In this document: piece by piece, positions 1 through 64,000 of the stretch
Numbering within the stretch: the first letter of the stretch is position 1
Layout: every line of letters starts with the position of its first letter
DNA from: Octopus sinensis
Taxonomy: Eukaryota
Direction: 5' to 3'
DNA: 64,000 nucleotides
Assembly (NCBI RefSeq): GCF_006345805.1
Contig: NC_043004.1
Coordinates: 35,216,001-35,280,000 of the forward strand
Position numbers and translations under genes: made by a program
The notes under the pieces: model-generated
Database searches by the model: none
Seen by the model: the letters and a program-made list of their open reading frames with translations, nothing else
What the model was told of the DNA's origin: nothing

Positions 1-708
1 AATTCATCTGGAACCCTCATCATCATAACCAACAAAGTGACAGTCCACATATACATAAAAATATATGTATTTATATACACACACACACACATATATATAT
101 ATAGGTATATGCATATGTATATAAATGCAGTCAGTTTATATAAAAGAAAAAAGAACTTATAAAGTGATCATGCTTGTGTGCAATGTTGGTTCTACGTAAA
201 CTAGAATATCAAAAGTAATATGAAAAGATTTTGAAAGTGAAAAACATTAAGATGAAAGAATCGCTTTAAGAAATCAAAATTAAAATAACTTCCACAAAGA
301 AGAAAGTCTACTGAAAGAAACCAATATTTTATACAATGTAAATGGAATCCAAATTTGTGTTTGTTCCAAGTCATAGCTACGGAATTGGATGATATTAAAC
401 TTCCTCTGTTTGAAATGAGTGCTTTGTCTTTTCACAATAATAAGAAATCCTGAACCCATGACATTACAGCATTTTGGTTATTTCATTATAAACACAAACA
501 CACATTGTTATATTTTGGAAGAATCACTGTAAATACATTTATTTACATACAAAAAGTGAACTATTGAGAAATCTGCAGTTACTCTATCAGATTACAAGTT
601 CAGGTTTATACTTGTGATCGTTGGGGCTCAGGGATATGTAACACATGGCCTAAATACCAATCTTGAGAAATTAGGCTTCTCAAAACCAGAAAGGATAAAG
701 CTAATTCA

Positions 709-1310
709 AAGACTACAGATCCAGTCCTTCACTGGAACTGTAAAAATTTGTAAAACTTATCATTTAAAATATATATGAGCATGAGTAGATATGCAACTAT
801 ATACATGAGAATGCATACATAAAGCAAAACATACAAACCTGCATATATACATACAAACAAAAATACTCTCTTGTTTATATTGAAATTCCAGTGAAGGAAC
901 CTTGAATTTAGGTTAAAAACCAGCTCTTTTCTCTATTGGCAAGAAATCTTGAAATAAAATTGAATAATGACATACATACATCACACACACATGCATACGT
1001 ACATACATATTGAAGACTACAGATCCAATCCATCAATGGAACTGTAAAAATCTGTAAAACTTTCCAGAAGTTTATCATTTAAATATATATGAGCATGTCT
1101 AGATATGCAACTATATGCATGAGAATGCATACATAAAGCAAAACATACAAATTCGCACACACACATACATACATACTTAAAAAGTACCCTGTTGATGTTG
1201 TAGAAATTCCAATGAAGGAACCTTGGATCTAGGCTAGAAACTGGTTCTTTCTCTATTGGCAAGAAATCCTGAAATAAATTGAATAGTGACATAGATACAT
1301 GCATGCGTAC
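709..1310 (+). repeat. Diverged tandem duplication of a ~305-bp unit with an internal inverted segment
   Basis: aagactacagatcc...gaaataaa(a)ttgaata occurs at ~709-980 and ~1013-1300; in copy 1 ccttcactggaa (~727) is the reverse complement of ttccagtgaagg (~886). Confidence 0.8.
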
Positions 1311-1601
1311 GTACAAACATACCAGCTGTAAAAACCACGGATAAGCAGATTTGTGATTTACTAACAATACACGCAGACACACATATTTGAAAAAATTAAT
1401 AAAAGTGACTTTACAGATAATTTTCATGAAATGTTTATAAATTATTAGGTCTTTATAAACACAATTTATTAACTCCTCATAATTCACAAACATCTAATCG
1501 TTAAAGTGGAAAAATCATCAGAAAAACCAATTCTATTCATTTTTTAAAAATAATACTGTTTCAAGGACTGTCTGCTTACCTGTTTATCTATCTATCTATC
1601 A

Positions 1602-1648
<47 letters not shown>

Positions 1649-1713
1649 TAGATAGATAGTTAGATATATTAATATACATGTACACACACTTGCACTAGCA
1701 CCTTCCTTATCAA

Positions 1714-2000
1714 ATCTATATATATAAAGATGAGAATGTGTGTCTGTGTGAATCTCTCAAACATGAGAACTACATACACCAATTTCATTCAAATTTTACA
1801 CATGCCTTACTTAGGGTCCATGTAGGGTCATAGGGTCAAACAAATTTTAACTTCTTGCTTAGTGCGAGCCCAGAGCAATATCATATCTTCTCTACTATTT
1901 TAATATTACGTGTCAAAAGTGAAACAATAACATCTCTCTATTGTAATGTCAGGTATTTCACTTTCATAGTTTAATACTGAAACTATTAAAGTGAAACTAT
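1714..2000 (+). mobile_element. Possible non-autonomous Helitron-like 5' fragment
   Basis: Starts tctatatatataaagatgagaatgtgtgtctgt, resembling invertebrate Helitron 5' ends (from recall); no 3' hairpin/CTRR identified. Confidence 0.35.
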
Positions 2001-2009
2001 TATGTCACA

Positions 2010-2287
2010 TATATACAGGCATACATACATACATATATATATATATTATGCATATATAAATATATGTATACATCTGCACAAATGTATATATATAGATGTG
2101 TATATATATATAGATGTATATATATGTATACATGTTTATATATATATATAGATGTATATGTGTACATGTATATGTGTAGATGTATATATATATATATATA
2201 TATATATAGATGTACATGTAATATGTACACATATATACATGCATACATATATACACCCATACATACACACACACACATATATACATA
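2010..2287. repeat. (TA/CA/TG)n compound microsatellite
   Basis: Directly visible; source of spurious YI-rich ORFs. Confidence 0.95.
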
Positions 2288-2430
2288 GGTGCAGGTGTGG
2301 CTGTGTGGTAAGAAACTTGGTTCCAAAACACATGGCCCTGCATTCAGTCCCACTGTGTGGTGATTTTGCATGTCTTCTGCTATAGCCTCAGACCAACCAA
2401 AGCTTTGTAGACAGAAACTCAAAGAAATCA

Positions 2431-2469
<39 letters not shown>

Positions 2470-2660
2470 GTGTGTGCGTATATGTATGTACGTATGTATG
2501 TATGTATGTAAGTAAGTGTATGTGTGTGTCTTTGACTCTGTGTTTCTCCCTCATCACTGCTTCGCAACTGCTGTTAGTTTATTTACATCCCCATAACTTA
2601 CTGGTTTGACAAGAAGAAACTGATAGAATAAGTACCAGGCTTATCAAAATAAAAAAAAAG
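2288..2660 (+). mobile_element. tRNA-derived SINE family S1, diverged copy
   Basis: gtggctgtgtggtaagaa...cagtcccactg...ctatagcctc...(TG)n...gatagaataagtacc; matches the 13480 copy. Confidence 0.8.
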
Positions 2661-4473
2661 CACTAGGCAATGCCAGATATCTCTGTTAGTACTTTAATAT
2701 AAATATCAAATGAATCTACAGACTACAACTATTCCTCATCCTGTTATGTATTCTAGTCATCTCAAAACTGCATTATATTTACATCCAAGCCAACAATTCT
2801 TTTTCTCTTAATTGCTCTTCAGCCACCCCAGTGATATTTCACAGTCAGCACTTTGCGATCCATCATAGGTCAGTTATTTGCCTCACATATTTATATCAAT
2901 GGAGTCACCTGTGTGAGTTTCAGCATTGCTGCTTGACCAACAAGAAATAACACCCAAAAATCTCTAAGATCACATCTCATTATCTACATTCTGAGAAAAG
3001 AAACTCAGAAGCACAAAGTCTAGAATATTATTATGCAGCAGAAGTCTGCACAACCATGACTGATATATGACTGATCAACAACAGCAATTTTAGCCATTAC
3101 CTTTAACACCTGATTGCTCTCAGCTCTTGTCTTGCACCGTTTCTTTCTAACTTCACCAGCAGCCTTACCTTGATCACCTAGGTAATAAGTCATATCCCAC
3201 ACTTTACACATCAACACATTTCATACATTGTGTTTGTGGAATAGCTTAAAGACCAGCATATCTTATAACATCAAAATATTATATTAAAGATTGGAGAGAT
3301 CATAGAAATGACTGTACCAAGGTAATGGATGCTAAATATAAGTCAGAAATCCATCTAAGCAGTTCAAGGCCTTAATGTTATAGGTGTTCTTACTTCTGTA
3401 GAGGAAACAGAGAAACCAAATAAAAAATCTTTCAACAAATATGCAGAGGAGGCTTAGAAAATGAATATAAAAATTATTATTTGGAAATGGAAAAGCTCTG
3501 GTAAAGGACATAGCAATGTCAATTTGTGTGGAAGAAGGAATGGGAATGCTAATGTTACAGGACTGTTTCATTTATATAGACATACCTGCAGCGTCTTGGA
3601 AAATGGTAGCAAAAGCTGTGAGAGAGCAGAATTCTTGGCCTCAAACTAAATAATACTTTTTTTTTCTTTTATTTGTTTCAGTCATTTGACTGTGGCCATG
3701 ATGGAGCACTGCCTTTAGTCAAGGGGATTGAACCCAGAACCATGTGGTTCGTAAGCAAGCTGCTTACCACAGAGCCACTCCTGCACCTATAATTTGAATA
3801 TGTTACTGCAACATATTGAGAATTGTAAAAATCTCATAACTAAAGAAAATATATTTTAAGTTATGAGAACAATGAATGTTTGTCACTTAAAATTTGTATC
3901 TTTCTCAGGAGGAACATCACAGCAATGCTGTCAGGAATATTGCTGTATTCTTTCATCCATTTTTTACACCAGTTTTTCATGCTAGACTGGGTTAGACAAA
4001 TATGCATCATTGATTTACTGGTCTCAAATCTTGGCACAAGGCCAGCAATTTTGGGAGAGGAGGTAAGTCATTTACATTGACCCAGTACTCACTGGTATTC
4101 CCTCTCTCTCTTTCAGAGAGGCACTGAGCAGCTATACGCACACATACACACACGGCAGTAACTTCCACCTACCGAATTCAATCACAAAGCTCCGGTCGGC
4201 TCGGGGCTATAGTGGAAGACACCTACCCAAAGTGCCACGCAGTGGGACTGAACCTGAAACCATGTAGCTAGGAAGCAAGCTCCCTAACCACACAGCCATG
4301 CCCGATTGATTTTAATAATCCCAAAAGGATGAAAGATTGGGTGGAATTTGAACTCAAAGCATAAAGATAGGTTAAATACCACTAAGCACCTTGCCCACTA
4401 TGCTAACGATTCACTTACCTCACTGCTTTTGATGCCATATATATATATTTATATATATATATATATATATATA

Positions 4474-4775
4474 TTGTGTCTGGAGAGAGCCATATTGTCT
4501 TAATGCCTTTAGACACCATTGCAATTTCCACTCATTTATTATCTATATTTTTTCTACCAATATTTTTGTTGCTTTTGCAACCTTGCCAATGGATGTTGAC
4601 TCTGTCTCATTATTGCAAAAGCAACGAAAAGTTTGGAAGAAAAAATATAAATCAAACCAGTGAGTGTGTTAGATAAGGCATTAAGACAATATAACTCTCC
4701 TCAGACACAACATAATTTGCTTCAACACATGAATTCACATAAAGAATCTTGCACACCAGATACAAAACCAAAGTA
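4474..4775. mobile_element. Fold-back repeat (inverted arms plus one-sided tail), related copy at ~34975-35165
   Basis: ttgtgtctggagagagccatattgtcttaatgcctt ... aaggcattaagacaatataactctcctcagacacaa; the tail aagaatcttgca..cca is shared with the 34975 copy on the minus strand. Confidence 0.7.
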
Positions 4776-7700
4776 TGTGTGTATGGCGTTAGGAAGGACA
4801 TGCAGCCATAGAAACCATGCCACAACAGACAATTGGAGCCCAGACAGCTCCCCAGATGGCCAGCTCCATGTCAAACCGTCCAACCCATGCCAACATGGAA
4901 AACGGATGTTAAACAGTGATGATAACGATATATTACAAGTTCTTCAGTGATGTTTTTATAACTGATTTGGTTTACGTAAGACAGTCAGTTAGAAGACTTT
5001 GGCCGTGTAGAGTATAAACCACTGAGTATCTTAACTGTACGTCATACAAAGAGATGCATGTTTGAAGATACAGTGACATGCCCAAATAAGTATGTAAAAT
5101 CTTTATTCAAAAACCAGGAATTCTGAAAAATATATGTACTAGCATCAGAAAATTCTCCATTATTGAACTTAAAGTAGCTGATCTTCATTGATGCCATAAC
5201 TTTTTATGTGATAAATCTTACAAACAATAGTTGTTCCATACTAAAATTCTATACTGCTTCATCTTAAAATGACTTCAACTTTCAGGCATTCATTATTTTT
5301 GTCGGTACCAATTCCTATTGTTTTGTAGGGAGAGAATGCCATACACTGTTTGGTATGACTAAAGTAAAAAGACTGTTCCAACCGAGATAAGTTAAATGGT
5401 TCAAAGCAGACAACAAGAAGTTGAAAATCTCTTCCATTCACGCTGGTTACCAATATGTTCGATGAATAGATGTTGAATCAAAGTTGTTCAAAGCAAGATT
5501 CTTTCATCAGAAGCCACATTCTTGGAGAAGAAATGTAGCACTAAAAAGAGAAAAGTAGTTTATGTCTAAAATGGAGATAATTGCTTGCATATCTTATATG
5601 CTTGAACTCCTGTAAACATGAAAGATTCCTGTTTTATCCATTGCATTCATTGTAAAGGGTATCATGAGAGAGAAATATGCCACTATGCTTGCAGAAATAT
5701 ATTTTTTTAAACTGTTCTATGAAATATAGATGTCTGTCAACCTGAAAGAATATCAGGGCGTAAAAACTTAAAAGCTTGATTTCATAGCTCTTTTTATCTG
5801 ATTCTATAATTGGACAATATAATAGGAGAGAAAAATATTTTTCTTATGGTAAAGGGACATAACTGACAGAAGTTTTCTCTAGTAAAGAGTGTTCGTTAAA
5901 ACATGAAGTTTCCACTCTCATAATATTCTTTGAATTGATGCAAACAGCCAATAGAATACAAGAATTCTGGTAGTAATTTTTGTGATAACTGACATAAAGA
6001 AATTTTCACACGTACTAACTCTCACATACACACACATATATAGCTAGTATATTTTGTCAGTAAGTCTTAATGCTTGGTATGTAAAAATAAGATACTTGTA
6101 ACCTAATAAGATGAAAATATAGTCAGAGTTGTTTCCCTTGATCTTCCTGAGAGAAATTATCATTAGATAATTGTCATTTTTTTTTCATATGCATGTAATT
6201 TCTAAAGATTGAAAAATGTTGTTCTGTTAGTGCCTTATCCCTAGTTAACTGTGTGTGTGTGTGTGTTTATTACTACAGTTTAAAAAAATGATGATGATAT
6301 CCCTATGTCTACAAATTCCTGACAACAATTTATTCTGGTTCCCTCTGGCACATCTTAAGAAGGTTAGGGTCACGGTTGGGGTTTTTCTAATTAAATTGCT
6401 TGTCTAATTAAAATTAGCTGTTGAGGAAGAATAGGAGAAAGAGGCTTTCTCTGAATAGAAAGCCAGTCAATTGCAAGATTAACTCCAAGGAACCACTGGT
6501 ATTCATTTTCAGCTCAGTGTAATGAAGCAAGTAAAACAAATGTTTTTACTCAAGGATAAAATACATGGAAAATGGTTGTTATTTTGAGGGACAGACTCAA
6601 AAGTTGTACATTTTATAAAAGTTAGCCATTCAGAGTTCAGTGTGTTGAGCCATTATTGTTTTCTAACAGCTTCTCAGGTATTCCCTAGTCATTAGAATGA
6701 GATGAGATAATTTGAGAATGGAGTGGAAGGAATGATGTGATTAGAATGATACCAAAAATCTCAAGAATTCCAATGCTGTGAACAGTTTTCCAGAAGGACT
6801 TTTAATGACAAATATGAAAATGGTTTCATTGATGCAAACAACAGGTAATCTAATGCTCAGGTCTCAGACAATTTGTCATCAGTCTTCTTGCTAATTGCAA
6901 TCTAGATTTACAGGTGCTAAAGAGACAGCAAAACCAAAGAAGTTGTGTAATATCTGAGAATTATGATGAGTAAAGTGCATATTATTAAATGGAAACAAGG
7001 AGCAGAGGGCTGGTTGGATGGATCCTGAAAATATTGAAAGCAAGCAAACAAGAAATAATGTTGCTTCCATGGGTGTTGCTTCTTGTTCTCAGTTGTCAGG
7101 ATTACAGCTGCTGTTTTTGGTCTCCTCGTAGTGCCAAGATAACTTTTGAATTTGCAATGTCCTACCAGTGTTGTGCAACTAATTATTTTAAGTTGCTTCA
7201 TCAGAGTATCAACCAGATCATCAGATGCTGACATACACCGCTGGCCACACTGTGCTTCCAATTCTGTCTTGATCATATCATTCTTTTCTATCTTGATACA
7301 AATTGTTTAACTAAATCATATTCATGTCATCATGGAGGCCTTCCAAGTGGCCTTTTTCACTTTCTTGGATACCACCACTCTGCAACTGCACAGGTCCACT
7401 TGTTGTCTGTGAACTTTGCAACTTGTCCAGTCCAGTGGAACTTGTGCTTTTAGTATGCTGCTATCACATCATTCCTTCCACTCCGTTCTCTAATTATCTC
7501 ATTTTAAATACATTCTCAAAGTTGCTTCATACTGGAGAATAATACTACTGACTTTTCATGTGGGATGTTCCATATTTAGATTGCTTCTTTGGCAATTAAG
7601 GCTTATATATGAGCCTCGAATTAGACAGAGACTTAGGAGTGACCTAACTTACACTTTCAACAAGTTTGGCCTGAAAATCATAGTTTCCATCAACATAGCA

Positions 7701-8996
7701 GTAATGCCAAAAGGTCTCTGCTCAAACTCTGAAGATCTAATGAGGATGACAATCAGAAAAGTCAAAGTAATTGTAAAGTGAAGAAAAATTGCCTAATTAA
7801 TGTTGACTCTCTAATTCAAAATTGCCTCATTAAGGGTGATTGTCTAATTAAAAATTGTTTGTATAATGGTAACTGTCTAATTAAAATGATCATCTTTACT
7901 TCTAAAGTCACAATCCTAAACTAAAGTTAAAAGTCTGAAAGAAACAACACAAGAAAATCAGCTTTGGTCAGCAGAGACATGACCACAGACAATCCAACCA
8001 CAACGTTCTTGTCCCTTTAGATCTCTAAAGAACAAGCTGTGACTTGTTGGAATTTGATTACTCTTTCTAGCAAGTCTAGCAACCAAATAGAGGCTTCTTT
8101 GCTGATCCAAGTGAAGATAGCCCTGACAGATGTGTCTTCAACTATGAATCTACATTCATGTTAGATAAATAAAATGTACAAATGCCGTACTTGAAGATAG
8201 ATGTGTAGGTTCTTGTCGAGGGTTATCGAAGAGATTGCAGGTTCACAGTCTGAAGAATCAAGATCTTTGTAAACCGAGCAATTTCAACTTTGTAGAAATG
8301 GAAAATGATTCCTCATGCAGCATTTCAATATACTGCAGACCAAGCAATACCAGAATGTAACCATATTAAAATGCTGTTCTAAGAAAATATTCTCCATGTT
8401 AAGTAAAGCTCAACTGATCTCCAGGAAGTAAACAGCACTCATTTGATCTCCATGCTAAATGTCAGCAATGTATCTCCTTACCATTTTGAAACGATTTCTT
8501 CATTGAAAATGTCATTTCATGAACACCTGACCATTATGCTTTAATAGACATTAATAACAGGTAAAGTACACACACACACACACACTCACATGTGTGTATA
8601 CACTCTAGCTCAAGTATTATAAACTATATATGAAGCAAAATAAAGCTGCAACTCATTCATTAAAAATATGTGTGTGTGTTCTTTTATTCTTTTACTTGTT
8701 TCAGTCATTTGACCGTGGCCATGCTGGAGCACCACCTTTAATCAAACAAATCGACCCCAGGACTTATTTTTTGTATGAATCACACTTATTCTATTGATCT
8801 AGAAGACTAGTCTGTCAAAGCATGGCTGTATGGTAATAAGTTTGCCTCCCAACTACATGGTCCTGGTTTCAGTTCAGTCCCACTGAATAGCACCATGGGC
8901 AAGTACCTTCTACAATAGCCTTGTGTTGACCAAGAATATTCAACAGATAGAAATTGAAAGAAAGTCATGGAATATACATATATATATATATATACT

Positions 8997-9297
8997 GTGT
9001 GGAGGCGCAATGGCCCAGTTGTTAGGGCAGCGGACTTGCGGTCATAGGATCATGGTTTCGATTCCCAGACCGGGTGTTGAAAGTGTTTATTGAGCGAAAA
9101 TACCTAAAGCTCCACGAGACTCCGGCAGGGGGTGGTGGCGATCCCTGCCATACTCTTTCACCGCAACTTTTTCTCACTCTGTCTTCTGTTGGCCTGCTCG
9201 CTTAGCCAGTGGGGTGGCGTCATTTGAAGGCTAAAACAATGTGAAGCGCATTGTGACCAGCGATGTGTAACATCTGATAGCCTGGTCGGTCACCATG
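8997..9297 (+). mobile_element. tRNA-derived SINE family S4
   Basis: A box tggcccagttgttagg and B box ggtttcgattccc followed by a GC-richer body; flanked by (TA)n. Confidence 0.75.
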
Positions 9298-9523
9298 ATA
9301 TATATATATATATATCAATAATACAGTGATTGTTTCTTGTCAGGAACAAAAAGATTAATAGGACTGCTATAGAAGTGCTCTATTGAAAGAGACAAATATA
9401 TCAAACTAAAGTTATTGAACAAACAAATGCAAGGTCATCCGCATAGCATTTCATAATTCGAACATTTAATCATAGAATATACATATAAACATCCCGCGAG
9501 ATAGTTAAACAATGATGATGATG

Positions 9524-9892
9524 ATATGGTGTGTTGTGAATCTATGGAAAGAAATCCATAAAACTTAACAATTTTGATAAAAATGGAGAAGAGAATGTGT
9601 TAAAATATATAAGAGAATTTTAAATCATGCAGACGATCGTTTCGTACAGAAATATAAAAATCATGCAAATTCATGGTTGAACAAAATTAATTTAATTAAT
9701 TATATATCACAGTGATACTTAATTCAATTCAATTCAACCATGATTTTTCATGATTTTTATATCTCTGTACAAAACGATCGTCTGCATGAATTAAAATTCT
9801 CTTATATATTTTAACACCTTCTCTCCTCCATTTTTATCAAAATTGTTGAGTTTTAAAGGGATTTCTTTCCATAAATTCACAACACACCATAT
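9524..9892. repeat. ~370-bp imperfect palindrome (fold-back)
   Basis: atatggtgtgttgtgaa...(centre tatcacagtgata)...ttcacaacacaccatat; the arms pair over most of their length. Confidence 0.9.
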
Positions 9893-10339
9893 ACAAGTAT
9901 TATTTTCATATTTGCAATTTTACGCCAGTAAGCTACCAGCAAAATATGAAGAATCTATATTAGAAATCTTTTTTTTTTTTTGAAACCTCGAAATTAAAGG
10001 ATGAGTCTAATTCAACCTTTTTACACACACCATACATATATATGTATGTGTGTGTGTGTGTGTGTCCTCCACCACTGCTTGATAACCAGTGCTGGAGTGT
10101 TTACTTCCCCGCAACTTAGCAGTTCAGCTAAAGGGAATAACAGAATAAGTCGTAGCCTTAAAGAAAAGAATAAATACTGGGGTCAATTCATTCAATGAAA
10201 ATCTTTCAAGGCGGTGCTCCAGCTTGGCCACTGTCTTATGACTGAAACAAATGAAAGATAAAAAGAGATACCAGAGATTTCCAGAGAGTTTTTCACGAAT
10301 GTAAAAGATATCATATTTCCTTTACACAAAGACAAGATT

Positions 10340-10665
10340 TCTGTGCCAGTGACACGTAAAAGGGCACCATTTGAGCATGATCGTTACCAGCGTCGCCTTA
10401 ATGGCACCTGTGCCGGTGGCATGTGTAAAAAGATTCAAGTGAGGTCATTGCCAGTACTGCCTGACTGGCCTCCATGCCGGTGGCACGTAAAAAGCACCCA
10501 CTACACTCTCAGAGTGGTTAACGTTAGGAAGAGTATCCAGCTGTAGAAACTCTGTCAGATCAAGATTGGAGCCTGGTGCAGCCATCTGGTTCACCAGCGC
10601 TCAGTCAAAATCGTCCAACCCATGCTAGCATGGAAAGCGGACATTAAACGATGATGATGATGATG
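10340..10665 (+). mobile_element. Repeat family S3 (RTE-type 3' tail / SINE with internal tggcacgtaaaaagcacc repeats and (GAT)n tail)
   Basis: ttaggaagagtatccagctgtagaaac...ccaaccatgctagcatggaaagcggacattaaacgatgatg. Confidence 0.85.
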
Positions 10666-11748
10666 GTTTGTAGATTAACAAATTATATTGAAATAATAAA
10701 ACATTGACAGTAATCACTTAAAGATAACTTTTTTCTGTAATTCTAAACCATTGTCGGTAATTTTATAATAAATAAAAAAATAGGTCTATAATAATTCATG
10801 AGTTTCGAACTACTTACGGACGGACACTTTATGTTAAATAGTGTCAGATTTAGCAAGGGAATTCTTTTTAGTAGATACTTGGTGGTAATTGAGAAGAATG
10901 GTTTACTTATCACATCCCTGATAAATGACAATAGATTTCTAGTTCAACTGTTATGTCCAAAAAATATATGAGGTTTTAATTGAGAAATTGTAAGTTTAAT
11001 TTCATTTTCCTTAACCTTATAAAACTATAATGAGTTTGTGTATGTGGGAAGCATTTTATATTGATTAAAATAAATTGCCAGATTACATTCAATTTGGTTT
11101 AAAGTATTTCATCAACAATAAACGAGGAGAGTCTTTAATATTTGAAAGATTTGTTGGAGATCATCAGCTAATTTATTTACTAATAACAACCTATTAAGAA
11201 TATCATTTTTCTTTGAATTAATTTTGATTTCTTTTATTGAATTTCATACATTTTAATTACTATTATTCTCAACAAAGTGTCATAAATATTACATTTTTTC
11301 TATTATAGGTAATTAAGGAAATTACATAGATATTGATAATTATCGAGTCATTCATTTATGCTGGAACAGTCCCTAGTGTTGAGTTACGATTTATAGAAGA
11401 TATATCTTCCAAGAATATAATCTAATATCTTGGTGCTAATCTATTGTCTCAATCTCATTTTCATCATCTTATAAATGTTTATCAATTCCAATATTGATTG
11501 GTTTTGAAACAATATTAAATATTAATTTTATCACATTCAATCTGAAGTAGTTTCTCCTGATCTTAAAAAGTGATTAGCAAAACATGTTTTTTAATCCCTA
11601 ATTAAAATAAGTTAGGAATGAATTTCAACAAATTTAATGTAATAATGAAATTGAAAATACTTGTCCTGATAGCCATTTCAAACACACAAACAAGCTCTTG
11701 TTTTGTGATACAATATATTATCATCCGATACAATGAAATATTGATTCT

Positions 11749-11955
11749 TTAACTCTTTAGTATTTAAACTGACCGCCAGTTTTAGGTTCAACCTGGCCAG
11801 CTCCAGCCTCTCACACCTGCCCTACAATGTCATTCATGAAATAAACAATAACATCATTGAAATCTGAAAGCTGTGAGATAATGATTGATTATATCAAAAC
11901 AGTATGAATAAATAAGCATTACATTTGGTAAAGTAATCTGAATGCTAAACGGTCA
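11749..11955 (+). mobile_element. piggyBac-like MITE, diverged copy
   Basis: ttaactctttagtatttaaac...aatgctaaacggtca; homologous to 52313-52531. Confidence 0.65.
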
Positions 11956-13479
11956 GAATACAATAAAAAGTTTATGAATTGTTCAAGAGATTTACCAAGA
12001 CATGTGTAACCTGGTCACTGAAACAATTCCATCACAAAATAAAATAAAAGTGAATATAAAATGAGTTAATGTGGAAGAATTCTTATGATTCTTTTACTAT
12101 GAAATGGTTTTAGTTTTTATTACAAAATATTTGGGTTTTCAGATATTACTGAAAGCAACCACCTTGAATACATCCACCCACTCTCGTGAAATGGGAGTTG
12201 CCATGTTGTTCTTTTACAGCATGACACCTGATCAGTTCTCTTCCCTTCTTTCATTACCTTTACATCTTCTAGCATAAAACCACCTCCCACTCCACTGTGT
12301 CCCCATCCTAATCAAAGGAGACCTTAGTCTGCAAGTTTCTTGGTGACCTCACAAGAGCTGGTGCCAAACCACTTAAAAAAAGAGAAAAAGAGGGGAAAAC
12401 AAAAACCCAACAGTACACTCTGTAAAGTGGAAGAACATCAGGCCATAGAAACCATGCAGAAGTAGACATTAGGCATGATGCAGTCCTGGGATCCATTAAA
12501 TCCTTTAAAATAATCCAACTGATGATGATGATGACTAGGATCTGAGGAATATTTGGGTTTTTTTTTTTATTAGAGGTAGCTAAGCAGTCGGTTTTCAGAT
12601 TTCATTAGAAACAAAGTTGAACAAACTAAGAAAACACTTCAAACATTTCAAAAATAAGATCTTTTTCTCGTCTGTCAACTCAAACTGAACTCTGGTTGAT
12701 TTATTTTAATTCTAAGAATTGCTCTACTAGTCTATGCAAGAGAAGAGAAGACTAGATGACAGAATACATCTACAATTGTATAGCAAGTCATTCAGGCCAC
12801 AACGGAACCTCTCAGATAAAGCTAAAACCACATTGTATGAGGTAGTTGAAATTACATCATGGTTGAGAAGGCGAGAGCTAAAACATCTTTGATCTTGGTT
12901 GACCAGGGTTGAATGGAGGTTAAAATCTTTACCACTACAACCAGCCAACCAGCAGCAACAATATAATAATAATAATAATAATATTCAAATACATTCTGTA
13001 GATAATAAATCACCTTCTAGCAATATGTGACATACATAAATCTCAAACTGTAGAGACAAGTTGATTAAATTTCAGTTGGAATTTGGTCAAAAAATATGCA
13101 TTAATAATCAACTATAATACTTTTCTAAATTTTTGGAAATAACTGAATATATTTAAGAACTAAAATTGTTCTTCTCATATGTCTTGGTGTTAACTCTGTT
13201 ATATTTACGTCGTATAAGATATTTACTTCATATTTTTTATAATAGTCTCTTTTTTTTTTTTAAACCTGATATTTTGGGAGACATGCTAAGATGTAAATAT
13301 ACATAATTAAATAGCCATAAATGCACATTTAAAGTTTTCATTAAATCAAACAACTTTGAAAACTATGAATAATATATTAACATTTCAGTTTATATCCAAA
13401 TCATAAATATACTTCTTTACTTTGTAGTTTCAAGTATTCTACCTTGTAGTATCTATGTACATGTAGTATTTTCGTGCAT

Positions 13480-13895
13480 AGGCACAGGAGTGGCTGTGTG
13501 GTAAGTAGCTTGCTTACCGACCACATGGTTCCGGGTTCAGTCCCATTGCATGGTGCCTTGGGCAAGTGTCTTCTACTATAGCCTCGGGCCGACCAAAGCC
13601 TTGTGGGTGGATTTGGTAGACTGAAACTGAAAGAAGCTCGTCGTATATATATAAATGTATATATATATATATATGTGTGTGTGTGTATATATGTTTGTGT
13701 GTCTGTTTGTCACCCAGCATCTCTTGACAACCGATGCTGGTGTGTTTACGTCCCCGTAACTTAACAGTTCGGCTTAAGAGACCGATAGAATAAGTACTAG
13801 GCTTACAAAGAATAAGTCCTGGGGTCGATTTGCTCGACTAAAGGTGGTGCTCCAGCATGGCCGCAGTCAAATGACTGAAACCAGTAAAAGAGAGA
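13480..13895 (+). mobile_element. tRNA-derived SINE family S1, near full length
   Basis: A box tggctgtgtggt, B box gggttcagtccc, internal (TA)(TG)n, 3' end aatgactgaaaccagtaaaagag; more than ten partial copies in the window. Confidence 0.9.
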
Positions 13896-13967
13896 GTAGT
13901 ATTTGTGTGTGTGTGTGTGTGTTTAGCTCGCCCCTCTCTCCATCTTTTATATCGAGTCATCTTCTAC

Positions 13968-14285
13968 TGTGAAGGAGCATGGCTTAGTGGTTTGGGTATT
14001 TGGATCACAATCCTAAACCCATGAGTTCAATTCCCAGCAGTGTCCTTAAATGAGAAGCTTTATTTCATGTTGCTCCAGCCCAGTCAGCTGGCAAAAATGA
14101 GTGGTACCTGTAATGCAAAGGGTCGTCTTTGTCACAGTCTGTATCACACTGAATCTCCCTGAGAATTATGTTAAGAGTAAACATGTCTGTGGAGTACTCA
14201 GCCACTTGCACATTCGTTTCACAAGCAGACTTTTCTGTTGATCAGATCAGCTGGAACACTTGTGCGGTGGTGTCGAATTGTTACC
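13968..14285 (+). mobile_element. tRNA-derived SINE family S5
   Basis: tggcttagtgg...gagttcaattccc...cagctggcaaaaatgagt...ctgtggagtactcagccac; copies at 33076 and 53197. Confidence 0.8.
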
Positions 14286-14292
14286 AGACTAC

Positions 14293-14574
14293 AGTTCCAT
14301 ATTTAAGAGAAGAGGAATTATTTACATTTGATGGATATTTGTCCTCATGGTGTAGTGGTTAAGAGCACAGGTTACTAAACCCAAGATTCTGAGTTCGATT
14401 CCAGGCAGTGACCTGAATAATAATAATAATAATAACGTTGAAAAATACCTTAGGAATGAGAACCCAAGTTCAAAACTTCCCCAAGTCACCTGATGAAGGC
14501 TGAAGGGTATATCAGCCGAAATGTGTTAACAACAAACGAGATGAGGACAAATATCAGTCAAATGTAAATAATGT
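14293..14574 (+). mobile_element. Family A unit: inverted tail fragment + tRNA-like head + (AAT)n + hammerhead
   Basis: 14293-14348 is the reverse complement of the family's 3' tail; 14347-14574 matches the Penelope terminal repeat at 58091-58436. Confidence 0.85.
14484..14527 (+). ncRNA. Minimal type-I hammerhead ribozyme (family A), small deletion in stem III
   Basis: cac-CTGATGA-a-GGCTG aagggtatat CAGCC-GAAA-t-gtgtt. Confidence 0.65.
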
Positions 14575-15469
14575 TCCCAGACTAGTTTTATAGCATGCCA
14601 ACTGATGGCAGCACATGGTTGTGTACGCGGTGAAAGCAAGCAGTGACCTTCATGAGGCAGTATGTTGAGTGACAGCCTGTGTTTACTTCACAAGTTGTGA
14701 AATTTGTGTTTATGTTGTCACATATATGCTGTAGTCTGTGATTTTGTCATGGAGAGGAACAAAGAACCAAAGTGAAATTTTGAATTAAACTAGGAAAATC
14801 AGCTAGGGAGACAATATTATGCTTCAGCAAGCATGCAGCAACGAGGCTATGGGTTGCACACAATGTTTTGAGTGGCATGGGTGCTTCAAAAATGGAAGAA
14901 TGTCCCTGGAAGACGATGAACGATCTGATGGACCTGCAAGGAGTGGCAACATCAGAAATGTGGTATTGGGCAGCAAGAATTCATTCTTCAGGGCCAGACC
15001 ATCAATCAAGAGTTCTTCTGCAACATTTTGAAGCATTTGAGGGAAGGAATTTGGTGAAAGCGATCAGATCTGTGGAGCAAGAATTGCCTCTTCATGACAA
15101 CAATGCACTCTGTGACCGAGCATTCTTCATTCATGAGTTTCTCACCAAAAACATTGCTATTGCTTCTGCACCCAACCGATTCACCAGATTTAGCACCTGT
15201 AGACTTCCAGCTCATCCCCAAGATAAAAATGCAACTCAGCTTAAAGGTTGTTGTTTTAACACTGTTGTTGAGATCCAGAATGGATCGCAGATGGTCCTTG
15301 ACTTGCTTACATAAAATGACTTCCAGACCAGATTCCAAAAGTGGCAGGCAATACTCTGGAACCAGTGTATTGCTGTGCAAGGTGACTATTTCAAAGGAGA
15401 TGATTTTAAAACTTAGGTAAATAAGTTATATTTTAATAAACATAACTAGTTCGGAACCCTTTTGATACC
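14575..15469 (+). mobile_element. Internally deleted, decayed mariner transposon
   Basis: HTH-like QCFEWHGCFKNGRMSLEDDERSDGP and catalytic remnants LHDNN and HPTDSPDLAPVDF; terminal gttcccagactagtt / aactagttcggaac inverted pair. Confidence 0.85.
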
Positions 15470-15703
15470 TATTTCTTTACTACCCACAAGGGGCTAAACA
15501 CAGAGAGGACAAACAAGGACAGACAAACGGATTAAGTCGATTATATCAACCCCAGTGCGTAACTGGTACTTAATTTATTGACCCCCCGAAAGGATGAAAG
15601 GCAAAGTCGGCCTCGGCATAATTTGAACTCAGAACGTCATGGCAGATGAAATACCGCTAAGCATTTCGCCCGGCGCATTACGTTTCTGCCAGCTCGCCGC
15701 CTT
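15470..15703 (-). mobile_element. tRNA-derived SINE family S2 inserted in the mariner terminus
   Basis: Reverse complement of ggcggcgagctggcagaaacg...gagttcaaatt...cctttcatcctttcgggg; flanked by duplicated acccttttgatacc. Confidence 0.9.
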
Positions 15704-16564
15704 TACCCTTTTGATACCACTATCCTCATAACTGACTGACTGCCTGCCACCCAGTATTTACTCTGTGGTTTACCTCAGATCTGAGCCATCTGGACTTCTC
15801 CTTCTGGACACTTTTTCTCCTGTAAACACCAACCTCATTATGATCACCAATTGCATGAATTTTTAGGAGAGGAATGTAGTTTGTGCTTTGGTGCTAAATG
15901 TCCTTTCTTCTCTGATTATTTACAGAAACTTAGACTAGATTTCAATCCCCAACTCCCACTGTTTTCATTGGCTCTCCCTTATACTCAAGAAAGATATGTA
16001 TGTTGCACTTTCCACTTCTCCCTCTGTGTGGTGGGTTGCTCAAGTAAATAACTCCTGGACCAGATGCAAAATGCTTAAAAATACTAAAATGTTAGCCATC
16101 CATGTTGCTTGCATTAAAATCCACCACATGTGTTTCTTTGTGTATTTGGTCAGTATTTGAGAGGCATCTATGCGCTTAACTGTTAGGAATCCATATCAGG
16201 TTACATGTAAATGTCATATGGGATAGTAAGGGACCTAATTCACAGAAATATTCATTTAATCTCAAGAAACAAAATTTAAGCACTAGTACCTACAAATAAT
16301 CAACCATAAACACCAAACATTACATAATGACTAAATAAAACATTTATCAGTTTTCAGTTAACTCATAAAGTATAGATACGGTTGCTGTTCTACTCTAGAG
16401 TGTTTAACATTTTGGAATAATCTAAAACCACAAATATATGAACAACCATTTGTCAATCAAATTTTGAACACTACTGCAATTACTGGTACTAAGTTGATAA
16501 AATTAACTTACTACCAATGAGTTGATGGTAAATTAGTAGTTAATAGTAAATTAGTAAGTTAATA

Positions 16565-16840
16565 TCATGCCATGCTACCCTAGACTGATGACGAGCAAGA
16601 CTCAGAAACATGTCTCTGGATGCAGGCCTAGCTGTTGGGGGTACTTGTCTCCCCTTCGCAAATATAAGGACACAGGAAATGTGTCAAAGCCGACAGGAAG
16701 AGTCGATGCTTCCTAGGGCTAAATAGCGGTGGTGTGATTCCCTTTACGGGACTGTCACATTAAGTTGACAGTATACAACCACTCTATCATTCCACCACCG
16801 GTCATATCTCTCTGAGATATTTAGAAATTTAATATTTCTA
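16565..16840 (+). mobile_element. Family B hammerhead-containing retrozyme-like element with 12-bp direct repeats
   Basis: agtaagttaata at 16553-16564 and 16841-16852; HHR near the 5' end; body homologous to 62480-62690. Confidence 0.8.
16580..16619 (+). ncRNA. Minimal type-I hammerhead ribozyme, core intact
   Basis: ctaga-CTGATGA-c-GAG caaga CTC-a-GAAAC-at-GTC-tctgg; stem I ctaga/tctgg, palindromic stem III ACATGT, GUC cleavage triplet. Confidence 0.85.
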
Positions 16841-18824
16841 AGTAAGTTAATAACATTAGTAGAATGTTAAGCTAAAAGCCTTACAGCAAAGCCATATAAA
16901 AGCAGATCCATCAGTCTGGAGGTCTTGGAAAGCAAAGGAGGAATTTATGAACATCAGACAGACCCATTTCTTTAAAACAAAGCCCAAAATACAGCCTGTT
17001 TGAATTTTAACATTTCCCCTTTTCTTATCTTGGAATCCAAAACAAGTCTTGTTCCATTTTGCACTGTTTCCCTCAGAAGCTCTACTCACCTAGTTTTATT
17101 TTATCTTCTAATTTCCAAAGAGAAATACATTGACTTTTATTTCAACTTTCTCAAGATGACAGAATAAATATCTTTAATATTTCATAACTAGATTTTACTA
17201 AATGTTGGCACAAGGACAGCTATTTTGGCAAAGGGGCTGATTCAATTACATCAACCCCATTGCTCAGCTAATACTTATTTTATCTACCCCAAAACAAAGA
17301 GTCAACCTTGGCAGTATTTGATCTCAGAATATGTAGCTTGATGAAATTCTGCTAAGCATTTTGCCTGGTGTGCTAACCACTCTACCAGCTCACCACCTTT
17401 GAGAATTGTTGTCTAAGTATTTAATGGTAAGTGATTATTGAAAGCAAATTGTGCTTAGTCAAAAGCATTGTCAGTGTTCCATTGTTATGAATAATAGTTA
17501 AGGATTATTGCTGATGCAACCAGAGGACATCATCTGTTTCTCCATTTAATGAGACATTTTCCTACATAACAACCTTTCACATGTCATCAGTGACATGTCT
17601 TTTGGTCATTAAGTGTCTCAGAGCTTTCAACAGTATATACACCCTTATCCAGGTGATAAAGTTGGGGTTGATCAAATACCTGTTTGTATCCAATTATTAT
17701 TACCCCTCTACTTCCTCCCCAACTAACCCCCAGATGCTCTTTTGTTAACTTGTCCTTGTGATGCCAAACATGATGTTTGTTTCCCATATTAATTCTTGCA
17801 AAGATGGTGGCAAGCTGGCTGAATTATTGGCATGCCAGGCAAAATGCTTAGCAGCATTTTGCCCATCTTTACTTTCTGGGTTCAAATTGCACAGGGGATA
17901 AATTTTCTTTTATCCTTTCAGGGTCAACAGAATAAGTATCAGTTAAACACTTGGGGGTTCAAAGTAATTGGCTTACCCCCTCCCCACAAAACTGTCAAAA
18001 TTTGAAACCAATATTAATTTTTTGCAACATAAATAATTTTTGTGCAACTTATTCAGCAGAAGACATTTCTACCAAAACAGTTCCTGGTTGCAGTCTGAAG
18101 TTATGTCACACATTAAAAATAACTTTTCAGACATTTGACTTTGATATACCACATTAAGGGGCCAATATGCAGCCATCGTAAAAATACTACATCTGATTAT
18201 CTTTACAAAATGCAATGTTACCTCCCAGCTGTATCTGATTAATTTCATAATTAGTTTCATAATGAAAAGTGTCCATTAATTGTTTCCGATATGACAAGAA
18301 AATAATTATCTAACTCGATTCATGAAATGACTTATTGATAGCCTTACATTTCTAAATCATTATTTTTAACTTTCATATAGCTCTCCTCCCCTCAGTCCAC
18401 TTATTAACATTCATCACTGCTCCTTATTATTGTCTAACCCTTCTACTATTAACCATCCCTCTCTCTCTCTTCCTCCCTCCTTCACTCTATCACCATCCAC
18501 CACTCTCCCCTCTCTTCCACTAATCATTATCTCTACCAACATGCCCTTACACCCTTCATCCGCTCTTAGTTTTTCTTCTGTCATTGTTTGCTTTTCTAAT
18601 CATCTTGGTGCTTACATTGCCTCGTGCAACCAGTTTCACCATAGACAAGTAAGGGTTCCAAGATAGAACACAATCTCCCTAATGCTGGTGCCATATTTAG
18701 ATGTATTCACTTTGAAGTGGGTGGCAGAAAACAGGGACTACATCAGGTCAATAGGACCTTTTGGTCTTGTCATGGACACGATAAATTCTTTAGTACTTCA
18801 GCCCGAATAAAATTCATCCAGGAC

Positions 18825-19759
18825 CAGTGGGGCTCATAGATAAAATTGGTGGGGGTGCTGCTTCAGAAAATTTTTAGCATTTGTTTTAATGTTACTCTTT
18901 TACTTGTTTCAGTCATTTGACTGCAGCCACGCTGGAGCACTGCCTTTAGTCGAGCAAATAAACCCCAGGACTTATTCCTTGTAAGCCTAGTACTTAATCT
19001 ATTGGTCTCTTTCGCTGAACTGCTAAGTTACGGGAATGTATATTAGGCTATAGTAGAAGACACTTGTCCAAGGTGCCACGCAGTGGGACTGAACCCAGAA
19101 CCATGTGGTTCGTAAGCAAGCTACTTACCACACAGCCACTCCTACGCTGTGTAAAAGGAAACAAACATTTAAAAAGAAAATTTCTACATAAAACTTGATC
19201 AGTTTATGGTTCAGCCACTGCAGGATAGTGTGTTTAATTCATTCACTTGTTTTTCAAAAATCGCCCCCCCCCCAATTCACAAAATAAGGGGAAAATCTAC
19301 TCTATTTTTCAAATCCTGGCAGGAACACTGTAGTTGGAAGCACGATAATAATATAATTCTACACTTTATAACATTCAAGACTATAAATATATTTTGAAGC
19401 ACAACAGACATGCAGTCAGAAAGAAACATTACCATTCACCATCACACCAGTGTTGGCATTATGCAAACCACAGTGCTCTCTCTCCCTAGCGTGCAGCTTC
19501 CTATCTCAGACATATGAGCATGCGCACAACAGCCACTGTGCTGCTGGAACTGTGAAGCACACAGTTCTATACAAGGATTTTTGTATTTTTTCATTAATTA
19601 GGGGATGGCTACAGACATTAAGCTTAAAGATTATATAATGTACAAGTATAGAGAAAGAATTAAAGAAAAAAGGACTCATTATATTGAATGTTATCGATAA
19701 TATCAAGTGGAAATAGGGGGTGCTGTAGTTCTGCAGTGCCGATACATGAACCACCACTG
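18825..19759. mobile_element. hAT-like non-autonomous DNA transposon with nested S1 SINE
   Basis: Imperfect TIRs cagtggggctcatagat / atacatgaaccaccactg; 8-bp TSD tccaggac / tccagaac. Confidence 0.7.
18895..19147 (-). mobile_element. SINE family S1 (internally deleted)
   Basis: Reverse-complement match to the 13480 copy. Confidence 0.85.
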
Positions 19760-19990
19760 TCCAGAACATTTTGTAAAGTTAAAGTTAGGAAGGGGATCCA
19801 ACCATCGAAAACAATCTGAACATGTACAAGCAAGACATGGTTCTCTGATCCATCTAAGAGAGATGAGGTTCAACCTGTGAAGGCCTACTCAAACCTTTCG
19901 TGCATGGAAAGTGGATGTAAGATGATGATGATGAGGATATTGGGTACCTATGTGGTGAATGTTTCATTTACCCTAACCCTATACTCTATC

Positions 19991-20362
19991 AAAGAAGCTT
20001 GAGAGGCAGCTGGATGGAACTTATACTCGCCTCCTTGTGAGAGCTCAAAATCTCTCATGGAAACGTCATCCAACCAAAGTACAAATATATGGGAAATTAT
20101 CACCTGTATCATCTCTTGTAAAAGGTAGAAGAGTCTAGTTTGCTGGACATTGTTGTAGAGCTGAAAACGAGGTAATTTCTACTCCTCTCCTCTGGAAGCC
20201 ATCTGCTCGCGATACCAGAGGGCGCACACTCTCCTACCCTGATATAATCTCCAGGAATACAGGCATCCAGCAATAGGACCTCCGTAATGCTATGATGGAC
20301 CGTGAAGTCTGGCGTAACATAGTAAATTCCATTGTTTTGACCACAGTCGAACAATGATGATG
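19991..20362 (+). mobile_element. 5'-truncated RTE-clade LINE 3' end
   Basis: Translates to LERQLDGTYTRLLVRAQNLSWKRH...RRV*FAGHC...DREVWR; (TGA)n tail; TSD atactctatc on both sides. Confidence 0.85.
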
Positions 20363-22479
20363 ATACTCTATCCATGTGGTCTATTCCTCTATACATACCC
20401 TGATACTTTGGTCAAACTCAGAACCATCATTACTGATACAGCATTTCAATGCCATTAACAACTGCAACACCAAGCCATTCAGAGTCTCCTGCAGTTTGAG
20501 AACATTTTAGTTTTCAATCTCCAATTGTTGAAGAACTTTTAATCAGTCACAACAGATTTTTGTGAATCTACACAAACACAATTCACTTCTGACTAATACT
20601 TGTGGCATTAGCTGATATTTAACAAAAATAATTACAGTTCTAATTTCTAAACAAGTAAGTTGTTAATTACTATCAGTAATTTAATTAATAACTAAATTCC
20701 TTCATCTCAGTACAAACCATCATCATCATCATCACCAGTGTTGACATCATCATCAGCATCATTTTCCATTAGCATTTCCCAGGCTTGGATTGGTCAGTTT
20801 TTCTGAGGCGGTATTTTACAGCTGGATGCTCTTCCTGTCATCTACACCAATTAGTCACTTGATATGACAATGCAGGGATATATGCCAACATCTCTCCAGT
20901 ACACAGTCAAAGGGAAGTGGTTAAAAGAATTAGAGCTGGACTGCCATCTTATAGATTCACTAATATTTCAAAGTGTCTTTAAGTAGACTATATTCCACAA
21001 GTTCACCTGCTTATTTAGAGTGTTAATACCATATCTTCTTTGAATATTTCTTGAGGTTACTCATCTCACACATTCTTAATGCTATACAACCAGAGCTGAG
21101 CACAGATTCTCATGAACTCTTCAGTGTATTAGAGATAATTTTTATGCAACAGTATCTTGCAACAGAAATCAGGTAAATACAAGATTTACAACTCTGCTAC
21201 ACTTAGGCATCCATAATCTCTTTATTATATCCAGCAATAAATAATCTTATAAAAACAACCATTGTCATCTATGTTTAGTAAAAAAGAAAACAAACAAAAA
21301 AACAAAAGCTTCCAGTCATTAAATAATTCTTGCATTAGTTGCCAATATTTTTCTATTTGGATTTTTTAAACATTTTAGTTTATATCTCTTCAAATGCTGT
21401 CTGACATTCAATATTATTCTGAGGATCTTATAATAAATTTATGAATACTAGCTATCTGTTACTTTTGATAGTAACATATTTGCTTCCACTACTGTCTTCT
21501 TATTCTTCTCGGCGTGTGAATAAAAATATCAATATCCTTCAAGAAATAATCTTTATTCAGTTTTCTAATATTCTAATTTCTATTGGCAACTATTTATTCT
21601 TTCTTTATACATTTGAACTCAAAATGTTCTGGTTAATCTTGCCACAAAACAAGGAATCATAATCAAAATGCCTAACATTGCCTTCCCTAATGTCACACAG
21701 ATGAGAAAGAAATCTCTTTCTGAATTTAAGGTTGTCTGATGCCAGTAGCTTTCTAATAAAAAAGTAATACCTGGTATTTATTCCAAGAATATGGTCTCCT
21801 GAATAAGTTTACACTTAAGTTATCTTACCAGAAACACAACCAAACACTTGCAGCAGATTTAAATTATTCATTGTAATGTTGGCCTTCTGATATTTTGCTG
21901 CCTCAGTCAGTTCACTTTGACTACATCCTCTATAATTAATGAAGAAGAATCTGAGAAAATGACTGATAGCAAATATTAATTACAAATATTTCATAAACTA
22001 GAATAAATTATTTTGTCACAAGGAAAAAGAGTAAATTAACAATATCTCTTTCTTGTTCCTCAGGTTGTCAACATTTTTTGAACATTTTCTACAGTTCTGC
22101 TATCATCAACACCAATATCTAGTGATAGATTGTGTTGTCAGACCATTGAACAAGTCTTTCCACTTTTTGTGATCAGAGGTATACATCAATTAGTTCGATG
22201 ATCGTTTAAGTAATGGCTGGAAGTATTAGGTACAACTGGCTATAAAACTGGAGGGTAGTGAACTTGGTAATGCAAGTCAACAAAATATAAGTCAGTTTTA
22301 TTGATGTCACTGATGTATCTGCTTACATTTAAGTAGATTTAGCCATTTCAACTTAAGTACCACGGTCAGAGATACAGCTCAAACACTGGTCAATCACCTC
22401 TCAGTTTGCCTTCTGGTGACCAACCACCCACAGCTCTCATGCTCGCTTCACTGTTTTTATTCAGATTTGTAACATATAT

Positions 22480-22875
22480 GGAGTGGCTGTGTGGTAAGTA
22501 GCTTGTTTACCAACCACATGGTTCCGGGTTCAGTCCCACTGCGTGGCACCTTGGGCAAGTGTCTTCTACTATAGCCTCGGGCCGACCAAAGCCTTGTGAG
22601 TGGATTTGGTAGACGGAAACTGAAAGAAGCCTGTCGTATATATGTATATATATATGTATATGTGTGTGTGCGTGTATGTTTGTGTTCGTCCCCCTAGCAT
22701 TGCTTCACATCCGATGCTGGTGTGTTTATGTCCCCGTCACTTAGCGGTTCGGCAAAAAGAGACCGATAGAATAAGTACTGGGCTTACAAAGAATAAGTCC
22801 CGGGGTCGAGTTGCTCGATTAAAGGCGGTGCTCCAGCATGGCCGCAGTTAAATGACTGAAACGAGTAAAAGAGAG
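22480..22875 (+). mobile_element. SINE family S1, near full length
   Basis: Highly similar to 13480-13895. Confidence 0.9.
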
Positions 22876-23316
22876 TATATTTAAAAAAAAAAAAAACTTC
22901 TAAATTACTGGTCGCATGGATAATTTTCTTCCTCAATGGAAGAAACAATTCCTCTCTCCAGTTTTTGATCAACATAGAACAGGAGATAAGTAACATTTTC
23001 GAGAGATTTCTACAGCAATGTCTTTACTTTGATACAAATAACATTTGGTTGCTGTCTACTGTCGCTGGTTTAGCAAAACCTAGATACAAGCATGCTTAAC
23101 GTCATGAGACTAGCAGTAGCTCTGGAGTTAGGGAAACGAAACACTAAAAAAAAGAATATCAAGTGATGAGATAGAATGATAATAAAAATGGTGAACGTTA
23201 AATTCCAGCTTTCTTTGTTTTATTTCATATATTTCCTTTCTTTCTTTTGCAGAGTTGCTATTGTGATAACAAGATTTCAACCCCAACCCCATCTCTCCAT
23301 CTCTCTCTTTCTCTCA

Positions 23317-23317
<1 letters not shown>

Positions 23318-23360
<43 letters not shown>

Positions 23361-23560
23361 CTTACATGTACACACACATATATATATATACATATGTATA
23401 TATATGTGTGTGTGTGTGTGTGTGTATATATATACATATACACACATGTATGTATATATGTATATCTATACCTATATATACACACACATATGTATGTATG
23501 TGCATGTGTATATTTATATACACACATATATGTATGTATATATGTATATCTATCTATCTA

Positions 23561-23620
<60 letters not shown>
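23318..23620. repeat. (TA/CA/TG)n microsatellite
   Basis: Directly visible. Confidence 0.95.
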
Positions 23621-23940
23621 TTATTTATTTATTATAGCTGAAACTTTACAATCATATCTTAAAGATTCTTGCAATTCTTCAGACAATTACAAGAATTGTA
23701 AAGAAGCAGTTTGATTTTCACAAATAACCTTGCAAAACAGCCCAATGACAATATCAGCTGGTCAGAATAAAGGAATACTTGGTAAATATTCTGGAAAATC
23801 ACAGAATCAAGTAAATATGATTATAAAAAATATACCCCGAATAATTTTCATATGCCTATAAACAATTTAAGTTATTTGAATTATTAACATTTAACTCTTT
23901 AGCATTCAGATTCGTCTGTCAAATGCAATTCTTATTTATA

Positions 23941-24645
23941 TGTCTTGCAAACAACTTGCACATGCAAGTGCTACCGGTCAAAAACTCTGCATACTGGAAG
24001 CCAGCAAGTGTATGGGGCCATCAGGAGAGAATGTGCACCGTTCCGGGGCCTGTGTCTTGATGGCATCAATATGCACTGCATCTGATATGAGACCCCGCTT
24101 GCTAGATCAGCTGGTTATCAAATAAAGCTCAATATTCTTCTAGCCATCGCTCATCGTCTCTTTTTAACCAAATCCAGTGGCAAGCCTTCTCCACTGTAGA
24201 TTGGATATCAGTCATGGTGGTATTGACTTTACGATGAATTAGGCCTAACGATAACAACAGTCGTCTCATACTGTGTCCAACGAACCCTCTACATCCGACT
24301 TCGATTGGAAAATGTTCTGCTTTCCAGCCTGCGTCTTCACATTCCTTGAGGAGGTTTACATAACAGTCAATCTTTCAAGCCTGAGTGGCATCCATATTAT
24401 CTTCATGAGGAACCTTTAACTCGACTAGATTTACAACTTTCCTTCTTTCACACCACATCAAAATATCTGTTTTTTTCGTAATTGGGATGGGAAAGAATCC
24501 CTGGTGCCCAGGTAAATCTGCAGCCACCTTCCAATAGCCATTCCACTTTTCATCTTTCACAGGAAGTATCTTGATCTTCTTCTTGAAACGGATCCGCTGA
24601 CCTGATCGCACGAAGGTAACGAAATCTCTAGATGGTACTTTTAAC
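23941..24645 (-). mobile_element. 5'-truncated RLE-type non-LTR retrotransposon (HERO-like) inserted in a piggyBac-like MITE
   Basis: WKVAADLP...KKTDILMW...VELKVPHEDN...*K...Y...CEDAGWKAEHFPIEVGCRGF; MITE halves at ~23891-23940 and ~24646-24700. Confidence 0.8.
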
Positions 24646-24705
24646 ATTATTCATGCAATACTTGGTGCTTTCAAGATTTCAATAATGTAATTCTTTAGTT
24701 TCAGT

Positions 24706-25072
24706 TAGGTCTGTTGAGGCAAGTGAAATCGATAAAAAATCAATGGAAAAATGCAATTGTCATACCAGTGGCAGTGGCACGTAAAAGAACCGTCTGAATG
24801 TGGCCGTTGCCAGTGCCGCCTCAACTGGCCTCTGTGACGGTGGCACGTAAAAAGCACCAACCAATCGTGGCCATTGCCAGCCTCACCTGGCACATAAAAA
24901 GCACCCACTACACTCACGGAGTGGTTGGCATTAGGAAGAGCATCCAGCTGTAAAAACACTGCCAGATCAGACTGGATCTGGTGCAGTCCCCTGGCTTCCC
25001 AGACCCCGGTTGAACCATCCAACCTATGCTAGCATGGAAAGCGGACGTTAAACGATAATGATGATGACGATA
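24706..25072 (+). mobile_element. Family S3 RTE-tail repeat
   Basis: Three internal tggcacgtaaaa units and the conserved 3' end with GAT tail. Confidence 0.9.
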
Positions 25073-25111
<39 letters not shown>

Positions 25112-25227
25112 CACACATGTATGTATATATAATATATATATATATATATATAATATGATATATATACATCATATTTTATATATATATATACATACACATA
25201 TATACATATATATATATATATACATAC

Positions 25228-25258
<31 letters not shown>

Positions 25259-25620
25259 TATTCATATATATACATATATGCATGTACACATATATATACA
25301 TATATATATATGTACATATATATATATATATACATATATACATACATATACATATACACATACATACACATATATATATACATACATACATATATATATA
25401 TACATACATACACATATATATATACATATATACATACATACATATATATATATACATATATACATACATATATATATATATACATATATACAATACATAT
25501 ATATATATATATACATACATATATATATATACATACATACATTATATATATAATACATATATACATATATAATATATACATACATACATATATATATATA
25601 TATACATATATACATACATA

Positions 25621-25654
<34 letters not shown>

Positions 25655-25770
25655 ATACATATATTATATACATATATATATACACATATATACATACTAT
25701 ATATATAATACATATATATATATATACATATATATATATACATATATACATACATATATATATATATCTA
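25073..25770. repeat. ~700-bp (TA)/(TACA) compound microsatellite
   Basis: Directly visible. Confidence 0.95.
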
Positions 25771-25774
25771 GTAT

Positions 25775-26298
25775 ATTATATAAAAGGGCTTAGTAAAATA
25801 AATTACTTTGCCACATACTGAACTCATTAGAAATAGTAGCTAAAAAAACTTTTTTAAAACTATTTCTAATACTTAAAGAAAATCTCTCTAGTGTTTACTG
25901 ATTTTAACCCACGCTGGTGGAAAGGGGAGAGCAGAAATTCTTCGCTTGCATATTTTGGATTTGCTGGCACTGATAGTTCGAGCAGATCTTCAGAAGCGAT
26001 AAGAAGCCGAAAGGGTATGCTCCCACTTTCAGTGTTTTCAAATCCGAACCAAGGAGTTCTGAGCTGACGAAAGAAATGTCGATTTGACTAATCTAGAAAC
26101 GTACGTTCTCAAATACCTTTGCATTTGATTTTTAATGTCTTTACCCCCATACTTTTGTGAGTTGAATTGAGCAAACACTATATGAGAGAGATTTTCTTTA
26201 AGTATTAGAAATAGTTTTAAAAAAGTTTTTTTAGCTACTATTTCTAATGAGTTCAGTATGTGGCAAGTAATTTATTTTACTAAGCCCTTTTATATAAT
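25775..26298 (+). mobile_element. Family C element: ~115-bp inverted arms enclosing a hammerhead
   Basis: 25775-25889 is a near-perfect reverse complement of 26185-26298; HHR at 26060-26111; embedded in (TA)n. Confidence 0.85.
26060..26111 (+). ncRNA. Type-I hammerhead ribozyme
   Basis: tgag-CTGACGA-a-AGA aat GTC gattt GAC taa TCT-a-GAAAC-gtac-GTT-ctca; stem I tgag/ctca, palindromic stem III AACGTACGTT. Confidence 0.8.
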
Positions 26299-26394
26299 GT
26301 AATAATTTGAATTCGCCTTAAATGGTCCCTTGCATACTGAATACTTGTGAAATTGATTAATAATTAATTAATTTTACCCTCAATTGTTGAAATT

Positions 26395-26960
26395 ATATAT
26401 ATATATACATATATATACATATATACATACATATATATATATATATACATACATACATACATATATATATACATATATAGATATATATATATACATATAT
26501 ACATACGTACATATATATATATACATACATATATACATATATACATACATATATATATATATACATACATACATCATCATCATTTAGCATCCGCTTTCCA
26601 TGCTAGCATGGGTTGGACGGGTCAACTGGGGTCTGTGAAGCTGGAAGGCTTCGTCCAGGCCCAGTCAGATCTGGCAGTGTTTTCTACGGCTGGATGCCCT
26701 ATACATATACATACATATATATATATACATACATACATATATACATATATACATACATACATATATAATATATATACATACATATATATATATATGTATA
26801 TACATACATAAAAATACATACATATATATACATACATATATACATACATATATATGTATATATATACATATATACACATATATACAACTATATATGTATA
26901 TATACACATGTATATATATATATATATATATACATGTGTATATATATATTTATATATACA
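26395..26960. repeat. (TA)/(TACA) microsatellite interrupted by an S3 fragment (26572-26700, minus)
   Basis: Directly visible. Confidence 0.9.
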
Positions 26961-27679
26961 TCACTCGTATGATGGTGGTGTGCATTTTACGACTATTACC
27001 TAGTGTCAAAAAAAGGGCACACACACACACACACATAGGCTTCTTTAAATTTCTATCTACTATCCATTCTCAAGATTCTAGTCAAAGTGTAGAATACACT
27101 TATCCCGCAATATCATTCTAAAAATAAGCAATCACACCTTTGAAATCCCTAAACTATAAGATAATTCATGATTAATTTTAAAAAATGTAAATGACAAGCG
27201 TTACATTTGACAGTAATACACTTACTCTGAGTGCCATGCAGTGGCACTGAGCCACAGCTGTGTCTACATATTTCAATATATGGAAGTCAATGAGGAAATT
27301 CATATTGTGAATATCCAGGCTACAGTAAAGTTTACAGGAATAAAACTTTTCTGTAACATGACACCCTTATGTGCTTAATTTTGATGGTCACAATCATGGA
27401 TTTAAGTTTAGAATGTTGCTCAAAAGGAAGCAGTAAAGCTTGACACATAATGTCTGTTTGGTATAAGCTGTGAGTCATTTGAACTCTTGTGGGATATTTG
27501 GTAAAGAAAAATGAAGACGATTCTTCTTGGCCAAATGATATTTTGGAAATAGCAGTCAAATTTCCTTCAAATCGTGACCAACTCTCTTAAATAAGGATGC
27601 ATTAAAGACAAAGTAGTTGAGTGACATACATCTAAAACTGACATGATGGTCACAACTGGAATGGCTTTAATCCTATATC

Positions 27680-27891
27680 ATTCAGATTACTGTCAAATGT
27701 AACGCTTGTCATTTACATTTTTTAAAATTAATCATGAATTATCTTATAGTTTAGGGATTTCAAAGGTGTGATTGCTTATTTTTAGAATGATATTGCGGGA
27801 TAAGTGTGAGACACTGACTCTGGCCAGTTTGGGCATAAAACTGGTAGAATATTTCAGCCAGATATGGCCAGTTTAAATGCTAAAGGGTTAA
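27680..27891 (-). mobile_element. piggyBac-like MITE copy
   Basis: Ends gtttaaatgctaaagggttaa; homologous to 52313-52531. Confidence 0.75.
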
Positions 27892-30252
27892 ATATAAATC
27901 TTCTATTCCAGTTAGAACTTATCTGCAGATGAACAAGAGCATTTTCCTGTTCTTTTGTTCTCTTTTGAAGGACAAAAACCCAAAGCATCAGATGTCCTAT
28001 CTTCATGACAATTAAATTTATTCAAAATTCTGCAACGGTCTTTTTCTTTTTGTTACTTCACCATTTTTCTTGCCTTCCAGGTTTTACTTTGAACAAAAAT
28101 AGTTTACCACTATTCTTTCTTGGCATAGACTCTCTGCTGGTTCCAATAAAATTATCAACATGAGACACACATATATTCAAGTCACTTTAAAAAAATGTCA
28201 AGGACATTAAAACAAAATCAGTCAAATTAAAATAAATATTTTATATTTTTCTTATAGTTTTAGATTAAAAATTTTGCATTTTAAAGATAAAGGAAGTGAA
28301 AAAAAAAAAAACAATTTATTTTATGCAAACTCTTTAATAGATTTATGAAATAACTTTTTTGTTTCATCATTTCTGATAACTTGAAAAATTTGTTTATATT
28401 TTTGATTTAGTGAAGAGTAAAAGAGAAAAAAAAAAAGAAAACAAATGAATAAATAAATAATTAAGCAATATAAATAAGCATATAAGCTTAATTTTATGAG
28501 TGAATGAACATATTCTTGCATCAAAGTTAAAAGTATGTGGAAAAATCTGAATAATGAAGAAATAGGGAAAAGTTATATAATGCAATGTTTTCTCAAAGAA
28601 AACTGATTAGTTGGTATATTTTCTCCAATACAAAGTGATTCTAAGTGATTTACTGAAGCTATGTAATATTGAAGACATTTCTAGAACAAAGAGCAATGTT
28701 TGTGGTTTGTTCTAGTCGTGGTGAAGTGCATTTTAGTAGGACAAGAAATAACCAAAAACGAAATATAAATATAGAGCGAAGCATTAGCTAACTCAATGTT
28801 TAGTGAAATATTTATTCATAGAAAGTACTTGTATCGAATGACAAAGCAACCATATAATAATTAACATGAGACATACTTTGCATGTGGTGTGTGTGTGTAT
28901 GTGTGTGTAATAGTTTTGTGGTTCCATACATACATAATCACACACACACACAAGCACATCCAAGTATGCCTCTTGTATATATTTCTATCTATTTGCATGT
29001 ATGTAAAATGTGTGTGTGAGTATGTGTGGTTTTTTCATTTTGTAGAAACTCATGCATGTGTGCTTATACACAAACATGTATATACACATGCACAGATACA
29101 CACACATATGTGCATATATATTATATATATATATTTACACACACACACACACATATATATATGTGTTTGTAAATATCATGAAGAAATCGGTGAAAGTAGG
29201 CAAACATTCATATGACAAGATGTCTGAGGAGACACATTGGCCAAGTGTGCCAATCTCTGCCTGGTGCCAGCTCTTATTTTACTGCCAATAATGATTGGTT
29301 GTCAAAGTCAACAGTGTAAACGATGATCAGAGCAGTCTGGTAATTGATTGGAAATACCAGCAAGTTGAAGAACTGCATGCAGAACATACTTGGTGTTGCC
29401 AACTTCGAGGCAAGTTAAAGAATTGGCTGCCATTATCTTACATTCTATATAGTATATTTGGAAGACATTATCCAAGTTACATGAGATGTTAGTTTTATAA
29501 CTTATTTGCAAACACCAACATATATATTTTTCTTACCACAAATAATTATATTCCAGTACCAAATGATGGTGAGCTTGTTAATACAGATTTAAAGAAATAA
29601 GAAAACAAGTAATTCTTCGGAGATAGAACCATCATTTTGTAATGTTCTTGAATCATTTACTCAGGGTAAGTTGATTCCTGTTTCCCAATATATTACTGTT
29701 ACAATTCCTATCGATGCTGTTTTGTACCTGTTTCCTATATATAAACTCCACCCCAAAACACCATTTTACTTACATTTCTTGACCTCTATCACTTCAGTTG
29801 TCACATTCTACTCCATCTGCCCCCTACAACTTTTCAATCAGTGACCAAAAAAAAACACAGCCACATACCCTCAATCAATCACCACCACCATCACCACCAC
29901 CATCACCATCACCATCATCATCATCATCACTGTCGTTATCATTTTAAATGTTCGCATTTCCATGTTTGCTTGGATGAGACAGAATTCATGGCAGCAGAGT
30001 TCTCTGTGGTTGGATGCCATTCCTGCCACCAGCATTCACCAGTTTCCAAACAAGATAAAATTTCCCCTTCGAAGATTGGAAACGGGATACATTTGTAAAA
30101 TGAGGATGGTTGTTTACAACAAGCGCATGATGTCCAAGACAAAGAGACACATGCAGGCACACACATGAACACACACACACACATACGCACAAACGCACAT
30201 ACTATTGATGTTTGTTTTTACATTCAGTTATAATAAAAACAAGTATGAATTC

Positions 30253-30379
30253 ATTATTCTTAAATAAGAATATTATTGACAGTGACTTCAAAGATTTGGC
30301 CATTAAAGCCATCATCAAATGATGACATAACTGGTTGAAACTTCAAAGTCACTGTCTACGATATTCTTGTTTAAGAATA

Positions 30380-30381
<2 letters not shown>
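30253..30381. repeat. Head-to-head inverted repeat carrying degenerate hammerhead cores (family D)
   Basis: attattcttaaataagaatattattgacagtgacttc / aagtcactgtctacgatattcttgtttaagaataat; plus arm tgatga...gaaacttcaaagtc; minus arm ttgatgatggc..ggccaaatctttgaagtc. Confidence 0.7.
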
Positions 30382-30413
<32 letters not shown>

Positions 30414-30524
30414 GTATATTTATTTATATATGTATATTTATTTATATATGTATATTTATTTATATATATATATCATAAATGAAAACTAAAAGAAACCTAT
30501 CATGTGTGTATATATATATATATA

Positions 30525-30755
30525 ATGGCTGTGTGGTAAGAAGCTTGCTTCCCAACCACATGGTTCCGGGTTCAGTCCCACTGCGTGGTACCTTGGGCAT
30601 GTATCTTCTACTATAGCCTCAGGCTGACCAAAGCCTTGTGAGTGGATTTGGTAAATGGAAACTAAAAGAACCCTGTCATATATATATATATGTGTGTGTG
30701 TGTGTCTATGTTTGTGCCCCCACCATTGCTTGACAACCAATGTCGGTGTGTTTAT
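30525..30755 (+). mobile_element. SINE family S1, truncated by the gap
   Basis: Match to the S1 5' half. Confidence 0.85.
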
Positions 30756-30855
30756 NNNNNNNNNNNNNNNNNNNNNNNNNNNNNNNNNNNNNNNNNNNNN
30801 NNNNNNNNNNNNNNNNNNNNNNNNNNNNNNNNNNNNNNNNNNNNNNNNNNNNNNN
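30756..30855. other. Assembly gap (100 N)
   Basis: Run of n. Confidence 1.
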
Positions 30856-30931
30856 TGTATGTATGTGTATATATATATGTATATATATATATGTATGTAT
30901 GTGTATATATATATGTATATATATATGTATG

Positions 30932-30972
<41 letters not shown>

Positions 30973-31102
30973 GTATGTATGTATGTGTATATATATATAT
31001 ATGTATACATACATATATATATCCCCTTTTCCACAGTTATATACCCATATCTGTATGTGTGATGATAAATGTATGTATCCCTCAGTCAACTCTCTCCTCC
31101 CA

Positions 31103-31143
<41 letters not shown>

Positions 31144-31240
31144 TTCCTAATTCTTCATTTGTAATGTCGCTGTCATTTCAGAAAGTAAATTTTTATTGTT
31201 CACTTAGGAAGTTCACTTTTGCATGAAGTTGTGTCTAACA

Positions 31241-31296
<56 letters not shown>

Positions 31297-31551
31297 GCAC
31301 GCACATTGAACATCATGATGTAAACAGCACATATGTGAGAATGTGCTGTGAATAAGGATAAGCTTAAAAGCTGTGCTAAAGCTGGCTGAAATACTGCAAA
31401 ACCTTCCAATTATTTACAAGAATTGACGTTAATTTGCTAGGTGTTCCATTAGTTTGCTTAATTCCCTTCTGAGCAAAGATTTATGTTGAGAAAGTTTAAC
31501 TCAACTATCTACCATTACATTTCTTTTTATATGTATGTGTGTGTGCATGTG

Positions 31552-31609
<58 letters not shown>

Positions 31610-32297
31610 CATATGTATATACATATATATGTTTGTGTATATATGCATGTATATATATATATATCTACAAATGTATATATATATATGTGTGTGTATATAT
31701 GTGCATGTATGTATGTGTGTATGTATATATGTATGTATGTATGTATGTGTGTGTGTGTGTGTCTCTAGCAGGGTTATTTGATTTATGACTGACACACCCA
31801 GCAACATACACCTACATATACAGAATTAACACACACAGAGTGTAGCAATAAACACACATACACAAACAACCACCAAGATTTCAATAGAAACAGTGGTCAG
31901 AAATTTATGGATACTTGACCAGTTTTGCCTTAAAATTTATAACCAAGAAGTCTGCAAGTTGGACCGCTTGGAGTGACTAAACAAAGGCTGGATTGAATTA
32001 ATTCTTTGATTTACCAAAAGATGAGTAGCAATAGAGGAGATTTAAAGCTGATTCTATTGAAAACAATTGAAATAAAAATTGCTAATTATAACAGTCTGTG
32101 GAAAATTTAAATGGTTAAATGGTGAGGATGCAGCAAGCTTAGCAACATAACAAGTATTAACATAATATGAAGCATTAATTAAATTATGAAATGCTAAATT
32201 CTTATGAATATATTTATGCAGTTTGTTATATTTTATCACAAGCATTTCTAAGATTATATCCACATCAACACTGTAGTTAAAATTGTATCAGACTCTG

Positions 32298-32718
32298 ATA
32301 ATGAGTTGTTTTTGCTATCTTGGGACACAAAACTCTGCTTGCGAAGAACTGTTGAGGCAAGTGAAATCGAAATCGATCAAAAATCAATGGAAATTGTTGT
32401 TGTGATACCAGTGCTGGTGGCATGTAAAAGAACCATCCGAATGTGACCGTTGCCAGCGCCGCCTCGACTGGCCTCTGTGCTGGTGGCACGTAAAAAGCAC
32501 CAACCGATCGTGGCCATTGCCAGCTCTGCCTGGCACCTGTGCTGGAGGCACGTAAAAAGCACCCACTACACTCACGGAGTGGTTGGCATTAGGAAGGGCA
32601 TCCAGCTGTAGAAACACTGCCAGATCAGACTGGGCCTGGTGCAGCCTCCTGGCTTCTCAGACCCTGGTCAAACCGTCCAACCCATGCTAGCATGGAAAGC
32701 AGACGTTAAATGATGATG
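32298..32718 (+). mobile_element. Family S3 RTE-tail repeat
   Basis: Highly similar to 24706-25072. Confidence 0.9.
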
Positions 32719-33075
32719 AGATGATAATTACTGGATATGGTCTTTATATTGTTGCTCTCTTTCTAATATGCACAAGGAACGATGTCTCATTACTCGTGTA
32801 GATTCCAAGATCATGCACTGATTTATGACTCCAGGATTGCAATATGCTTTCATCATCCTCTTGTATATTCCACCTGTGAACTGTTTGTAGGCTAGTAGTG
32901 GAACACTCGAAATTTCTTTACAGTTGAACTACTCGTTATTTTCTTCAGCCTACCTCTACGAGGCATTTCAATTTCACTATAGATTTGCATTATTCTGAGA
33001 GTCCTTGACTGCCTGTCGTACTTTTGCATTGCCAGCACAGCCAGTCATAGACACTGATTGTATAACTGAAGGCAG

Positions 33076-33378
33076 TGTGAAGGTGCATGGCTTAGTGGTT
33101 AGGGCTATTCAGCTCATGATCATAAGGTCATGAGTTCAATTCATGATAGCACATTCTGTCCTTCAGCAAAAAACTTTATTTCTCATCACTGTAGTCCACC
33201 CAGCTGGCAAAAATGAGTCGTCGTACCTGAAATTCTAAGGGGCCAGCCTTGTCACACTTAATGTCACATTGAATATCCCTGGGAAGTACATTAGGGGTAC
33301 ATAAGTCTGTGGAGTACTCAGCCACAATCACATTAATTTCATGAGAACCCTTGTCATTGTAACTGACAGAATACCAGT
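33076..33378 (+). mobile_element. SINE family S5
   Basis: Match to the 13968 copy. Confidence 0.8.
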
Positions 33379-34017
33379 TCTTCTTTCATGAATGAATTCA
33401 TGTCTGAGAGAGCCACCATTAACAGTCATATTGTCTCAAATCAATAAATTCCCTGAAGCAACTCTGCTGCGAACTGATGTATCTTCAGAGGGAACACTGT
33501 TGCCTCTTACTTCCTGACTACACTGCTACCATTTAAAAAAAAAAGTCAGGCAGTCACTGCTCTAACTTGTAATGTATCATTCCATGACCAACTTATAATG
33601 TAAGTCATCTCAAAGGCAAGATATATCACCCCCACATTTAAATGAATACACACATATTTATACATATACACATAGATGGATAGTTAGATAGACAGATAGA
33701 TAGATAGATATACATAGATAAATTCATATGCATGTGTGTACACATACTTATATTTTTGCACACACACACACATACATACAAACACACACACACTCTCACA
33801 CGTGTACATGCACAAACATACATATATTCATTTATAAGTAAATAAATGGAGTTGAATGCAGATGCTATTCAAATTCTTTTACTTTCGACATATGTTTCGA
33901 AGACAACATTGCATTTTACACCATTTATTCTTTTGGAATAAAACCAATCTTCTCATCAGGAAAGAAAGAGAACCTAACGATAAACAAAGGATAATTAATT
34001 CATCCATTTATATATAC

Positions 34018-34054
<37 letters not shown>

Positions 34055-35295
34055 GTATATGCACACATACATTGGAGGACTTATAAATCTGTATAAGCAG
34101 AGATCATTAAATGCTGTGATTTTCTGTGCATTTATTTATTTTCTCATTGTTAACTCCATGCTTTGTATTTTCCAAAAATAGTCTTACAATCCGCTGCCAC
34201 CCAATTAACGAGATCTAACAGTACAGTAGAACATAAACTATGTACCTATTACCGTTCTCTACTCCTCCCTTGAACTGATCTCTTTTGTTAATATGTAATT
34301 TTCTGTCTTCATAACCTGGTTCCTCTGCTTCATTTTTGATGATTTTTCCAGGAATATAATAATCTCACTTGACTTTTGTTTGTTTACCAAGCCTTTGTCT
34401 AACATTCCACTCATCTCTCCATTTCTTAGTTGCCATTAATTTCTATGAAAATGACAATATTCAGGATTATTATATTTCAGTTCTTACTTCATTAATTCTC
34501 CTGCTGTTGTTGCTATGACAATCTTGACCGTTTTCCTGATCTTTGCTTTAGTCAAAGGAATTGATATTTGCCCCATCCTTTTGCCAACTTCCAAGAAACA
34601 GATAACTTGCTTCATTATAAACATGGAATGCAAATATCTCTACAAGAGCCGTTACACTGAATTAACATGGATTTAGTTTACAGAGAGCCTTTACATCTAC
34701 AAGATGGGTTTTCTGGTGTCACTGACATGAGGAGAACATCAGATCCACTTTCCTTGTGTTTGATAAGAACATTTAGTTGTAAATCTCTCCTTATTAATCC
34801 TGTAACACAGTTCTTAAAAGTAGAAACATGTCAGGAATTGTCAGAGCACTTACCAAACAATCAAATTTAACCTTGCTCTGCTGGCACCATTTAATATTTT
34901 ACCATTTTGAATTTAGAGGTTGTCTCCCTTACCACTGAAAAAAATTTTCATTAACACAATGACTGTTTATCTTTATTTCGTTTTTGGATTTGGTTTGCAA
35001 GATTCTTTATATGATTTTGTGTTGAGGCATATTCTGCTGTGTCTGGGGAGAGTCATTTTCTTTTTGGGCCTTATAATGTAAGGCACACTTTTTTTGCAAG
35101 ACGCAACGAAAATTTTAGGAAAATAAAGATAAGAAAAAAAGTGGAAATTTTACCGGTGTGTGTGTTTATCTTTAATTTCATTGTTAGTAATTTTTGATTT
35201 ATTAAAAATGTTTGTCAGCTCAGCCCACTGAGGGTTGGTGCTCCCACTGAAGTATGTATTTAATTATATCTCCATTAACAGCACTGGTACTTGTT

Positions 35296-35634
35296 TATTC
35301 TTTTATTTGTTTCAGGTGACTGTGGCCAAATTGACCCCAGGACTTATTCTTTGTAAGCCTAGTACTTATTCTATCAGTCTCTTTTGCCGAACCGCTAAGT
35401 TACGGGTACATAAACAACCCAACATTGATTGTCAAGCAATCATGGAGGGACAAACACAGACACACACACACACGATGGGCTTCTTTCAGTTTCCATCTAC
35501 AAAATCCTTTCACAAGCTTTGGTCAGCCTGAAGCTATAGTAGAAGACATTTACCCAAGTTGCCATGCAGTGGGATTGAACCCAGGACCATGTGGCTGGGA
35601 AGCAAGCTTCTTACCACACAGCCACTCCTGTGTC
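35296..35634 (-). mobile_element. SINE family S1
   Basis: Reverse-complement match. Confidence 0.85.
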
Positions 35635-36867
35635 TATAGCCAGCATTGTGTCACGTAGATATATTGCTAGAAATTCAACATCAGCTTGTTATAATAATAA
35701 TGAAAATGATTAACAACTATTTATTACCAATTATTAACATTTCAGTTGTCCCAGGACGCCAAAATAATTGCCAAAGATGTAACTGAAGAAAGAAAACACT
35801 TTATACCCCACCATTTAAATGTGCATGTTTAATAACTGGTAAATATTCTTTTCTACTTTAGGCACAAGGCCCGAAATTTTGGGAGAGTGAACCAGTTGAT
35901 TAAATTGACTCCAGTATGCAACTGGTACTTAATTTATCAACCCTGAAAGGATGAAAGGCAAAGTCGACCTCGGCAGAATTCGATCTCGGAACGTAAAGAC
36001 CTGTGAAATACTGCTAATGTTTCTGCCAGCTTGCTGCCTTGTAACAGGTAAATATTACCAATACTCTAACTACTTAACCAATGACAATCATAGCTACAAT
36101 GTCATGACCATCACCATTGACTGTTGTACAACCCATCACTGAATATCACCTATCCAACCCTCAAATTAAAAAGATTAATTGATTAATAGTCGTCTTTCTA
36201 TACAATTATATCCCTCTGATGCTCCTACCAAAATTGGTAATTTTGGAACCAAATTCCTGCCTGTTTATTTCATCCTGTTATATTTTATAATTCGCATTAA
36301 ACTTAAAAGCCAGCTGGCAGAATCGTTAGAATGCTAGGCAAAACACCAAGTGGCATTTGTCCATCTTTACATTCTAAGTTCAAAGTTTGCCAAGATTGAC
36401 TGCATTTCATCCTTTTTAGGGTTGATAAAATAAGTACCAGATGAATATTGAGGTCAATGTAATCAACTTAACTCTCTCCTGATATTGCTGGTCTTGTGCC
36501 AAAATTTGAAAACAATATTCCAAAAGCATGAGTCTGAGTAGGTCTTTAACAAAAACAGAAAAACAAATGGCCAGGGCAATGCCTTTCCTTGTTTGGATTA
36601 ATTTAATAAATGAAAGTTGCAGGATCAATATTTCAATTTTATTTTCTTCTTGAAATTTCAGATGAGTAAAACCACGATGCTTCTTTTGAACAAAACCAAC
36701 AACAGAGAAGAATTTGGAATTGAAATTGGAATAAAACCTCAAGTTGAAATTCAATGAAAAAAAAGCACAAGAAATGTTCCATCATGGACAAGTGAATCTC
36801 AGTTTCTTTTCAATTAATTTTTCTTTTAAGAACAATTTTCAATTTCCAAATAAAAATTCTTTCATGA

Positions 36868-36900
<33 letters not shown>

Positions 36901-37480
36901 AACAATAACATTTTCTCTACTTTTTGTTTAAGAAAGCATCTGCTTTATACGAATTTCTGAGGAAAATGTTTAAAAGCCCTGGAAATGAAATTCCAAAGTC
37001 AAAATTTAATAAAGATATCTTGCATAGGAGCAAAAGGATCTGAAGATCATTAAAATGATGACAGAAAATATAATAACCATGGTGACATATTTGTTTTTAA
37101 TGGTTTCACCAGAAAGAGAAGGGCAAAGTTCTTTATTCTGAAGGAGACTGAGACTAATGTGGAGAAAATAAACTAAAAAACATAATTGATAGTTCATTCT
37201 CAGATTGAAAACCTGGATATAAGGCTTATAAAAGCACAGATTCAGTTAAATGTACCCAAGAACCAGGTGGTAGTTTTAAACCAAGCTAATGGATTATGTC
37301 TACCCCTAAGAACAGGTACAGTCACAGCTGATGGGCTTATGTGCCACCTGCACGGGAGCACGTAAAAAGCACCATCTGAACGTGGCCGATGCCAGTGACC
37401 CCTGACTTTCTCCCGTGTCAGTGGCATGTAAAAAGCACCCACTACAGTCTCAGAGTGGTTGACATTAGGAAGGGCATCCT

Positions 37481-37688
37481 GTGGGCATATGGCGTAGTGG
37501 TTAAGAGTATGGGCTACTAACCCCAAGATTCTGAGTTCGATTCCAGCAAAATATACCTTAGGAATGAAAAACTAGGTTTGAAATTTCCCCAAGACACCTG
37601 ATGAAGGCTGGAGGGTATATCAGCCGAAACATTGTGTTAACAACAAACAAGATGAGAACAAAATCCGTCAAAATGTAAATAATGTACT
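37481..37688 (+). mobile_element. Family A standalone unit (tRNA-like head + hammerhead) inserted in an S3 repeat
   Basis: gggcatatggcgtagtggttaagag...ctactaa...gagttcgattcc...accttaggaatg...HHR...aatgtaaataatgta; S3 sequence on both sides. Confidence 0.85.
37592..37638 (+). ncRNA. Minimal type-I hammerhead (family A)
   Basis: gacac-CTGATGA-a-GGCTG gagggtatat CAGCC-GAAAC-att-gtgtt; the inferred consensus GAAACGTT has a CpG-type change here. Confidence 0.75.
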
Positions 37689-38720
37689 TAGACAAAAAAA
37701 AATCTAACCCATGCCAGCTTGGAAAGTGGACGTTAAACGATGATAATGATGAGATTTCACTATAAAAACTTGGATCAACCCAACACTATGGTGGAATCAA
37801 TTTTTCCAAAGGTGCTGTAGTTTGTGATCAAACCCAGAACACACTATTCTTAAACATAAAGTCATATCCTAGTCACATTATCTTGATTCTAGCCAAAACT
37901 GGTGCTTTTTATTTATTTATTATTATTATTTTTTTTTTTGGCATCCAAAGCAGAAATCCAGAAGATGTCATAGATTAGTCAATGACATCTCAGCTAGTTT
38001 TCAGATGAATATCTGAAGAATTCTAAAGAATTAGAAAATTCCTGAAGGATATTTGAGTTCACTAACTTTAACGTCTAAATAACTTTATTTTCTCCAAAGC
38101 TAAACAAAACAAAAAATTACATAGGTTTATATTCATGCATCTACATAAATTTATTATGCATATAGTTTGGCAAAATTAATTCTAGAGGAAATTTTCCAAA
38201 CTATTAACCCCCTTATTTAGAGCTTCTATTAACAAATTTCAACTGGTTTGATCTTTAATTATCGTTAGGTATCACCTTTGAAGTTAATAGTCCCAAAGTT
38301 TTAATTATTCTAGAAACATCTTCCAGAAACTTATAATCATTTATTTTATTGTTTTAAATTTAATTTTCTGAGACAAATTCAGTTGGATTTTATTTTGCTT
38401 TAGTTTTTGAACTCAGATATGTAACCAGAGCAACTTCTTTCACAGTTGGATACTTTGCTGTTTTTTCTTTTGCTATGTTACATCCAATTTCCCCTGCTGC
38501 AATGGTTAGCAACATTTTTTTTATACATCTCTACAGTTTCACAGTCTTAGAATAATCATATTAAAAATAATCTTTCTAACACTGACCGTTCAGCTGTGAA
38601 ATAGAAGAAAAACCTGTGGACAGTGTGTTCACTAGACTAAAGTGTGTGGGCAGAGTTTCCTCTTCATAAGAAGTACAATACACTGACTAAATACTACTAC
38701 TACTAATAATAATAATAATA

Positions 38721-40090
38721 TTTGGTATGAGCACAAACCACAGAGTGTTAGTCAGAGACTAGTAATATCCTCTGGGATCTCCCAATCCAAACAGATCAGG
38801 TGCTGGAGCATAACAGAGTGGACCCAATGGTGGTGGACAAGGTACACCATATATGCGATATAGTTGATGCTGCTTGCCTTTTTGACCCACAAATAGTCAA
38901 AAAGAAAGATGAAAAGATAGAGATACAATCCTCTTAAGTATGAAATAGCCTGGCTATCTAAGTATTAGATAGCTGAAAAGAATGAATAACATGGTACCGT
39001 AGGCTGGAGGTAGCAAGCATGCTATGCATGCAAGACTCCAGGAGCTCCAACAAAACCTTTGATGAAGAAAAAAAAAATAATAATAATAAAAATGCATGGT
39101 AGATTCTCAAAGATAGTTGCAGAAAGGAAAGCTGAAAAGGGGGGCAGAAAGTTTGTTAGTAATAGCATAAGATCAAGCATTAAGGTCTAATTGGATAAAA
39201 GCCAAGATAAACAAAAACCAAGTAGATTCCCAATGAAGATTATGCAAATCAAAAGAGGTAAGCGTTACTGATATGGTAAGTGAATGCAGCAGGCTGGCAG
39301 AAAAAGAATACAAGAAAAGACATAACAACCTAGGGAGAGCAATCCACTTGGAACTATATAGAAAGGTAGGATTTGACCATACCGATAAATGGTATAAACA
39401 TGAACCTAGTAAAGTACAAGAAAGTAAGAAATACAAGATGTTGTGTGACTTTAATATTCAGACTGACAGAGGAATAGAAGCTAGAAGGCCTCATTTAGTA
39501 GTAGTAGATAAAGAGAATAGAAAGTGCCAGATAACTGACTGTGGTGAGCTGGCAGAATCATTACCACGCCGGGCAAAATGCTTGGCGGTATTTCATCTGC
39601 TGCTACGTTCTGAGTTCAAATTCCGCCAAGGTTGACTTTGCATTTCATCCTTTTGAGGTCGATAAATTAAGTACCAGTTACGCACTGGGGTCAGTATAAT
39701 CGACTTAATCCCTTTATCTGTCCTTGTTTGTCCCCTCTATGTTTAGCCCTTTGTAGGCAATAAAGAAATAAGATAATTGACTTTACAGTCCCAAGTGATG
39801 GAAAATTAATATGAGAGGTATAGAAAAAGTAGCAAAGTGCCAGGACTTAGCCATTGAATTACAGAGAATATGGAAAGTGCGGGTAAAATGTTTCCCTGTA
39901 GTTATAGCTGCATTAGGAACTATCCCTAAAAGTTTGAACAGATGGAAATAGGCATAAAACCCAGTAGAGCTCCAGAAAACAGTGTTATTAGGGACAGCTT
40001 GGTTACTTAGGGGGTTTCTTGGCATCTAAGCTTACTAGTTGCAGCCTGATGTTAGGAATTTTTATTTTCCAACAGTCTAATCTGTTGTAT
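38721..40090 (+). mobile_element. Two tandem 5'-truncated R4/Dong-like RLE retrotransposon remnants in (AAT)n
   Basis: ILWDLPIQTDQVLEHNR..; SECSRLAEKEYKKRHN...WYKHEP...DFNIQTDRGIEARRPHLVVVDK; each starts after an AAT run; second copy split by an S2 SINE. Confidence 0.85.
39541..39771 (+). mobile_element. SINE family S2 with TSD
   Basis: TSD gataactgact / gataattgact. Confidence 0.9.
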
Positions 40091-40438
40091 CAACATCATT
40101 TAATGTTTGTTTTCTATGCTGGTATGGGTTGGACGGTTTGACTGAAGTCAGGAAAGCCAGTGGCTGCTCCAGGCACCAGTCTGCTCTGGCATAGATTCTA
40201 CAGCTGGATGCCCTTCCCAATGCCAACCACTCCAGTGAAATAACGGTATGAGTGAACTCACAGTATGATCTAATGAAGGATATATTTCAACAATCACCTA
40301 AGGAAGCGCATCTTATATCTTGGATGGATTATACATGTTACTATCATCTCACCAATGTACCAAGAGTGTAAAAATGAAATTGAAACAATTGTAGTGATTT
40401 TAAATAAAGAATATCGTTCAATCCATTTGCTATTATTC

Positions 40439-40471
<33 letters not shown>

Positions 40472-40499
40472 TATATCAATGTCTATATACATATGTATT

Positions 40500-41190
40500 C
40501 ATCATCATCATCATCATCATCATTTAACGTCCATTTTTCCGTGCTGGCATGGGTTGGACAGTTTGATTGGAGTTGGTAAGGCCAGGGTCACACCAGACAC
40601 CCTTTTCTGTTCTGGCATCGTTTATATAGTTAGATACCCGCCCTAACGCCAACCACTTTAGTGTGTTCTGGGAGTTTTTTTATATGGTACTAGCACCAGT
40701 GCTTTTAATGCAGCACTAGCACCGGTATTAATTCTACTGGAGTGGCCAGGTCTTCTGAAGAACAGCAAGGTGCCAATTATCTCAGTCTTCAATACGTTGT
40801 TCCATGTCTTCCTGGGTCTCCTTCTCCCACAAGTTCTATCCACTTTAAGCAACTAGCACTCCTGTATGCAACTCTCTACATCCATACACATCACATGATG
40901 AAACCAATTCAGTCTTTCCTCTTGTACACTGCATCAAATTTCTCTTATACTTAATTTTTCTCTCAATACACATGTACACTGACATTGCACATCCTTAAGA
41001 GCGTCCTAGCTTCATTCCTCTTCAGCTTTTGCAGGTCTTCTGCATTCAAGGACCATGCTTCACTAAAATATAATATTGCTATTCATATACATGCATTGTA
41101 CAACCTTCCTTTCACTTAAAGAGAGAGAGACCTTTTTGTTGCCAACAGAGGTAAGAGTTCTCTGAATTTTCTCCATCCTATTATTCTGGG
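40500..41190 (-). mobile_element. RTE LINE 3' remnant joined to the S3 tail
   Basis: LKVDRTCGRRRPRKTWNNVLK (RTE C-terminus) runs into S3 sequence ending in (GAT)n. Confidence 0.8.
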
Positions 41191-42492
41191 GCTTCTTTCA
41201 GTTTCAGTCTTCCACATCCATACATGAGGCTTTGGGCTTTATGTGGCCAGGGTTTGCACAGAGAACACTTGCTCAAGGTGACACACATATACACAGTAGG
41301 ATTGAACCCAAAATCTTGTTGTTAGGAAAGTAAATTCTTAACCAAACAGCTTTGCCAAATAGAAAACAATGTTCATTTGAAGCTATATCCCCCATATTCA
41401 GCAAAAGAGAAAGCTGGAACTTGTGGAATTGGCAAAATTAGTAGACACAATGCAAAATGCCTTGCAGTATTTAGTCCGTCAGTTATATTTTGGCTTCAAA
41501 TCCCTCTTTGATTTGCCTTTTATCCTTTGGAGTGGATCAATAAAATATCAGTGGAGTCGATGTAATAGAACATACCCACACACACACACTCACACGCTAA
41601 AATCTGTGGCTTTGTGCTAATGTTAGGAATCAATATCTGCGAAAATAACATCTTTGGTTGATTTAATTTAAATATTTTTATCAACGCATGTTATTCTCCA
41701 TTGAGTCTCCCTGTTTGATAAAATGGAAACCACTTAAAAACAGAACCACTTAAAACATAAGCGATAGATTCTTTAGACTCTCTCAGAAACAACAGATTCT
41801 GATAGCAATGATAGAATATTGAACTAAATGTCCTTCCGATATTTAATTACAACTTTCTATTTATATCTTCGAATAGCATAGGGTTTCACTTTGCTTCTTC
41901 CATTATTTCTTATTTTTATCTGGCAGGATTTGATTCCATTGATTATAGATCTGTTCTACAAATTTGGAGAATTTGTACCAATACCAGAACAGAAATCAAT
42001 ATGAAGATGTAAATCTTGCTATGGAGTAATTAGTGAATATCATGCTATGCTTAACAAAACCTGTCCATTGTCTCATCCACCTCGTTCTTTCCAATAGGCC
42101 CTGCAATGGTTTTGCTAGAATTCTTATGCACTTTCTCATTGCCCAAACATCAAAATGCAGTCCTTAAAAATATCATAGCATTTCTCATTATTGGTTTTTC
42201 TATACCAAACATAAGCAATTATTTTGTAGCAGCAGATTCAATCTTAAACTAGGCCATGGGTTGACAATATAATAAACGTAGTTACAGAACCCAACCTCTA
42301 TTACACTAAGTAAATCTTAAACATTTGAGTAAAGCATGAGTGAACAAGAGTGAGACATAGACAAAATAACTTGATCAAACAAAGCTGGAAGTAAAACTCA
42401 TGTTAAAAATTTTCATAGAAACTGATAATTACGTAATCCTGACTTTTCATATACTTTAAATATATATATACATGTTTTGTATGCAAATATAT

Positions 42493-42722
42493 ATTTCTTT
42501 ACTGCCCACAAGGGGCTAAACATAGAGGGGACAAACAAGGACAGACAAAGGGATTAAGTCAATTACATCGACCCCAGTGCGAAACTGGTACTTTATTTAT
42601 TGACCCCGAAAGGATGAAAGTCAAAGTCGACATCGGCAGAATTTGAACTCAGAACATAATGACAGACAAAATACCGCTAAGCATTTCGCCCGGCGCGCTA
42701 ACATTTCAGCCAGTTCGTCGCC
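42493..42722 (-). mobile_element. SINE family S2
   Basis: Full-length reverse-complement match; flanked by duplicated tgcaaatata. Confidence 0.9.
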
Positions 42723-45369
42723 TTTTTGCATGCAAATATATCTATGTAAACAATGCTATCAAAGATAGAAAAATAGGTATTTCAAGAGTTTTTTTGCTCC
42801 TCCTTCAGTACCATTTCCAATCAATTAACCACCCACGAACACACTGCTTAAACGGCCAGTAAATATAGCAGAGTAATGCAATTGGAAAGACCAAATTTAC
42901 ATTTTAAACCCATTCCTGGCAATTGGAATGCACACATTAATTGCTAGTAGGGAATTAATATGCTTATGAGCTTTTAATGTACTTGGTAGTATATTATTGT
43001 TGCATAATGAAATTCAAGGTCCCTACAGCGCTTAATATGTACATACCAGTTGTCGGGAATGTGTTTAATATGTTAAGTTGGTATATCCAATTGTTACACC
43101 ACTATATTTGGTGGCTGTGTATGTATTCTAAACTGATATGCAATGCATAAAACAGAATCAATTCTAACAGAAATGTGTTCTATTCAGTTAGAACTCTGTG
43201 GTACAAGACATTTCTTGCTCTCTGGGTTGGCGTTCTGATGAAAAGATATCTGCATGACCCCAAAATGTAGCCATGGAACCAAGAGCTGACCAAGAAAAAT
43301 CATGTCCTTTTCAGTTCAACTCCAGTGACCATGAGACTGTTGCTGAGTCTCATTGATAGTCACAGAAAAGAACAATCACACTGGAAACCGACTGCTTGGA
43401 CGGAAACAGTTTATCTGACAGAAGGAGGAGAATGCATGCAATCCAAACATCTTCTTTAGCACAAACTGATTCTATGAGGGTCTTTTGTGCCATTGCAGAG
43501 TTTTGGTGCATTGAAAATTTTCTAGTAACATAACTAGTGCCTCTATTTTCAGTTTAAAGATTCTAAGGAAGGATGACATGAGGCTGAAGAGAACTGAAGA
43601 ACTCTCTTGGAGATATTCATTTCTCATACTGAGATGTTATATTTATATATAATATAGATAGACAGACAGACAGACAGATAGCTAGCTAGCTAGCTAGATA
43701 GATAGATAGACACACAGACAGATAGCTAGCTAGATAGATAGATAGGAAGATAGATAGATAGATAGATCTTATACCAGTTCGATTGGATTGGTACTCGTTG
43801 AATGATGAAAGCATTATTAACCTGCACAAACTGATTTGGGGGGGACAAAAATAACACATTGAGAGAGTCACTCATGACTTCTTATCATTTCATAAGACGC
43901 AGGGTAAACTTTCAACAGTATTTCGTGAGTTGTGTTCATAATCATTCCACAATTTTATTGCCATTCTGACCTCTCCACATTCAATGTCAACTGGTGTGAG
44001 GGATCACTACCTTCATTTAAATTAAACTTTTGCAAACTTGGCTGCAGTGTATGAATTGCATGACAGGTAGATTTTGCCGGAAATCTCCAGAAAACCAGAT
44101 TATGAGTCCAGTTAGGGTGTTGGTGTTACTTCTGACATCTTCTCAACTGAGAGCTTTAAATAGAAGTTAGTAAGACATTGTGCACTCATGCTTTGTGCTT
44201 GGTCAGCTCTAGAACCTCTGCTGTGTGTCTCAACCATTTGCCAATATTGCAAACAGGTTGAATGAGTATTTGAAAGCCAAATGAGCAGGCCTCCTGTTTG
44301 AGACCAAATTTGCAGCAATCCCAGGTGAGTCCACAAAAACAGAAAACTACTTGAATGAACATATTTTTTACAAAGTTACGTTCATCAAAAAAATTTCCAC
44401 CAGAATTGCCAAGGAATATCATTCCTTTTCTGAATCAGGAACTGACAATGAGCAGACGGCTGTTTCATATCTTTGCATGGCTCCTGGGGTGGGAGAGAAG
44501 TTTTGTGGTGAACAACTGTCATGAGCATTTAAAAGCAGGGTGGGGGGGTTGTGTTTTTTAATGGAAGTTTTAAGCAGGAGGATCTGAATAAACCATTAAA
44601 ACGGAAATGTAAGACATCTGGAGTATTAGCAGAGAAAAGTAATAATATGATTTGTAACTACTTGAGAAAATTGAGTAATTTACAAAGGTTACAGAGTTTG
44701 AAATGTGCAAAGTTATTAATATTGAACTGTGTCTGTATGAGACAAGAACTACTGATATCATTGTATACAATATAGGAAAATGAGTATTTGTTAAATCCAC
44801 AACAACAACAACAACAACAGTAATAAATAAATGAAGCAGCAAAGAGCAAGAACAGTGCAGAGAGGAGGAGAAGTAGTAGCAAGCAGAATGAGATGACCTG
44901 GTCTACAAGGCACTCCAAATGTTAGTATAATATCAGTGAGATAAGTTAATTTCCATTAAGATCTTTCAAAGCTGACATAGAGTTTCTCTTGTGTCTGTTG
45001 TTCTCTCATTGAAATTGAGTGACATTGACACAGCAGCTTCTCTCCAAACTCACTTAATGGAGATTAAATCTTTATTCAGTTGTGTTTTTTTTTTTTTGGT
45101 TTTTGGTTTATTTTTTCTATGTTCTATGTTGAATAGTAACTTTAGATTAATTCTAACTTGGATTAAATAATAATTTGAACTTTAAGATGTTTTCTACCAA
45201 ACTCTCAGCAACCAATATTATAATTCTTCTAATGGTAAAATTCAAAATCCAACAAATCCATTGTCGTTGGTCACCACCAGCAATAAATAATCCAGTTGTG
45301 GAAAAAAAAAATATAATCCAATTAAATACAAAGTTAATGTAGATGAAAGACCAAAAACCATTTTTTTAA

Positions 45370-45602
45370 GGCGGCGAGCTGGCAGAAACGTTAGCACGCC
45401 AGGCAAATGCTTAGCGGTATTTCGTCTACTGTTGCGTTCTGAGTTCAAATTCCGTCGAGGTCGACTTTGCCTTTCATCCTTCGGGGTCAATTAAATAAGT
45501 ACCAGTTATGCACTGGGGTTGATATAGTCGACTTAATATCCGTTTGTCTGTCCTTGTTCGTCCCCTCTGTGTTTAGCCCCTTGTAGGTAGTAAAAAATAG
45601 GA
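45370..45602 (+). mobile_element. SINE family S2
   Basis: ggcggcgagctggcagaaacgttagc...tttagccccttgtaggtagtaaa. Confidence 0.9.
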
Positions 45603-47984
45603 ATATGCTTTGTTTTTTACTTTTATTTGCAGCATTTATTTTTATTGATTTTTTCCAAACATTTACATTTCTTTTTTATTTCTATAATTGTCTTAACTAT
45701 GGTTGTTGTGATCTCACTATAAAACACATCAGTTCCCTGACTAACAACAGTAACATATCATCATATAACGTCCATGTTCCAAGCTGGCATGTGTTGGACT
45801 GACATAATATTCCAATAAATATTGTTTTCAAATTTTGTTACAAGGTCAGAAATTTCGGGTGGGGGGGGCAGATAAGTGGATTGAATTGACCCCAGCATCC
45901 AACTGGTACTTATTCTATTGGCCTATGAAAGGATGAAAGAATTTGAACTCAGAATGTAAAGAAGAATCAAAAGTTGCTAACGATTCTACCAGCTTGCCGC
46001 TGTAATATTCCAATAAATATTTCCCCAGATCTATGACCAGTATTGCTCAATATCATGACAAGTATAAAGACTAACTTTGGGGTTCCTGTGGCAGCTGTGA
46101 GGGACAATGTACAGTATTGTGACATGAGCCATTAATTGAGATATCGACCAATAATCCAGAACCTTAACAAGATCTTCTATGCTATAAAGTTGGCAAGTTG
46201 GCAGAAATGTTAGAACACTGGGTGAAATACTTAGTGGTACTTCGACTGTCTTTACATTCTAAGTTCAAATTCTGCCACGGTCGACTTTGCCTTTCATCCT
46301 TTCAGGGTCGATAAATTAAGTACCAGTTGCGTACTGGGGTTGATCTAATCAACTGGCCTCCTCCCCAAAACTTTCGAGCCTTGTGCTCAGAGTAGAAAAT
46401 AATATCTTCTATGCTCTACATTACTAAAGAAAAAAAACAGATGTTGCTACCTCAATGAAATAGGAAAGTTCTGTAAAGGAGGAGCTCAAGAATTGATGGA
46501 ATTTGACAGAATATATCATGGTGTGGAGTATCCATGTATCTATTCTGCAGCAAGACACCTTTATCTATCCCCTCAATATCTTAAATCTCTCAACAGGTAC
46601 AAAGTAACAACCAGCTCAGTACTACTTCTCACCCCCCAGCTGCTGGGCTCTTGTCTTGCAAGGTATTTGGTGATCCCTTTTGTGGCTGGGGTCACGTAAA
46701 AATCACTGGTGCTTGTGCCATAAGAAAAACAAAAAATACACTGGTGATTGGTGCCATTTAAAAAGCCATACACCCTGTAAAGTGGTTGGTGTTAAAAAGG
46801 GTGTCCAGCTGTAGATACCATGCCAAAACAGACAGTGGAACATGGTATGGCCCATGGCCTTGCTGACTCTTGTCAAACAACCCAACCAATACAAGTATGG
46901 AGAATGGACAATGAATGATGATGGTTTTAACATCAGAAAGATTTTAAAATCATCATTGTTTTACACCAATTGCAATACCATCATTACTATTTCTTCTGCA
47001 GCAAGCAATTGCAGCAGGTTTTTGATGTGATGATAGCATTTTTGTACAAGCGACAGAGACCCTAAAAAAGGTTTAAATGAGACCGCTCATCTTACTCTGG
47101 AAAAAACATGGAAAACAAAACAAGAATCCAGGAACCCTAAAGATGAAACGAATACTTCAAGACATGTAGTCAAACACTGATGCCAACATATTGCCAACTG
47201 AAGATAGAAAAACATTCATTTTTATGAAGGTGGTGCTATGCCTCAAGAGATTGTTATGAAGTAACATTATCTTGAAACAGTTTGTCTTGTTCGTAATTTT
47301 ATTAGCATTACATCTCCAAATTGTGTTGATATATCAACATTAGTTACATGAAAAATAACTTCATGATATGTTGCTATTATTATTGGCATAAAGATATAGT
47401 TTGGCTTGGCCAATAACAACACATCTCAAAACTATAACAATAATAAAACCCATAAAAATATTAATTTTTGCCAAATACACACAGGAAGTTTGTTGGTTAT
47501 TTTTTCTTTTCTTTTGTTTTGTTTGCTTTGTTCTTAACCAATCTTACATTAATGGAGTTTGATACAAAACTCTATCCATAGGATGGAGCAACTTTTACAA
47601 ATCCTCTTTATCAGTATTGTTGTTGTTATCATTGTTGGTGTTTTATATAAATGATAGATTTTAACATGAGTTTTACAGAAGATTTCAAGGAAACATGATA
47701 ATGAAATAACAATGACGGCGATGATGATGATGATGATGATGAAGATTATGATGATGATGATGATGATAATTCTCTCTACTAAAGGCACAAGGCCTAAAAT
47801 TTGGGGTGGGGAGGGAACTAGTCGATTACATCGACCCCAGTGTTTCACTGATACTTAATTTATCAACCCCAAAAGGATGAAAGGCAAAGTTGGAATTTTG
47901 GTGGAATTTGAACTCAGAATGTTGTGGCAGACAAAATACTGTTAAGCATGCTAATGATCCTGCCCTCATGTACACATTTTGTCT

Positions 47985-48418
47985 TGGTGTAAAAGATGAG
48001 CTGCAGCAAGTGTTCTGCTCAATACTACAGATTTGCTGGTCAGTTGTTTGATCTTAACCAGTTGACCATGTCCCTTTGTGGCTGACGATATGTGCATCTC
48101 TGATCATGAGCAGAAGTACTGGGGGAACATCATAACCATGTGTCGGAGAGGGATTCTTTGGAGTTGGAATAATTCACCTTAAACAGCCCTTATTTGGGGA
48201 CCTTTTGAGCAGGATGAGCTACTCAACCTGAAGAAAATCTTAACTGTGCCCCACTTGCAAGGTCATGTGCTGTTTATCTTTTTTTAATATGAGATCACCA
48301 TGTCAAGTGCATATAGTTGTGATGCATGTACCTGGTGTATCCTTATCAGATGGGTATACTGGGCTTCATATATTTTACCCCAGTGTCACTTTGATGGCAT
48401 GCATTGTTCTCTCACTAA
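47985..48418 (+). repeat. Unclassified interspersed repeat ending in (AAT)n
   Basis: GC-richer block ending in an AAT tail; single copy in the window. Confidence 0.4.
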
Positions 48419-48444
48419 ATAATAATAATAATAATATTAATAAT

Positions 48445-50335
48445 AGGAGATTGGAATAGAATACTCTGTAGCACTCCTACAGAAAGTTTATCTCTTAGGG
48501 AGAGCAAAGGTTATCAGGAGGGTTCTAAGCACTTAAAAGACTACTGAAAATTTGTGGATACTTAAGGCTACATGTAGTAACCTGCTACCCACATAAATTC
48601 TACCAAGACCGAGCCTGAGTCAAACCAAAGACTAAGATTGGTGTTGTACTAAAAACTGGCCAGATAGAGTAATATCCGAGCAGTTTAATACATGGGTGAT
48701 AGCATCACTATGGTATGGAGCTGGAATCATAAACTGGCAAAAGAAAGAACTGATGAACATGGATTTGAAGACAAGAAAAATATTGAGTGTGTGTGGAGAC
48801 TTCCACCCCAAGAGTGACACTGATAGGCTGTACTTGTCCAGAAGAAAGGGTGGGAGAAGTTTGATAAGTTACCAGGACTGTTTTGAAGCAGAGGAAAACA
48901 GCTTAGTGTGGTATGTAAAAAATGTCTTGGAACCATTGTTAAAACATGTGAAGAAATCCATCATCATTTAACTTCCACTTTCCATGCTAGCATGGGTTGG
49001 ATGGTTTGATCAGGGTCTGGGAAGCCAGGAGGCTGCACCAGGCTCCAGTCTGATCTGGCAGTGTTTCTACAGCTGGATGCCCTTCTTAACGCCAACCACT
49101 CCGTGGGCGTAGTGGGTACTTTTTACATGCTAGGGGAAGCTGGCAGTGGCCACGATTGGCTTTTTGCATGCCACCGGCACAGAAACCAGTCAAGGCGGTG
49201 CTGGCATTGGCCACGTTCGGATGATGCTTATTTTGTGCTGCCGGCACAGGTATCATAACTACAATTTCTATTTGATATTTATTTTGATGCTGATGTACTT
49301 GACTCAATAGGTCTTCTCAAGCACAGCAGATCACCCTACAATCCAAGGTAAGCACAGCAGGTCGATCTGCAATCGAAGGTACTTTGGATGGGCTGGGGCT
49401 ATCCAGTATCACGAAAATTGATAATGGTGCAAAGAAAGAATATCTTAAAGAGGGAAAGAACACACACAAAAAAAAAGAAACATCATGGATGGAGAAAAAA
49501 TGTATGGTCAGTTTGCAAGAGATACAAATGTCAAGACAGATACAGAAGACCAGTGGCTCTGGATGAGGAGGAGTGACCTGAAGATAGAGACAGAAGCTCT
49601 CATACACGCAGCACAAGAACAAGTGTGACGGGCTAACTTTATGAAGTACAGAATAGACAATACAAATGACAACAAATGCAGATTGTGTGGTGAGAGGTGT
49701 GAAATGGTATGGTACATTGGTAGTGAATGCTCGAAATTGGCACAACGGGAATACAAAAGACACCATGACAATGTGGCAAGAATGATCCATTGGGAGCTCT
49801 GTGAAAATCATTGCTGACAAATAGCAAAGACATGGTATGAGCATACACTGCAGCAGGTGTCACTGAGAATGAAGGTTGCAAAGTCCTGTGAGATGCAATG
49901 GTTCAGTGCAGTCACCTGACCAGGCACTAGAAACCAGACATTGTTGTGGGGGGGGGGAGGAGAACTTGCCTGATAATTGGTATAGCATGTCCTGGTGACA
50001 ACAGCATCAATGTGAAAGAAGAAGAAAAGCTGAACAACTATGACGATTTGATGTGGGAAATAGAAAGGTTGAGGTCAATGAGGAGAGTAGACATGATACC
50101 AATAGTAATTGGTTCACTTGGAAGTATCAGCACTCAACTACAAACATCGCTGAAAAAGATCGGTGCAAATGTGAAGGTAGAACACCTACAAAAATCAGCA
50201 TTGCTTGGAACTGCAAGAAATCTTGGCAGGGTTCTTGAAGTATGACCAGTAAACAAGTGTCACCTTAGTCCACTGGCTGTGGACAGCAGACACTTTCCAT
50301 CATACCAAGCAAAATAAGCTGTGAGTTTTCATATA
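48445..50335 (+). mobile_element. Decayed R4/Dong-like RLE retrotransposons (short 3' fragment plus longer copy split by S3)
   Basis: YGAGIINW...DLKTRKIL...HPKSDTDRLYLSRRKGGRSL; CRLCGE..WYIGSEC..EYKRHHD; IACPGD...PIVIGSLG...QKSALLGTAR. Confidence 0.9.
48960..49400 (-). mobile_element. Family S3 repeat nested in the Dong-like element
   Basis: Reverse-complement match to 32298-32718. Confidence 0.85.
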
Positions 50336-50695
50336 TTAATAATAATAATGGTTTCAAATTTTGGTTCGATAAAGATGTAAACAAATGAATATCTTATAGA
50401 GCCTCTACAGAATGTTTGCCTCTTAGGAACACGAAAAATCATCAGAAAGGTTTTGAACACTTGAAAGATTATTGAAAGCTGGTGGATCTAAGGTTAGGGT
50501 ACAATACAAGTAGTTTTAGTGGGAGGGGTCAGTTGATTAAATAAACCCCTTCCTCGTGCTTGACTGATTCTCTGTTTTATTGTCCTGGCAGTATTTGAAT
50601 TGAGAATGTAAAGAACCAGAACAAATGTGAATAAGCATTGTGTCCAATACACAAACAACTCTGCCATCTCACCTTCATGACAATGATGATGATAA

Positions 50696-51550
50696 TTGAA
50701 AACGAATGAAACTGAAAAATAGGTGGGTAAAGAAAAGAATGCATGGTCAATTTCATAGGGATGTTGAAAAAAGATGGCTGTGGATGACTAAAAGTGATTT
50801 AAAACCAGAAATGGAGACTCTAATGTGTCTGCCCAAGAGCAAGCAAGCACTAAAAACAAACTACATAAAATACAGAATAGACAACACAGCAGAACGTGAT
50901 AAGAGCAGAATCTGTGGACAAAACGGTGAAACCGTATGGCATATTACCAGTCAATGTACACCACTAGCCCAGAAGGAATATAAGAGAGGCCATGACAATA
51001 TAGCAAGGCTTGTCCATTGGATACTTTGCAACAAGTATGGACTTGACAGAGCAAAACATTGGTACAACCACAAACCTAAAGGCATTGTCAAAAATAGAAA
51101 TGCAAAGATCCTATGGGATTTTATGATTCAGTGCGACCATGAGATAGAGAATAGGAAGCCAGACATAGTCTTAATTGAGGAAGAAAACAAACTATGCTGG
51201 ATCACAGATATAGCATGCCCAGCTGACAAGGTATGCGATAAGGAAGAAAGAAAAGTCGAGAGATATGACAGGTTAGCTTGGGAAGTTAAGCATTTGTGGT
51301 TGATGAAAAAGGTAGCAGTAGTACCAATAATTGTTGGAGCCCTGGAAACAGTGAACAAAAATCTCGAGAGGTATGTGGAACAAATAGGGGCTGCAATAAG
51401 GGTGGAGCACTTGCAGAGAACAGCACTGCTTGGAACCGCCCGAATACTCTGGAAGGTCCTTGAAAAATAAGATGTGTTAACTTAGTTCACTGGTAGTCAA
51501 CAGCTGACACCATAGTACATCTCCAGCGTTAGAAGCTGTGCAAAGGCAAT
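50696..51550 (+). mobile_element. 5'-truncated R4/Dong-like element; open 254-aa C-terminal ORF (50706-51470) with zinc knuckle and RLE endonuclease
   Basis: SRICGQNGETVWHITSQC (CCHC-like), RGHD, ILWDF, RKPDIV...DIACP, PIIVGAL, ALLGTARIL; flanked by (GAT)n. Confidence 0.9.
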
Positions 51551-52312
51551 GACAATAATGATGATGATGATGACGATGATGATGATAAGTTCCAAAATCA
51601 CCCTAATTCTAGAGATTTGTAAAGGGCTTCTAAACTGATCATTGTGATTAATTGGTTCTTATCTGAGACACCTGGTTGGATAGTAAACAAAAACACTATT
51701 TGCAGGATTTGAATACTAATAACATTTCCAACAATAATAATCATTTATCATTTCTCATATGACAGTGGTTGTTGTGTTGTTGTTGTTGTAATCATTAATA
51801 GCACCAGACCCTTGATTTTGTTGTAATGTACAGCTATTACTGTAATATCAATGATGATTTTTATAAGTATGACAGCTGCAACCATTGTTGTAAAAGAGAC
51901 AGTGCTTTCATTAGTAACCATGGGGATCAAGACACTGTACCATCCCCTTCCCTCAGTCTCTGCCTATTTCCCTCTCTTCTTTCTCAAGTAGACTTACACT
52001 CTTTGAAATAGAATCTATTTTTTCCTTTAAAATGATTGTGGAAATTGTTTACCACAACCTAGTTTTTAACAGCAAATCTGTCTCTTCACAGAAGCCATGG
52101 AACAGAACAACTATTACCTTCTGCTCGTTGGCAGTTCCACAATAAAATGGTCAACATTAGACAATAATTTTAAATTTTCATTAAGATAGAAAGGGCCTAC
52201 AATTTAGTGAAACATTTGGAGGCATAAATTTCCATAATGATTGTGATGAAGGCAATGCTGATGATGATGATGATGACAACGATGACATGCTGCTGCTGAT
52301 GATGATGATTAA

Positions 52313-52531
52313 CCCTTTAGTATTTAAACCGGCCATATCCGGCCAAAATAGTTAATCTGTTTTATGTTCAAACTGACCAGATCCAGGCTCTCACACCTAC
52401 CCTACAATGTTATTCTACATTAGGTAATTACACCATCAAGATCTTGAAGATATGAGATAATGCATGGTTAATTGAAATCAATGTGAATCAATTAGCATTA
52501 TGTTTGATAGAATAATCTGAACACTAAAGGG
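52313..52531 (+). mobile_element. piggyBac-like MITE
   Basis: TTAA|ccctttag ... ctaaaggg|TTAA. Confidence 0.85.
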
Positions 52532-52559
52532 TTAAGGCAATGATGATAATGGTAAAGAT

Positions 52560-52795
52560 TACTAAAACTCAAAGAGCAAGTGCAGAATCTGTGGAAAAGA
52601 AGACAAAAGTATCAACCTCCTCTTAAGTGCATGCAGTAAGCTTGTACAAAAAGAGCATAAGCAGAAGTATAACTGTGCATTGGTAATTTAGCTGAGTACA
52701 TGGATTCGAAATAGCAGAAGAGTGGATGGAACACGAAGCAGAGGCTGTGAGAGTGAATGATAATTACAGGGTTTTATGGGATTTCTCCATAAATA
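52560..52795 (+). mobile_element. Dong-like RLE fragment
   Basis: KCRICGKEDKSINLLLSACSKLVQKEHK...VLWDF. Confidence 0.75.
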
Positions 52796-53196
52796 CAAAA
52801 GTGGAGGGGGGGGGCTGAAAAGTTTATACACTGATTATGAAAGAGTGATGCTAGAGCTGTGAAATCTTGCATGCATTAATTTCAGCTCTTCTTATTAATT
52901 GTTTCTTTCCAGGTAAACTGACATCTGACTGTTCAAAGAGCTGAAGCAAAGTATTTGAAGCAACAGTCTTGCATCTGTAACAATCTAAAGGTAAGTCCAC
53001 CAGACTCATAGAAGTATCTTTTTATCATTTACTTGTTTCCGTCATTAGACTGTGGTCATGCTGGGGCACCACTTTGAAGAGTTTCTAGTGGAATGAACCA
53101 ATGCCCAGTACTTTTGTTTTGGTTTCTTTTGTTGAACTGCTCAGTTACAGGGGCATAACACACCAACAGCAGTTGTCAAGCAGTGTTAGGGGACAG

Positions 53197-53515
53197 ATTG
53201 GCATCGGTTACAACAATGAGGGATCCAGTTGATCTAATGAAAGGAAAAGCTTACTCAAAAAAATGCAGGTGGCTGAGCACTCCACATACCATTGATGTAG
53301 TTCTCTCAGGGAGATTCAGCACGACACAGAATGAGACAAAGTTGGCCCCTTTGAATTACAGGTACCACTCATTTTGACCAGCTGAATGGACTGGAGCAAT
53401 GTGAAATAAAGTGTCTTACTCAAGGACATAATGTGCCATGGGGGAGTAGAACTCATGACCTTATAATCTTGAGCTGAATACCCTGACCACTGAGCCACAC
53501 ACACACCTTCACTGG
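53197..53515 (-). mobile_element. SINE family S5 nested in an S1 copy
   Basis: Reverse-complement match; S1 halves at ~53025-53195 and ~53580-53740. Confidence 0.8.
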
Positions 53516-55431
53516 TGGACACACACCCACACACAAGGACGCGTACACATGCACACACACACACACACATATATATGATCGGCCTCTTTTCCTTTCCATC
53601 TAACAATTCACTCACAGGGCTTTTGTGAGCCCAAGGCTATAGAAAAAGACACTTGCTTAATGTGCCACACAGTTGGACTGTACCCAGAACCATGAGGTTG
53701 GGAAGCAAGCTTCTTACCATACAGCTTCCCCTCCGCCTATATATATATATATATATATATATCTACAGCATATATCATTATATTGAATGAACCAACAGAG
53801 TCCACTGATGGGTTTTATTGAACTGAATAAGAACCCATAGCAGTCATCGATGAGGGAGTAAAAGATAGCAGGATATATCGAGACTAGTTACCTTCGACTT
53901 TTGCTTATTATCAAAAGAATCAGGAGTAGTGGAGACTTTGGAATAGAAAGAAAGTCATTGACTGTCTGTCTGTAACCATTCCACTTTCTTTATGCCATTA
54001 AAGGTTTGGCAAAAAAATATAAATATGACAATGGTTTCTTCCCATTTCCTGTATTACTAGTTTTGTTCCAATATTTAAGTCTTCTCATCTCAGTAAATCT
54101 ATTTACTTCAGGCTCCATGTTTAAAATGCAACATTGTTCATGGAACTAAAATCACAACAACAACAAAAATAAAACAAATTAAGAAAATAAAGTAGATTTC
54201 AACTGTGTAAGAAATTCTTTCTAAACTTTCATATTTAAACATGTCTGAGACCATTTTTTTCTAAAATTTTGTTTTTTAACCAGATTCATGTTTTCTTGCA
54301 AAGTATTCTATCATGAATTTCAAAATGGTAAGTGAATTCTTGAGAAACAGAGAGGCAAAATGACTCAGATGCACATCTTGTTCCAAGTTCATATTACTTT
54401 CCAGATTATTTCTTTTAATTTCCTTGGATTCCGGATCTTAACTTATTTCTTTTAAATTACAATGGAAACCCCAAGTAATTTTAACATTCATATTGTGACA
54501 TCAAATATAACTTTAGCAATTCTATTTTCATTTCTTTTACAGTTTCTGCTATTTATGTCTTGGATTTGAAGAACTTTCCAACAGATATCAAAAAGACTTT
54601 TTTCTCTGTATTCTCTTTCCTTAAAGACGTCACTAATACATACATACATTCATGTGTGTGTGTGCACACGCATATATATATATATGTTTATGCATATATA
54701 TGTATATATATATATAAAATATATATATATTTATATATATATATATACATACATATATATGCACACACATATATGTATATATATACATACACACACACAT
54801 ATATAACATTTATACACATATATTTGCATATAATCATTTTAAATGCCTACATATGTACACACACCCACATTTATGAGATACACATAAATACACATCCACA
54901 TATAATCAGATATATGCATATATGGGCATACACTTATTCGTGTATGTACGTTTATACATACACATGCATAGATATACATATGTACACACATAAACACACA
55001 CACACACACACACACATATATATGTGTGATTATATTATATTTCTAATGCTTCTGAAGATAGCAAGCATATACTTGTGCTTCAGTACCATATTTGATGTGC
55101 TTACAATGTGATATGACATTCATTGATTTATTACATCTGTTATGGCCTGAGGCTACTTCAGTGTTGGAAGCCAAATCATTTATTGATACACACTTCGGAC
55201 ATAATAATGTGAATAGTCTTACTTATTTTGACATTTTCTCCACCTTACTGCTCACAATCTGTCTTCCTTTGTTTCTTTCTTTCACTCTAACAATCTTCCT
55301 TTCACGCTAACAATCTTTTTTTTATATCTACACTAGTTTTTGTAATATCAGACCTGCATACACACACACACATGTATATATGTGCATGTGTATACATATA
55401 TATGTGTGTGTGTGTTTGTATGTATATGTAT

Positions 55432-56290
55432 AGGGTGCGGTGAATATATTGTCGTCTAAATTACGTAAAAATGTAAAATAACACTGGCATCCCATTTTAA
55501 CAGATATATTTACCAAAATTACTTTAAAATGTCTTGAAATACTAAAGAGTAAATTTATTCAGTAAAATCGCCATTTCATTGGATTCAACCATGGCCTCCA
55601 GACAACTTTGGAATCTCTTGGAACGCTTCTGGACTGACTCCTTGTTTAATTTAGTGAAAGATGCCATAAACCTTGCCTTCAGTTCATCACGTTATGCGCG
55701 GGTGGGGATCAACTGTGTTCCACACATAATAATCAAGGGGGTTGCAGTCTGGGGAGTTAGGTGGCCAGATGTTAGGGGTGATGGGGTCACAGAAATTGTC
55801 TGACAGCCATGACTGGGTTCTCCTGCTTGTGTGGCTGTGTGTAGAGTCCTGTTGCCAGATGTAGGGTCTTCCAGCAGCCACCCTCTTCACCTGTGGCAGC
55901 ACTACCCCCTCCAGACACTTGATGTAGGCCTCCATGTTGAGTCTGAAGCTGCGTGGGAAGACAAATGGAGGCATAACATCGCCATCACTAGTGATCACTC
56001 TGGACACCATGATGTTGACTGGATGTTTGATTTTTATCACTCATGGAACATATCCTCAGATTGACACCCAGGCACTCTGAATTGTTTGTATTGGAGCTTC
56101 TGCCATGAATACCGAGCAATATGGCATGTTTCCAAATTTTTGGCAGAGTGAATTGTATCCTTGTGTTTTGTATCTCACAGACAGTGCCCAACTGACCCTA
56201 CTACACTGTGTAGTTGACAAAATCAAAAGCAACCAATGCACATGCACACAAATTAGAAGTATAATAAAAACATTTTACCCATCACACCCT
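55432..56290 (-). mobile_element. Internally deleted Tc1/mariner-superfamily transposon (DD37D/maT-like)
   Basis: WQQDSTHSHTS...IWPPNSPDCNPLDYYVW; imperfect TIRs agggtgcggtgaatatattg / cattttacccatcacaccct. Confidence 0.85.
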
Positions 56291-57260
56291 CTCTCTCTCT
56301 CTCTCTCTCTTATTCTCCTTGTCCTGTCTTTTACTGTTTTTATTTGTATTGGTTTTACTGTCTTGTTTTGTTTTACTGTCCTGTTCTTGTTACCACTTTT
56401 AACCTTCCATAGAAAATCCCAAATTTTATTTAATTTGCTTTGCGGGAAGGACTGCTTCAATGAAGTTGCGTCTTGTCTCTAACTTCCTAACGCGGAGTAG
56501 CCAAAACAGGACAACTGAAGAAGGGATATATTCCTTGTGTTGTATGTCTTGTACTCTGATTTTTTGTTGTTTGAAAAAAAGTCCGTTTCCATGTTTTTTG
56601 TTTTTATGTTTTCATTTCTCATTGTGTCCAACGTGTTTTTTGTGTCCTGTACCCATATATGCATGTATATATACATATAGATGTAGGTATGTACATATAT
56701 GTATCTATATATGCATATGTTTATATATTATTTTGTTATATATATATATATGCACTTTTATTTTGATTTTTCATTTTGAGATAATTGAATATTAATTTCT
56801 TTGATGAAGTTACAATCTAATTAATTTCAAAAATCCAAAACAACTGATAATTCTTCAATATTAATTAGTAAAAGTAAAACTAGTAACAGAAAGATCTTAA
56901 TATAAATCTGAAAAAGATATTAAAAACTATTCCTGTTAATTGGCAGCTGAGGCCCTGATTGGGTTGATGAATATTCTTAGATTTCTTACGTTAGTCACAG
57001 ACTACTTCTACTTCCTCAGCTTGTGCCACATTTACCATTTTACCATTAGACTCGAATTTGGAGGTTTGGAGGATTCCCCACAACCGATCAGTGACACCAC
57101 TCGAAATATCTGAAAATTCACAAATTCCTTTCATTGTAGGAGGATAAGTTCAACTTCAACGGCTAAAGCAAGCATTATTTCCTCCTCCTCCTCCTCCTAC
57201 AACAACAACAGCAGCATCATTATCATCATCATCATCAAGCCAACGAAGGAAGTTCTATTA

Positions 57261-57660
57261 AGGTGGCGAGCTGGCAGAAATGTTAGCATGCCGGGCGAAA
57301 TGTGTAACCGTATTTCATCTGCCGTTACGTTCTCAGTTCAAATTCTGCCGAGGTCGACTTTGCTTTTCATCCTTTCAGGGTCGATAAATTAAGTACCAGT
57401 TATGCACTGGGGTCGATGTAATCGACTTAATCCGTTTGTCTGTCCTTGCTTGTCCTCTCTGTGTTTAACCCCTTGTGGGTAGTAAAGAAATAGAAATAGA
57501 TATTTCGTCCGCCGTTACGTTCTAAGTTCAAATTCTGCCAAGGTTGACTTTGCCTTTCATCCTTTGGGTGTCGATAAACTAAGTACCAGTTGCATACTGG
57601 GGTTGATCTAATGAACTGTCCCCCTCCCCAAAATTTTCGGGTCTTTTACCTAGAGTAGAA
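57261..57660 (+). mobile_element. Tandem SINE family S2 copies
   Basis: Full copy 57261-57492 followed by a 5'-truncated copy with the alternative tail. Confidence 0.85.
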
Positions 57661-58168
57661 GAGAATGAAAGAGCCTTTATGTGGTTGTGCAACATGCCAG
57701 AAATGGTAGTCAAATTTTCTGAAACTATACCCATCCATAGATTTTGAAAATAAAACAGCTCATTGGCTAATCTTGCTGGATGAATTTTCTGAAAATAAGA
57801 TGGAATGCTCACAACTAGAATAATTGGCCTGACCTGGTGCTAATATTCCAGTAGATTATTGGCACATAAGAGTTGTGAGATCTTCTATAGCTAATTCTGC
57901 TGACAAGTTCCAGATTTGTTGCCTCTCCCAAAATCTTGAATTCAGATCTCGCAGGAGTATATTTTACTTTCCATCCCCAGTTGACAAAGGAATGAATAAT
58001 AAGGGTTTCAGATTTTGGCACAAGGCCAGCAATTTCAAGGAGGATTTAAGTTGATTATATCAATCCCAGCATTCAACTGGTACTTATTCAGTTCTATGTT
58101 TAAGAGATAAAAAATTATGTACATTTATTTACAATTGACGGATATTTGTCCTCATCTTGTTTGTTGTT

Positions 58169-58216
58169 AACACAACATTTCGGCTGATATACTCTCCAGC
58201 CTTCATCAGGTGTCTT
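58169..58216 (-). ncRNA. Minimal type-I hammerhead in the Penelope terminal repeat (family A)
   Basis: Minus strand gacac-CTGATGA-a-GGCTG gagagtatat CAGCC-GAAAT-GTT-gtgtt. Confidence 0.8.
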
Positions 58217-58361
58217 GGTGAAATTTTGAACCTGGGTTCTCATTCCTAAGGTATTTTTCGATGTTGTTGTTGTTGTTATATTATTATTATTATTATCATT
58301 ATTATTATTATTACTATCATTATTATTATTATTATTATTATTATTGTTGTTGTTGTTGTTC

Positions 58362-58435
58362 AGATCACTGCCTGGAATCAAACTCAGAATCTTGGGGTTA
58401 GTAGCCTATGCTCTTAACCACTATACCAGATGCCC
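58362..58435 (-). promoter_or_regulatory. tRNA-like segment with Pol III A/B boxes inside the Penelope terminal repeat
   Basis: Family consensus tggcgtagtgg (A box), anticodon-like loop ctactaa, gagttcgattcc (B box); acceptor stem imperfect, so not called as a tRNA gene. Confidence 0.7.
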
Positions 58436-58464
58436 GTGGGCAATTATAGAGTGAATTTTAGGGC

Positions 58465-59690
58465 TTATAATTCCAATATTCTCCTATCCTTCCTTAATAC
58501 CGATTCCATATGCTGTTCATATCTACACTTGGTCTGCTTAGGAGGTTGTTGTGTCCTAGCATATGGGCTGCTTCTTTTAATTTTCATATTTTCTTGTGGT
58601 GTTCTCTGTCTATTATTTTAACTTCATCCCACAGGGGGAAGTGGTCTTCATTTTTCCATACATGATCAGCTATACCTGATTTATCAATATCTCCCCGTGT
58701 CACAGCTTTGTGATGTTCCTCTACCCTTATTTTGAGGGGGCGGCATGTTTTGCCTTTGTATAACCTACTACAGCTGCATGGGATAGAGTACACACAGTTC
58801 TTAGTTATATTCTCTTCTACTGGTGGTTTTATTCGAAGGAGATATTTGCAAAGTGTTGAATTACTTTTGAATACTGTCCTGATGTCATATGGGGCACATA
58901 TCTTTTGTATCTTTTCGGAGAGGCCTTTCACAGAGGGTAGACAGACTGTGGACAGTTTATCGATTTCATCCTCTCTTTTCTTCATAATTGGAGTGGAGAG
59001 TATGCTTTTGGGGTAGTTGTTGCTTAATAGATTGTTACTGAACTTGATCATTTCTTCGTGGTGGGTATCACGATTGTTACTTATATTCATTGCTCGATGT
59101 TTTAGGTGCTAAGCAATCCCTCACTTTACACTGTATGGATGGTGTGCATTGAGGTTGAGGTATCATCCAGTGAAGGTCGGCTTGCGGTATACGGATGTCC
59201 TGAATCCATACCTGGTGCGTGTTATTAATACATCCAGGAATGCTAGCTGTCTTTTTCCTTTTCTGTTGTGAACTATATGGATGGCTTTATTGAGTTCACA
59301 TGATCTAACAGCACTTGGACATCTTCCTGGTGGGGCCAGAGTATGAAGGTGTCATCAGCATATTGTAGCCATAGGGTTGGTTTTAGTGGTGTTGATCCTA
59401 AAGCCAAATTCTCAAAGCATTCCATGTGTATATTGGCTATTACTGGTGATAATGGTGAACCCATAGCTAAACCCTCTTGTTGTCAATATATATCAGTGTC
59501 CATACTGAAGTAGGTAGTTTCTACACAGAAGGTCAACATTTCCATCAAGTTTCTTATTAGTGTACTAGTGAATTCTTTTAGATAGGTATCTGTCACTAGT
59601 TTTTCTTGAATCACCGATAGTGCTTCACCAGTTGGGACTTTGGTGAACAGACTTATCACATCTAGACTCACCATCACGTTGGACTCAGTG
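58465..59690 (-). pseudogene. Penelope/Poseidon-type reverse transcriptase + GIY-YIG endonuclease, with stops and frameshifts
   Basis: VSLDVISLFTKVP, GLAMGSPLSPVIAN, YADDTF, FLDV, VYRKPT, then CVYSIPCSCSRLYKGKT..RVEEH..SGIADH. Confidence 0.92.
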
Positions 59691-59764
59691 GGAGTATCTT
59701 TGGTGTAGTGGTTAAGAGCACAGGCTACTAACCCCAAGATTCCGAGTTCAATTCCAGGCAGTAA

Positions 59765-59795
<31 letters not shown>

Positions 59796-60039
59796 GATTA
59801 ATAATAATAATAACATCGAAAAATACCTTAGGAATGAGAACCCAGGTTCAAAATTTCCCCAAGACACTTGATGAAGGCTGGAGCATATTCGCCATCTACT
59901 TCAATTACTGCTTCCCATTTGCTTGGCAGACGGTCAGACTGTCATTTAAAGATGTTTTTTGTTATATATTGTTGTTTTGGTTGAATAAAATTTGTTGTAA
60001 AAACCTGTAATAATAATGCACCAACCCAATATAATATTT

Positions 60040-60256
60040 GTTTCTTTATTGCCCACAGGAGGCTAAACATAGAGGAGACAAACAAGGACAGAGAAAGAGA
60101 TTAAGTTGATTACATCGACCCCAGTGCATAACTGCTACTTATTTAATTGACCCTGAAAGGATGAAAGGCAAAGTCAACCTCGGCGGAATTTGAACTCAGA
60201 ATGTAACTGCAAACAAAATACTGTTAAGTATTTCACCCAGCATGCTAACGATTCTG
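60040..60256 (-). mobile_element. SINE family S2
   Basis: Reverse-complement match. Confidence 0.85.
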
Positions 60257-61628
60257 AACGAATGCTGTCTTTTTTTCACCAGATAAGTACTTCCAATTAG
60301 ATTGTCTTTGCTTATGACATTAAATATATTAACACTATCTTAACAAGTTCAGAAGTTCTTCATTATGTTGTATCTTTGACCAAGATATCCACCTCGACTT
60401 GCTCCAGTTTGCCTGACTGAACCAAACAATGGATGCCGTTCTTATTTCATGGTTGAACAGTTAACAGCAGAAAAGCATCCAGCTGTAAAAACAATTATTC
60501 TAGCAAACAAACCAAACCACACATTTAAATATGGAAAAAATGGATATAAAATTGTATAAATTTAATTTAAAATATTAGCCACGTGAACTCTAAAATAAGT
60601 ACTGATCTCTGGTTGCCATGAAAAATATTTTCATGGTGTTTAGCTAATGAGAAGAATTCAAGTGAAGAGATTGTGAAATAAGAATAATGTATTCAAAGAT
60701 ATTTACATTCATTCGACATTTATTTTCTCTATCTGCCGGCTTCCTCATGCTGGTTTCACAATCATGTACAAAACTCAATATCTGTAACAAACTGAACCAA
60801 GTTCTTAATATAATCCAGTTTTGGTGAAGAGTCTTTGCTACTATACAACAACCTAAAAGCCATTAACAATCATCATCATCATCAGTATAATCCACATATC
60901 TCTCAATTACATCCTGATGCAGCTCAAGCCAAATGCCTGATCTATTTAATTTTACACAGTGGTTGCCTCTCCTATCAGAACTTTATCTTAATGACTGCAA
61001 GGGATCTATTTCCCTCAGAAACGTTAGCATACCTTTCCCTCAGAAACGTTAGCATGCCTTTCATCCTTTCGGGGTTGATAAATTAAGTACCAGTTACGCA
61101 CTGGGGTCGATGTAATTGGCTTAATCCCTTTGTCTGTCCTTGTTTGTCCCCTCTGTGTTTAGCCTCTTGTGGGTAGTAAAGAAATAGGTTTTACTTGATG
61201 GTTTGAAAGTATCACCCAACAAAAATTAACCAAACCTTTAACCATTACACACACAAACTAGTTGGAGTGATATTTATGTTAAATTTCAACAGTTTCACAT
61301 CAATTAATGCAGGAATATTGTAAGCAGGGTAGGAATTCCAGAGGGATCATGTTGAGGGGGAAAATGATTGTGAATAGCAATACTGAATGGGTGGCAAGAG
61401 GATGGGAGTTAAGTGCAAGCGATGAGGTTGGATGAGGATAATAAGCCAGTGTCAGGAGTAGAGGCCGTTGTGGTAGTTGTAGAAGAGGTCGAATAATGAC
61501 AAGACAAGAGGTCTGTTGGAGTAAAGATTGTTTGCCAACATAATATGGCAGTCCTGGTTTAGGACGAATGTTGCTGTAATTTAGCCCCAGGAGACATCAT
61601 CTCTAGCTGGCTATATGACATGATCTGT

Positions 61629-62176
61629 CATCATCATCATTGTCATTTAATGTCCGCTTTCCATGCTGGCATGGGTTGGACAGTTTGACTGAGGACTGGT
61701 GAGCAAGAAGACTGCACCAAGCTCAATCTGATCTGGCAAAGTTTCTACAGCTGGATGCCCTTCCTAATGCCAACCTCTCCGAGAGTGTAGTGGGTGCTTT
61801 TATGTGCCACCGGCACAAGGACCAGTCAGGCAGTTCTGGCAACGACCACGCTCAAAAGGTGTTTTTTATATGCCATCTGCACGGGAGCCAGTCTGACGGC
61901 ACTGGCAATGACCATGCTTGAATGTTGTTTTACATGTGCCAGTAAGGAGATGCTGGCAACAATCACACTCGAATGGTGCTTTTTATGTGCCACCAGCACA
62001 GGAGCCAATCTGTGGCCCTGGCAAAAATCATGCTCGGATGTGCTTTTAACATTCTACTGGTATGAGTACCAATCAGGAAGTACTGCCATCGGCCACATCA
62101 GCGATTTTGATTTGATTTGATTTCAATTGCCTCAATAGGTCTTCGCAAGCAAAGTTTATTGTCCAATGAGTGAGGG
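61629..62176 (-). mobile_element. Family S3 repeat with expanded internal ~50-bp units
   Basis: Several tandem ggtgcttttatgtgccac-type units; GAT tail on the minus strand. Confidence 0.85.
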
Positions 62177-62424
62177 GTGTCCTTATATTTTCAAACAAGG
62201 GATGTCTTCTGGGGCTAAATTACAGCAACATTCATCTTAAACCAGGACTGCCATGATATGTTGGCAAACAACCTTTACTCCAAAGTACTGTTGCTGAATA
62301 TCTCTCATTATGAGATTTACAAATAGTAATTTTCTAATTTATAGATCAGTGACTAGTTGTCACTTTGAAAACTATATATTTCAAACGGGTATTTGGCAGC
62401 GCCACCTGTAGCCAAACAATTATT

Positions 62425-62467
62425 CCGAGCTGATGAAGAGAAATAACCCAGAAATCGTGATACACAG
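62425..62467 (+). ncRNA. Degenerate type-I hammerhead (family B)
   Basis: ccgag-CTGATGA-a-gag aaataa ccc-a-GAAA-tcgtga-ta-cacag; core present, stems mismatched. Confidence 0.55.
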
Positions 62468-62859
62468 ATGTTGTTTTGAGCTGAGTGGGGGTGCTAGATT
62501 CCCTTGTTTGAAAATATAAGGACACAGATCATGACATATAGCCAGCTGGAGATGATGTCTCCTGGGGCTAAATTACAGCAACATTCGTCCTAAACCAGGA
62601 CTGCCATGATATATTGGCAAACAATCTTTACTCCACAGTACTGTTGCTGAATATCTCTCATTATGAGATTTACAAATAGTAATTTTCTAAGAGATCTGTT
62701 GATTGGAAATTTGTGTGTGTTGGTGAGTGACTCCTAACTCATCAACCAGATAGCTTTTTTGGCGGGGATTCAGTCAGGGATGCTTTAGTGTGTAGCAATA
62801 GTACTGTCCTAATTATGTAGTAACAACCAACTAGAGTCATTTAAATCTATTTATACGAT

Positions 62860-63123
62860 CTCGGTCATGGTGCCATGTAACAAACACTAGTGTAATTGCC
62901 ACATACTCATGCTGGTACCAAGTAAAAGAAACCAGTGCCAGTGACACATAAAAAGCACCCGGTAGACTCTGTGAAGTGGTTGCCATTAGGAAGGGCATCC
63001 AGCTGTAGAAACCATGCCAAATCATACAATGGAGCATGGTGCAATCCCCAGCCTTCCCAGCTTCAATCAAACTGTCCAACCCATGCCAACATGGAAGATG
63101 GACGTTAGATGATGATAATGATG
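62860..63123 (+). mobile_element. Family S3 repeat
   Basis: Conserved 3' end and GAT tail. Confidence 0.8.
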
Positions 63124-63831
63124 TTCAACTGCACCTCTTCATCTCTAGTCAAGTTATAATTTGAAATCAAGAGTTAATACAGAACAATTCACACGCAATA
63201 TAATAATTTTTGTCTCGTAATAAGACTTCTTGATCTCCACGAGATGAACAAGAGAACCACAGAAAGTTATAAGCTGCAAGAAAACAGAGCTTTGATCAAA
63301 GCAGATTTGAATTTTAATTAAATCTACTTTCATTTTATTGCTCTCTTCAGTTCGAAATACATTTAATAGATTTGTTCAATCAGGAGTTGAACTCCAAGCT
63401 TCATGATCAATAGTTACTTCAAATACTTAATGGCTGTTGTTTAGCTCCATGTGAGCAGATCTAGGATTAGCCAGTGATCTACATTGTCAAGTGTATCCTC
63501 CCAGTTTAAGATGCTTGAGTACAATTTGAATTCAGATGTGGCAACATTTTGTAGCAGGTCAGAGGAAAGGATTCCCCTTGGCTAAAATACCTACCCATTT
63601 CAGTTCTTTACTTGATTTTTGAGGTAGGATTTGAATCTAAGAATCATGGGTTCTGAAAATTGCTGATTTTTTTCTCTTTACCATGACAGGGTTCAAGAAA
63701 AATGAGAAGTTCCAATAAGACTAGAAACCAAACCTGGATGTTTGAAAGAGAAATCATACCTATAATTTAACTCAAGATTTTAAACAGGGTCTGTTCTTCT
63801 AAAGAGACTTAGGGTGTTAAACCATAAAATC

Positions 63832-64000
63832 CTTTCTACTCTAGACACAAGGCCCAAAATTTTTAGGGAGGGGACCAGTTGATTAGATTGACTCCAATAT
63901 GCAACTGGTACTTAATTTATTGACCCCAAAAGGATGAAAGGCAAAGTCGACCTTGGCGGAATTTGAACTCAGAATGTAAAGACAGATGAATACCACTAAG
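63832..64000 (-). mobile_element. SINE family S2, running off the window
   Basis: Reverse-complement match. Confidence 0.85.

Follow-up and report, generated by a model that had tools for sequence, protein, structure and literature searches.

The window, by which we mean the whole 64,000-nucleotide stretch of Octopus sinensis DNA that was analysed, contains at 16565–16840 an element that we interpret, with a probability of about 0.7, as one dispersed copy, less than a unit long, from an animal non-LTR retrozyme family that is moved by Penelope-like machinery. The copy comprises about 276 of the about 350 nt of a unit, is non-coding, flanked by a target-site duplication (TSD) and present in high copy number, and carries a type I hammerhead ribozyme (HHR) motif with family-wide covariation in its palindrome; this upholds the retrozyme-like reading of the preliminary description, and in its sequence features the element matches an animal non-LTR retrozyme. 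The features of the element and of a diverged relative in the same window are:

16553–16564, unstranded: left TSD AGTAAGTTAATA, which closes a degenerate 18-nt host tandem (16520–16564)
16565–16840, plus strand: body of the element, 276 bp with 44.9% GC; non-coding and belonging to a high-copy family
16569–16627, plus strand: type I HHR (constrained fold); family contigs align from 16569–16573 onward
16569–75/16622–27, plus strand: distal helix of helix I (constrained fold)
16576–79 and 16620–21, plus strand: internal loop 1 (constrained fold)
16580–84/16615–19, plus strand: stem I, four Watson–Crick pairs and one U·G (constrained fold)
16585–16591, plus strand: core CUGAUGA, C3–A9 (from the sequence)
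16592–16604, plus strand: stem II region, 3 bp GAG/CUC (16593–95/16601–03) with loop CAAGA
16605–16614, plus strand: GAAA (16605–08), palindrome ACATGT (16608–13) and GUC (16612–14) (from the sequence)
16630–16820, plus strand: structured body with helices that covary relative to the diverged relative
16821–16841, plus strand: AU-rich terminal hairpin ending in TTTCTA(A), the 3' end common with the relative
16841–16852, unstranded: right TSD, the first A of which is possibly common to the element end
61506–62701, plus strand: diverged relative (from nhmmer, period and TSD)
61506–61518: left TSD of the relative, 13 bp
61516–61628 and 62177–62202: inverted 5' piece of the relative, interrupted by a later repeat
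62201–62690, plus strand: tandem of the relative, 1.4 units with a period of 353 bp
62430, plus strand: degenerate HHR of the relative, A·A at 10.1–11.1
62689–62701: right TSD of the relative, 12/13 identical to the left

The direct repeats AGTAAGTTAATA are exact 12-mers with 276 bp between them, as had been described for an element of ~275 bp, and 15 of 16 positions match on extension. Exact repeats of at least 12 nt occurred by chance in 26 of 2000 random site pairs at 288-bp spacing, and in 6 of 2000 without simple repeats. The host tandem roughly continues once the element and one repeat are deleted, which favours a true TSD. Both junctions were recovered in contigs of sequencing run X1, possibly the source sample itself; the contigs show no empty allele, those of X5 leaving places near the junctions uncovered and those of X9 lacking the flanks, and neither a head-to-tail joint of a full unit nor an empty site is among the 15 of 30 contig joints listed. 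The preliminary characterisation as non-coding and hairpin-rich is borne out by a longest open frame of 49 aa and by a predicted fold (z = −2.76) that is better than that of 198 of 200 shuffled sequences and equalled by two. The element lacks terminal inverted repeats and does not end in a poly(A) or microsatellite tail. Neither it nor the 353-bp unit contains a reverse transcriptase (RT) or GIY-YIG open reading frame (ORF), or a pol III B box on either strand with up to one mismatch to the consensus.

Every invariant base of the HHR core is present, together with the GUC and the palindromic ACATGT, and cleavage is predicted from the sequence between 16614 and 16615, that is 3' of the GUC at C16614, as originally proposed. 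The motif had also been called minimal, a label that is wrong in view of its canonical helix layout. Minimal HHRs have a helix II of 7–8 bp and little or no helix III (PMC4209133), with a short helix I and a poorly defined loop 1 (PMC4209133, Cervera and de la Pena 2014), whereas the layout found here is that of a type I HHR, in which helix II has 3 bp, helix III is reduced to 2 bp with a palindromic loop, and helix I contains an internal loop and a distal helix. The further description as intact holds for the core bases and the GUC but not for position 10.1–11.1 above the 3-bp stem II, where C16592 and A16604 are unable to pair and thus leave a C·A mismatch that the preliminary description had overlooked. 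This is the most conserved HHR pair after 15.1–16.1, and U·U is the mismatch best tolerated there (Perreault et al., PMC3088659). Alternatively, C16592 and A16604 may each be one extra base on either side of a G–C pair; under the definition of minimal HHRs, with G10.1–C11.1 directly before G12, C16592 could be the extra base and G16593–C16603 the pair, yet A16604 intervenes.

A relaxed HHR descriptor, which was written with the element already known, matched four sites in the window and a total of 15 across 200 shuffled versions of it. The combination of palindrome and 5-bp stem I occurred in 0 of the 200 shuffles, and the element HHR is the only one in the window that combines palindrome, 5-bp stem I and GUC. 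The Infernal search suggested earlier as a check did not recover the motif: Rfam models gave no HHR match window-wide at the gathering threshold and none up to an E-value of 10 in 16500–16900, and the 150 of 230 matches listed are all to miRNA models, mostly on TA/CA repeats, with none on the element.

Other HHR-like motifs and repeats occur in the window. Three PLE-type (Penelope-like element) minimal HHRs, which we group as family A, lie at 14490 (+), 37598 (+) and 58209 (−); they have an extra A after A9 and a 6-bp helix II, and the 15–16 pairing is damaged in all three. The copy at 58209 is located about 380 bp downstream of a GIY-YIG-like frame (58587–59108, −) and an RT-like frame (59483–59797, −). 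A further HHR-like motif at 26064 (+) has CTGACGA, A·A at 10.1–11.1, the palindrome ACGTACGT and a 4-bp stem I; the spacer that holds it, 245 bp long, separates inverted repeats of 149 bp with 91% identity (25769–26304), and the whole is possibly another PLE-type or fold-back element. No significant similarity was detected between the element and the pseudo-LTR (pLTR) of family A, the PLE of the window, or the 26064 motif. Decayed frames at 39237–39635, 48636–48971, 49931–50245 and 50700–51470 resemble by eye what we take to be the C-terminal restriction-like endonuclease region of R2/R4-type LINEs; a Pfam search of four window frames, one of them R2/R4-like, gave a single sub-threshold match and none for the R2/R4-like frame. 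Furthermore, the window contains a 122-bp inverted duplication with 100% identity (27096–27217 and 27686–27807), reflecting either a recent event or an assembly artefact, and a local tandem duplication of about 304 bp with 80% identity (709–1321).

The HHR variant was also sought as a pattern in metagenome contigs, where three loci were found (L001–L003) against a rough chance estimate of up to about one match. They show no likeness to the element beyond the HHR core. All three carry palindromes, although the search pattern required none. L001 has a U–A pair at 10.1–11.1, and the mutually related L002 and L003 have A·A, so that an N·A state at this position is not unique to the element. The contig of L001 is AT-rich, and its type I HHR (601–632) seems to be complete, with a long stem I and the palindrome ACGCGT. 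L002 and L003 (both 601–631) have the palindrome ACTAGT about 50 nt upstream of the telomere-like word CCCTAACCC and resemble the ends of telomere-associated endonuclease-less PLEs; L003 lies within a fold-back.

The diverged relative was matched by nhmmer over 62428–62693 with an E-value of 3e-12, and its identity to the element is 57–70%, depending on the alignment. Its tandem consists of 137 bp of a first unit, a 90-bp linker, the decayed HHR and the body up to 62690; the 1.4 units contain one HHR and differ from each other at 6 of 137 positions. Another repeat family (about 61629–62176) has later split the relative inside its inverted piece. TTTCTA(A) forms the 3' end of both insertions, and one or two A of it also belong to the target. 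The unit itself runs on beyond this point, since the tandem continues past TTTCTAA and re-enters the HHR within about 90 nt with no ORF between, and one contig joint (in X1 and X5) runs on from 16841 as TTTT. Unit length, fixed 3' end and inversion are drawn from this one relative locus, giving two insertions in total.

Comparison of the element with the relative identifies the body as a conserved RNA fold. In the helix 16727–34/16793–800, six of eight pairs are compensatory. Of 53 pairs predicted from the present copy alone, the relative keeps 43 (30 unchanged, 2 with a single change, 11 with a double change) and breaks 10; 5.4 double changes are expected (P = 0.006), and 21 broken pairs under the null. 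The reverse test gave four double changes (P = 0.11) and P = 0.002 for the kept fraction, and a consensus fold of 36 pairs, 11 of them compensatory, is derived from the same two sequences and hence not independent. The body motif had 0 matches in metagenome contigs and 0 in viral contigs.

The abundance and variation of the family were assessed from contigs of 4 of 24 runs, with four organism labels, aligned at 80% likeness. In X1, summed contig depth is 47,600–829,000 over the element and 48–51 on the unique flanks; the element-to-flank ratios of about 950–16,600 (X1) and 560–12,900 (X5) are a rough proxy and not a copy number, from which only the order of magnitude (~10^3–10^4) is taken. The depth profile is alike in all four runs, with a rise in the bin 16564–16610 and a fall past 16845. 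A 5' truncation, considered on account of low depth at the HHR, was rejected because troughs in the body are equally low (69,000 at 16801 and 50,000–64,000 at the HHR). In run X12, which is RNA by guess only, the family is covered and the flanks are not, and the element/SINE depth ratio is 0.53, compared with 0.60–0.94 in the other three runs.

Sequence variation among these contigs bears directly on the HHR. The majority letters at 16610 and 16611 are T and A (76, 78, 64 and 71% in the four runs), giving ACTAGT in place of ACATGT, and in X1 the two letters co-vary, with 38,282 of 50,515 in depth and 38 contigs at each site. Both words are palindromic, so the double change keeps the self-pairing that a double hammerhead needs, and the 2-nt loop is too short to close helix III in a monomer. 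The palindrome covariation thus supports selection for dimer pairing in the family. G16618A, present at 41–55%, converts the stem I wobble to U–A. Among the 40 of 145 variants listed, 20 fall in the element, of which 15 are at unpaired positions, four keep a pair and one breaks it; the same 40 contain no variant at the core bases, at 16592 or at 16604. As these variants are apparently ranked by share, no other letter would reach about 40% at the core bases, 16592 or 16604, and if that ranking holds, C·A at 10.1–11.1 is presumably the usual state in the family.

The predicted fold of the present copy is unfavourable for cleavage. In ViennaRNA calculations a slipped helix (16582–87/16609–15), which hides the GUC and C3, has an ensemble probability of 0.95–0.98 in all four sequence contexts, and the active hammerhead fold lies 5.4 kcal/mol above it. 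At the level of secondary structure only, a double hammerhead has −27.0, two slipped monomers −30.2 and a free co-fold −33.3 kcal/mol; such energies ignore Mg2+ and tertiary contacts. Substituting natural letters changes the gap between active and slipped fold to 6.7 kcal/mol for the majority palindrome, to 2.8 for A at 16618 and to 3.5 for both together, and its persistence indicates that the competing fold is largely a family trait, which in the model is worsened by G16618 of this copy. The element has no tandem partner, and the nearest family HHR in the window is 45 kb off and decayed. By itself the copy probably cuts poorly: that its monomer is cleaved efficiently is very unlikely, and a dimer, in tandem or in trans, might be cleaved, albeit with the odds somewhat against it. 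Of nine predicted retrozyme dimers, eight failed to cleave and one cleaved (bioRxiv 10.64898/2026.07.22.740005). The view of this motif as the best candidate for an active ribozyme is retained in one respect, as it is the only HHR of the window with the full set of features, but activity is doubtful in the light of the C·A mismatch, the GUC-burying fold and the missing HHR partner.

PLE insertions are known for partial tandems and inverted 5' copies (PMC8557442), and an anole PLE, PAc, starts reverse transcription at a fixed internal stem-loop, uses AT-rich targets and inserts without the need for HHR cleavage (PMC11167929). The PLE-like anatomy of the two insertions, together with a PLE-like remnant in the window, leads us to propose that target-primed reverse transcription of the PLE type began at a fixed internal site. 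The remnant frame 58587–59108 (−) has a likeness of 0.97 to GIY-YIG/HTH_animal clusters, families that are found on 19–38% of the cluster members; the PLE-like frames of the window gave no Pfam match.

The observed anatomy, abundance and covariation would be connected as follows. Source loci with at least two units would be transcribed, and by analogy with known systems two HHRs may pair by their 6-nt palindromes, form a double hammerhead and cut 3' of the GUC, after which the monomer may be ligated to a circle. A PLE reverse transcriptase/GIY-YIG nuclease would then bind the conserved multi-helix body and nick AT-rich DNA, and cDNA synthesis would start at a fixed site inside the unit, at the TTTCTA(A) with which the terminal hairpin ends, as the two insertions suggest. 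The cDNA would cross the body and the cleavage site, stopping here 20 nt upstream of the core and spanning in the relative 1.4 units plus an inverted piece, and repair would yield the TSDs of 12–13 bp that are seen. Retention of 50 nt upstream of the cleavage site argues for a ligated circle or an uncut multimer as template, and not a cleaved linear monomer. The present copy is a dead-end offspring of the family.

The fixed 3' end, the inversion and the TSD are equally compatible with a solo pLTR, that is, the 5'-truncated end of an autonomous Penelope-like family with an unseen ORF. PLE insertions are described as mostly truncated and as leaving single terminal repeats with an HHR, and an extra base after A9 followed by G–C is the pattern of their minimal HHRs, in which way C16592 can be read. 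We nevertheless regard this origin as unlikely: in the relative, no more than about 90 nt, with no ORF, separate TTTCTAA from the next HHR (period 353 bp), the HHR layout is canonical in its short helix II and its distal helix I, and the family is apparently very abundant.

Lower still is the probability of an HHR-bearing SINE of the Schistosoma Sm-alpha kind, mobilised by a LINE that recognises its 3' structure. The dispersed, TSD-flanked, high-copy occurrence, the fixed 3' end and the LINE-like fragments seen by eye in the window would suit such an element, and Sm-alpha-type SINEs combine promoter and HHR (PMC6765202), but the element and the 353-bp unit have no B box, a tail is missing, the 3' end shows no similarity to any other repeat of the window, and the relative has more than one unit in tandem, overlapped by an inverted copy. 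We give very little credence to a DNA-level element of MITE or Helitron type, with hairpins acting in single-stranded DNA and the HHR as a fossil passenger; covarying hairpins might be read by a protein on single-stranded DNA and the HHR is a predicted ribozyme, yet the TSDs of 12–13 bp, the absence of terminal inverted repeats, the partial tandem with inversion, and the covariation of palindrome and stem I within the HHR itself are at variance with it. The element fits neither a minimal HHR of PLEs, nor an autonomous Penelope-like element, nor a tRNA-derived SINE. For the preferred retrozyme reading, the sizes of 276 bp here and 353 bp in the relative lie within 150–450 bp at a GC content below 50%, and a type I HHR core and multiple copies with TSDs above 4 bp (12 and 13) are found.

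As a single locus, the element is an ordinary dead-end repeat copy; as a family, it offers several handles, namely a body fold conserved by compensatory changes, a 3' end common to two subfamilies of only 57–70% identity, and a natural hammerhead in which an unusual mismatch replaces the second most conserved pair. Both the mover enzyme of animal retrozymes and its recognition target have been called open (PMC7229834, PMC7761336, bioRxiv 10.64898/2026.07.22.740005). A more speculative proposal, which we think is rather improbable in its entirety, is that the master hammerhead of this lineage is functional despite the fixed C·A or N·A and is restrained by a two-base slip until it dimerises, and that the covarying 3' half recruits the Penelope RT and fixes the cDNA start to a single base within the unit; if true, this would provide the first map, among the papers searched, of a cis-signal that lets an animal retrozyme hijack a PLE. 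No such octopus or cephalopod hammerhead or retrozyme family appears in the titles or abstract openings of the papers searched, and the main text of a 2026 octopus repeat annotation has no mention of hammerhead, ribozyme or retrozyme; the family or the HHR variant may already be listed in the supplements of PMC7229834 or of the preprint, or in Lunse et al. 2017. That retrozymes occur as dispersed monomers and depend on PLEs has been proposed before.

The octopus family shares with Schistosoma Sm-alpha the occurrence of short repeats, dispersed or in tandem, with a canonical type I HHR, and differs in having no pol III B box. With Penelope/Poseidon pLTRs it has in common what can be read as an extra base after A9, a palindromic 15–16 region (PMC4209133), a partial tandem with an inverted 5' copy in an AT-rich target (PMC4209133, PMC11167929) and, as proposed here, initiation of the RT inside the element, at a stem-loop that lies downstream of the HHR (PMC11167929); unlike these pLTRs, it has no ORF, a helix II of 3 bp instead of 7–8, a helix I with a loop and a distal helix, and an extra unpaired A before G12.

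Dispersed retrozyme monomers are evenly spread across chromosomes (Li, Clavereau and Pollet, bioRxiv 10.64898/2026.07.22.740005) and, like the present copy, are taken as non-transposing offspring for which mobilisation by PLEs has been proposed. That preprint covers vertebrates, insects and one coral, with no mention of molluscs or cephalopods in the text consulted, and builds its case for PLEs on pLTR homology and on co-occurrence. The same text does not deal with a covarying body or with the anatomy of insertions as described here, in terms of a fixed 3' end, inversion and TSD.

Animal non-LTR retrozymes have been described from coral, from mussel (350–390 bp) and from axolotl (330/350 bp; Cervera and de la Pena 2020, PMC7229834), where HHR_Amex2 likewise carries a mismatch, U·U, at the foot of stem II and is an efficient cutter only in dimeric form (PMC7229834). 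The octopus element differs from them in being a solitary copy that is shorter than the unit, in its C·A mismatch and in being known from sequence alone. It agrees with them in its type I HHR with a short palindromic helix III, in a non-coding unit of about 350 bp with a GC content below 50%, TSDs longer than 4 bp and no LTR, and in co-occurring with the minimal HHRs of PLEs (PMC7229834).

Follow-up and report, generated by a model that had tools for sequence, protein, structure and literature searches.

Penelope-like elements (PLEs) with a C-terminal GIY-YIG endonuclease (EN+), such as Penelope of D. virilis and Poseidon PAc of Anolis, carry a single ORF for reverse transcriptase and endonuclease (RT-EN) with a hammerhead over the ORF start (PMC11167929; PMC8557442). 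They form partial tandems with a promoter region in the pseudo-LTR (pLTR) and insert with an inverted, 5'-truncated partner and a one-sided tail of 30-40 nt. The insertion pattern described in PMC8557442 matches the inverted arm and one-sided tail found here. Priming by PAc is internal, downstream of the hammerhead that covers the start of its ORF, and PAc can do without cleavage in vitro (PMC11167929). The promoter of D. virilis Penelope is TATA-less and LINE-like and lies in the 3'-UTR part of the pLTR (PMC2377424). The octopus family shares the single ORF, the position of the hammerhead, the partial tandems, the inverted partner, the tail and the pLTR promoter region, and it is by these features that it is placed with the EN+ PLEs. 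In contrast to them, its pLTR consists mostly of a tRNA-derived head followed by (AAT)n, and the 5' ends pile up there. The gap that matches the D. virilis promoter region holds little but the tRNA head. Statements on published systems refer to the accessible portions of the cited texts.

The schistosome SINE-like retroposons Sm-alpha and Sj-alpha combine, within a short repeat, a promoter of the Pol III type with a type I hammerhead downstream of it (PMC6765202, PMC8490949), and Sm-alpha is a precedent for this combination. In schistosomes, units are released from multimers by the ribozyme cut and the descriptions available include no ORF-bearing parent, whereas the octopus units serve as the terminal repeat of an element with an ORF. 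As here, animal non-LTR retrozymes (PMC7229834; bioRxiv 10.64898/2026.07.22.740005) consist of short units that are non-coding, carry a type I hammerhead and are related to PLE pLTRs. While they are defined by tandem arrays and circular RNA, the octopus copies are mostly single or inverted, and the available main text of the bioRxiv study does not contain 'tRNA', 'Pol III' or 'promoter'. The TRIMp3 elements Cassandra, Helenus and Ajax (PMC10886601) likewise hold a small-RNA-derived Pol III promoter within the terminal repeat, proposed to have come from a SINE insertion. TRIMp3 are non-autonomous LTR elements, whereas the octopus head sits in an autonomous element, and the same paper argues that autonomous TRIMp3 partners must use Pol II. 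Short non-autonomous Penelope elements were described in butterflies, with no tRNA head mentioned in the accessible text (bioRxiv 10.1101/596502), and neither 'hammerhead' nor 'ribozyme' occurs in the accessible text of a repeat paper on O. vulgaris (PMC13282606). No autonomous PLE with a tRNA-derived head was found in a literature search that ran outside Repbase, Dfam and subscription journals.

The focal copy and its relatives in the window

The window, i.e., the whole stretch of 64,000 nt of Octopus sinensis DNA that was analysed, holds four related stretches at 37483-37687, 14347-14574, 58089-59700 (minus strand) and 59701-59885. Among the features below, the head and hammerhead of the focal copy were assigned by sequence, and the two parts of the S3 repeat by alignment and BLAST against the other copies in the window.

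37352-37479, plus strand: S3 host repeat, 5' part
37478-37482, plus strand: junction CCTGT, like the CpG-decayed centre of the fold-back palindrome of other copies
37483-37546, plus strand: tRNA-derived head, +1 to +64, with A box at 37490-37500 and B box at 37535-37543
37547-37687, plus strand: body, i.e., the end of the 5' UTR and the first codons of the PLE ORF, with ATG at 37564 and the frame broken; it stops at the short 3' stop point, and the (AAT)n spacer is deleted
37593-37638, plus strand: minimal type I hammerhead motif with helix I GACAC/GTGTT, core CTGATGA and GAAA, and helix II GGCTG/CAGCC
37688-37752, plus strand: S3 host repeat, 3' part
14292-14574, no strand assigned: two-arm insertion with an inverted tail arm (14292-14348) and an arm from head +7 to the body (14347-14574)
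58089-59700, minus strand: autonomous PLE copy, 5'-truncated, with RT-thumb-endonuclease ORF, stop, head (58435-58364), (AAT)n, body with hammerhead, and a 35-nt tail
59701-59885, plus strand: inverted arm of the insertion at 58089-59700; it begins at head +8/+10, abuts RT sequence and ends inside hammerhead helix II

An earlier note on this DNA, made from its letters, had placed the start of the focal copy at the 5' end of a tRNA-like block within an interrupted S3 repeat. Both points hold, as head +1 is at 37483 and other S3 copies of the window match both flanks. Between the flanking parts, S3 has lost roughly 55-70 bp, and no target-site duplication (TSD) was found at either flank. The junction CCTGT at 37478-37482 may be what is left of a former inverted arm. 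Missing from the copy is the stretch from head +66 up to and including the (AAT)n tract. Both of its boxes, A at +8 and B at +53, are full. No sibling with the same deletion was present among 40 scored candidates, and the first TTTTT on the 3' side lies 318 nt downstream, in the flank. Rfam matched neither a tRNA nor a hammerhead on the window and on 37400-37760, and ARAGORN found 0 tRNA genes in the 64-kb window.

The hammerhead had been described as kept, which is correct for CTGATGA, GGCTG..CAGCC and GAAAC at 37598-37630 and does not extend to helix III, whose palindrome is disrupted in the alignment by G>A at 37631 (G16.2 is now A). The predicted cut of the focal hammerhead falls after 37633, and MFE folds did not separate the consensus from the focal copy. 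The body also carries the start codon and the first ~40 codons of the element's ORF, frameshifted here, contrary to the view that the copy has no ORF sequence. The focal copy is a fragment that has decayed and is probably inactive.

The copies at 14347 and 59701 begin within the first bases of the tRNA head, as had been noticed, with starts at +7 and +8/+10, respectively. Neither is a free-standing unit, each being one arm of an inverted two-arm insertion. The insertion at 14292-14574 lies between two copies of an 11-bp repeat that differ at one position (14281-14291 and 14574-14584). A smaller second cluster of 5' ends was observed at head +4..+9, around the 6-bp palindrome CATATG (e.g., L086, L094, L062 and the window copies at 14347 and 59701). 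Another tRNA-headed repeat family occurs in the window at 13971-14270 and, on the minus strand, at 53316-53636.

The parent element and its tRNA-derived head

The parent consensus, built from 86 long copies at a depth of at least 10, has a single open ORF of 835 codons. The start of this ORF, at body position 23, precedes the hammerhead core, and its stop lies 31 nt before the head, giving the order stop, 31 nt, head, (AAT)n and ORF start with hammerhead. In the real copies L365 and L361, 360-385 codons are open from the ORF ATG. RVT_1 matches the parent ORF in Pfam with an E value of 3.5e-10. The C-terminal GIY-YIG endonuclease is recognised by motif only, without a Pfam hit, and Pfam returned nothing on the ORF pieces of the window or on the N- and C-terminal pieces of the parent protein. 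The ORF end is present in 50 of 52 distinct ORF-anchored loci, with the head directly after it in 45 of these 50. Loci with the 5' part of the ORF numbered 30, and the head lies upstream of it in 7 distinct ones, of which 3 begin at the head and enter the ORF and 4 extend into upstream ORF. These 7 loci represent the partial tandem that forms pLTRs in EN+ PLEs. Since the ORF starts within the body and the head follows 45 of 50 ORF ends, the unit is the element's own pseudo-LTR.

The hammerhead consensus has the core, an extra base after A9, G10.1-C11.1 and a palindromic 15.2-16.2, which makes it a minimal PLE type for which cleavage is predicted. It matches the features of minimal PLE hammerheads listed by Cervera and de la Pena in the accessible part of PMC4209133. 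An exact body 22-mer occurred 9045 times in the 2.72 Gb of genome searched and was present in 47 of 106 sampled bodies, which gives ~20,000 arms. A copy number from the hammerhead 33-mer was dropped as biased by locus naming, and the 22-mer estimate was retained. Searches of the octopus genome for a control PLE family returned only the tRNA-headed family. No relatives with DNA context were found among viral contigs. Metagenome contigs gave four distant relative loci with 29-33% identity, and a tRNA-like head after the ORF was absent in one of these four on inspection by eye. Proteins with 65% identity exist, without DNA context.

The family head is identical to tRNA-Arg(TCT) at 46 of 72 positions (z ~8 against shuffles), the best of 27 distinct genomic tRNA sequences, and the consensus A and B boxes lie at the canonical tRNA positions +8 and +53. 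In box positions and tRNA-Arg identity, it resembles the tRNA-related head of a SINE. No cloverleaf was found in the head consensus by relaxed ARAGORN or by folding. Despite the failed ARAGORN and Rfam calls, the head is tRNA-derived, as judged from its sequence. Another octopus tRNA-headed repeat scored slightly higher against the family head than tRNA-Arg(TCT). The PLE head may derive from a SINE and not from a tRNA gene, since the head of the repeat family at 13971-14270 and 53316-53636 aligns to it about as well as real tRNAs do.

Several further observations concern the genomic setting of the family. One near-full-length copy sits in a segment duplicated at least 4 times with 97-100% identity, three times on unplaced contigs (L123, L124, L125, L136). 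Some copies with the ORF start stop 260-500 nt into the ORF (L350, L352, L354, L364, L367, L369), which suggests more priming sites or deletions. The (AAT)n tract is a recurrent target of later insertions (L064:2590-3220, L085:2590-3290, L134/L152, L072, L092, L102). One element of ~560 bp sits in this tract at three loci, and the tract of L102 contains an inverted pair of a different tRNA-headed repeat.

Ends of the copies and the insertion footprint

The 5' ends along the PLE were collected in two samples, both from the first ~110-140 Mb of contig C1 and both anchored on exact matches, which favour well-kept copies. Sample 1 comprised the first 100 of 1997 exact hammerhead 33-mer matches, all on contig C1. 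The body holds 18 of their 5' ends, and the AAT tract or its edge another 23, some of these in arms with internal deletions. Within the head, 22 ends lie at +9..+53 and 6 at +4..+6, while the head start (-7..+1) has 23 and the remaining 8 are further upstream. The head-start share is ~23 of 100 hammerhead-bearing arms, most of the others being ordinary truncations further 3'. Of the 31 arms that reach the 5' end of the head, 23 stop at the head start, a count that is hammerhead-anchored and independent of sample 2.

Sample 2 comprised 99 of the first 100 among 3221 head 24-mer matches, reduced to 98 arms by dropping one near-identical duplicate. In this sample, 73 arms stop at -9..+1, within 11 nt of +1, so that copies begin at the head as in a SINE, while 25 continue upstream. 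The density of ends is 0.124 per nt at the head start versus 0.0086 in the next 33 nt and 0.0033 overall upstream (14-37 times), and 3.5-9 ends were expected at the head start versus the 73 seen, 38 of which do not use a palindrome. The 37 arms extending beyond -12 have scattered ends with a median of -196. Microhomology makes the exact end positions uncertain. The plot of 5' ends that the earlier note had proposed therefore shows a sharp peak at tRNA +1, also beyond the window, and not the random ends of truncation. Read-through RNA also exists, as 25 of the 98 arms and 4 of the 7 ORF-start loci run upstream of the head.

The 3' ends of the arms fall at two fixed points ~30 nt apart, ~55 or ~85 nt past the hammerhead cut site. 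A direct repeat with at least 10 matched bases accompanies 30 of 51 two-arm insertions (null 2%), with a TSD of ~11 bp. When 9 broken ones are left out, 42 two-arm insertions have both 3' ends, and the tail is present on one arm only in 41 of them. This one-sided tail sits on the head-start arm in 18 of 36. The inverted, 5'-truncated partner and the one-sided 30-40-nt tail known from EN+ PLEs are both seen. Unit ends set by hammerhead cleavage of multimers, as in Sm-alpha, were not found, the 3' ends lying well past the cut. Tandem hammerhead units as in retrozymes are not the rule either, since the focal copy is single and tandems are rare among the loci examined (L027, L086, L095). In L027:1501-1940 (G000:C24:17902660-17903099), three 150-bp hammerhead bodies lie head-to-tail, while L095:2045-2594 has two whole head-plus-body units in tandem and L086:7927-8238 has two bodies. 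These three tandems are retrozyme-like and could permit dimeric cleavage.

Origin of the RNA 5' end and status of the short unit

As the ends pile up at +1 and the insertions bear the Penelope footprint, head-initiated RNA copied by PLE enzymes is the best reading. With moderate confidence, the unit is taken as a solo pseudo-LTR, left by reverse transcription that was primed within the repeat and ran to the end of an RNA starting at the head, likely at a Pol III start. On tRNA genes, transcription by Pol III begins a few bases 5' of +1. From this position and from the places of the boxes the Pol III start is inferred, and the tRNA-derived head is likely the element's own Pol III promoter. The proposal that Pol III transcripts were retroposed by PLE enzymes is thus supported in part, for the copying of head-starting RNA by a PLE (pile-up, inverted arm, one-sided tail and ~11-bp TSD), while Pol III itself stays a likely component.

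Each full RNA starting at the head would have two priming sites, one per pseudo-LTR. Priming in the upstream pseudo-LTR would yield a 250-nt run-off cDNA ending at the head, i.e., the unit, and priming in the downstream one would yield truncated copies carrying the ORF. The free cDNA end at the head could snap back on the 12-nt micro-palindrome at -7..+5, giving perfect hairpin insertions, or could become linked to another cDNA or the target. The focal copy would be one such arm, which later lost its spacer and perhaps its partner arm, with part of S3. Neither end of the unit would be defined by hammerhead cleavage. Ordinary RNA-seq reads on L138 (three runs under a related label, ~6% of each; 7,569-11,044 reads) cover both strands equally. 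Coverage changes two-fold at the head, and the head start shows inverted joints but no pile-up of starts. In L138:1900-3000, places with T>C (47-64) exceed those with C>T (35-37) in the RNA reads; editing of hairpin copies is possible and inseparable from copy divergence.

The peak could also arise without a promoter role, if long cDNAs snapped back or annealed at the best self-complementary site straddling +1 and later asymmetric deletion left head-start arms. The native inverted repeat TGCCC-AC-GGGCA (-7..+5, 12 nt) indeed spans +1 and is the top-scoring one in the 3' 450 nt of the element. Snap-back at this site accounts for 35 of the 73 head-start arms, and internal deletions are common in two-arm copies. 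Of the 38 other head-start arms, 23 are joined elsewhere on the inverted arm and 15 to unique flank. Exact genome-wide matches at the head numbered 528 for the fold-back junction (~420 places, since one variant was counted on both strands) versus 517 for the native junction. In contrast, the second-ranked body palindrome GAACC-CA-GGTTC, with the same 5+2+5 geometry, gave 24 fold-back versus 9045 native matches and is used ~300-fold less than the head site. In ORF-bearing insertions, of the 11 partner arms that extend to the head, 4 end at +1..+8, facing unrelated positions of the ORF (by eye). Of 31 candidates for a TSD test on solo copies, 5 had no body in range and were dropped. Among the remaining 26, 6 retain a 10-13-nt direct repeat abutting the head (null 1.2%), and these TSD-bearing copies start at -2..-4. 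As the other 20 lack a TSD, the focal copy among them, some solo copies may be palindrome relics. The templates really ended at the head, however, and the peak is not purely a structural artefact, which makes an account by self-complementarity without a promoter unlikely.

A real 5' end at the head could instead stem from a coincident Pol II start or from RNase P-like processing of a longer transcript. The known PLE promoter is internal, TATA-less and similar to LINE promoters, the ORF needs translation, which is easier from a capped RNA, and 17 of the 38 ends without snap-back share 0-1 nt with the native sequence upstream, which fits a cut at +1. Such an origin is nevertheless considered improbable. 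Little non-tRNA sequence remains between stop and start for another promoter, and RNase P cutting is downgraded because the head consensus has no true cloverleaf. The ends moreover spread over -7..+1, as the native 2-nt spacer persists in most snap-back centres and at least 3 upstream nt persist in 14 of the 38 others, which counts against a cut at +1.

The earlier note had proposed the unit as a candidate SINE partnered with a PLE. A true SINE would have short copies transcribed by Pol III, re-mobilised in trans by the PLE protein and forming a lineage of their own. The unit has promoter boxes, a priming region and, for the focal copy, a terminator in the flank, and head-start arms outnumber ORF-linked arms ~3 to 1. 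Some full arms contain a GT spacer, as expected if the second arm of the palindrome is transcribed. Head-start arms have an intact B box in 46 of 73 cases and ORF-linked arms in 19 of 53, a difference that is confounded by sampling and misaligned rows. It is not counted as evidence, since those CpGs of the head that lie outside the box show a difference of the same direction. However, the 73 head-start and 53 ORF-linked arms share one consensus without any diagnostic position between them (best p 0.004 over several hundred tests), although a small subfamily could be missed in a sample of this size. Their median non-CpG divergence is 4.6-4.7% versus 5.4-6.2%, and the two classes are of the same age. 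Shared non-CpG variants per pair, from the 94 of 112 rows kept, amount to 0.52 within head-start arms, 0.58 between classes and 0.70 within ORF-linked arms. Pairs sharing at least 3 variants numbered 138 versus 77 in the permutation null, an excess not confined to one class. A lineage of its own was thus not found, and the deletion of the focal copy is without a sibling among the candidates scored. Nor is only the 3' part common to the partner, as the whole unit, head included, is the partner's pLTR and the same in kind. Head-start RNA is not limited to the short unit, since 3 of the 7 ORF-start loci begin at the head and run into the ORF. A true SINE is accordingly given little chance. The family is a PLE with a start of tRNA origin, and its solo pseudo-LTRs have the look of a SINE.

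The 2.65-kb sense consensus contains no TTTT (chance 0.006 by base shuffle and 0.025 by codon shuffle; 0.007-0.19 by model for an earlier consensus draft), and the autonomous element itself may therefore be transcribed by Pol III. Phe codons are TTC-biased with 14:4, versus 79 T:69 C at other two-fold sites (p 0.02), and the four distant relatives have 6-11 such runs per kb-sized stretch. Against purging of TTTT, GGGG is likewise absent from the sense consensus (chance 0.03 and 0.28), and LINE fragments in the window are likewise poor in such four-base runs (2 in ~1.8 kb). It is a tentative idea, more doubtful than not, that an autonomous PLE swapped its promoter for a captured tRNA or SINE head and came to be transcribed end-to-end by Pol III, with TTTT purged, uncapped RNA translated and upstream priming giving thousands of SINE-like solo repeats. 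If true, a Penelope parent would here be giving rise to a nascent SINE.

Should the head be the promoter, the family would represent a Penelope element under a tRNA-type promoter and a route from a PLE to SINE-like repeats. The fixed RNA 5' end opens a test of how the inverted arms and one-sided tails of PLEs form, for which the ~20,000 arms would provide a record of run-off, of snap-back at a 12-nt palindrome and of a short arm paired with a long ORF arm.

Follow-up and report, generated by a model that had tools for sequence, protein, structure and literature searches.

A Penelope-like element of Octopus sinensis begins its terminal repeat with a tRNA-like head that may act as an internal Pol III promoter

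We describe a Penelope-like element (PLE) of the Penelope/Poseidon type whose terminal repeat begins with a tRNA-like head, followed by an (AAT)n tract, a minimal hammerhead ribozyme and an AT-rich tail. It was found in a stretch of 64,000 nucleotides from Octopus sinensis (GCF_006345805.1, NC_043004.1:35216001-35280000; hereafter the window). The head-bearing structure is real and integral to the element, and it is apparently undescribed, with the proviso that an entry in Dfam or Repbase could already record it. We slightly favour the reading that this Poseidon-type PLE uses the captured tRNA-derived head, which probably came from a resident SINE, as an internal Pol III promoter for the whole element.

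Organization of the element in the window

On the minus strand of the window, an ORF remnant is followed by a 29-nt spacer, a tRNA-like block, an AAC/AAT tract, a minimal hammerhead and an AT-rich tail (Table 1). An earlier reading of the same DNA from sequence alone (the sequence-only reading) had proposed this order behind an RT/GIY-YIG remnant, with about 30 bp between stop codon and block, and it was confirmed here, as was its claim that an inverted partial repeat beginning in the tRNA block lies at the 5' truncation point: the inverted repeat starts in the A box. The 12-nt hairpin at the end of the spacer overlaps the start of the head, and head-to-head junctions of other copies are centred there. 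No target duplication was found for this main copy, and the folding energies of its parts were not better than those of shuffled sequences. Two additional family members in the window are solo repeats.

Table 1. Features of the PLE family in the window (positions counted from the first nucleotide of the window)
Feature	Position	Strand	Basis or remark
ORF remnant: RT core, thumb and C-terminal GIY-YIG-type endonuclease, Penelope/Poseidon-type	58465..59700	-	Translation, Pfam RVT_1 on sister copies, BLASTP; read 59700-58465, 5'-truncated, several stops and frameshifts, stop codon ends at 58465
29-nt post-stop spacer, ending in a 12-nt self-complementary hairpin	58431..58464	-	Hairpin at 58442-58431
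tRNA/SINE-derived head, 5' end of the terminal repeat	58363..58435	-	Stems broken
A box of the head	58428-58418	-	
Anticodon-like loop CT-ACT-AA of the head	58404-58398	-	
B box of the head	58385-58374	-	
(AAT/AAC)n tract	about 58263..58360	-	Length varies; interrupted by another retroelement in some copies
Conserved linker with ATG (58243-58241)	58215..58262	-	In copies with the repeat upstream of the ORF, the ATG shares the ORF's frame; N-termini of P0003, P0124 and P0149 match
Minimal type I hammerhead	58169..58214	-	Architecture as in the available text of PMC4209133
AT-rich repeat end including the optional 30-40-nt tail	58089..58168	-	Window copy has the long form
Inverted partial terminal repeat at the 5' truncation point	59701..59888	+	Repeat arms I7 and I8, 87% and 91%; spans A box to inside hammerhead helix II
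Second family member: solo repeat, short inverted arm with long tail, then direct arm from A box to short end	14292..14574	+	Flanked by a putative target duplication of at least 8 nt
Third family member: solo repeat beginning at the head, AAT tract deleted	37483..37690	+	

Other repeats lie in the window as well. An unrelated SINE-like repeat occurs several times in both orientations (57275-57660, 60032-60256, 61005-61193 and 63834-63990), and direct and inverted repeats of 60-140 nt with 84-96% identity, probably other SINE/MITE fragments, lie at 61516-61692, 62201-62690 and 62990-63123. A stop-free stretch of 256 codons at 50700-51467 (plus strand) resembles the end of a non-LTR retroelement ORF and has no Pfam match.

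Identity of the element and its protein

Two stop-free stretches from sister copies match RVT_1 of Pfam above the cut-off, and a C-terminal stretch aligns with a relative from Anolis (P0086; BLASTP, E 8e-18). The GIY-YIG endonuclease (EN) with its CCHH motif is assigned by homology only, the motif being visible in the translation and PF01541 being present on four listed homologues; two C-terminal stretches gave no match in Pfam. When the translations were read by eye, a Zn-finger was absent from the RT-EN linker. Since an extra Zn-finger in this linker is given as a mark of Neptune and Nematis in the available text of PMC8557442, its absence places the element in the Penelope/Poseidon type. 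Among 878 homologues, the best named ones come from arthropods, echinoderms and lizards, and the nearest database proteins (53-71% identical) cluster with the element in a quick-method tree, which contained no Neptune or Nematis rows.

The PLE is about 2.65 kb long and has a single ORF encoding RT and a C-terminal endonuclease. A direct repeat, at least in part, lies upstream in 53 of 70 ORF-start copies, an inverted arm is present in 43 of 73 head-anchored matches, and two 3' ends about 35 nt apart are found (13 long, 14 short and 3 other in 30 unselected copies). In L357 and L080 the ATG of the repeat opens a frame that passes through the hammerhead into the ORF, and the relatives P0003, P0124 and P0149 start with a similar peptide. 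All PLE hallmarks that we tested were found, namely RT, endonuclease, direct and inverted pseudo-LTRs, an optional tail and a hammerhead overlapping the ORF start. The last of these is not new for PLEs, as the same overlap is known in Poseidon_Ac (PMC11167929, available text).

A distant protein query of the genome for other PLE families returned the same family at 30 of 30 loci. All copies seen are decayed, with about 82-88% pairwise identity, and the family may therefore be silent today. It is present in sequencing runs of five organisms, none of the runs listed being recorded as RNA; we found no relatives among viral contigs and no solved structure of a PLE.

The head is integral to the element

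Linkage between the ORF and the head was examined in 42 unselected ORF-end copies, which are the first exact matches on contig C1 in genomic order. The block follows the ORF end behind the identical spacer in every one of them, so that the distance to the GIY-YIG C-terminus, which the sequence-only reading proposed to check, is fixed throughout. An A box is present in 24 of the 30 best-scoring copies, and three of the rest end before or at it. We also followed 73 head-anchored copies, taken as the first head matches with duplicates kept in the count (L304-L307 represent one duplicated insertion, and L219/L220 and L224/L225 are each the two arms of a single insertion). All 73 continue into the B box, 71 into the AAT tract and 60 into the hammerhead or tail. 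Ten of the 13 copies without hammerhead or tail were read, and several of these are broken in the AAT tract by another retroelement.

The resemblance of the head to resident SINE heads might suggest that an independent SINE had inserted by chance behind the window copy alone. We regard this as vanishingly improbable, because the linkage in 42/42 ORF ends refutes a chance insertion, and because no separate SINE joining the same head to another body was found among the 73 head-anchored copies. The block is thus an integral part of the pseudo-LTR, as had been claimed, rather than an independent SINE insertion.

The retroelement that invades the (AAT)n tract, parting head from hammerhead, was seen in L014, L034, L054, L074, L302, L317, L321 and L322. 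It encodes a zf-RVT-like peptide (a weak Pfam match in L302) and resembles an R4/Dong-type element.

The terminal repeat begins with the head

Copy number along the element was estimated with exact, CpG-free 19-mers, the counts of which are lower bounds: 8077 for the hammerhead, 5401 for the head, 1024 for the ORF end and 106 for the ORF start. As reversed controls of the head and hammerhead 19-mers gave 0, the structure in the window is not a product of chance. The counts drop 5-fold within the 65 nt from the head to the ORF end and only 1.5-fold from the hammerhead to the head; solo heads thus stand to ORF ends at about 5:1 and to ORF starts at about 50:1, and most copies are solo repeats beginning at the head. 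The same boundary is seen in individual alignments. For 60 of the 73 head-anchored matches the end falls in the interval from -22 to +31, the stretch from -23 to -61 contains no end at all, and 13 matches continue into the ORF; the spacer is matched over at most 7 nt in 67 of 83 de-duplicated heads; and of 30 unselected hammerhead matches, a single one is linked to an ORF and 14 extend as far as the A box and no further. Contig depth also steps 4-5-fold at the head in two other organisms, although this is a rough measure.

Copies containing the ORF point to the same boundary. The full-length copy L350 runs through head, AAT, hammerhead, tail, ORF and head, and starts at -2. Four of the 70 ORF-start copies stop at the head, and three continue into an upstream unit, indicating that tandem read-through also occurs; the class of ORF-start copies ending in the tail is inflated by a 9-nt duplication absent from the reference. 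Along one unit the parts are head, (AAT)n, ATG, hammerhead, tail, remainder of the ORF, stop, spacer and next head, and the element begins with the head, which is no 3' appendage. In addition, a flipped two-base loop of the hairpin was found in 12 of 47 non-ORF heads and in none of 80 ORF-linked ones; this restriction to non-ORF heads is as expected if cDNA folds back at the end of the RNA. Because the hairpin itself is palindromic, the start can be placed only between -7 and +1.

The abundance of solo repeats raises the question of whether the head is a working Pol III promoter of short RNAs only, in which case the solos would be a SINE mobilised by the Penelope enzyme, and the coding RNA would come from Pol II, through host read-through or an unseen promoter. 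Besides the excess of solo heads over ORF ends and ORF starts, this explanation is favoured by putative target duplications of the solos' own (at least 7 nt in 4 of 14 solos, namely 12, 11, 9 and 8 nt; mismatched pairs reach 7 nt in 24 of 182) and by solos with a flipped loop and no inverted arm (L217 and L313), which suggest that non-ORF copies served as sources; it also avoids the problems of capping and processivity. However, it leaves unexplained why every ORF end examined carries the head, why full-length copies start at the head and why TTTT is scarce along the whole ORF (see below), and we consider it rather unlikely. Absence of an ORF, which is expected of a SINE, applies to the solo copies only, as the ORF-bearing element has the same head.

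Origin of the head

The majority letters of 28 blocks sit on standard tRNA positions without a gap, and the A and B boxes are complete when compared with the Pol III box consensus. The cloverleaf is broken (10/21 stem pairs, hand count on the 28 blocks), and the block thus lacks the paired stems of a functional tRNA gene. An HMM built from 22 tRNA genes of the same genome matches 16 of 30 copies with 4.6-16.8 bits, and the score was reached by 0 of 300 shuffles in the two copies tested. ARAGORN detected no tRNA in the window and none in the 28 blocks, either at default or at -ps95. A tRNA-Ser(ACT) reported in 7 of the 28 blocks under relaxed ARAGORN settings was discounted, since such settings gave more than 100 spurious calls on unrelated loci.

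Comparison with a resident SINE head gave a gap-free alignment over 65 nt with a score of 56.6, versus 46.9 for the best of the 22 tRNA genes and 15.8 for shuffles. The closest sampled tRNA gene is Arg(TCT), within an incomplete sample of 22 distinct genes from six isotypes. The boundary of the repeat coincides with the start of the resident SINE heads, and capture of a SINE head is probably the simplest origin. A group of resident tRNA-headed SINEs with a colinear head (L309, L399, L355, L393, L209, L032 and L048) may be considered a candidate donor lineage.

A tRNA-like block could also act as a processing signal, with RNase P releasing the element from host transcripts by a cut at the head, much as a ribozyme does for R2. 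Such processing could define the 5' end sharply with no need of a promoter and would fit the read-through seen in RNA-seq (see below). However, RNase P needs the acceptor and T stems, in which 7 of 12 pairs are broken here, many copies retain 2-7 nt upstream of +1, and the deficit of TTTT is not predicted, which together make this explanation very improbable.

The hammerhead

The hammerhead consists of a 5-bp helix I, CUGANGA, one extra A, a 5-bp helix II, GAAA and a palindromic 4-nt helix III of the dimer type, which reads AUGU in the window copy versus ACGU in the family; the cut site in the window is predicted after 58174. In the covariance-model check suggested along with the sequence-only reading, Rfam recognised neither the tRNA nor the hammerhead, which is a caveat to the confirmed structure. 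Most variation of the core among 276 copies falls on the free position N7 (98 T and 43 A). According to the available text of PMC4209133, minimal hammerheads require dimers, and cleavage of this one would be expected only as a dimer or with the help of protein.

The N7 variant in 43 of the 276 copies suggests two source lineages, both retaining the catalytic core. Recurrent length variants of the repeat are of 3 and 9 nt, keeping the reading frame.

Transcription of the element and scarcity of TTTT

Two RNA-seq runs of organism B show near-equal numbers of reads in both directions and a depth that rises with copy number; 75-79% of the reads run on into unlike flanks, and no pile-up of starts was observed at the head. 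This signal is read-through from host transcripts and is neutral with respect to a Pol III RNA. No splice-type joint stood out among the RNA-seq joints listed, whose coverage extends to the element outside the 5' part of the ORF.

No TTTT common to more than 8% of copies is present over 2715 nt of the sense strand, which contains 22.8% T. The rate of TTTT is 0.31 per kb versus 2.1 expected from base content, and Phe codons are 115 TTC to 40 TTT (counted on overlapping fragments, in a genome of 36% GC). Three sets of controls were used. In 63 related ORFs the median of observed over expected TTTT is 1.1, with four ORFs, which have no head, devoid of any run; among 33 related units of ORF plus repeat, none is TTTT-free and five are T5-free; and ten Pfam-supported retroelement ORFs of the same genome, which are those with retroelement Pfam matches among 14 other ORFs scanned, contain 23 runs versus 23.8 expected. 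One of the sequences that served as a TTTT control, L400:5435-8587, is an uninterrupted LINE ORF of 1051 codons (AP endonuclease and RT) near a full-length copy.

Dinucleotide shuffles gave P values of 0.01-0.035 for the three longest copies and 0.06-0.66 for the other nine; the three are not independent of one another. Synonymous-codon shuffles gave P of at least 0.05 in all 23 fragments. The TTTT deficit is one evolutionary observation. Scarcity of TTTT alone does not predict a head, because the relatives L126 (one TTTT in 2.6 kb), L143, L147 and L198 are TTTT-poor and have no head.

These data also bear on the possibility that the head is a captured relic devoid of Pol III activity, which merely marks the usual fixed boundary where cDNA folds back, the element being transcribed by Pol II like Penelope. 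Ordinary Penelope elements, for which Pol II promoters are proposed, also have fixed palindromic repeat ends and no tRNA heads (PMC3846280), a point that argues against Pol III transcription of the whole element as well, and characterised PLEs such as Penelope and Chlamys-3 have an internal Pol II promoter with a 5'-UTR intron (PMC8557442, available text). The RNA-seq data, which show no independent transcript, and the fact that sense strands of retroelements are often T-poor also fit a relic. On the other hand, both boxes are intact while half of the stem pairs are broken, the repeat boundary coincides with the start of resident SINE heads, and TTTT is rarer than this T content would lead one to expect, which is not the case in other retroelements of the genome; a relic is hence, in our view, quite unlikely.

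Under the Pol III reading that we slightly favour, Pol III would initiate no more than about 7 nt from the head and would then transcribe the whole ORF and the next repeat, as no terminator would stop it. The RT of the element would then prime inside a tail. There is an in vitro precedent: the RT of the Anolis Poseidon element initiates at the tail, at an internal site of the RNA, and does not depend on hammerhead cleavage (PMC11167929, available text). Priming at the first tail would copy only about 270 nt and yield the abundant SINE-like solos, and priming at the second tail would yield copies that contain ORF sequence and are mostly truncated. On reaching the 5' end of the RNA, the cDNA may often fold back on the small hairpin, giving head-to-head inverted arms.

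Pol III RNA is uncapped, and its translation would be the weakest step of the scheme. The hammerhead falls within the first codons of the ORF; in RNA viruses, cap-independent translation can be set off by ribozyme cleavage (PMC13725137, available text), but in the PLE cleavage would take away the first ATG. The processivity of Pol III has also been argued to be too weak for autonomous elements (PMC10886601, available text). A more extensive scenario, in which an autonomous coding element switched to Pol III by capturing a SINE head, purged TTTT over 2.7 kb, was translated from uncapped RNA whose first codons contain a hammerhead and generated its own SINE-like family from the same transcript, is proposed only tentatively, our confidence in it being a little short of even.

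A possible second case

In the metagenome contig L121 the ORF is followed by a tRNA-like block that has both an A and a B box, then by a short AAT run and by a hammerhead (2816-3030). L121 consists of a 2791-bp tandem unit with about 39% protein identity to the element and forms a separate branch of the tree. Of 43 relatives, no other has a tRNA-like block behind the ORF, and no other is matched by the tRNA HMM (5.1 bits for L121; 0 of 300 shuffles). The unit has two TTTT and no T5, which is the second lowest TTTT among 33 units. L121 is a single contig that was first noticed by inspecting TTTT-poor loci, and its pattern, fitted after the fact, is matched by 11 of 5000 shuffles (about 9% over 43 regions). 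From these sequence features, L121 is somewhat more likely than not to represent a second, independent capture of a head, which would make the strategy a recurrent one among PLEs.

Comparison with known systems

In the sequence-only reading, a tRNA-derived Pol III promoter in the pLTR was a combination not known to be described for an autonomous PLE, and this was sustained by the full-text literature that we searched, in which no PLE with a tRNA-derived head was found; most subscription journals, Dfam, Repbase and supplements lay outside its scope. Two surveys of octopus repeats name Penelope and SINE families without such a link in their available text (PMC13282606 and PMC8967140).

Penelope/Poseidon PLEs, including Poseidon_Ac of Anolis, share with our element the single ORF for RT and C-terminal endonuclease, the direct and inverted pseudo-LTRs, the optional tail and a minimal dimer-type hammerhead over the ORF start, but the available text of their descriptions mentions neither a tRNA-derived head nor a Pol III promoter, the promoters described or proposed for them being of the Pol II type (TATA/Inr, 5'-UTR intron) (PMC11167929, PMC4209133 and PMC8557442). 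TRIMp3 elements (Cassandra, Helenus and Ajax) carry a Pol III promoter derived from a small RNA in their terminal repeats, with conserved boxes and a non-functional tRNA, and SINE capture has been proposed for them; they are, however, non-autonomous LTR elements of 0.3-1.3 kb, whereas here the head belongs to a protein-coding PLE, and their autonomous partners must use Pol II according to their describer (PMC10886601, available text). True LTRs with PBS and PPT and absence of coding sequence define TRIMp3, while the present element has pseudo-LTRs with variable ends and encodes RT.

In the SINE-like SM-alpha repeat of schistosomes, which is short and occurs dispersed or in tandem, a Pol III promoter likewise precedes a type I hammerhead, but the repeat is non-coding, its hammerhead is canonical and active, and it is not described in the available text as the terminal repeat of an autonomous PLE (PMC6765202 and PMC8490949). 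Animal non-LTR retrozymes are short hammerhead units related to PLE repeats and probably moved by PLE enzymes; they differ in forming tandem arrays and circular RNA, and no tRNA head is mentioned in the available text (PMC7229834 and bioRxiv 10.64898/2026.07.22.740005), whereas the solos described here are dispersed monomers or head-to-head pairs. R2 offers the closest functional analogy for translation, being an autonomous element whose protein is believed to be made from an RNA that lacks a cap, does not come from Pol II and has a ribozyme at its 5' end, but it is co-transcribed by Pol I from rDNA, has an HDV-like ribozyme and lacks a promoter of its own (PMC6765202, available text).

Significance

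The prevailing view is that autonomous retrotransposons need Pol II and that Pol III heads are confined to short non-coding parasites. If our favoured reading is true, a coding element on a tRNA-type promoter would break the Pol II rule and provide a test of cap-independent translation of Pol III RNA. Under the weaker reading there would still be a family of SINE-like repeats, many thousands in number, that a Penelope enzyme has mobilised, and a route from a PLE terminal repeat to a SINE, which is a plausible origin of repeats combining a tRNA-like part with a hammerhead, such as SM-alpha. Moreover, the copies map the probable 5' end of the RNA and the putative priming sites of a PLE, a group whose cycle is poorly known.

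What the first reader, a model, noticed from the sequence alone, without database searches (positions are those of the whole stretch)
61508..62700. Inverted + tandem 353-bp HHR unit: footprint of circular or multimeric RNA retroposition
Seen: between near-identical 10-bp direct repeats lie an inverted fragment, a partial direct copy (62203-62337) and a full unit (62338-62690), with period 353 bp and one degenerate HHR per unit. Inference: a more-than-unit-length permuted insert is what reverse transcription around a circular RNA or a tandem precursor would give, matching the retrozyme model; the inversion implicates PLE enzymes.
Basis: partly seen in the sequence, partly recalled or inferred. 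Interest (0 to 1): 0.75.

Follow-up and report, generated by a model that had tools for sequence, protein, structure and literature searches.

The report
Penelope-mobilised ORF-less hammerhead element insertion
This is an old insertion of a small non-coding mobile element that carries a decayed self-cleaving RNA motif and has the layout typical of Penelope-type retrotransposons; it is a tidy example of a known kind and does not prove a circular RNA intermediate.

Summary
The anatomy is real. Between a 10-13-bp target-site duplication lie an inverted piece, a 135-bp direct partial copy and one 353-bp ORF-less unit, pairwise 94-96% identical. Two corrections: the inverted piece is one fragment split by a 548-bp high-copy repeat, and the locus holds only one hammerhead (HHR), with broken stems.

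A 55%-identical paralogue at 16565-16841 has an intact minimal HHR, the same 3' end, a 12-bp duplication and a covarying 3' RNA domain (11 of 31 pairs compensatory). The unit is therefore a structured, retroposed RNA family.

Inverted piece + partial tandem + duplication is the published layout of Penelope-like element (PLE) insertions. 4 of 6 HHR loci in this window have the inverted piece, one being a decayed PLE 2 kb away. PLE mobilisation is well supported.

A circular template is not shown. The 353-bp 'period' rests on one junction; an uncleaved tandem transcript or a template jump gives the same result, and published in vitro work favours unprocessed RNA. I could reach no second copy. 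Verdict: a new member of a known kind (non-autonomous PLE / animal retrozyme-like); low to moderate interest.

The parts
61506..61518 (+). Left target-site duplication (core 61508-61517; outer bases are junction microhomology)
   Evidence: 12 of 13 identical to 62689-62701; chance 0.08%
61518..61628 (-). Inverted piece, part A (unit 62635 to 62524); begins 55 nt short of the element's 3' end
   Evidence: 107 of 112 nt identical
61629..62176 (-). Nested 548-nt high-copy SINE-like repeat with a trinucleotide tail; splits the inverted piece with a 2-nt overlap; not part of the HHR element
   Evidence: 25 BLAST rows in the window including self; longest non-self copies 72-80% identical; junctions
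62177..62202 (-). Inverted piece, part B (unit 62525 to 62500); 2-nt microhomology with the direct copy
   Evidence: 26 of 26 identical
62203..62337 (+). 5'-truncated direct copy (pseudo-LTR equivalent): the 3' 135 nt of the unit, no HHR
   Evidence: 129 of 135 identical to 62556-62690
62338..62690 (+). 353-nt ORF-less unit, strongly structured
   Evidence: MFE -99.5 kcal/mol, z -4.29, 0 of 100 shuffles; longest stop-free frame 60 aa
62381..62511 (+). Long rod (62381-62413 with 62478-62511) enclosing the HHR
   Evidence: 27 pairs with p>0.8 in both linear and circular folds; z -3.40 for 62338-62525
62424..62468 (+). Degenerate minimal type I HHR: core 62430-62436 and 62451-62454, presumed cleavage after 62462; stem I 4 of first 6 pairs, stem II 2 of 3, self-complementary stem III, extra A before the GAAA box
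   Evidence: does not fold as an HHR alone; no Rfam hit
62537..62690 (+). Conserved 3' multi-hairpin domain ending at the shared 3' terminus; inferred RT recognition/initiation signal
   Evidence: 31 of 31 pairs kept and 11 compensatory with the paralogue; z -11.8, 0 of 300 column shuffles
62689..62701 (+). Right target-site duplication (core 62691-62700)
16565..16841 (+). Divergent paralogue (55% identity): 5'-truncated monomer with intact minimal HHR (core at 16585), same 3' end, 12-bp duplication (16553-16564 / 16841-16852)

Best explanation
One retrotransposition event of a non-autonomous Penelope-type element. SHOWN: an ORF-less, structured 353-nt unit with a minimal HHR, preceded by a 5'-truncated direct copy and an inverted piece, all within a 10-13-bp duplication; a paralogue ends at the same 3' position. 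INFERRED: a PLE RT/GIY-YIG protein acting in trans bound the conserved 3' domain, nicked both target strands about 10-13 nt apart and primed cDNA at a fixed internal site. It copied about 490 nt (1.38 units), passing through the uncleaved HHR. A second cDNA primed from the opposite nick began 55 nt further upstream and was joined by 2-nt microhomology, giving the inversion. A SINE-like repeat later landed in the inverted piece, and the copy decayed by about 2-3% per piece. My split for the template, by judgement: uncleaved head-to-tail transcript about 0.45, circular monomer about 0.25, jump between separate RNAs about 0.25.
For: Layout and duplication. The same layout is described as typical for PLEs, with 8-10-bp duplications, and pLTRs alone suffice for mobilisation in trans (PMC3846280 passages; PMC8557442 passages). 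The HHR fits the published PLE minimal consensus apart from one extra A and a short stem II (PMC4209133). 4 of 6 HHR loci in the window carry an inverted 5' piece, one with RT+GIY-YIG remnants. The paralogue has the same 3' end, a duplication and covarying structure. A purified PLE protein cleaves and extends both strands, starts at two internal RNA sites and uses mainly unprocessed RNA (PMC11167929). No piece of this family ends at the HHR cleavage site.
Against: No autonomous partner was found: the one PLE in the window has an unrelated pLTR, and two 12-13-nt unit motifs were absent from the Craig et al. supplement. The head-to-tail junction occurs once. The 55-nt offset exceeds the published 30-40-nt tail. 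The nested repeat is 11.6% from the majority of 8 other window copies while the pieces it splits differ by 4-5%, which fits 'inserted later' only if a younger subfamily exists outside the window. Covariation rests on two sequences and a structure derived from them.
Confidence: 0.8

Rival explanations
1. The template was a covalently closed 353-nt retrozyme circle, read for about 1.4 turns.
For: Unit length 353 nt, no ORF, G+C about 39% and a stable fold fit animal retrozymes; mussel repeats are 350-390 bp and form circles (PMC7229834). The rod would bring the two cleavage ends together. The insert reads through the cleavage site.
Against: An uncleaved tandem predicts the same things. The circular fold (-94.0) is not more stable than the linear (-99.5). 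The HHR is the minimal, dimer-type form, for which published activity is low; 1 of 9 Xenopus dimers cleaved. In this copy 3 of 9 core-proximal pairs are broken. The Poseidon PLE uses unprocessed RNA.
Confidence: 0.25
2. The unit is not a fixed mini-element: it is the 3' end (pLTR/UTR) of a longer autonomous PLE, truncated at an arbitrary point and joined to a second truncated cDNA by a template jump, so 353 is an accident of this locus.
For: The neighbouring PLE has a pLTR of about 300 nt and ORF-less copies at 14348-14571 and 37483-37690, so such truncated ends are common here. Unrelated sequence captured between pLTRs is reported. The paralogue is a lone truncated monomer. The junction is unique in the window.
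Against: The unit is folded from about position 10 onward and the 5' arm pairs with sequence downstream of the HHR. No protein homology was found for the junction-spanning frame or the antisense frame.
Confidence: 0.25
3. Assembly artefact or DNA-level local duplication/inversion.
For: Inverted and tandem PLE structures do trouble assemblies.
Against: Each of the three pieces has private substitutions in their 80-nt overlap (4, 2 and 1); the whole is bounded by a duplication; a paralogue shares the 3' end.
Confidence: 0.04
4. Mobilised by an ordinary LINE (for example RTE-type), with the inversion made by twin priming.
For: Duplication length and 2-nt junction microhomology fit twin priming (own knowledge); a frame resembling non-LTR remnants lies at 50700-51470 (recalled resemblance; no Pfam hit).
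Against: No poly(A) or simple-repeat tail at the 3' end. The inverted and direct partial pieces overlap by about 80 nt, which one linear unit-length template does not give. The HHR is of the PLE type.
Confidence: 0.07

Closest known systems
Non-autonomous PLE derivatives / solo and partial-tandem pLTR insertions (Arkhipova 2013 PMC3846280; Craig 2021 PMC8557442, e.g. MRC1)
   Same: Inverted 5'-truncated piece, partial direct tandem, short duplication, inverted piece lacking the terminal stretch, HHR inside the unit
   Different: No autonomous partner identified; 55-nt offset against a 30-40-nt tail; Chlamys-type non-autonomous elements mostly lack canonical HHRs
Animal non-LTR retrozymes (Cervera and de la Pena 2020 PMC7229834; Li et al. 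bioRxiv 10.64898/2026.07.22.740005)
   Same: 150-450-nt ORF-less unit, type I HHR, low G+C, highly self-paired, duplication longer than 4 bp, co-occurrence with PLEs
   Different: Only 1.38 direct units and one broken HHR; minimal rather than canonical HHR; no array, transcript or circle shown
Minimal type I HHRs of metazoan PLEs (PMC4209133)
   Same: [quoted passage not shown]
   Different: Stem II of only 3 pairs and an extra A between C11.1 and G12, which appears in 1 of the 56 core entries visible in the part of Fig. S3 that I read

Membership tests
PLE-type insertion | Partial tandem: full copy preceded by a 5'-truncated direct copy | tested here: met
   62203-62337 then 62338-62690
PLE-type insertion | Inverted 5'-truncated copy adjoining the 5' end | tested here: met
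   61518-61628 plus 62177-62202, abutting the direct copy with 2-nt microhomology
PLE-type insertion | Short target-site duplication (8-10 bp) | tested here: met
   9 of 10, 12 of 13 with microhomology; 12 bp at the paralogue
PLE-type insertion | 30-40-nt tail present at one end only | tested here: inconclusive
   The inverted piece lacks the last 55 nt; longer than published
PLE-type insertion | Minimal type I HHR with palindromic stem III in the pLTR | tested here: met
   Intact stems in the paralogue (5 of 5, 3 of 3), degenerate here; extra A in both
Autonomous PLE | RT + GIY-YIG ORF within the element | tested here: not met
   Longest frame 60 aa; tblastn of 4 PLE proteins hit only 58.5-59.7 kb
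Non-autonomous PLE | 3' similarity to the pLTR of an autonomous family | not testable with these tools
   No match to the one PLE in the window; no eukaryotic DNA collection available
Animal non-LTR retrozyme | 150-450-nt ORF-less unit, G+C below 50%, highly self-paired | tested here: met
   353 nt, z -4.29, G+C about 0.39
Animal non-LTR retrozyme | At least two consecutive units each with a complete HHR ('active' criterion) | tested here: not met
   One HHR only; isolated region folds at -4.7 kcal/mol in a non-HHR shape
Animal non-LTR retrozyme | Multicopy tandem arrays with a constant period elsewhere in the genome | not testable with these tools
   No second junction in 64 kb; indirect searches empty
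Animal non-LTR retrozyme | Self-cleavage and circular RNA expression | not testable with these tools
   Needs RNA data or an assay
Rfam hammerhead families | Covariance-model match | tested here: not met
   0 hits at gathering score and at E<=10; the other 5 window HHR loci were also missed at gathering score

The most novel reading that the evidence does not exclude
A family of true 353-nt circular retrozymes exists in this animal (probably a cephalopod), carrying a functional HHR variant with an extra A before the GAAA box that is shared by three window loci. This locus would then be a direct genomic record of a PLE enzyme rolling around the circle, and the covarying 3' domain would be the cis-signal by which retrozymes recruit PLE RT, making the unproven retrozyme-PLE partnership testable in vitro.
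Probability: 0.2. Interest if true: 0.6.

Novelty: new member of a known kind. Interest (0 to 1): 0.28.

Why it matters
How PLE partial tandems and animal retrozyme repeats arise (circle, read-through transcript or template jump) is still open, and the retrozyme-PLE link rests on co-occurrence and pLTR homology. This locus adds an ORF-less unit with the full PLE integration signature and a candidate cis-acting 3' RNA domain. One decayed locus cannot settle the template question, but the family offers a cheap test of junction constancy and a defined RNA for in vitro priming assays. Two literature searches (octopus + hammerhead ribozyme; retrozyme + cephalopod) listed no description of a cephalopod retrozyme; that library lacks most subscription papers and Repbase/Dfam were not checked.

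Tried and rejected
Rfam: 0 hits. Two scans of bacterial/archaeal genomes for stray copies: 0 matches each. The profile and covariance model built from the two paralogues found only the input sequences, the partial and inverted pieces and weak matches (best others E 0.003, a terminal hairpin of the paralogue, and E 0.03).

Coding remnant: the frame 62298-62411 reminded me of the end of some PLE endonucleases (recalled; no call supports it). Pfam gave 0 families for 2 of 2 frames. phmmer gave 2 hits, both unrelated tandem-repeat proteins scored over many repeats, which I rejected. The 60-aa antisense frame had no candidate.

The unit start resembles the right flank (7 of 10), but 4.2% of random flanks do as well; rejected. 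Pairing of the unit's first 10 nt in the circular fold was rejected as support for a circle because it uses a base private to the full unit. No exact Pol III A or B box in the unit; the bacterial promoter scan is irrelevant here; no tRNA genes. The relaxed HHR core pattern gave 10 matches, only 3 of which I judged to have stems, so the core motif alone is not evidence.

Substitutions among the three pieces include pair-breaking ones (2 of 11), which fits neutral decay and does not separate the templates.

Not available: names and sources of the protein hits (query could not be made), PMC5785218, bioRxiv supplements, file 1 of the PMC4209133 supplement. Viral and metagenome contigs and all eukaryotic genomes stayed unchecked.

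Full report
CONTEXT. The window is AT-rich (G+C 0.30-0.43) and rich in microsatellites, with dispersed repeats and no long ORF, as in an animal intergenic or intronic region. The repeats look to me like those of Octopus; this is recalled and no call confirms it.

OBSERVATION. Self-comparison gives, left to right: duplication core 61508-61517; inverted piece A (61517-61628, 107 of 112 nt); a 548-nt high-copy repeat (61629-62176); inverted piece B (62177-62202, 26 of 26 nt); direct partial copy (62203-62337, 129 of 135 nt); full unit (62338-62690); duplication core 62691-62700. A and B are contiguous in the unit with a 2-nt overlap, so they are one 136-nt fragment. The flanking repeat is 12 of 13 with microhomology, reached by 0.08% of random pairs. 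Private substitutions in all three pieces argue against mis-assembly.

THE RIBOZYME. A loose core pattern gave 18 matches in the window. I judged 6 to be HHRs from their stems and repeat context: 62430, 16585, 26064, 14490, 37598 and 58209(-). Only one lies in the finding. It has stem I at 4 of its first 6 pairs, stem II at 2 of 3, and a self-complementary 8-nt stem III; alone it does not fold as an HHR, and Rfam misses it. It fits the PLE minimal consensus of Cervera and de la Pena (PMC4209133: main text parts 1-2 of 4; supplement file 2 part 2) except for a short stem II and one extra A before GAAA. The extra A is shared by the 16-kb and 26-kb HHRs. This copy is probably inactive (inference).

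THE UNIT IS A STRUCTURED RNA FAMILY. The unit folds at z -4.29. A rod of 27 high-probability pairs encloses the HHR. A paralogue at 16565-16841 (BLAST E 0.001; 55% identity) has an HHR with intact stems, ends at the same 3' position and sits in a 12-bp duplication, although its left flank is itself a short tandem repeat. In the 3' domain both sequences keep all 31 predicted pairs, 11 by double changes, 6 of 8 in the closing helix. The consensus energy beat all 300 column shuffles (z -11.8), and 2 of 300 shuffles reached 11 compensatory pairs. Caveat: two sequences, structure derived from them. Neither open frame tested has a credible protein relative.

IN-WINDOW CONTROLS. At 58.1-59.9 kb on the minus strand lies a broken PLE. 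Its frame matches RT-bearing proteins at 38-65%, one with a weak GIY-YIG hit, and tblastn maps RT through endonuclease there. It has a pLTR with a minimal HHR and an inverted pLTR piece at its 5' end. An ORF-less copy at 14.3-14.6 kb has an inverted piece carrying a tail absent from the direct copy. A third element at 25769-26304 has a 392-nt direct part and a 144-nt inverted 3' piece. So 4 of 6 HHR loci show the inversion; none was seen at 16 kb or 37 kb. The layout is routine in this genome. The neighbour's pLTR is unrelated to our unit, so it is not the partner.

MECHANISM. Published PLE insertions consist of two direct pLTRs plus an adjacent inverted pLTR within an 8-10-bp duplication, and pLTRs suffice in trans (PMC3846280, passages; PMC8557442, passages and section 10). 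A purified Poseidon protein cuts and extends both strands, starts at two internal RNA sites and mostly uses unprocessed RNA (PMC11167929, parts 1-2 of 4). I infer two target-primed cDNAs: about 490 nt from the fixed 3' site, and 136 nt from a site 55 nt upstream in an A/C-rich loop, joined by 2-nt microhomology. Because the inverted and partial pieces overlap by about 80 nt, one unit-length linear RNA cannot supply everything. A tandem transcript, a circle or a second RNA can. No piece ends at the cleavage site, which excludes only a cleaved linear monomer as sole template.

WHAT IS NOT SHOWN. The period rests on a single junction. Indirect searches for other copies were empty, and no eukaryotic DNA collection was available. 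The circular fold is not favoured over the linear one. The nested repeat looks older (11.6% from the majority of 8 other copies, nearest 14.6%) than the pieces it splits; this is unexplained.

COMPARISON AND NOVELTY. The unit meets the size, composition, structure and duplication features of animal non-LTR retrozymes (PMC7229834, parts 2-4 of 6) but fails the two-complete-HHR criterion of Li et al. (bioRxiv 10.64898/2026.07.22.740005, parts 1-3 of 5; supplements not seen), who already argue that such elements are non-autonomous PLE derivatives. The circle-as-template idea for PLE tandems dates from 2014. It therefore works like a PLE-mobilised retrozyme-type element; membership as an active retrozyme is not met at this locus. 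Further papers seen only as passages: PMC6765202, PMC3088659, PMC11722881, PMC8967140, PMC10886601. Searches for a cephalopod description listed none.

VERDICT. Real; PLE mobilisation 0.8; circular template about 0.25; new member of a known kind; interest 0.28. The most useful by-products are the covarying 3' domain and the HHR variant with the extra A.

Noticed in passing
window 58100-59888 (-): Broken, 5'-truncated PLE (RT + GIY-YIG remnants, frameshifts and stops) with pLTR, minimal HHR at 58209 and an inverted pLTR piece at 59701-59883 that starts inside HHR stem II.
   Followed up: yes
window 14348-14571 (+), 37483-37690 (+), 58100-58440 (-): The pLTR of that PLE family begins with a tRNA-like head (exact B box in 2 of 3 copies, one mismatch in the third), then usually an AAT run, then the HHR. 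The inverted piece at 59701 stops at the start of this head. It may be a Pol III SINE-like non-autonomous PLE.
   Followed up: partly
window 25769-26304: Third ORF-less HHR element: 392-nt direct part (HHR core 26064, fold z -2.4) plus a 144-nt inverted 3' piece with no mismatch over 112 aligned nt, so probably young; lies next to an (AT)n tract.
   Followed up: partly
window 62450, 16604, 26095: Three HHRs from two unrelated families share an extra A between stem II and the GAAA box, which strict descriptors reject; such HHRs may be under-counted.
   Followed up: partly
window 61629-62176: Nested SINE-like repeat with an internal duplication of about 115 nt; more diverged from other window copies than the element it interrupts.
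   Followed up: partly
window 37363-37755: A PLE pLTR copy has inserted into a copy of the same SINE-like repeat, the reverse nesting order to the finding.
   Followed up: no
window 62342-62351 vs 62691-62700: The unit start resembles the target duplication at 7 of 10 bases with a 4-nt offset; chance about 4%.
   Followed up: yes
window 48636-51470, 39237-39635: Frames that look like decayed non-LTR retrotransposon remnants (recalled resemblance; no Pfam hit for the one tested).
   Followed up: no
window 14784-15314, 55687-56040: Frames resembling decayed Tc1/mariner transposases (recalled resemblance; no convincing Pfam hit).
   Followed up: no

Follow-up and report, generated by a model that had tools for sequence, protein, structure and literature searches.

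Two diverged elements at this locus carry a hammerhead ribozyme followed by a region in which short motifs recur. We asked whether this region is a folded RNA kept by selection, as a preliminary description had claimed, and what such a module would do for the element. The window referred to below is the whole stretch that was analysed, 64,000 nucleotides of Octopus sinensis DNA. It is AT-rich, repeat-dense eukaryotic DNA with microsatellites, broken retroelement frames and 100 N.

Copies, ribozymes and insertion ends

Copies A (16565-16840) and B (62338-62690) of the family, referred to here as family B, were 62.4% identical over 271 columns (E 7e-11; A 16585-16842 aligned to B 62430-62691). 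All of the ordered motifs that had been described as common to 16620-16840 and 62480-62690 were found, in the same order and at the same places (Table 1), and ATATCTC..GAGAT was also present in both copies. The AAATATAAGGACACAG motif occurred only twice within the window when up to one mismatch was permitted. We ran a covariance model of A and B over the window with filters off and obtained 48 matches at E<=5; A, B and two further copies, C and D, were the only ones above 14 bits. Thus the two elements of the preliminary description are four copies, but they provide two independent sequences, since B, C and D, with an identity of about 96%, stem from a single insertion. Copy C differed from B at 6 of 137 positions and copy D at 5 of 134.

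Table 1. Positions of the family B copies and of their parts in the window.
Feature	Position	Strand	Remarks
Copy A, left target-site duplication	16553..16564	+	12 nt; identical to 16841-16852
Copy A, type I hammerhead	16565..16632	+	fully paired, intact; predicted cut after C16614
Copy A, 5' module part	16634..16720	+	P1 G-rich hairpin, invariant AAATATAAGGACACAG block, P2, P3
Copy A, three-way junction	16727..16800	+	P4, P5 16739-51, P6 16753-70, 22-nt AC-rich loop 16771-92
Copy A, terminal hairpins P7 and P8	16804..16841	+	ending TTCT/AA, the insertion end
Copy A, right target-site duplication	16841..16852	+	
Composite B, left target-site duplication	61506..61518	+	13 nt; 12/13 match
Inverted truncated copy D, 3' piece	61519..61628	-	equals 62524-62633; abuts target duplication
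Later insertion, unrelated repeat family	61629..62176		548 bp; splits copy D
Copy D, 5' piece	62177..62202	-	equals 62500-62525; 2-nt overlap with copy C start
Copy C, 5'-truncated direct copy	62201..62337	+	equals 62554-62690
5' part of the 353-nt B unit	62338..62407	+	three consecutive predicted hairpins
Copy B, type I hammerhead	62408..62483	+	core 62430-36, GAA 62451-53; predicted cut after A62462
Copy B, 5' module part	62484..62569	+	GGGGGT, AAATATAAGGACACAG, P2, P3 (TAGCC/GGCTA, GGAGA/TCTCC)
Copy B, three-way junction	62576..62649	+	P4, P5 62587-601, P6 62602-19, 22-nt AC-rich loop 62620-41
Copy B, 3' end	62653..62690	+	ATCTC/GAGAT hairpin and TTCT/AA insertion end
Composite B, right target-site duplication	62689..62701	+	AA common with element end
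Candidate 3-bp pseudoknot	62563-65 with 62633-35 (A: 16714-16 with 16784-86)	+	one double change
GGGGGT motif	A 16637-42; B 62487-92		
AAATATAAGGACACAG motif	A 16660-75; B 62512-27		
CCT(A/G)GGGCTAAAT motif	A 16712-24; B 62561-73		
GGACTG motif	A 16749; B 62598		
TTCTAA terminal motif	A 16841; B 62690		

Copy A is a truncated monomer. At the second locus one target duplication encloses the inverted copy D, the partial copy C and B, a complete unit of 353 nt; the B insertion comprises 1.39 direct units with one hammerhead. A repeat as long as the 12-nt duplication of A was found in 26 of 2000 random box pairs, microsatellites included, and one matching as well as the 13-nt duplication of B in 48 of 5000. 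Each duplication alone has therefore a chance of about 1%, and both are placed exactly at the element ends. The target of copy A is itself locally repeated: in the left flank of A (16504-16564) there is a short imperfect tandem repeat, and part of the target duplication recurs there in inverted orientation.

Copy D runs from 62202 to 61519, corresponds to 62500-62633 and is interrupted by the 548-bp insertion (61629-62176), which belongs to an abundant repeat family with 13 other matches in the window and has an apparent 2-nt duplication. It ends at ACTC in the 22-nt AC-rich loop, 171 nt past the cut, and shares 2 nt with the target at this end. Copy C resembles a pseudo-LTR, being a partial tandem unit. 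Nothing corresponding to the 5' part of the B unit (62338-62407) was found in A or in the rest of the window. The insertions of A and B, 38% diverged, end at the same base, TTCT/AA (the slash marks the end), 225-226 nt past the predicted cut, and 1-2 A at this end are common with the target. The unit continues beyond TTCTAA at the junction of C and B; on a tandem or circular RNA, a start at TTCT/AA would therefore be internal. The one-sided extension, or tail, at the B locus measures 55 nt and is a single case.

The hammerhead of copy A consists of stem I (16580-84/16615-19), the core CTGATGA (16585-91), an extra C, stem II (GAG/CTC), an extra A, GAA and the palindromic stem III ACATGT. The hammerhead of copy B is decayed, with 2 of 5 pairs of stem I mismatched next to the core and 1 of 3 in stem II; its core is intact. 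In both hammerheads stem II is flanked on each side by an extra base, the G10.1-C11.1 pair is present and stem III is palindromic. In the available text of Cervera 2014 (PMC4209133) hammerheads of Penelope-like elements (PLEs) are characterised by a palindromic stem III, the G10.1-C11.1 pair and one base inserted between 9 and 10.1, and stem II with such a base at either side is seen in PLE families among the available rows of Craig File S2, e.g. PLE-X1_cBra and rows of the Hydra clade. Copy A also contains a 42-codon frame from an ATG in the hammerhead core (16588-16716, + strand), which recalls the start of the anole PLE and is not kept in B.

Fold of the downstream module

We aligned a 90-nt block of A and B without gaps, with GGGCTAAAT as the only anchor; 43 of 90 positions were identical. 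Folded separately, the block formed 20 pairs in A and 22 in B, of which 16 were common. The common fold is a three-way junction, with an 8-bp closing helix P4, the adjacent hairpins P5 (5-nt loop) and P6 (8-nt loop), and a 22-nt loop; helix and loop lengths are identical in both copies. The 22-nt loop is 64-68% A+C and contains an invariant ACTC. The junction helices of copy B had probabilities of 0.96-0.99.

When the 22 pairs of B were tested on A, 10 were unchanged, 8 were doubly changed and still Watson-Crick, and 4 were broken, 3 of these in a weak hairpin found in B only. The greatest change was concentrated in P4 (CGGTGGTG/CACCACCG, 16727-34/16793-800 in A; CAGCAACA/TGTTGCTG, 62576-83/62642-49 in B), where 6 of 8 pairs were changed on both sides and none was broken. 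This helix had been overlooked in the preliminary description. The two helices cited there for compensatory changes are real, although each has one compensatory pair only. The ATATCTC/GAGAT hairpin pairs in different registers in A and B, and therefore the seemingly compensatory change in this hairpin is an alignment artefact. Sliding the register of the block by 1-3 nt left 7-10 paired cells instead of 18. Each of the 8 double changes consists of two transitions, and no G-U pair was found among the 17 junction pairs of either copy. RNAalifold predicted 36 pairs, 11 of them with double changes. We discarded one of these, in P7, as a register artefact, and two in P3b are only probable, since they lie beside a gap that MAFFT placed differently between alignments; thus 8 of 11 were kept as robust.

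Outside the junction, P1 was weak or marginal (p 0.4-0.5 in A), and P1, P2 and P3a had no covariation. P2 (GACACA/TGTGTC in A) is strong in A, has one mismatch in B and is intact in D; P3 of copy A is formed by AGCC/GGCT and GGAAG/CTTCC. The invariant GGGGGT could alternatively pair with ACTCY. P7 had p 0.96 in A versus 0.11-0.60 in B, and the terminal TTAGAAAT/ATTTCTAA hairpin, P8, p 0.92 in A and p 0.0 in B. We also scanned all helices possible in both copies for a pseudoknot, an idea raised in the preliminary description. Among the 49 listed there was one lead, of 3 bp and with one double change, and the idea goes no further than this.

The strength of the shared fold was assessed against several nulls. 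With the same columns kept different and G-U permitted, 4273 and 11129 of 200000 trials did as well; with Watson-Crick pairs only, 965 and 1033 of 100000; with columns redrawn, 0 to 142 of 100000. Neutrally mutated and refolded copies reached 16 common pairs in 4, 0, 3 and 0 of 3000 trials. Overall, the neutral-mutation nulls gave p of about 0.01 to <0.001, or 0.02-0.06 when G-U counts. For the entire downstream region, 24 pairs were common, of 65 and 64, and nulls reached this in 1, 0, 11 and 0 of 500. Fold z-scores were -4.94 for A and -2.57 for B. A separate shuffling test, in which 0 of 500 shuffles did as well, is given no weight as a probability, since the structure tested had itself come from these two sequences. 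Changes that arose after insertion among B, C and D served as an internal control: there were 10 distinct ones, 5 in stems, and all 5 were one-sided, none compensated. Selection on a structured RNA, as had been claimed, is supported by the 8 Watson-Crick double changes, by the refolding nulls and by the one-sided nature of the changes in this control. The case for selection on the fold is good. It comes from two independent sequences, which places it short of a formal per-pair test of covariation.

Class of the element

Family B is best classed as a type I hammerhead mini-retroelement, a non-LTR retrozyme and a non-autonomous Penelope-like element. The B unit has 353 nt with a GC content of 0.385 (0.449 in A), within the range of retrozymes (150-450 bp, <50%). 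The target duplications of 12 and 13 nt exceed the 4 bp seen as the lower bound for retrozymes, and a type I hammerhead core with stems I-III is present, intact in A and with an intact core and mismatched stems in B. The hammerheads are of the PLE type, and the arrangement of inverted D, partial C and full B in one duplication is the partial-tandem and inverted-copy layout of PLEs. No ORF was found in or adjoining A or B, hence no RT plus GIY-YIG ORF of the kind that marks an autonomous PLE. There was also no conserved frame: each of the 6 frames is interrupted by stops in one copy or both, and the differences are distributed 19/13/15 by codon position. Of the 80 listed frames, 13 were searched against Pfam, and 3 matches, weak and unrelated, were the only result.

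According to the available text on metazoan non-LTR retrozymes (PMC7229834; Li 2026, 10.64898/2026.07.22.740005), family B resembles these elements in its type I hammerhead, whose stem III is short and palindromic, and further in unit size (353 nt here), GC content (38-45% here), lack of an ORF, duplications of more than 4 bp and a more-than-unit-length insertion. Unlike the arrays of complete units reported there, family B occurs as a monomer or 1.39-mer and has an inverted copy and a defined covarying module. Li 2026, as far as its available text goes, classes a retrozyme as active when it has at least two units, each with a complete hammerhead, and counts monomers as family members. Neither A, a truncated monomer, nor B, with 1.39 units and one hammerhead, is an active array in this sense within the window. 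The same text derives animal retrozymes from PLE pseudo-LTRs and leaves the mechanism still to be worked out. Retrozyme sequences are species-specific and 'highly self-paired' in the accessible portion of PMC7229834, and in that of the 2020 review PMC7761336 animal retrozymes have no conserved motif indicating a helper.

Available descriptions of the PLE pseudo-LTR region (PAc/Poseidon, Anolis; PMC11167929) share with family B a hammerhead followed by a region of internal cDNA starts and an AC-rich loop. The excerpt of Craig 2021 (PMC8557442) on PLE layout adds the partial tandem, the inverted truncated copy and the one-sided tail. In these sources PLE tails are 30-40 nt at one end only, compared with 55 nt, in one case, for family B; the first PAc start site lies about 85-92 nt past the cut, compared with 171 and 225-226 nt; and PAc has a single stem-loop where family B has a multi-helix junction. 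The likeness is one of layout rather than of demonstrated sequence homology, and family B has no ORF. The Schistosoma Sm-alpha/Sj-alpha hammerhead SINEs and newt satellite 2, as available in PMC6765202, are short type I hammerhead repeats that borrow an RT, like family B; they differ in that family B lacks a tRNA-derived part and has the inverted layout of PLEs.

Other classes were rejected. ARAGORN found 0 tRNA genes and a T-arm pairing common to A and B was looked for in the 22-nt loop and not found, which speaks against a tRNA-derived SINE. Helitron-type elements have TC...CTRR ends, a 3' hairpin and no target duplication. Copy A starts with TC and ends with CTAA, but both insertions have duplications of 12-13 nt.

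Several other elements were observed in the window. A third hammerhead mini-element lies at 25769-26304 (core 26064-26098, inverted copy 25769-25912) and is embedded in TA repeats. Its stem II is flanked by an extra A on both sides, as in family B, and it has a TTAGAAAT/ATTTCTAA hairpin (26205-26247) resembling the terminal hairpin of copy A. Within the window this combination was found only in these two families, which may share a common helper. A broken Penelope-like element lies on the minus strand at about 58100-59700, with RT and GIY-YIG-type frames and its own hammerhead at 58209, of a different family from that of B. Hammerheads related to it lie at 14490 and 37598. Relatives of the endonuclease-side frame of this element bear PF00078 and PF26215 (4 matches among 361 candidates). 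Fragments of non-LTR retrotransposons on the + strand (50700-51470, 49931-50245 and 39237-39635) have a zinc-knuckle and restriction-like endonuclease look; we take them to be R4/Dong-like, and Pfam gave no match for them.

Searches beyond the window's own copies placed the module in no known family. Rfam 15 gave 0 matches over the window at gathering thresholds, and the module had none at E<=10, where 3, 3 and 0 weak unrelated matches were returned; the sensitivity of Rfam is limited here, as the hammerheads of A and B were themselves missed. Likenesses to pistol, twister, SECIS, the SRP Alu domain and the IGR IRES of dicistroviruses, and to tRNA, which the 74-nt domain resembles in size, were judged by eye and rejected for a wrong order or missing pairings. 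In GTDB genomes the strict module pattern had 0 loci and the relaxed pattern 6, none backed by a covariance model (4 matches, best E 0.19, none of them the module). Blastn found no match of A to phages or of the B unit to plasmids. Family B motifs were not found in the consensus file of Craig by a search that can miss matches across line breaks. The element itself is of a known kind. Its covarying module, and the connection of this module with the insertion ends, seem not to have been described before in the literature searched, outside of which the supplements of PMC7229834 and Li 2026 could hold related sequences.

Possible function of the module

On balance, we think that the module is probably a cis-acting platform, bound by a borrowed RT and fixing the internal start of reverse transcription. 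Recognition by an RT had been one of the earlier suggestions; it is the best reading and, although we infer it, the insertion ends support it independently of the fold. Family B would be a non-coding, non-LTR retrozyme of about 350 nt, moved in trans by a PLE RT-endonuclease, and the platform would comprise about 225 nt behind the ribozyme: P3, the three-way junction with its AC-rich loop, and the terminal hairpins. Briefly, a tandem or circular transcript would be made and, judging from related families, may be processed by the hammerhead. The PLE protein would then bind the folded module. Both target strands would be nicked 12-13 nt apart, as seen from the duplications. One nick would prime at UUCU/AA behind the module and copying would proceed backwards, for 1.39 units in B; here the ends are observed and the mechanism is proposed. 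The other nick could prime in the single-stranded ACUC loop, which, from the one case at hand, would give the inverted copy and the one-sided 55-nt tail. If the template is tandem or circular, as we infer, the start is internal and needs a signal, which the folded module would supply.

In the available text of Frangieh 2024 (PMC11167929) the anole PLE protein extends both strands, with two internal starts in an AC-rich stem-loop downstream of the hammerhead. There the stretch between the two starts is the tail, and hammerhead cleavage is not required, which fits copy A, whose cDNA crossed an uncut hammerhead. The two ends at the B locus, TTCT/AA and the ACTC loop, would parallel the two internal start sites of this anole Penelope element. 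Against the platform, the tail and the spacing from cut to start differ from the anole element, and the 16-nt invariant block, which lacks covariation, could be a promoter at the DNA level. Nor did a partner element turn up: the PLE within the window carries another kind of hammerhead and is not similar to family B, and the diagnostic motifs were not found in the consensus file of Craig. Chance microhomology at ends is a feature of L1 twin priming, and the D end, a single case, may likewise reflect it.

A bolder form of the platform reading, which we put forward tentatively and regard as doubtful, is that the module would be a discrete and portable RT-recognition and start-setting RNA domain of a PLE-retrozyme pair, possibly pseudoknotted, comparable to the template-positioning elements of telomerase RNA. 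If true, any RNA carrying it would be copied by internal initiation by the telomerase-related RTs of PLEs, and it would be the first defined cis signal connecting an animal retrozyme to its helper.

It is rather unlikely, in our opinion, that the fold is real and serves other needs of the RNA life cycle, such as stability of circular RNA, binding of host proteins, ligation or restraint of the hammerhead, with the invariant unpaired blocks perhaps being internal promoters that act as DNA. Retrozyme circles are predicted to be highly self-paired, with a hammerhead thought to be blocked in vivo (available text of PMC7229834), promoters are reported within PLE pseudo-LTRs (PMC6765202, likewise in its available part), and AAATATAAGG is TATA-like and without covariation. 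This would leave unexplained why two diverged insertions end at one base behind the module and why the inverted copy ends in the loop; such roles may also be compatible with a platform.

Pairing could have been selected in DNA, whether cDNA or a cruciform, either because the GIY-YIG endonuclease recognises it or because second-strand synthesis makes use of it. The 17 junction pairs without G-U, helices that form on both strands and with DNA parameters, and the requirement of the Penelope endonuclease for tail DNA in cleavage (cited in the available text of PMC11167929) are consistent with this. Against it, the module is in phase with the ribozyme, and all 8 double changes are double transitions, the path via G-U intermediates that is typical of RNA. 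We consider selection in DNA very unlikely.

Also very unlikely, and slightly less credible than selection in DNA, is that the module acts as another catalytic RNA, a nuclease or ligase of a new class, for which the 3-bp pseudoknot joining the internal loop of P3 to the ACUC loop might be the basis. The invariant unpaired motifs (GGGCUAAAU, GGACUG and ACUC), the exact loop lengths, the double change in the candidate pseudoknot and the decay of the B hammerhead would suit a catalyst. But the hammerhead of A is intact, and the defects in B resemble decay after insertion. The HDV-like layout is a double pseudoknot (P1, P1.1, P2, P3, P4 and J4/2). A relaxed descriptor of it, run without a positive control, gave 0 matches in 4 strand scans, and the likeness to HDV J4/2 and pistol linkers clashes with the topology. 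With no Rfam match for the module either, the second catalytic domain of the preliminary description is unsupported.

Two further explanations are highly improbable. A remnant PLE pseudo-LTR or 5' leader driving cap-independent translation after hammerhead cleavage recalls the anole PLE, whose hammerhead overlaps the ORF start (PMC11167929, available text), and ribozymes tied to translation initiation in reviews (PMC7761336, available part), yet a non-coding element with no conserved frame and no Rfam IRES match has nothing to translate. Equally improbable is covariation as a mutational by-product or a chance effect of n=2. Template switching can perfect inverted repeats, and the conservative nulls of 0.01-0.06 come from two sequences, but three nested helices with fixed loop lengths, P4 arms 58 nt apart, the 0 of 5 compensated neutral changes at the same locus and the z-scores of A and B all stand against it.

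In summary, the module bears on the question of how non-coding animal retrozymes are taken up by an RT. The covarying domain of about 75 nt, the two invariant blocks and the two mapped insertion ends are specific targets for mutation. If the module is only a stabilising fold, family B would be another retrozyme family with a well-supported secondary structure. If the domain sets the internal start, it would explain the precise ends, the pseudo-LTRs and the tails, and it may offer a template handle for PLE-based gene writing.
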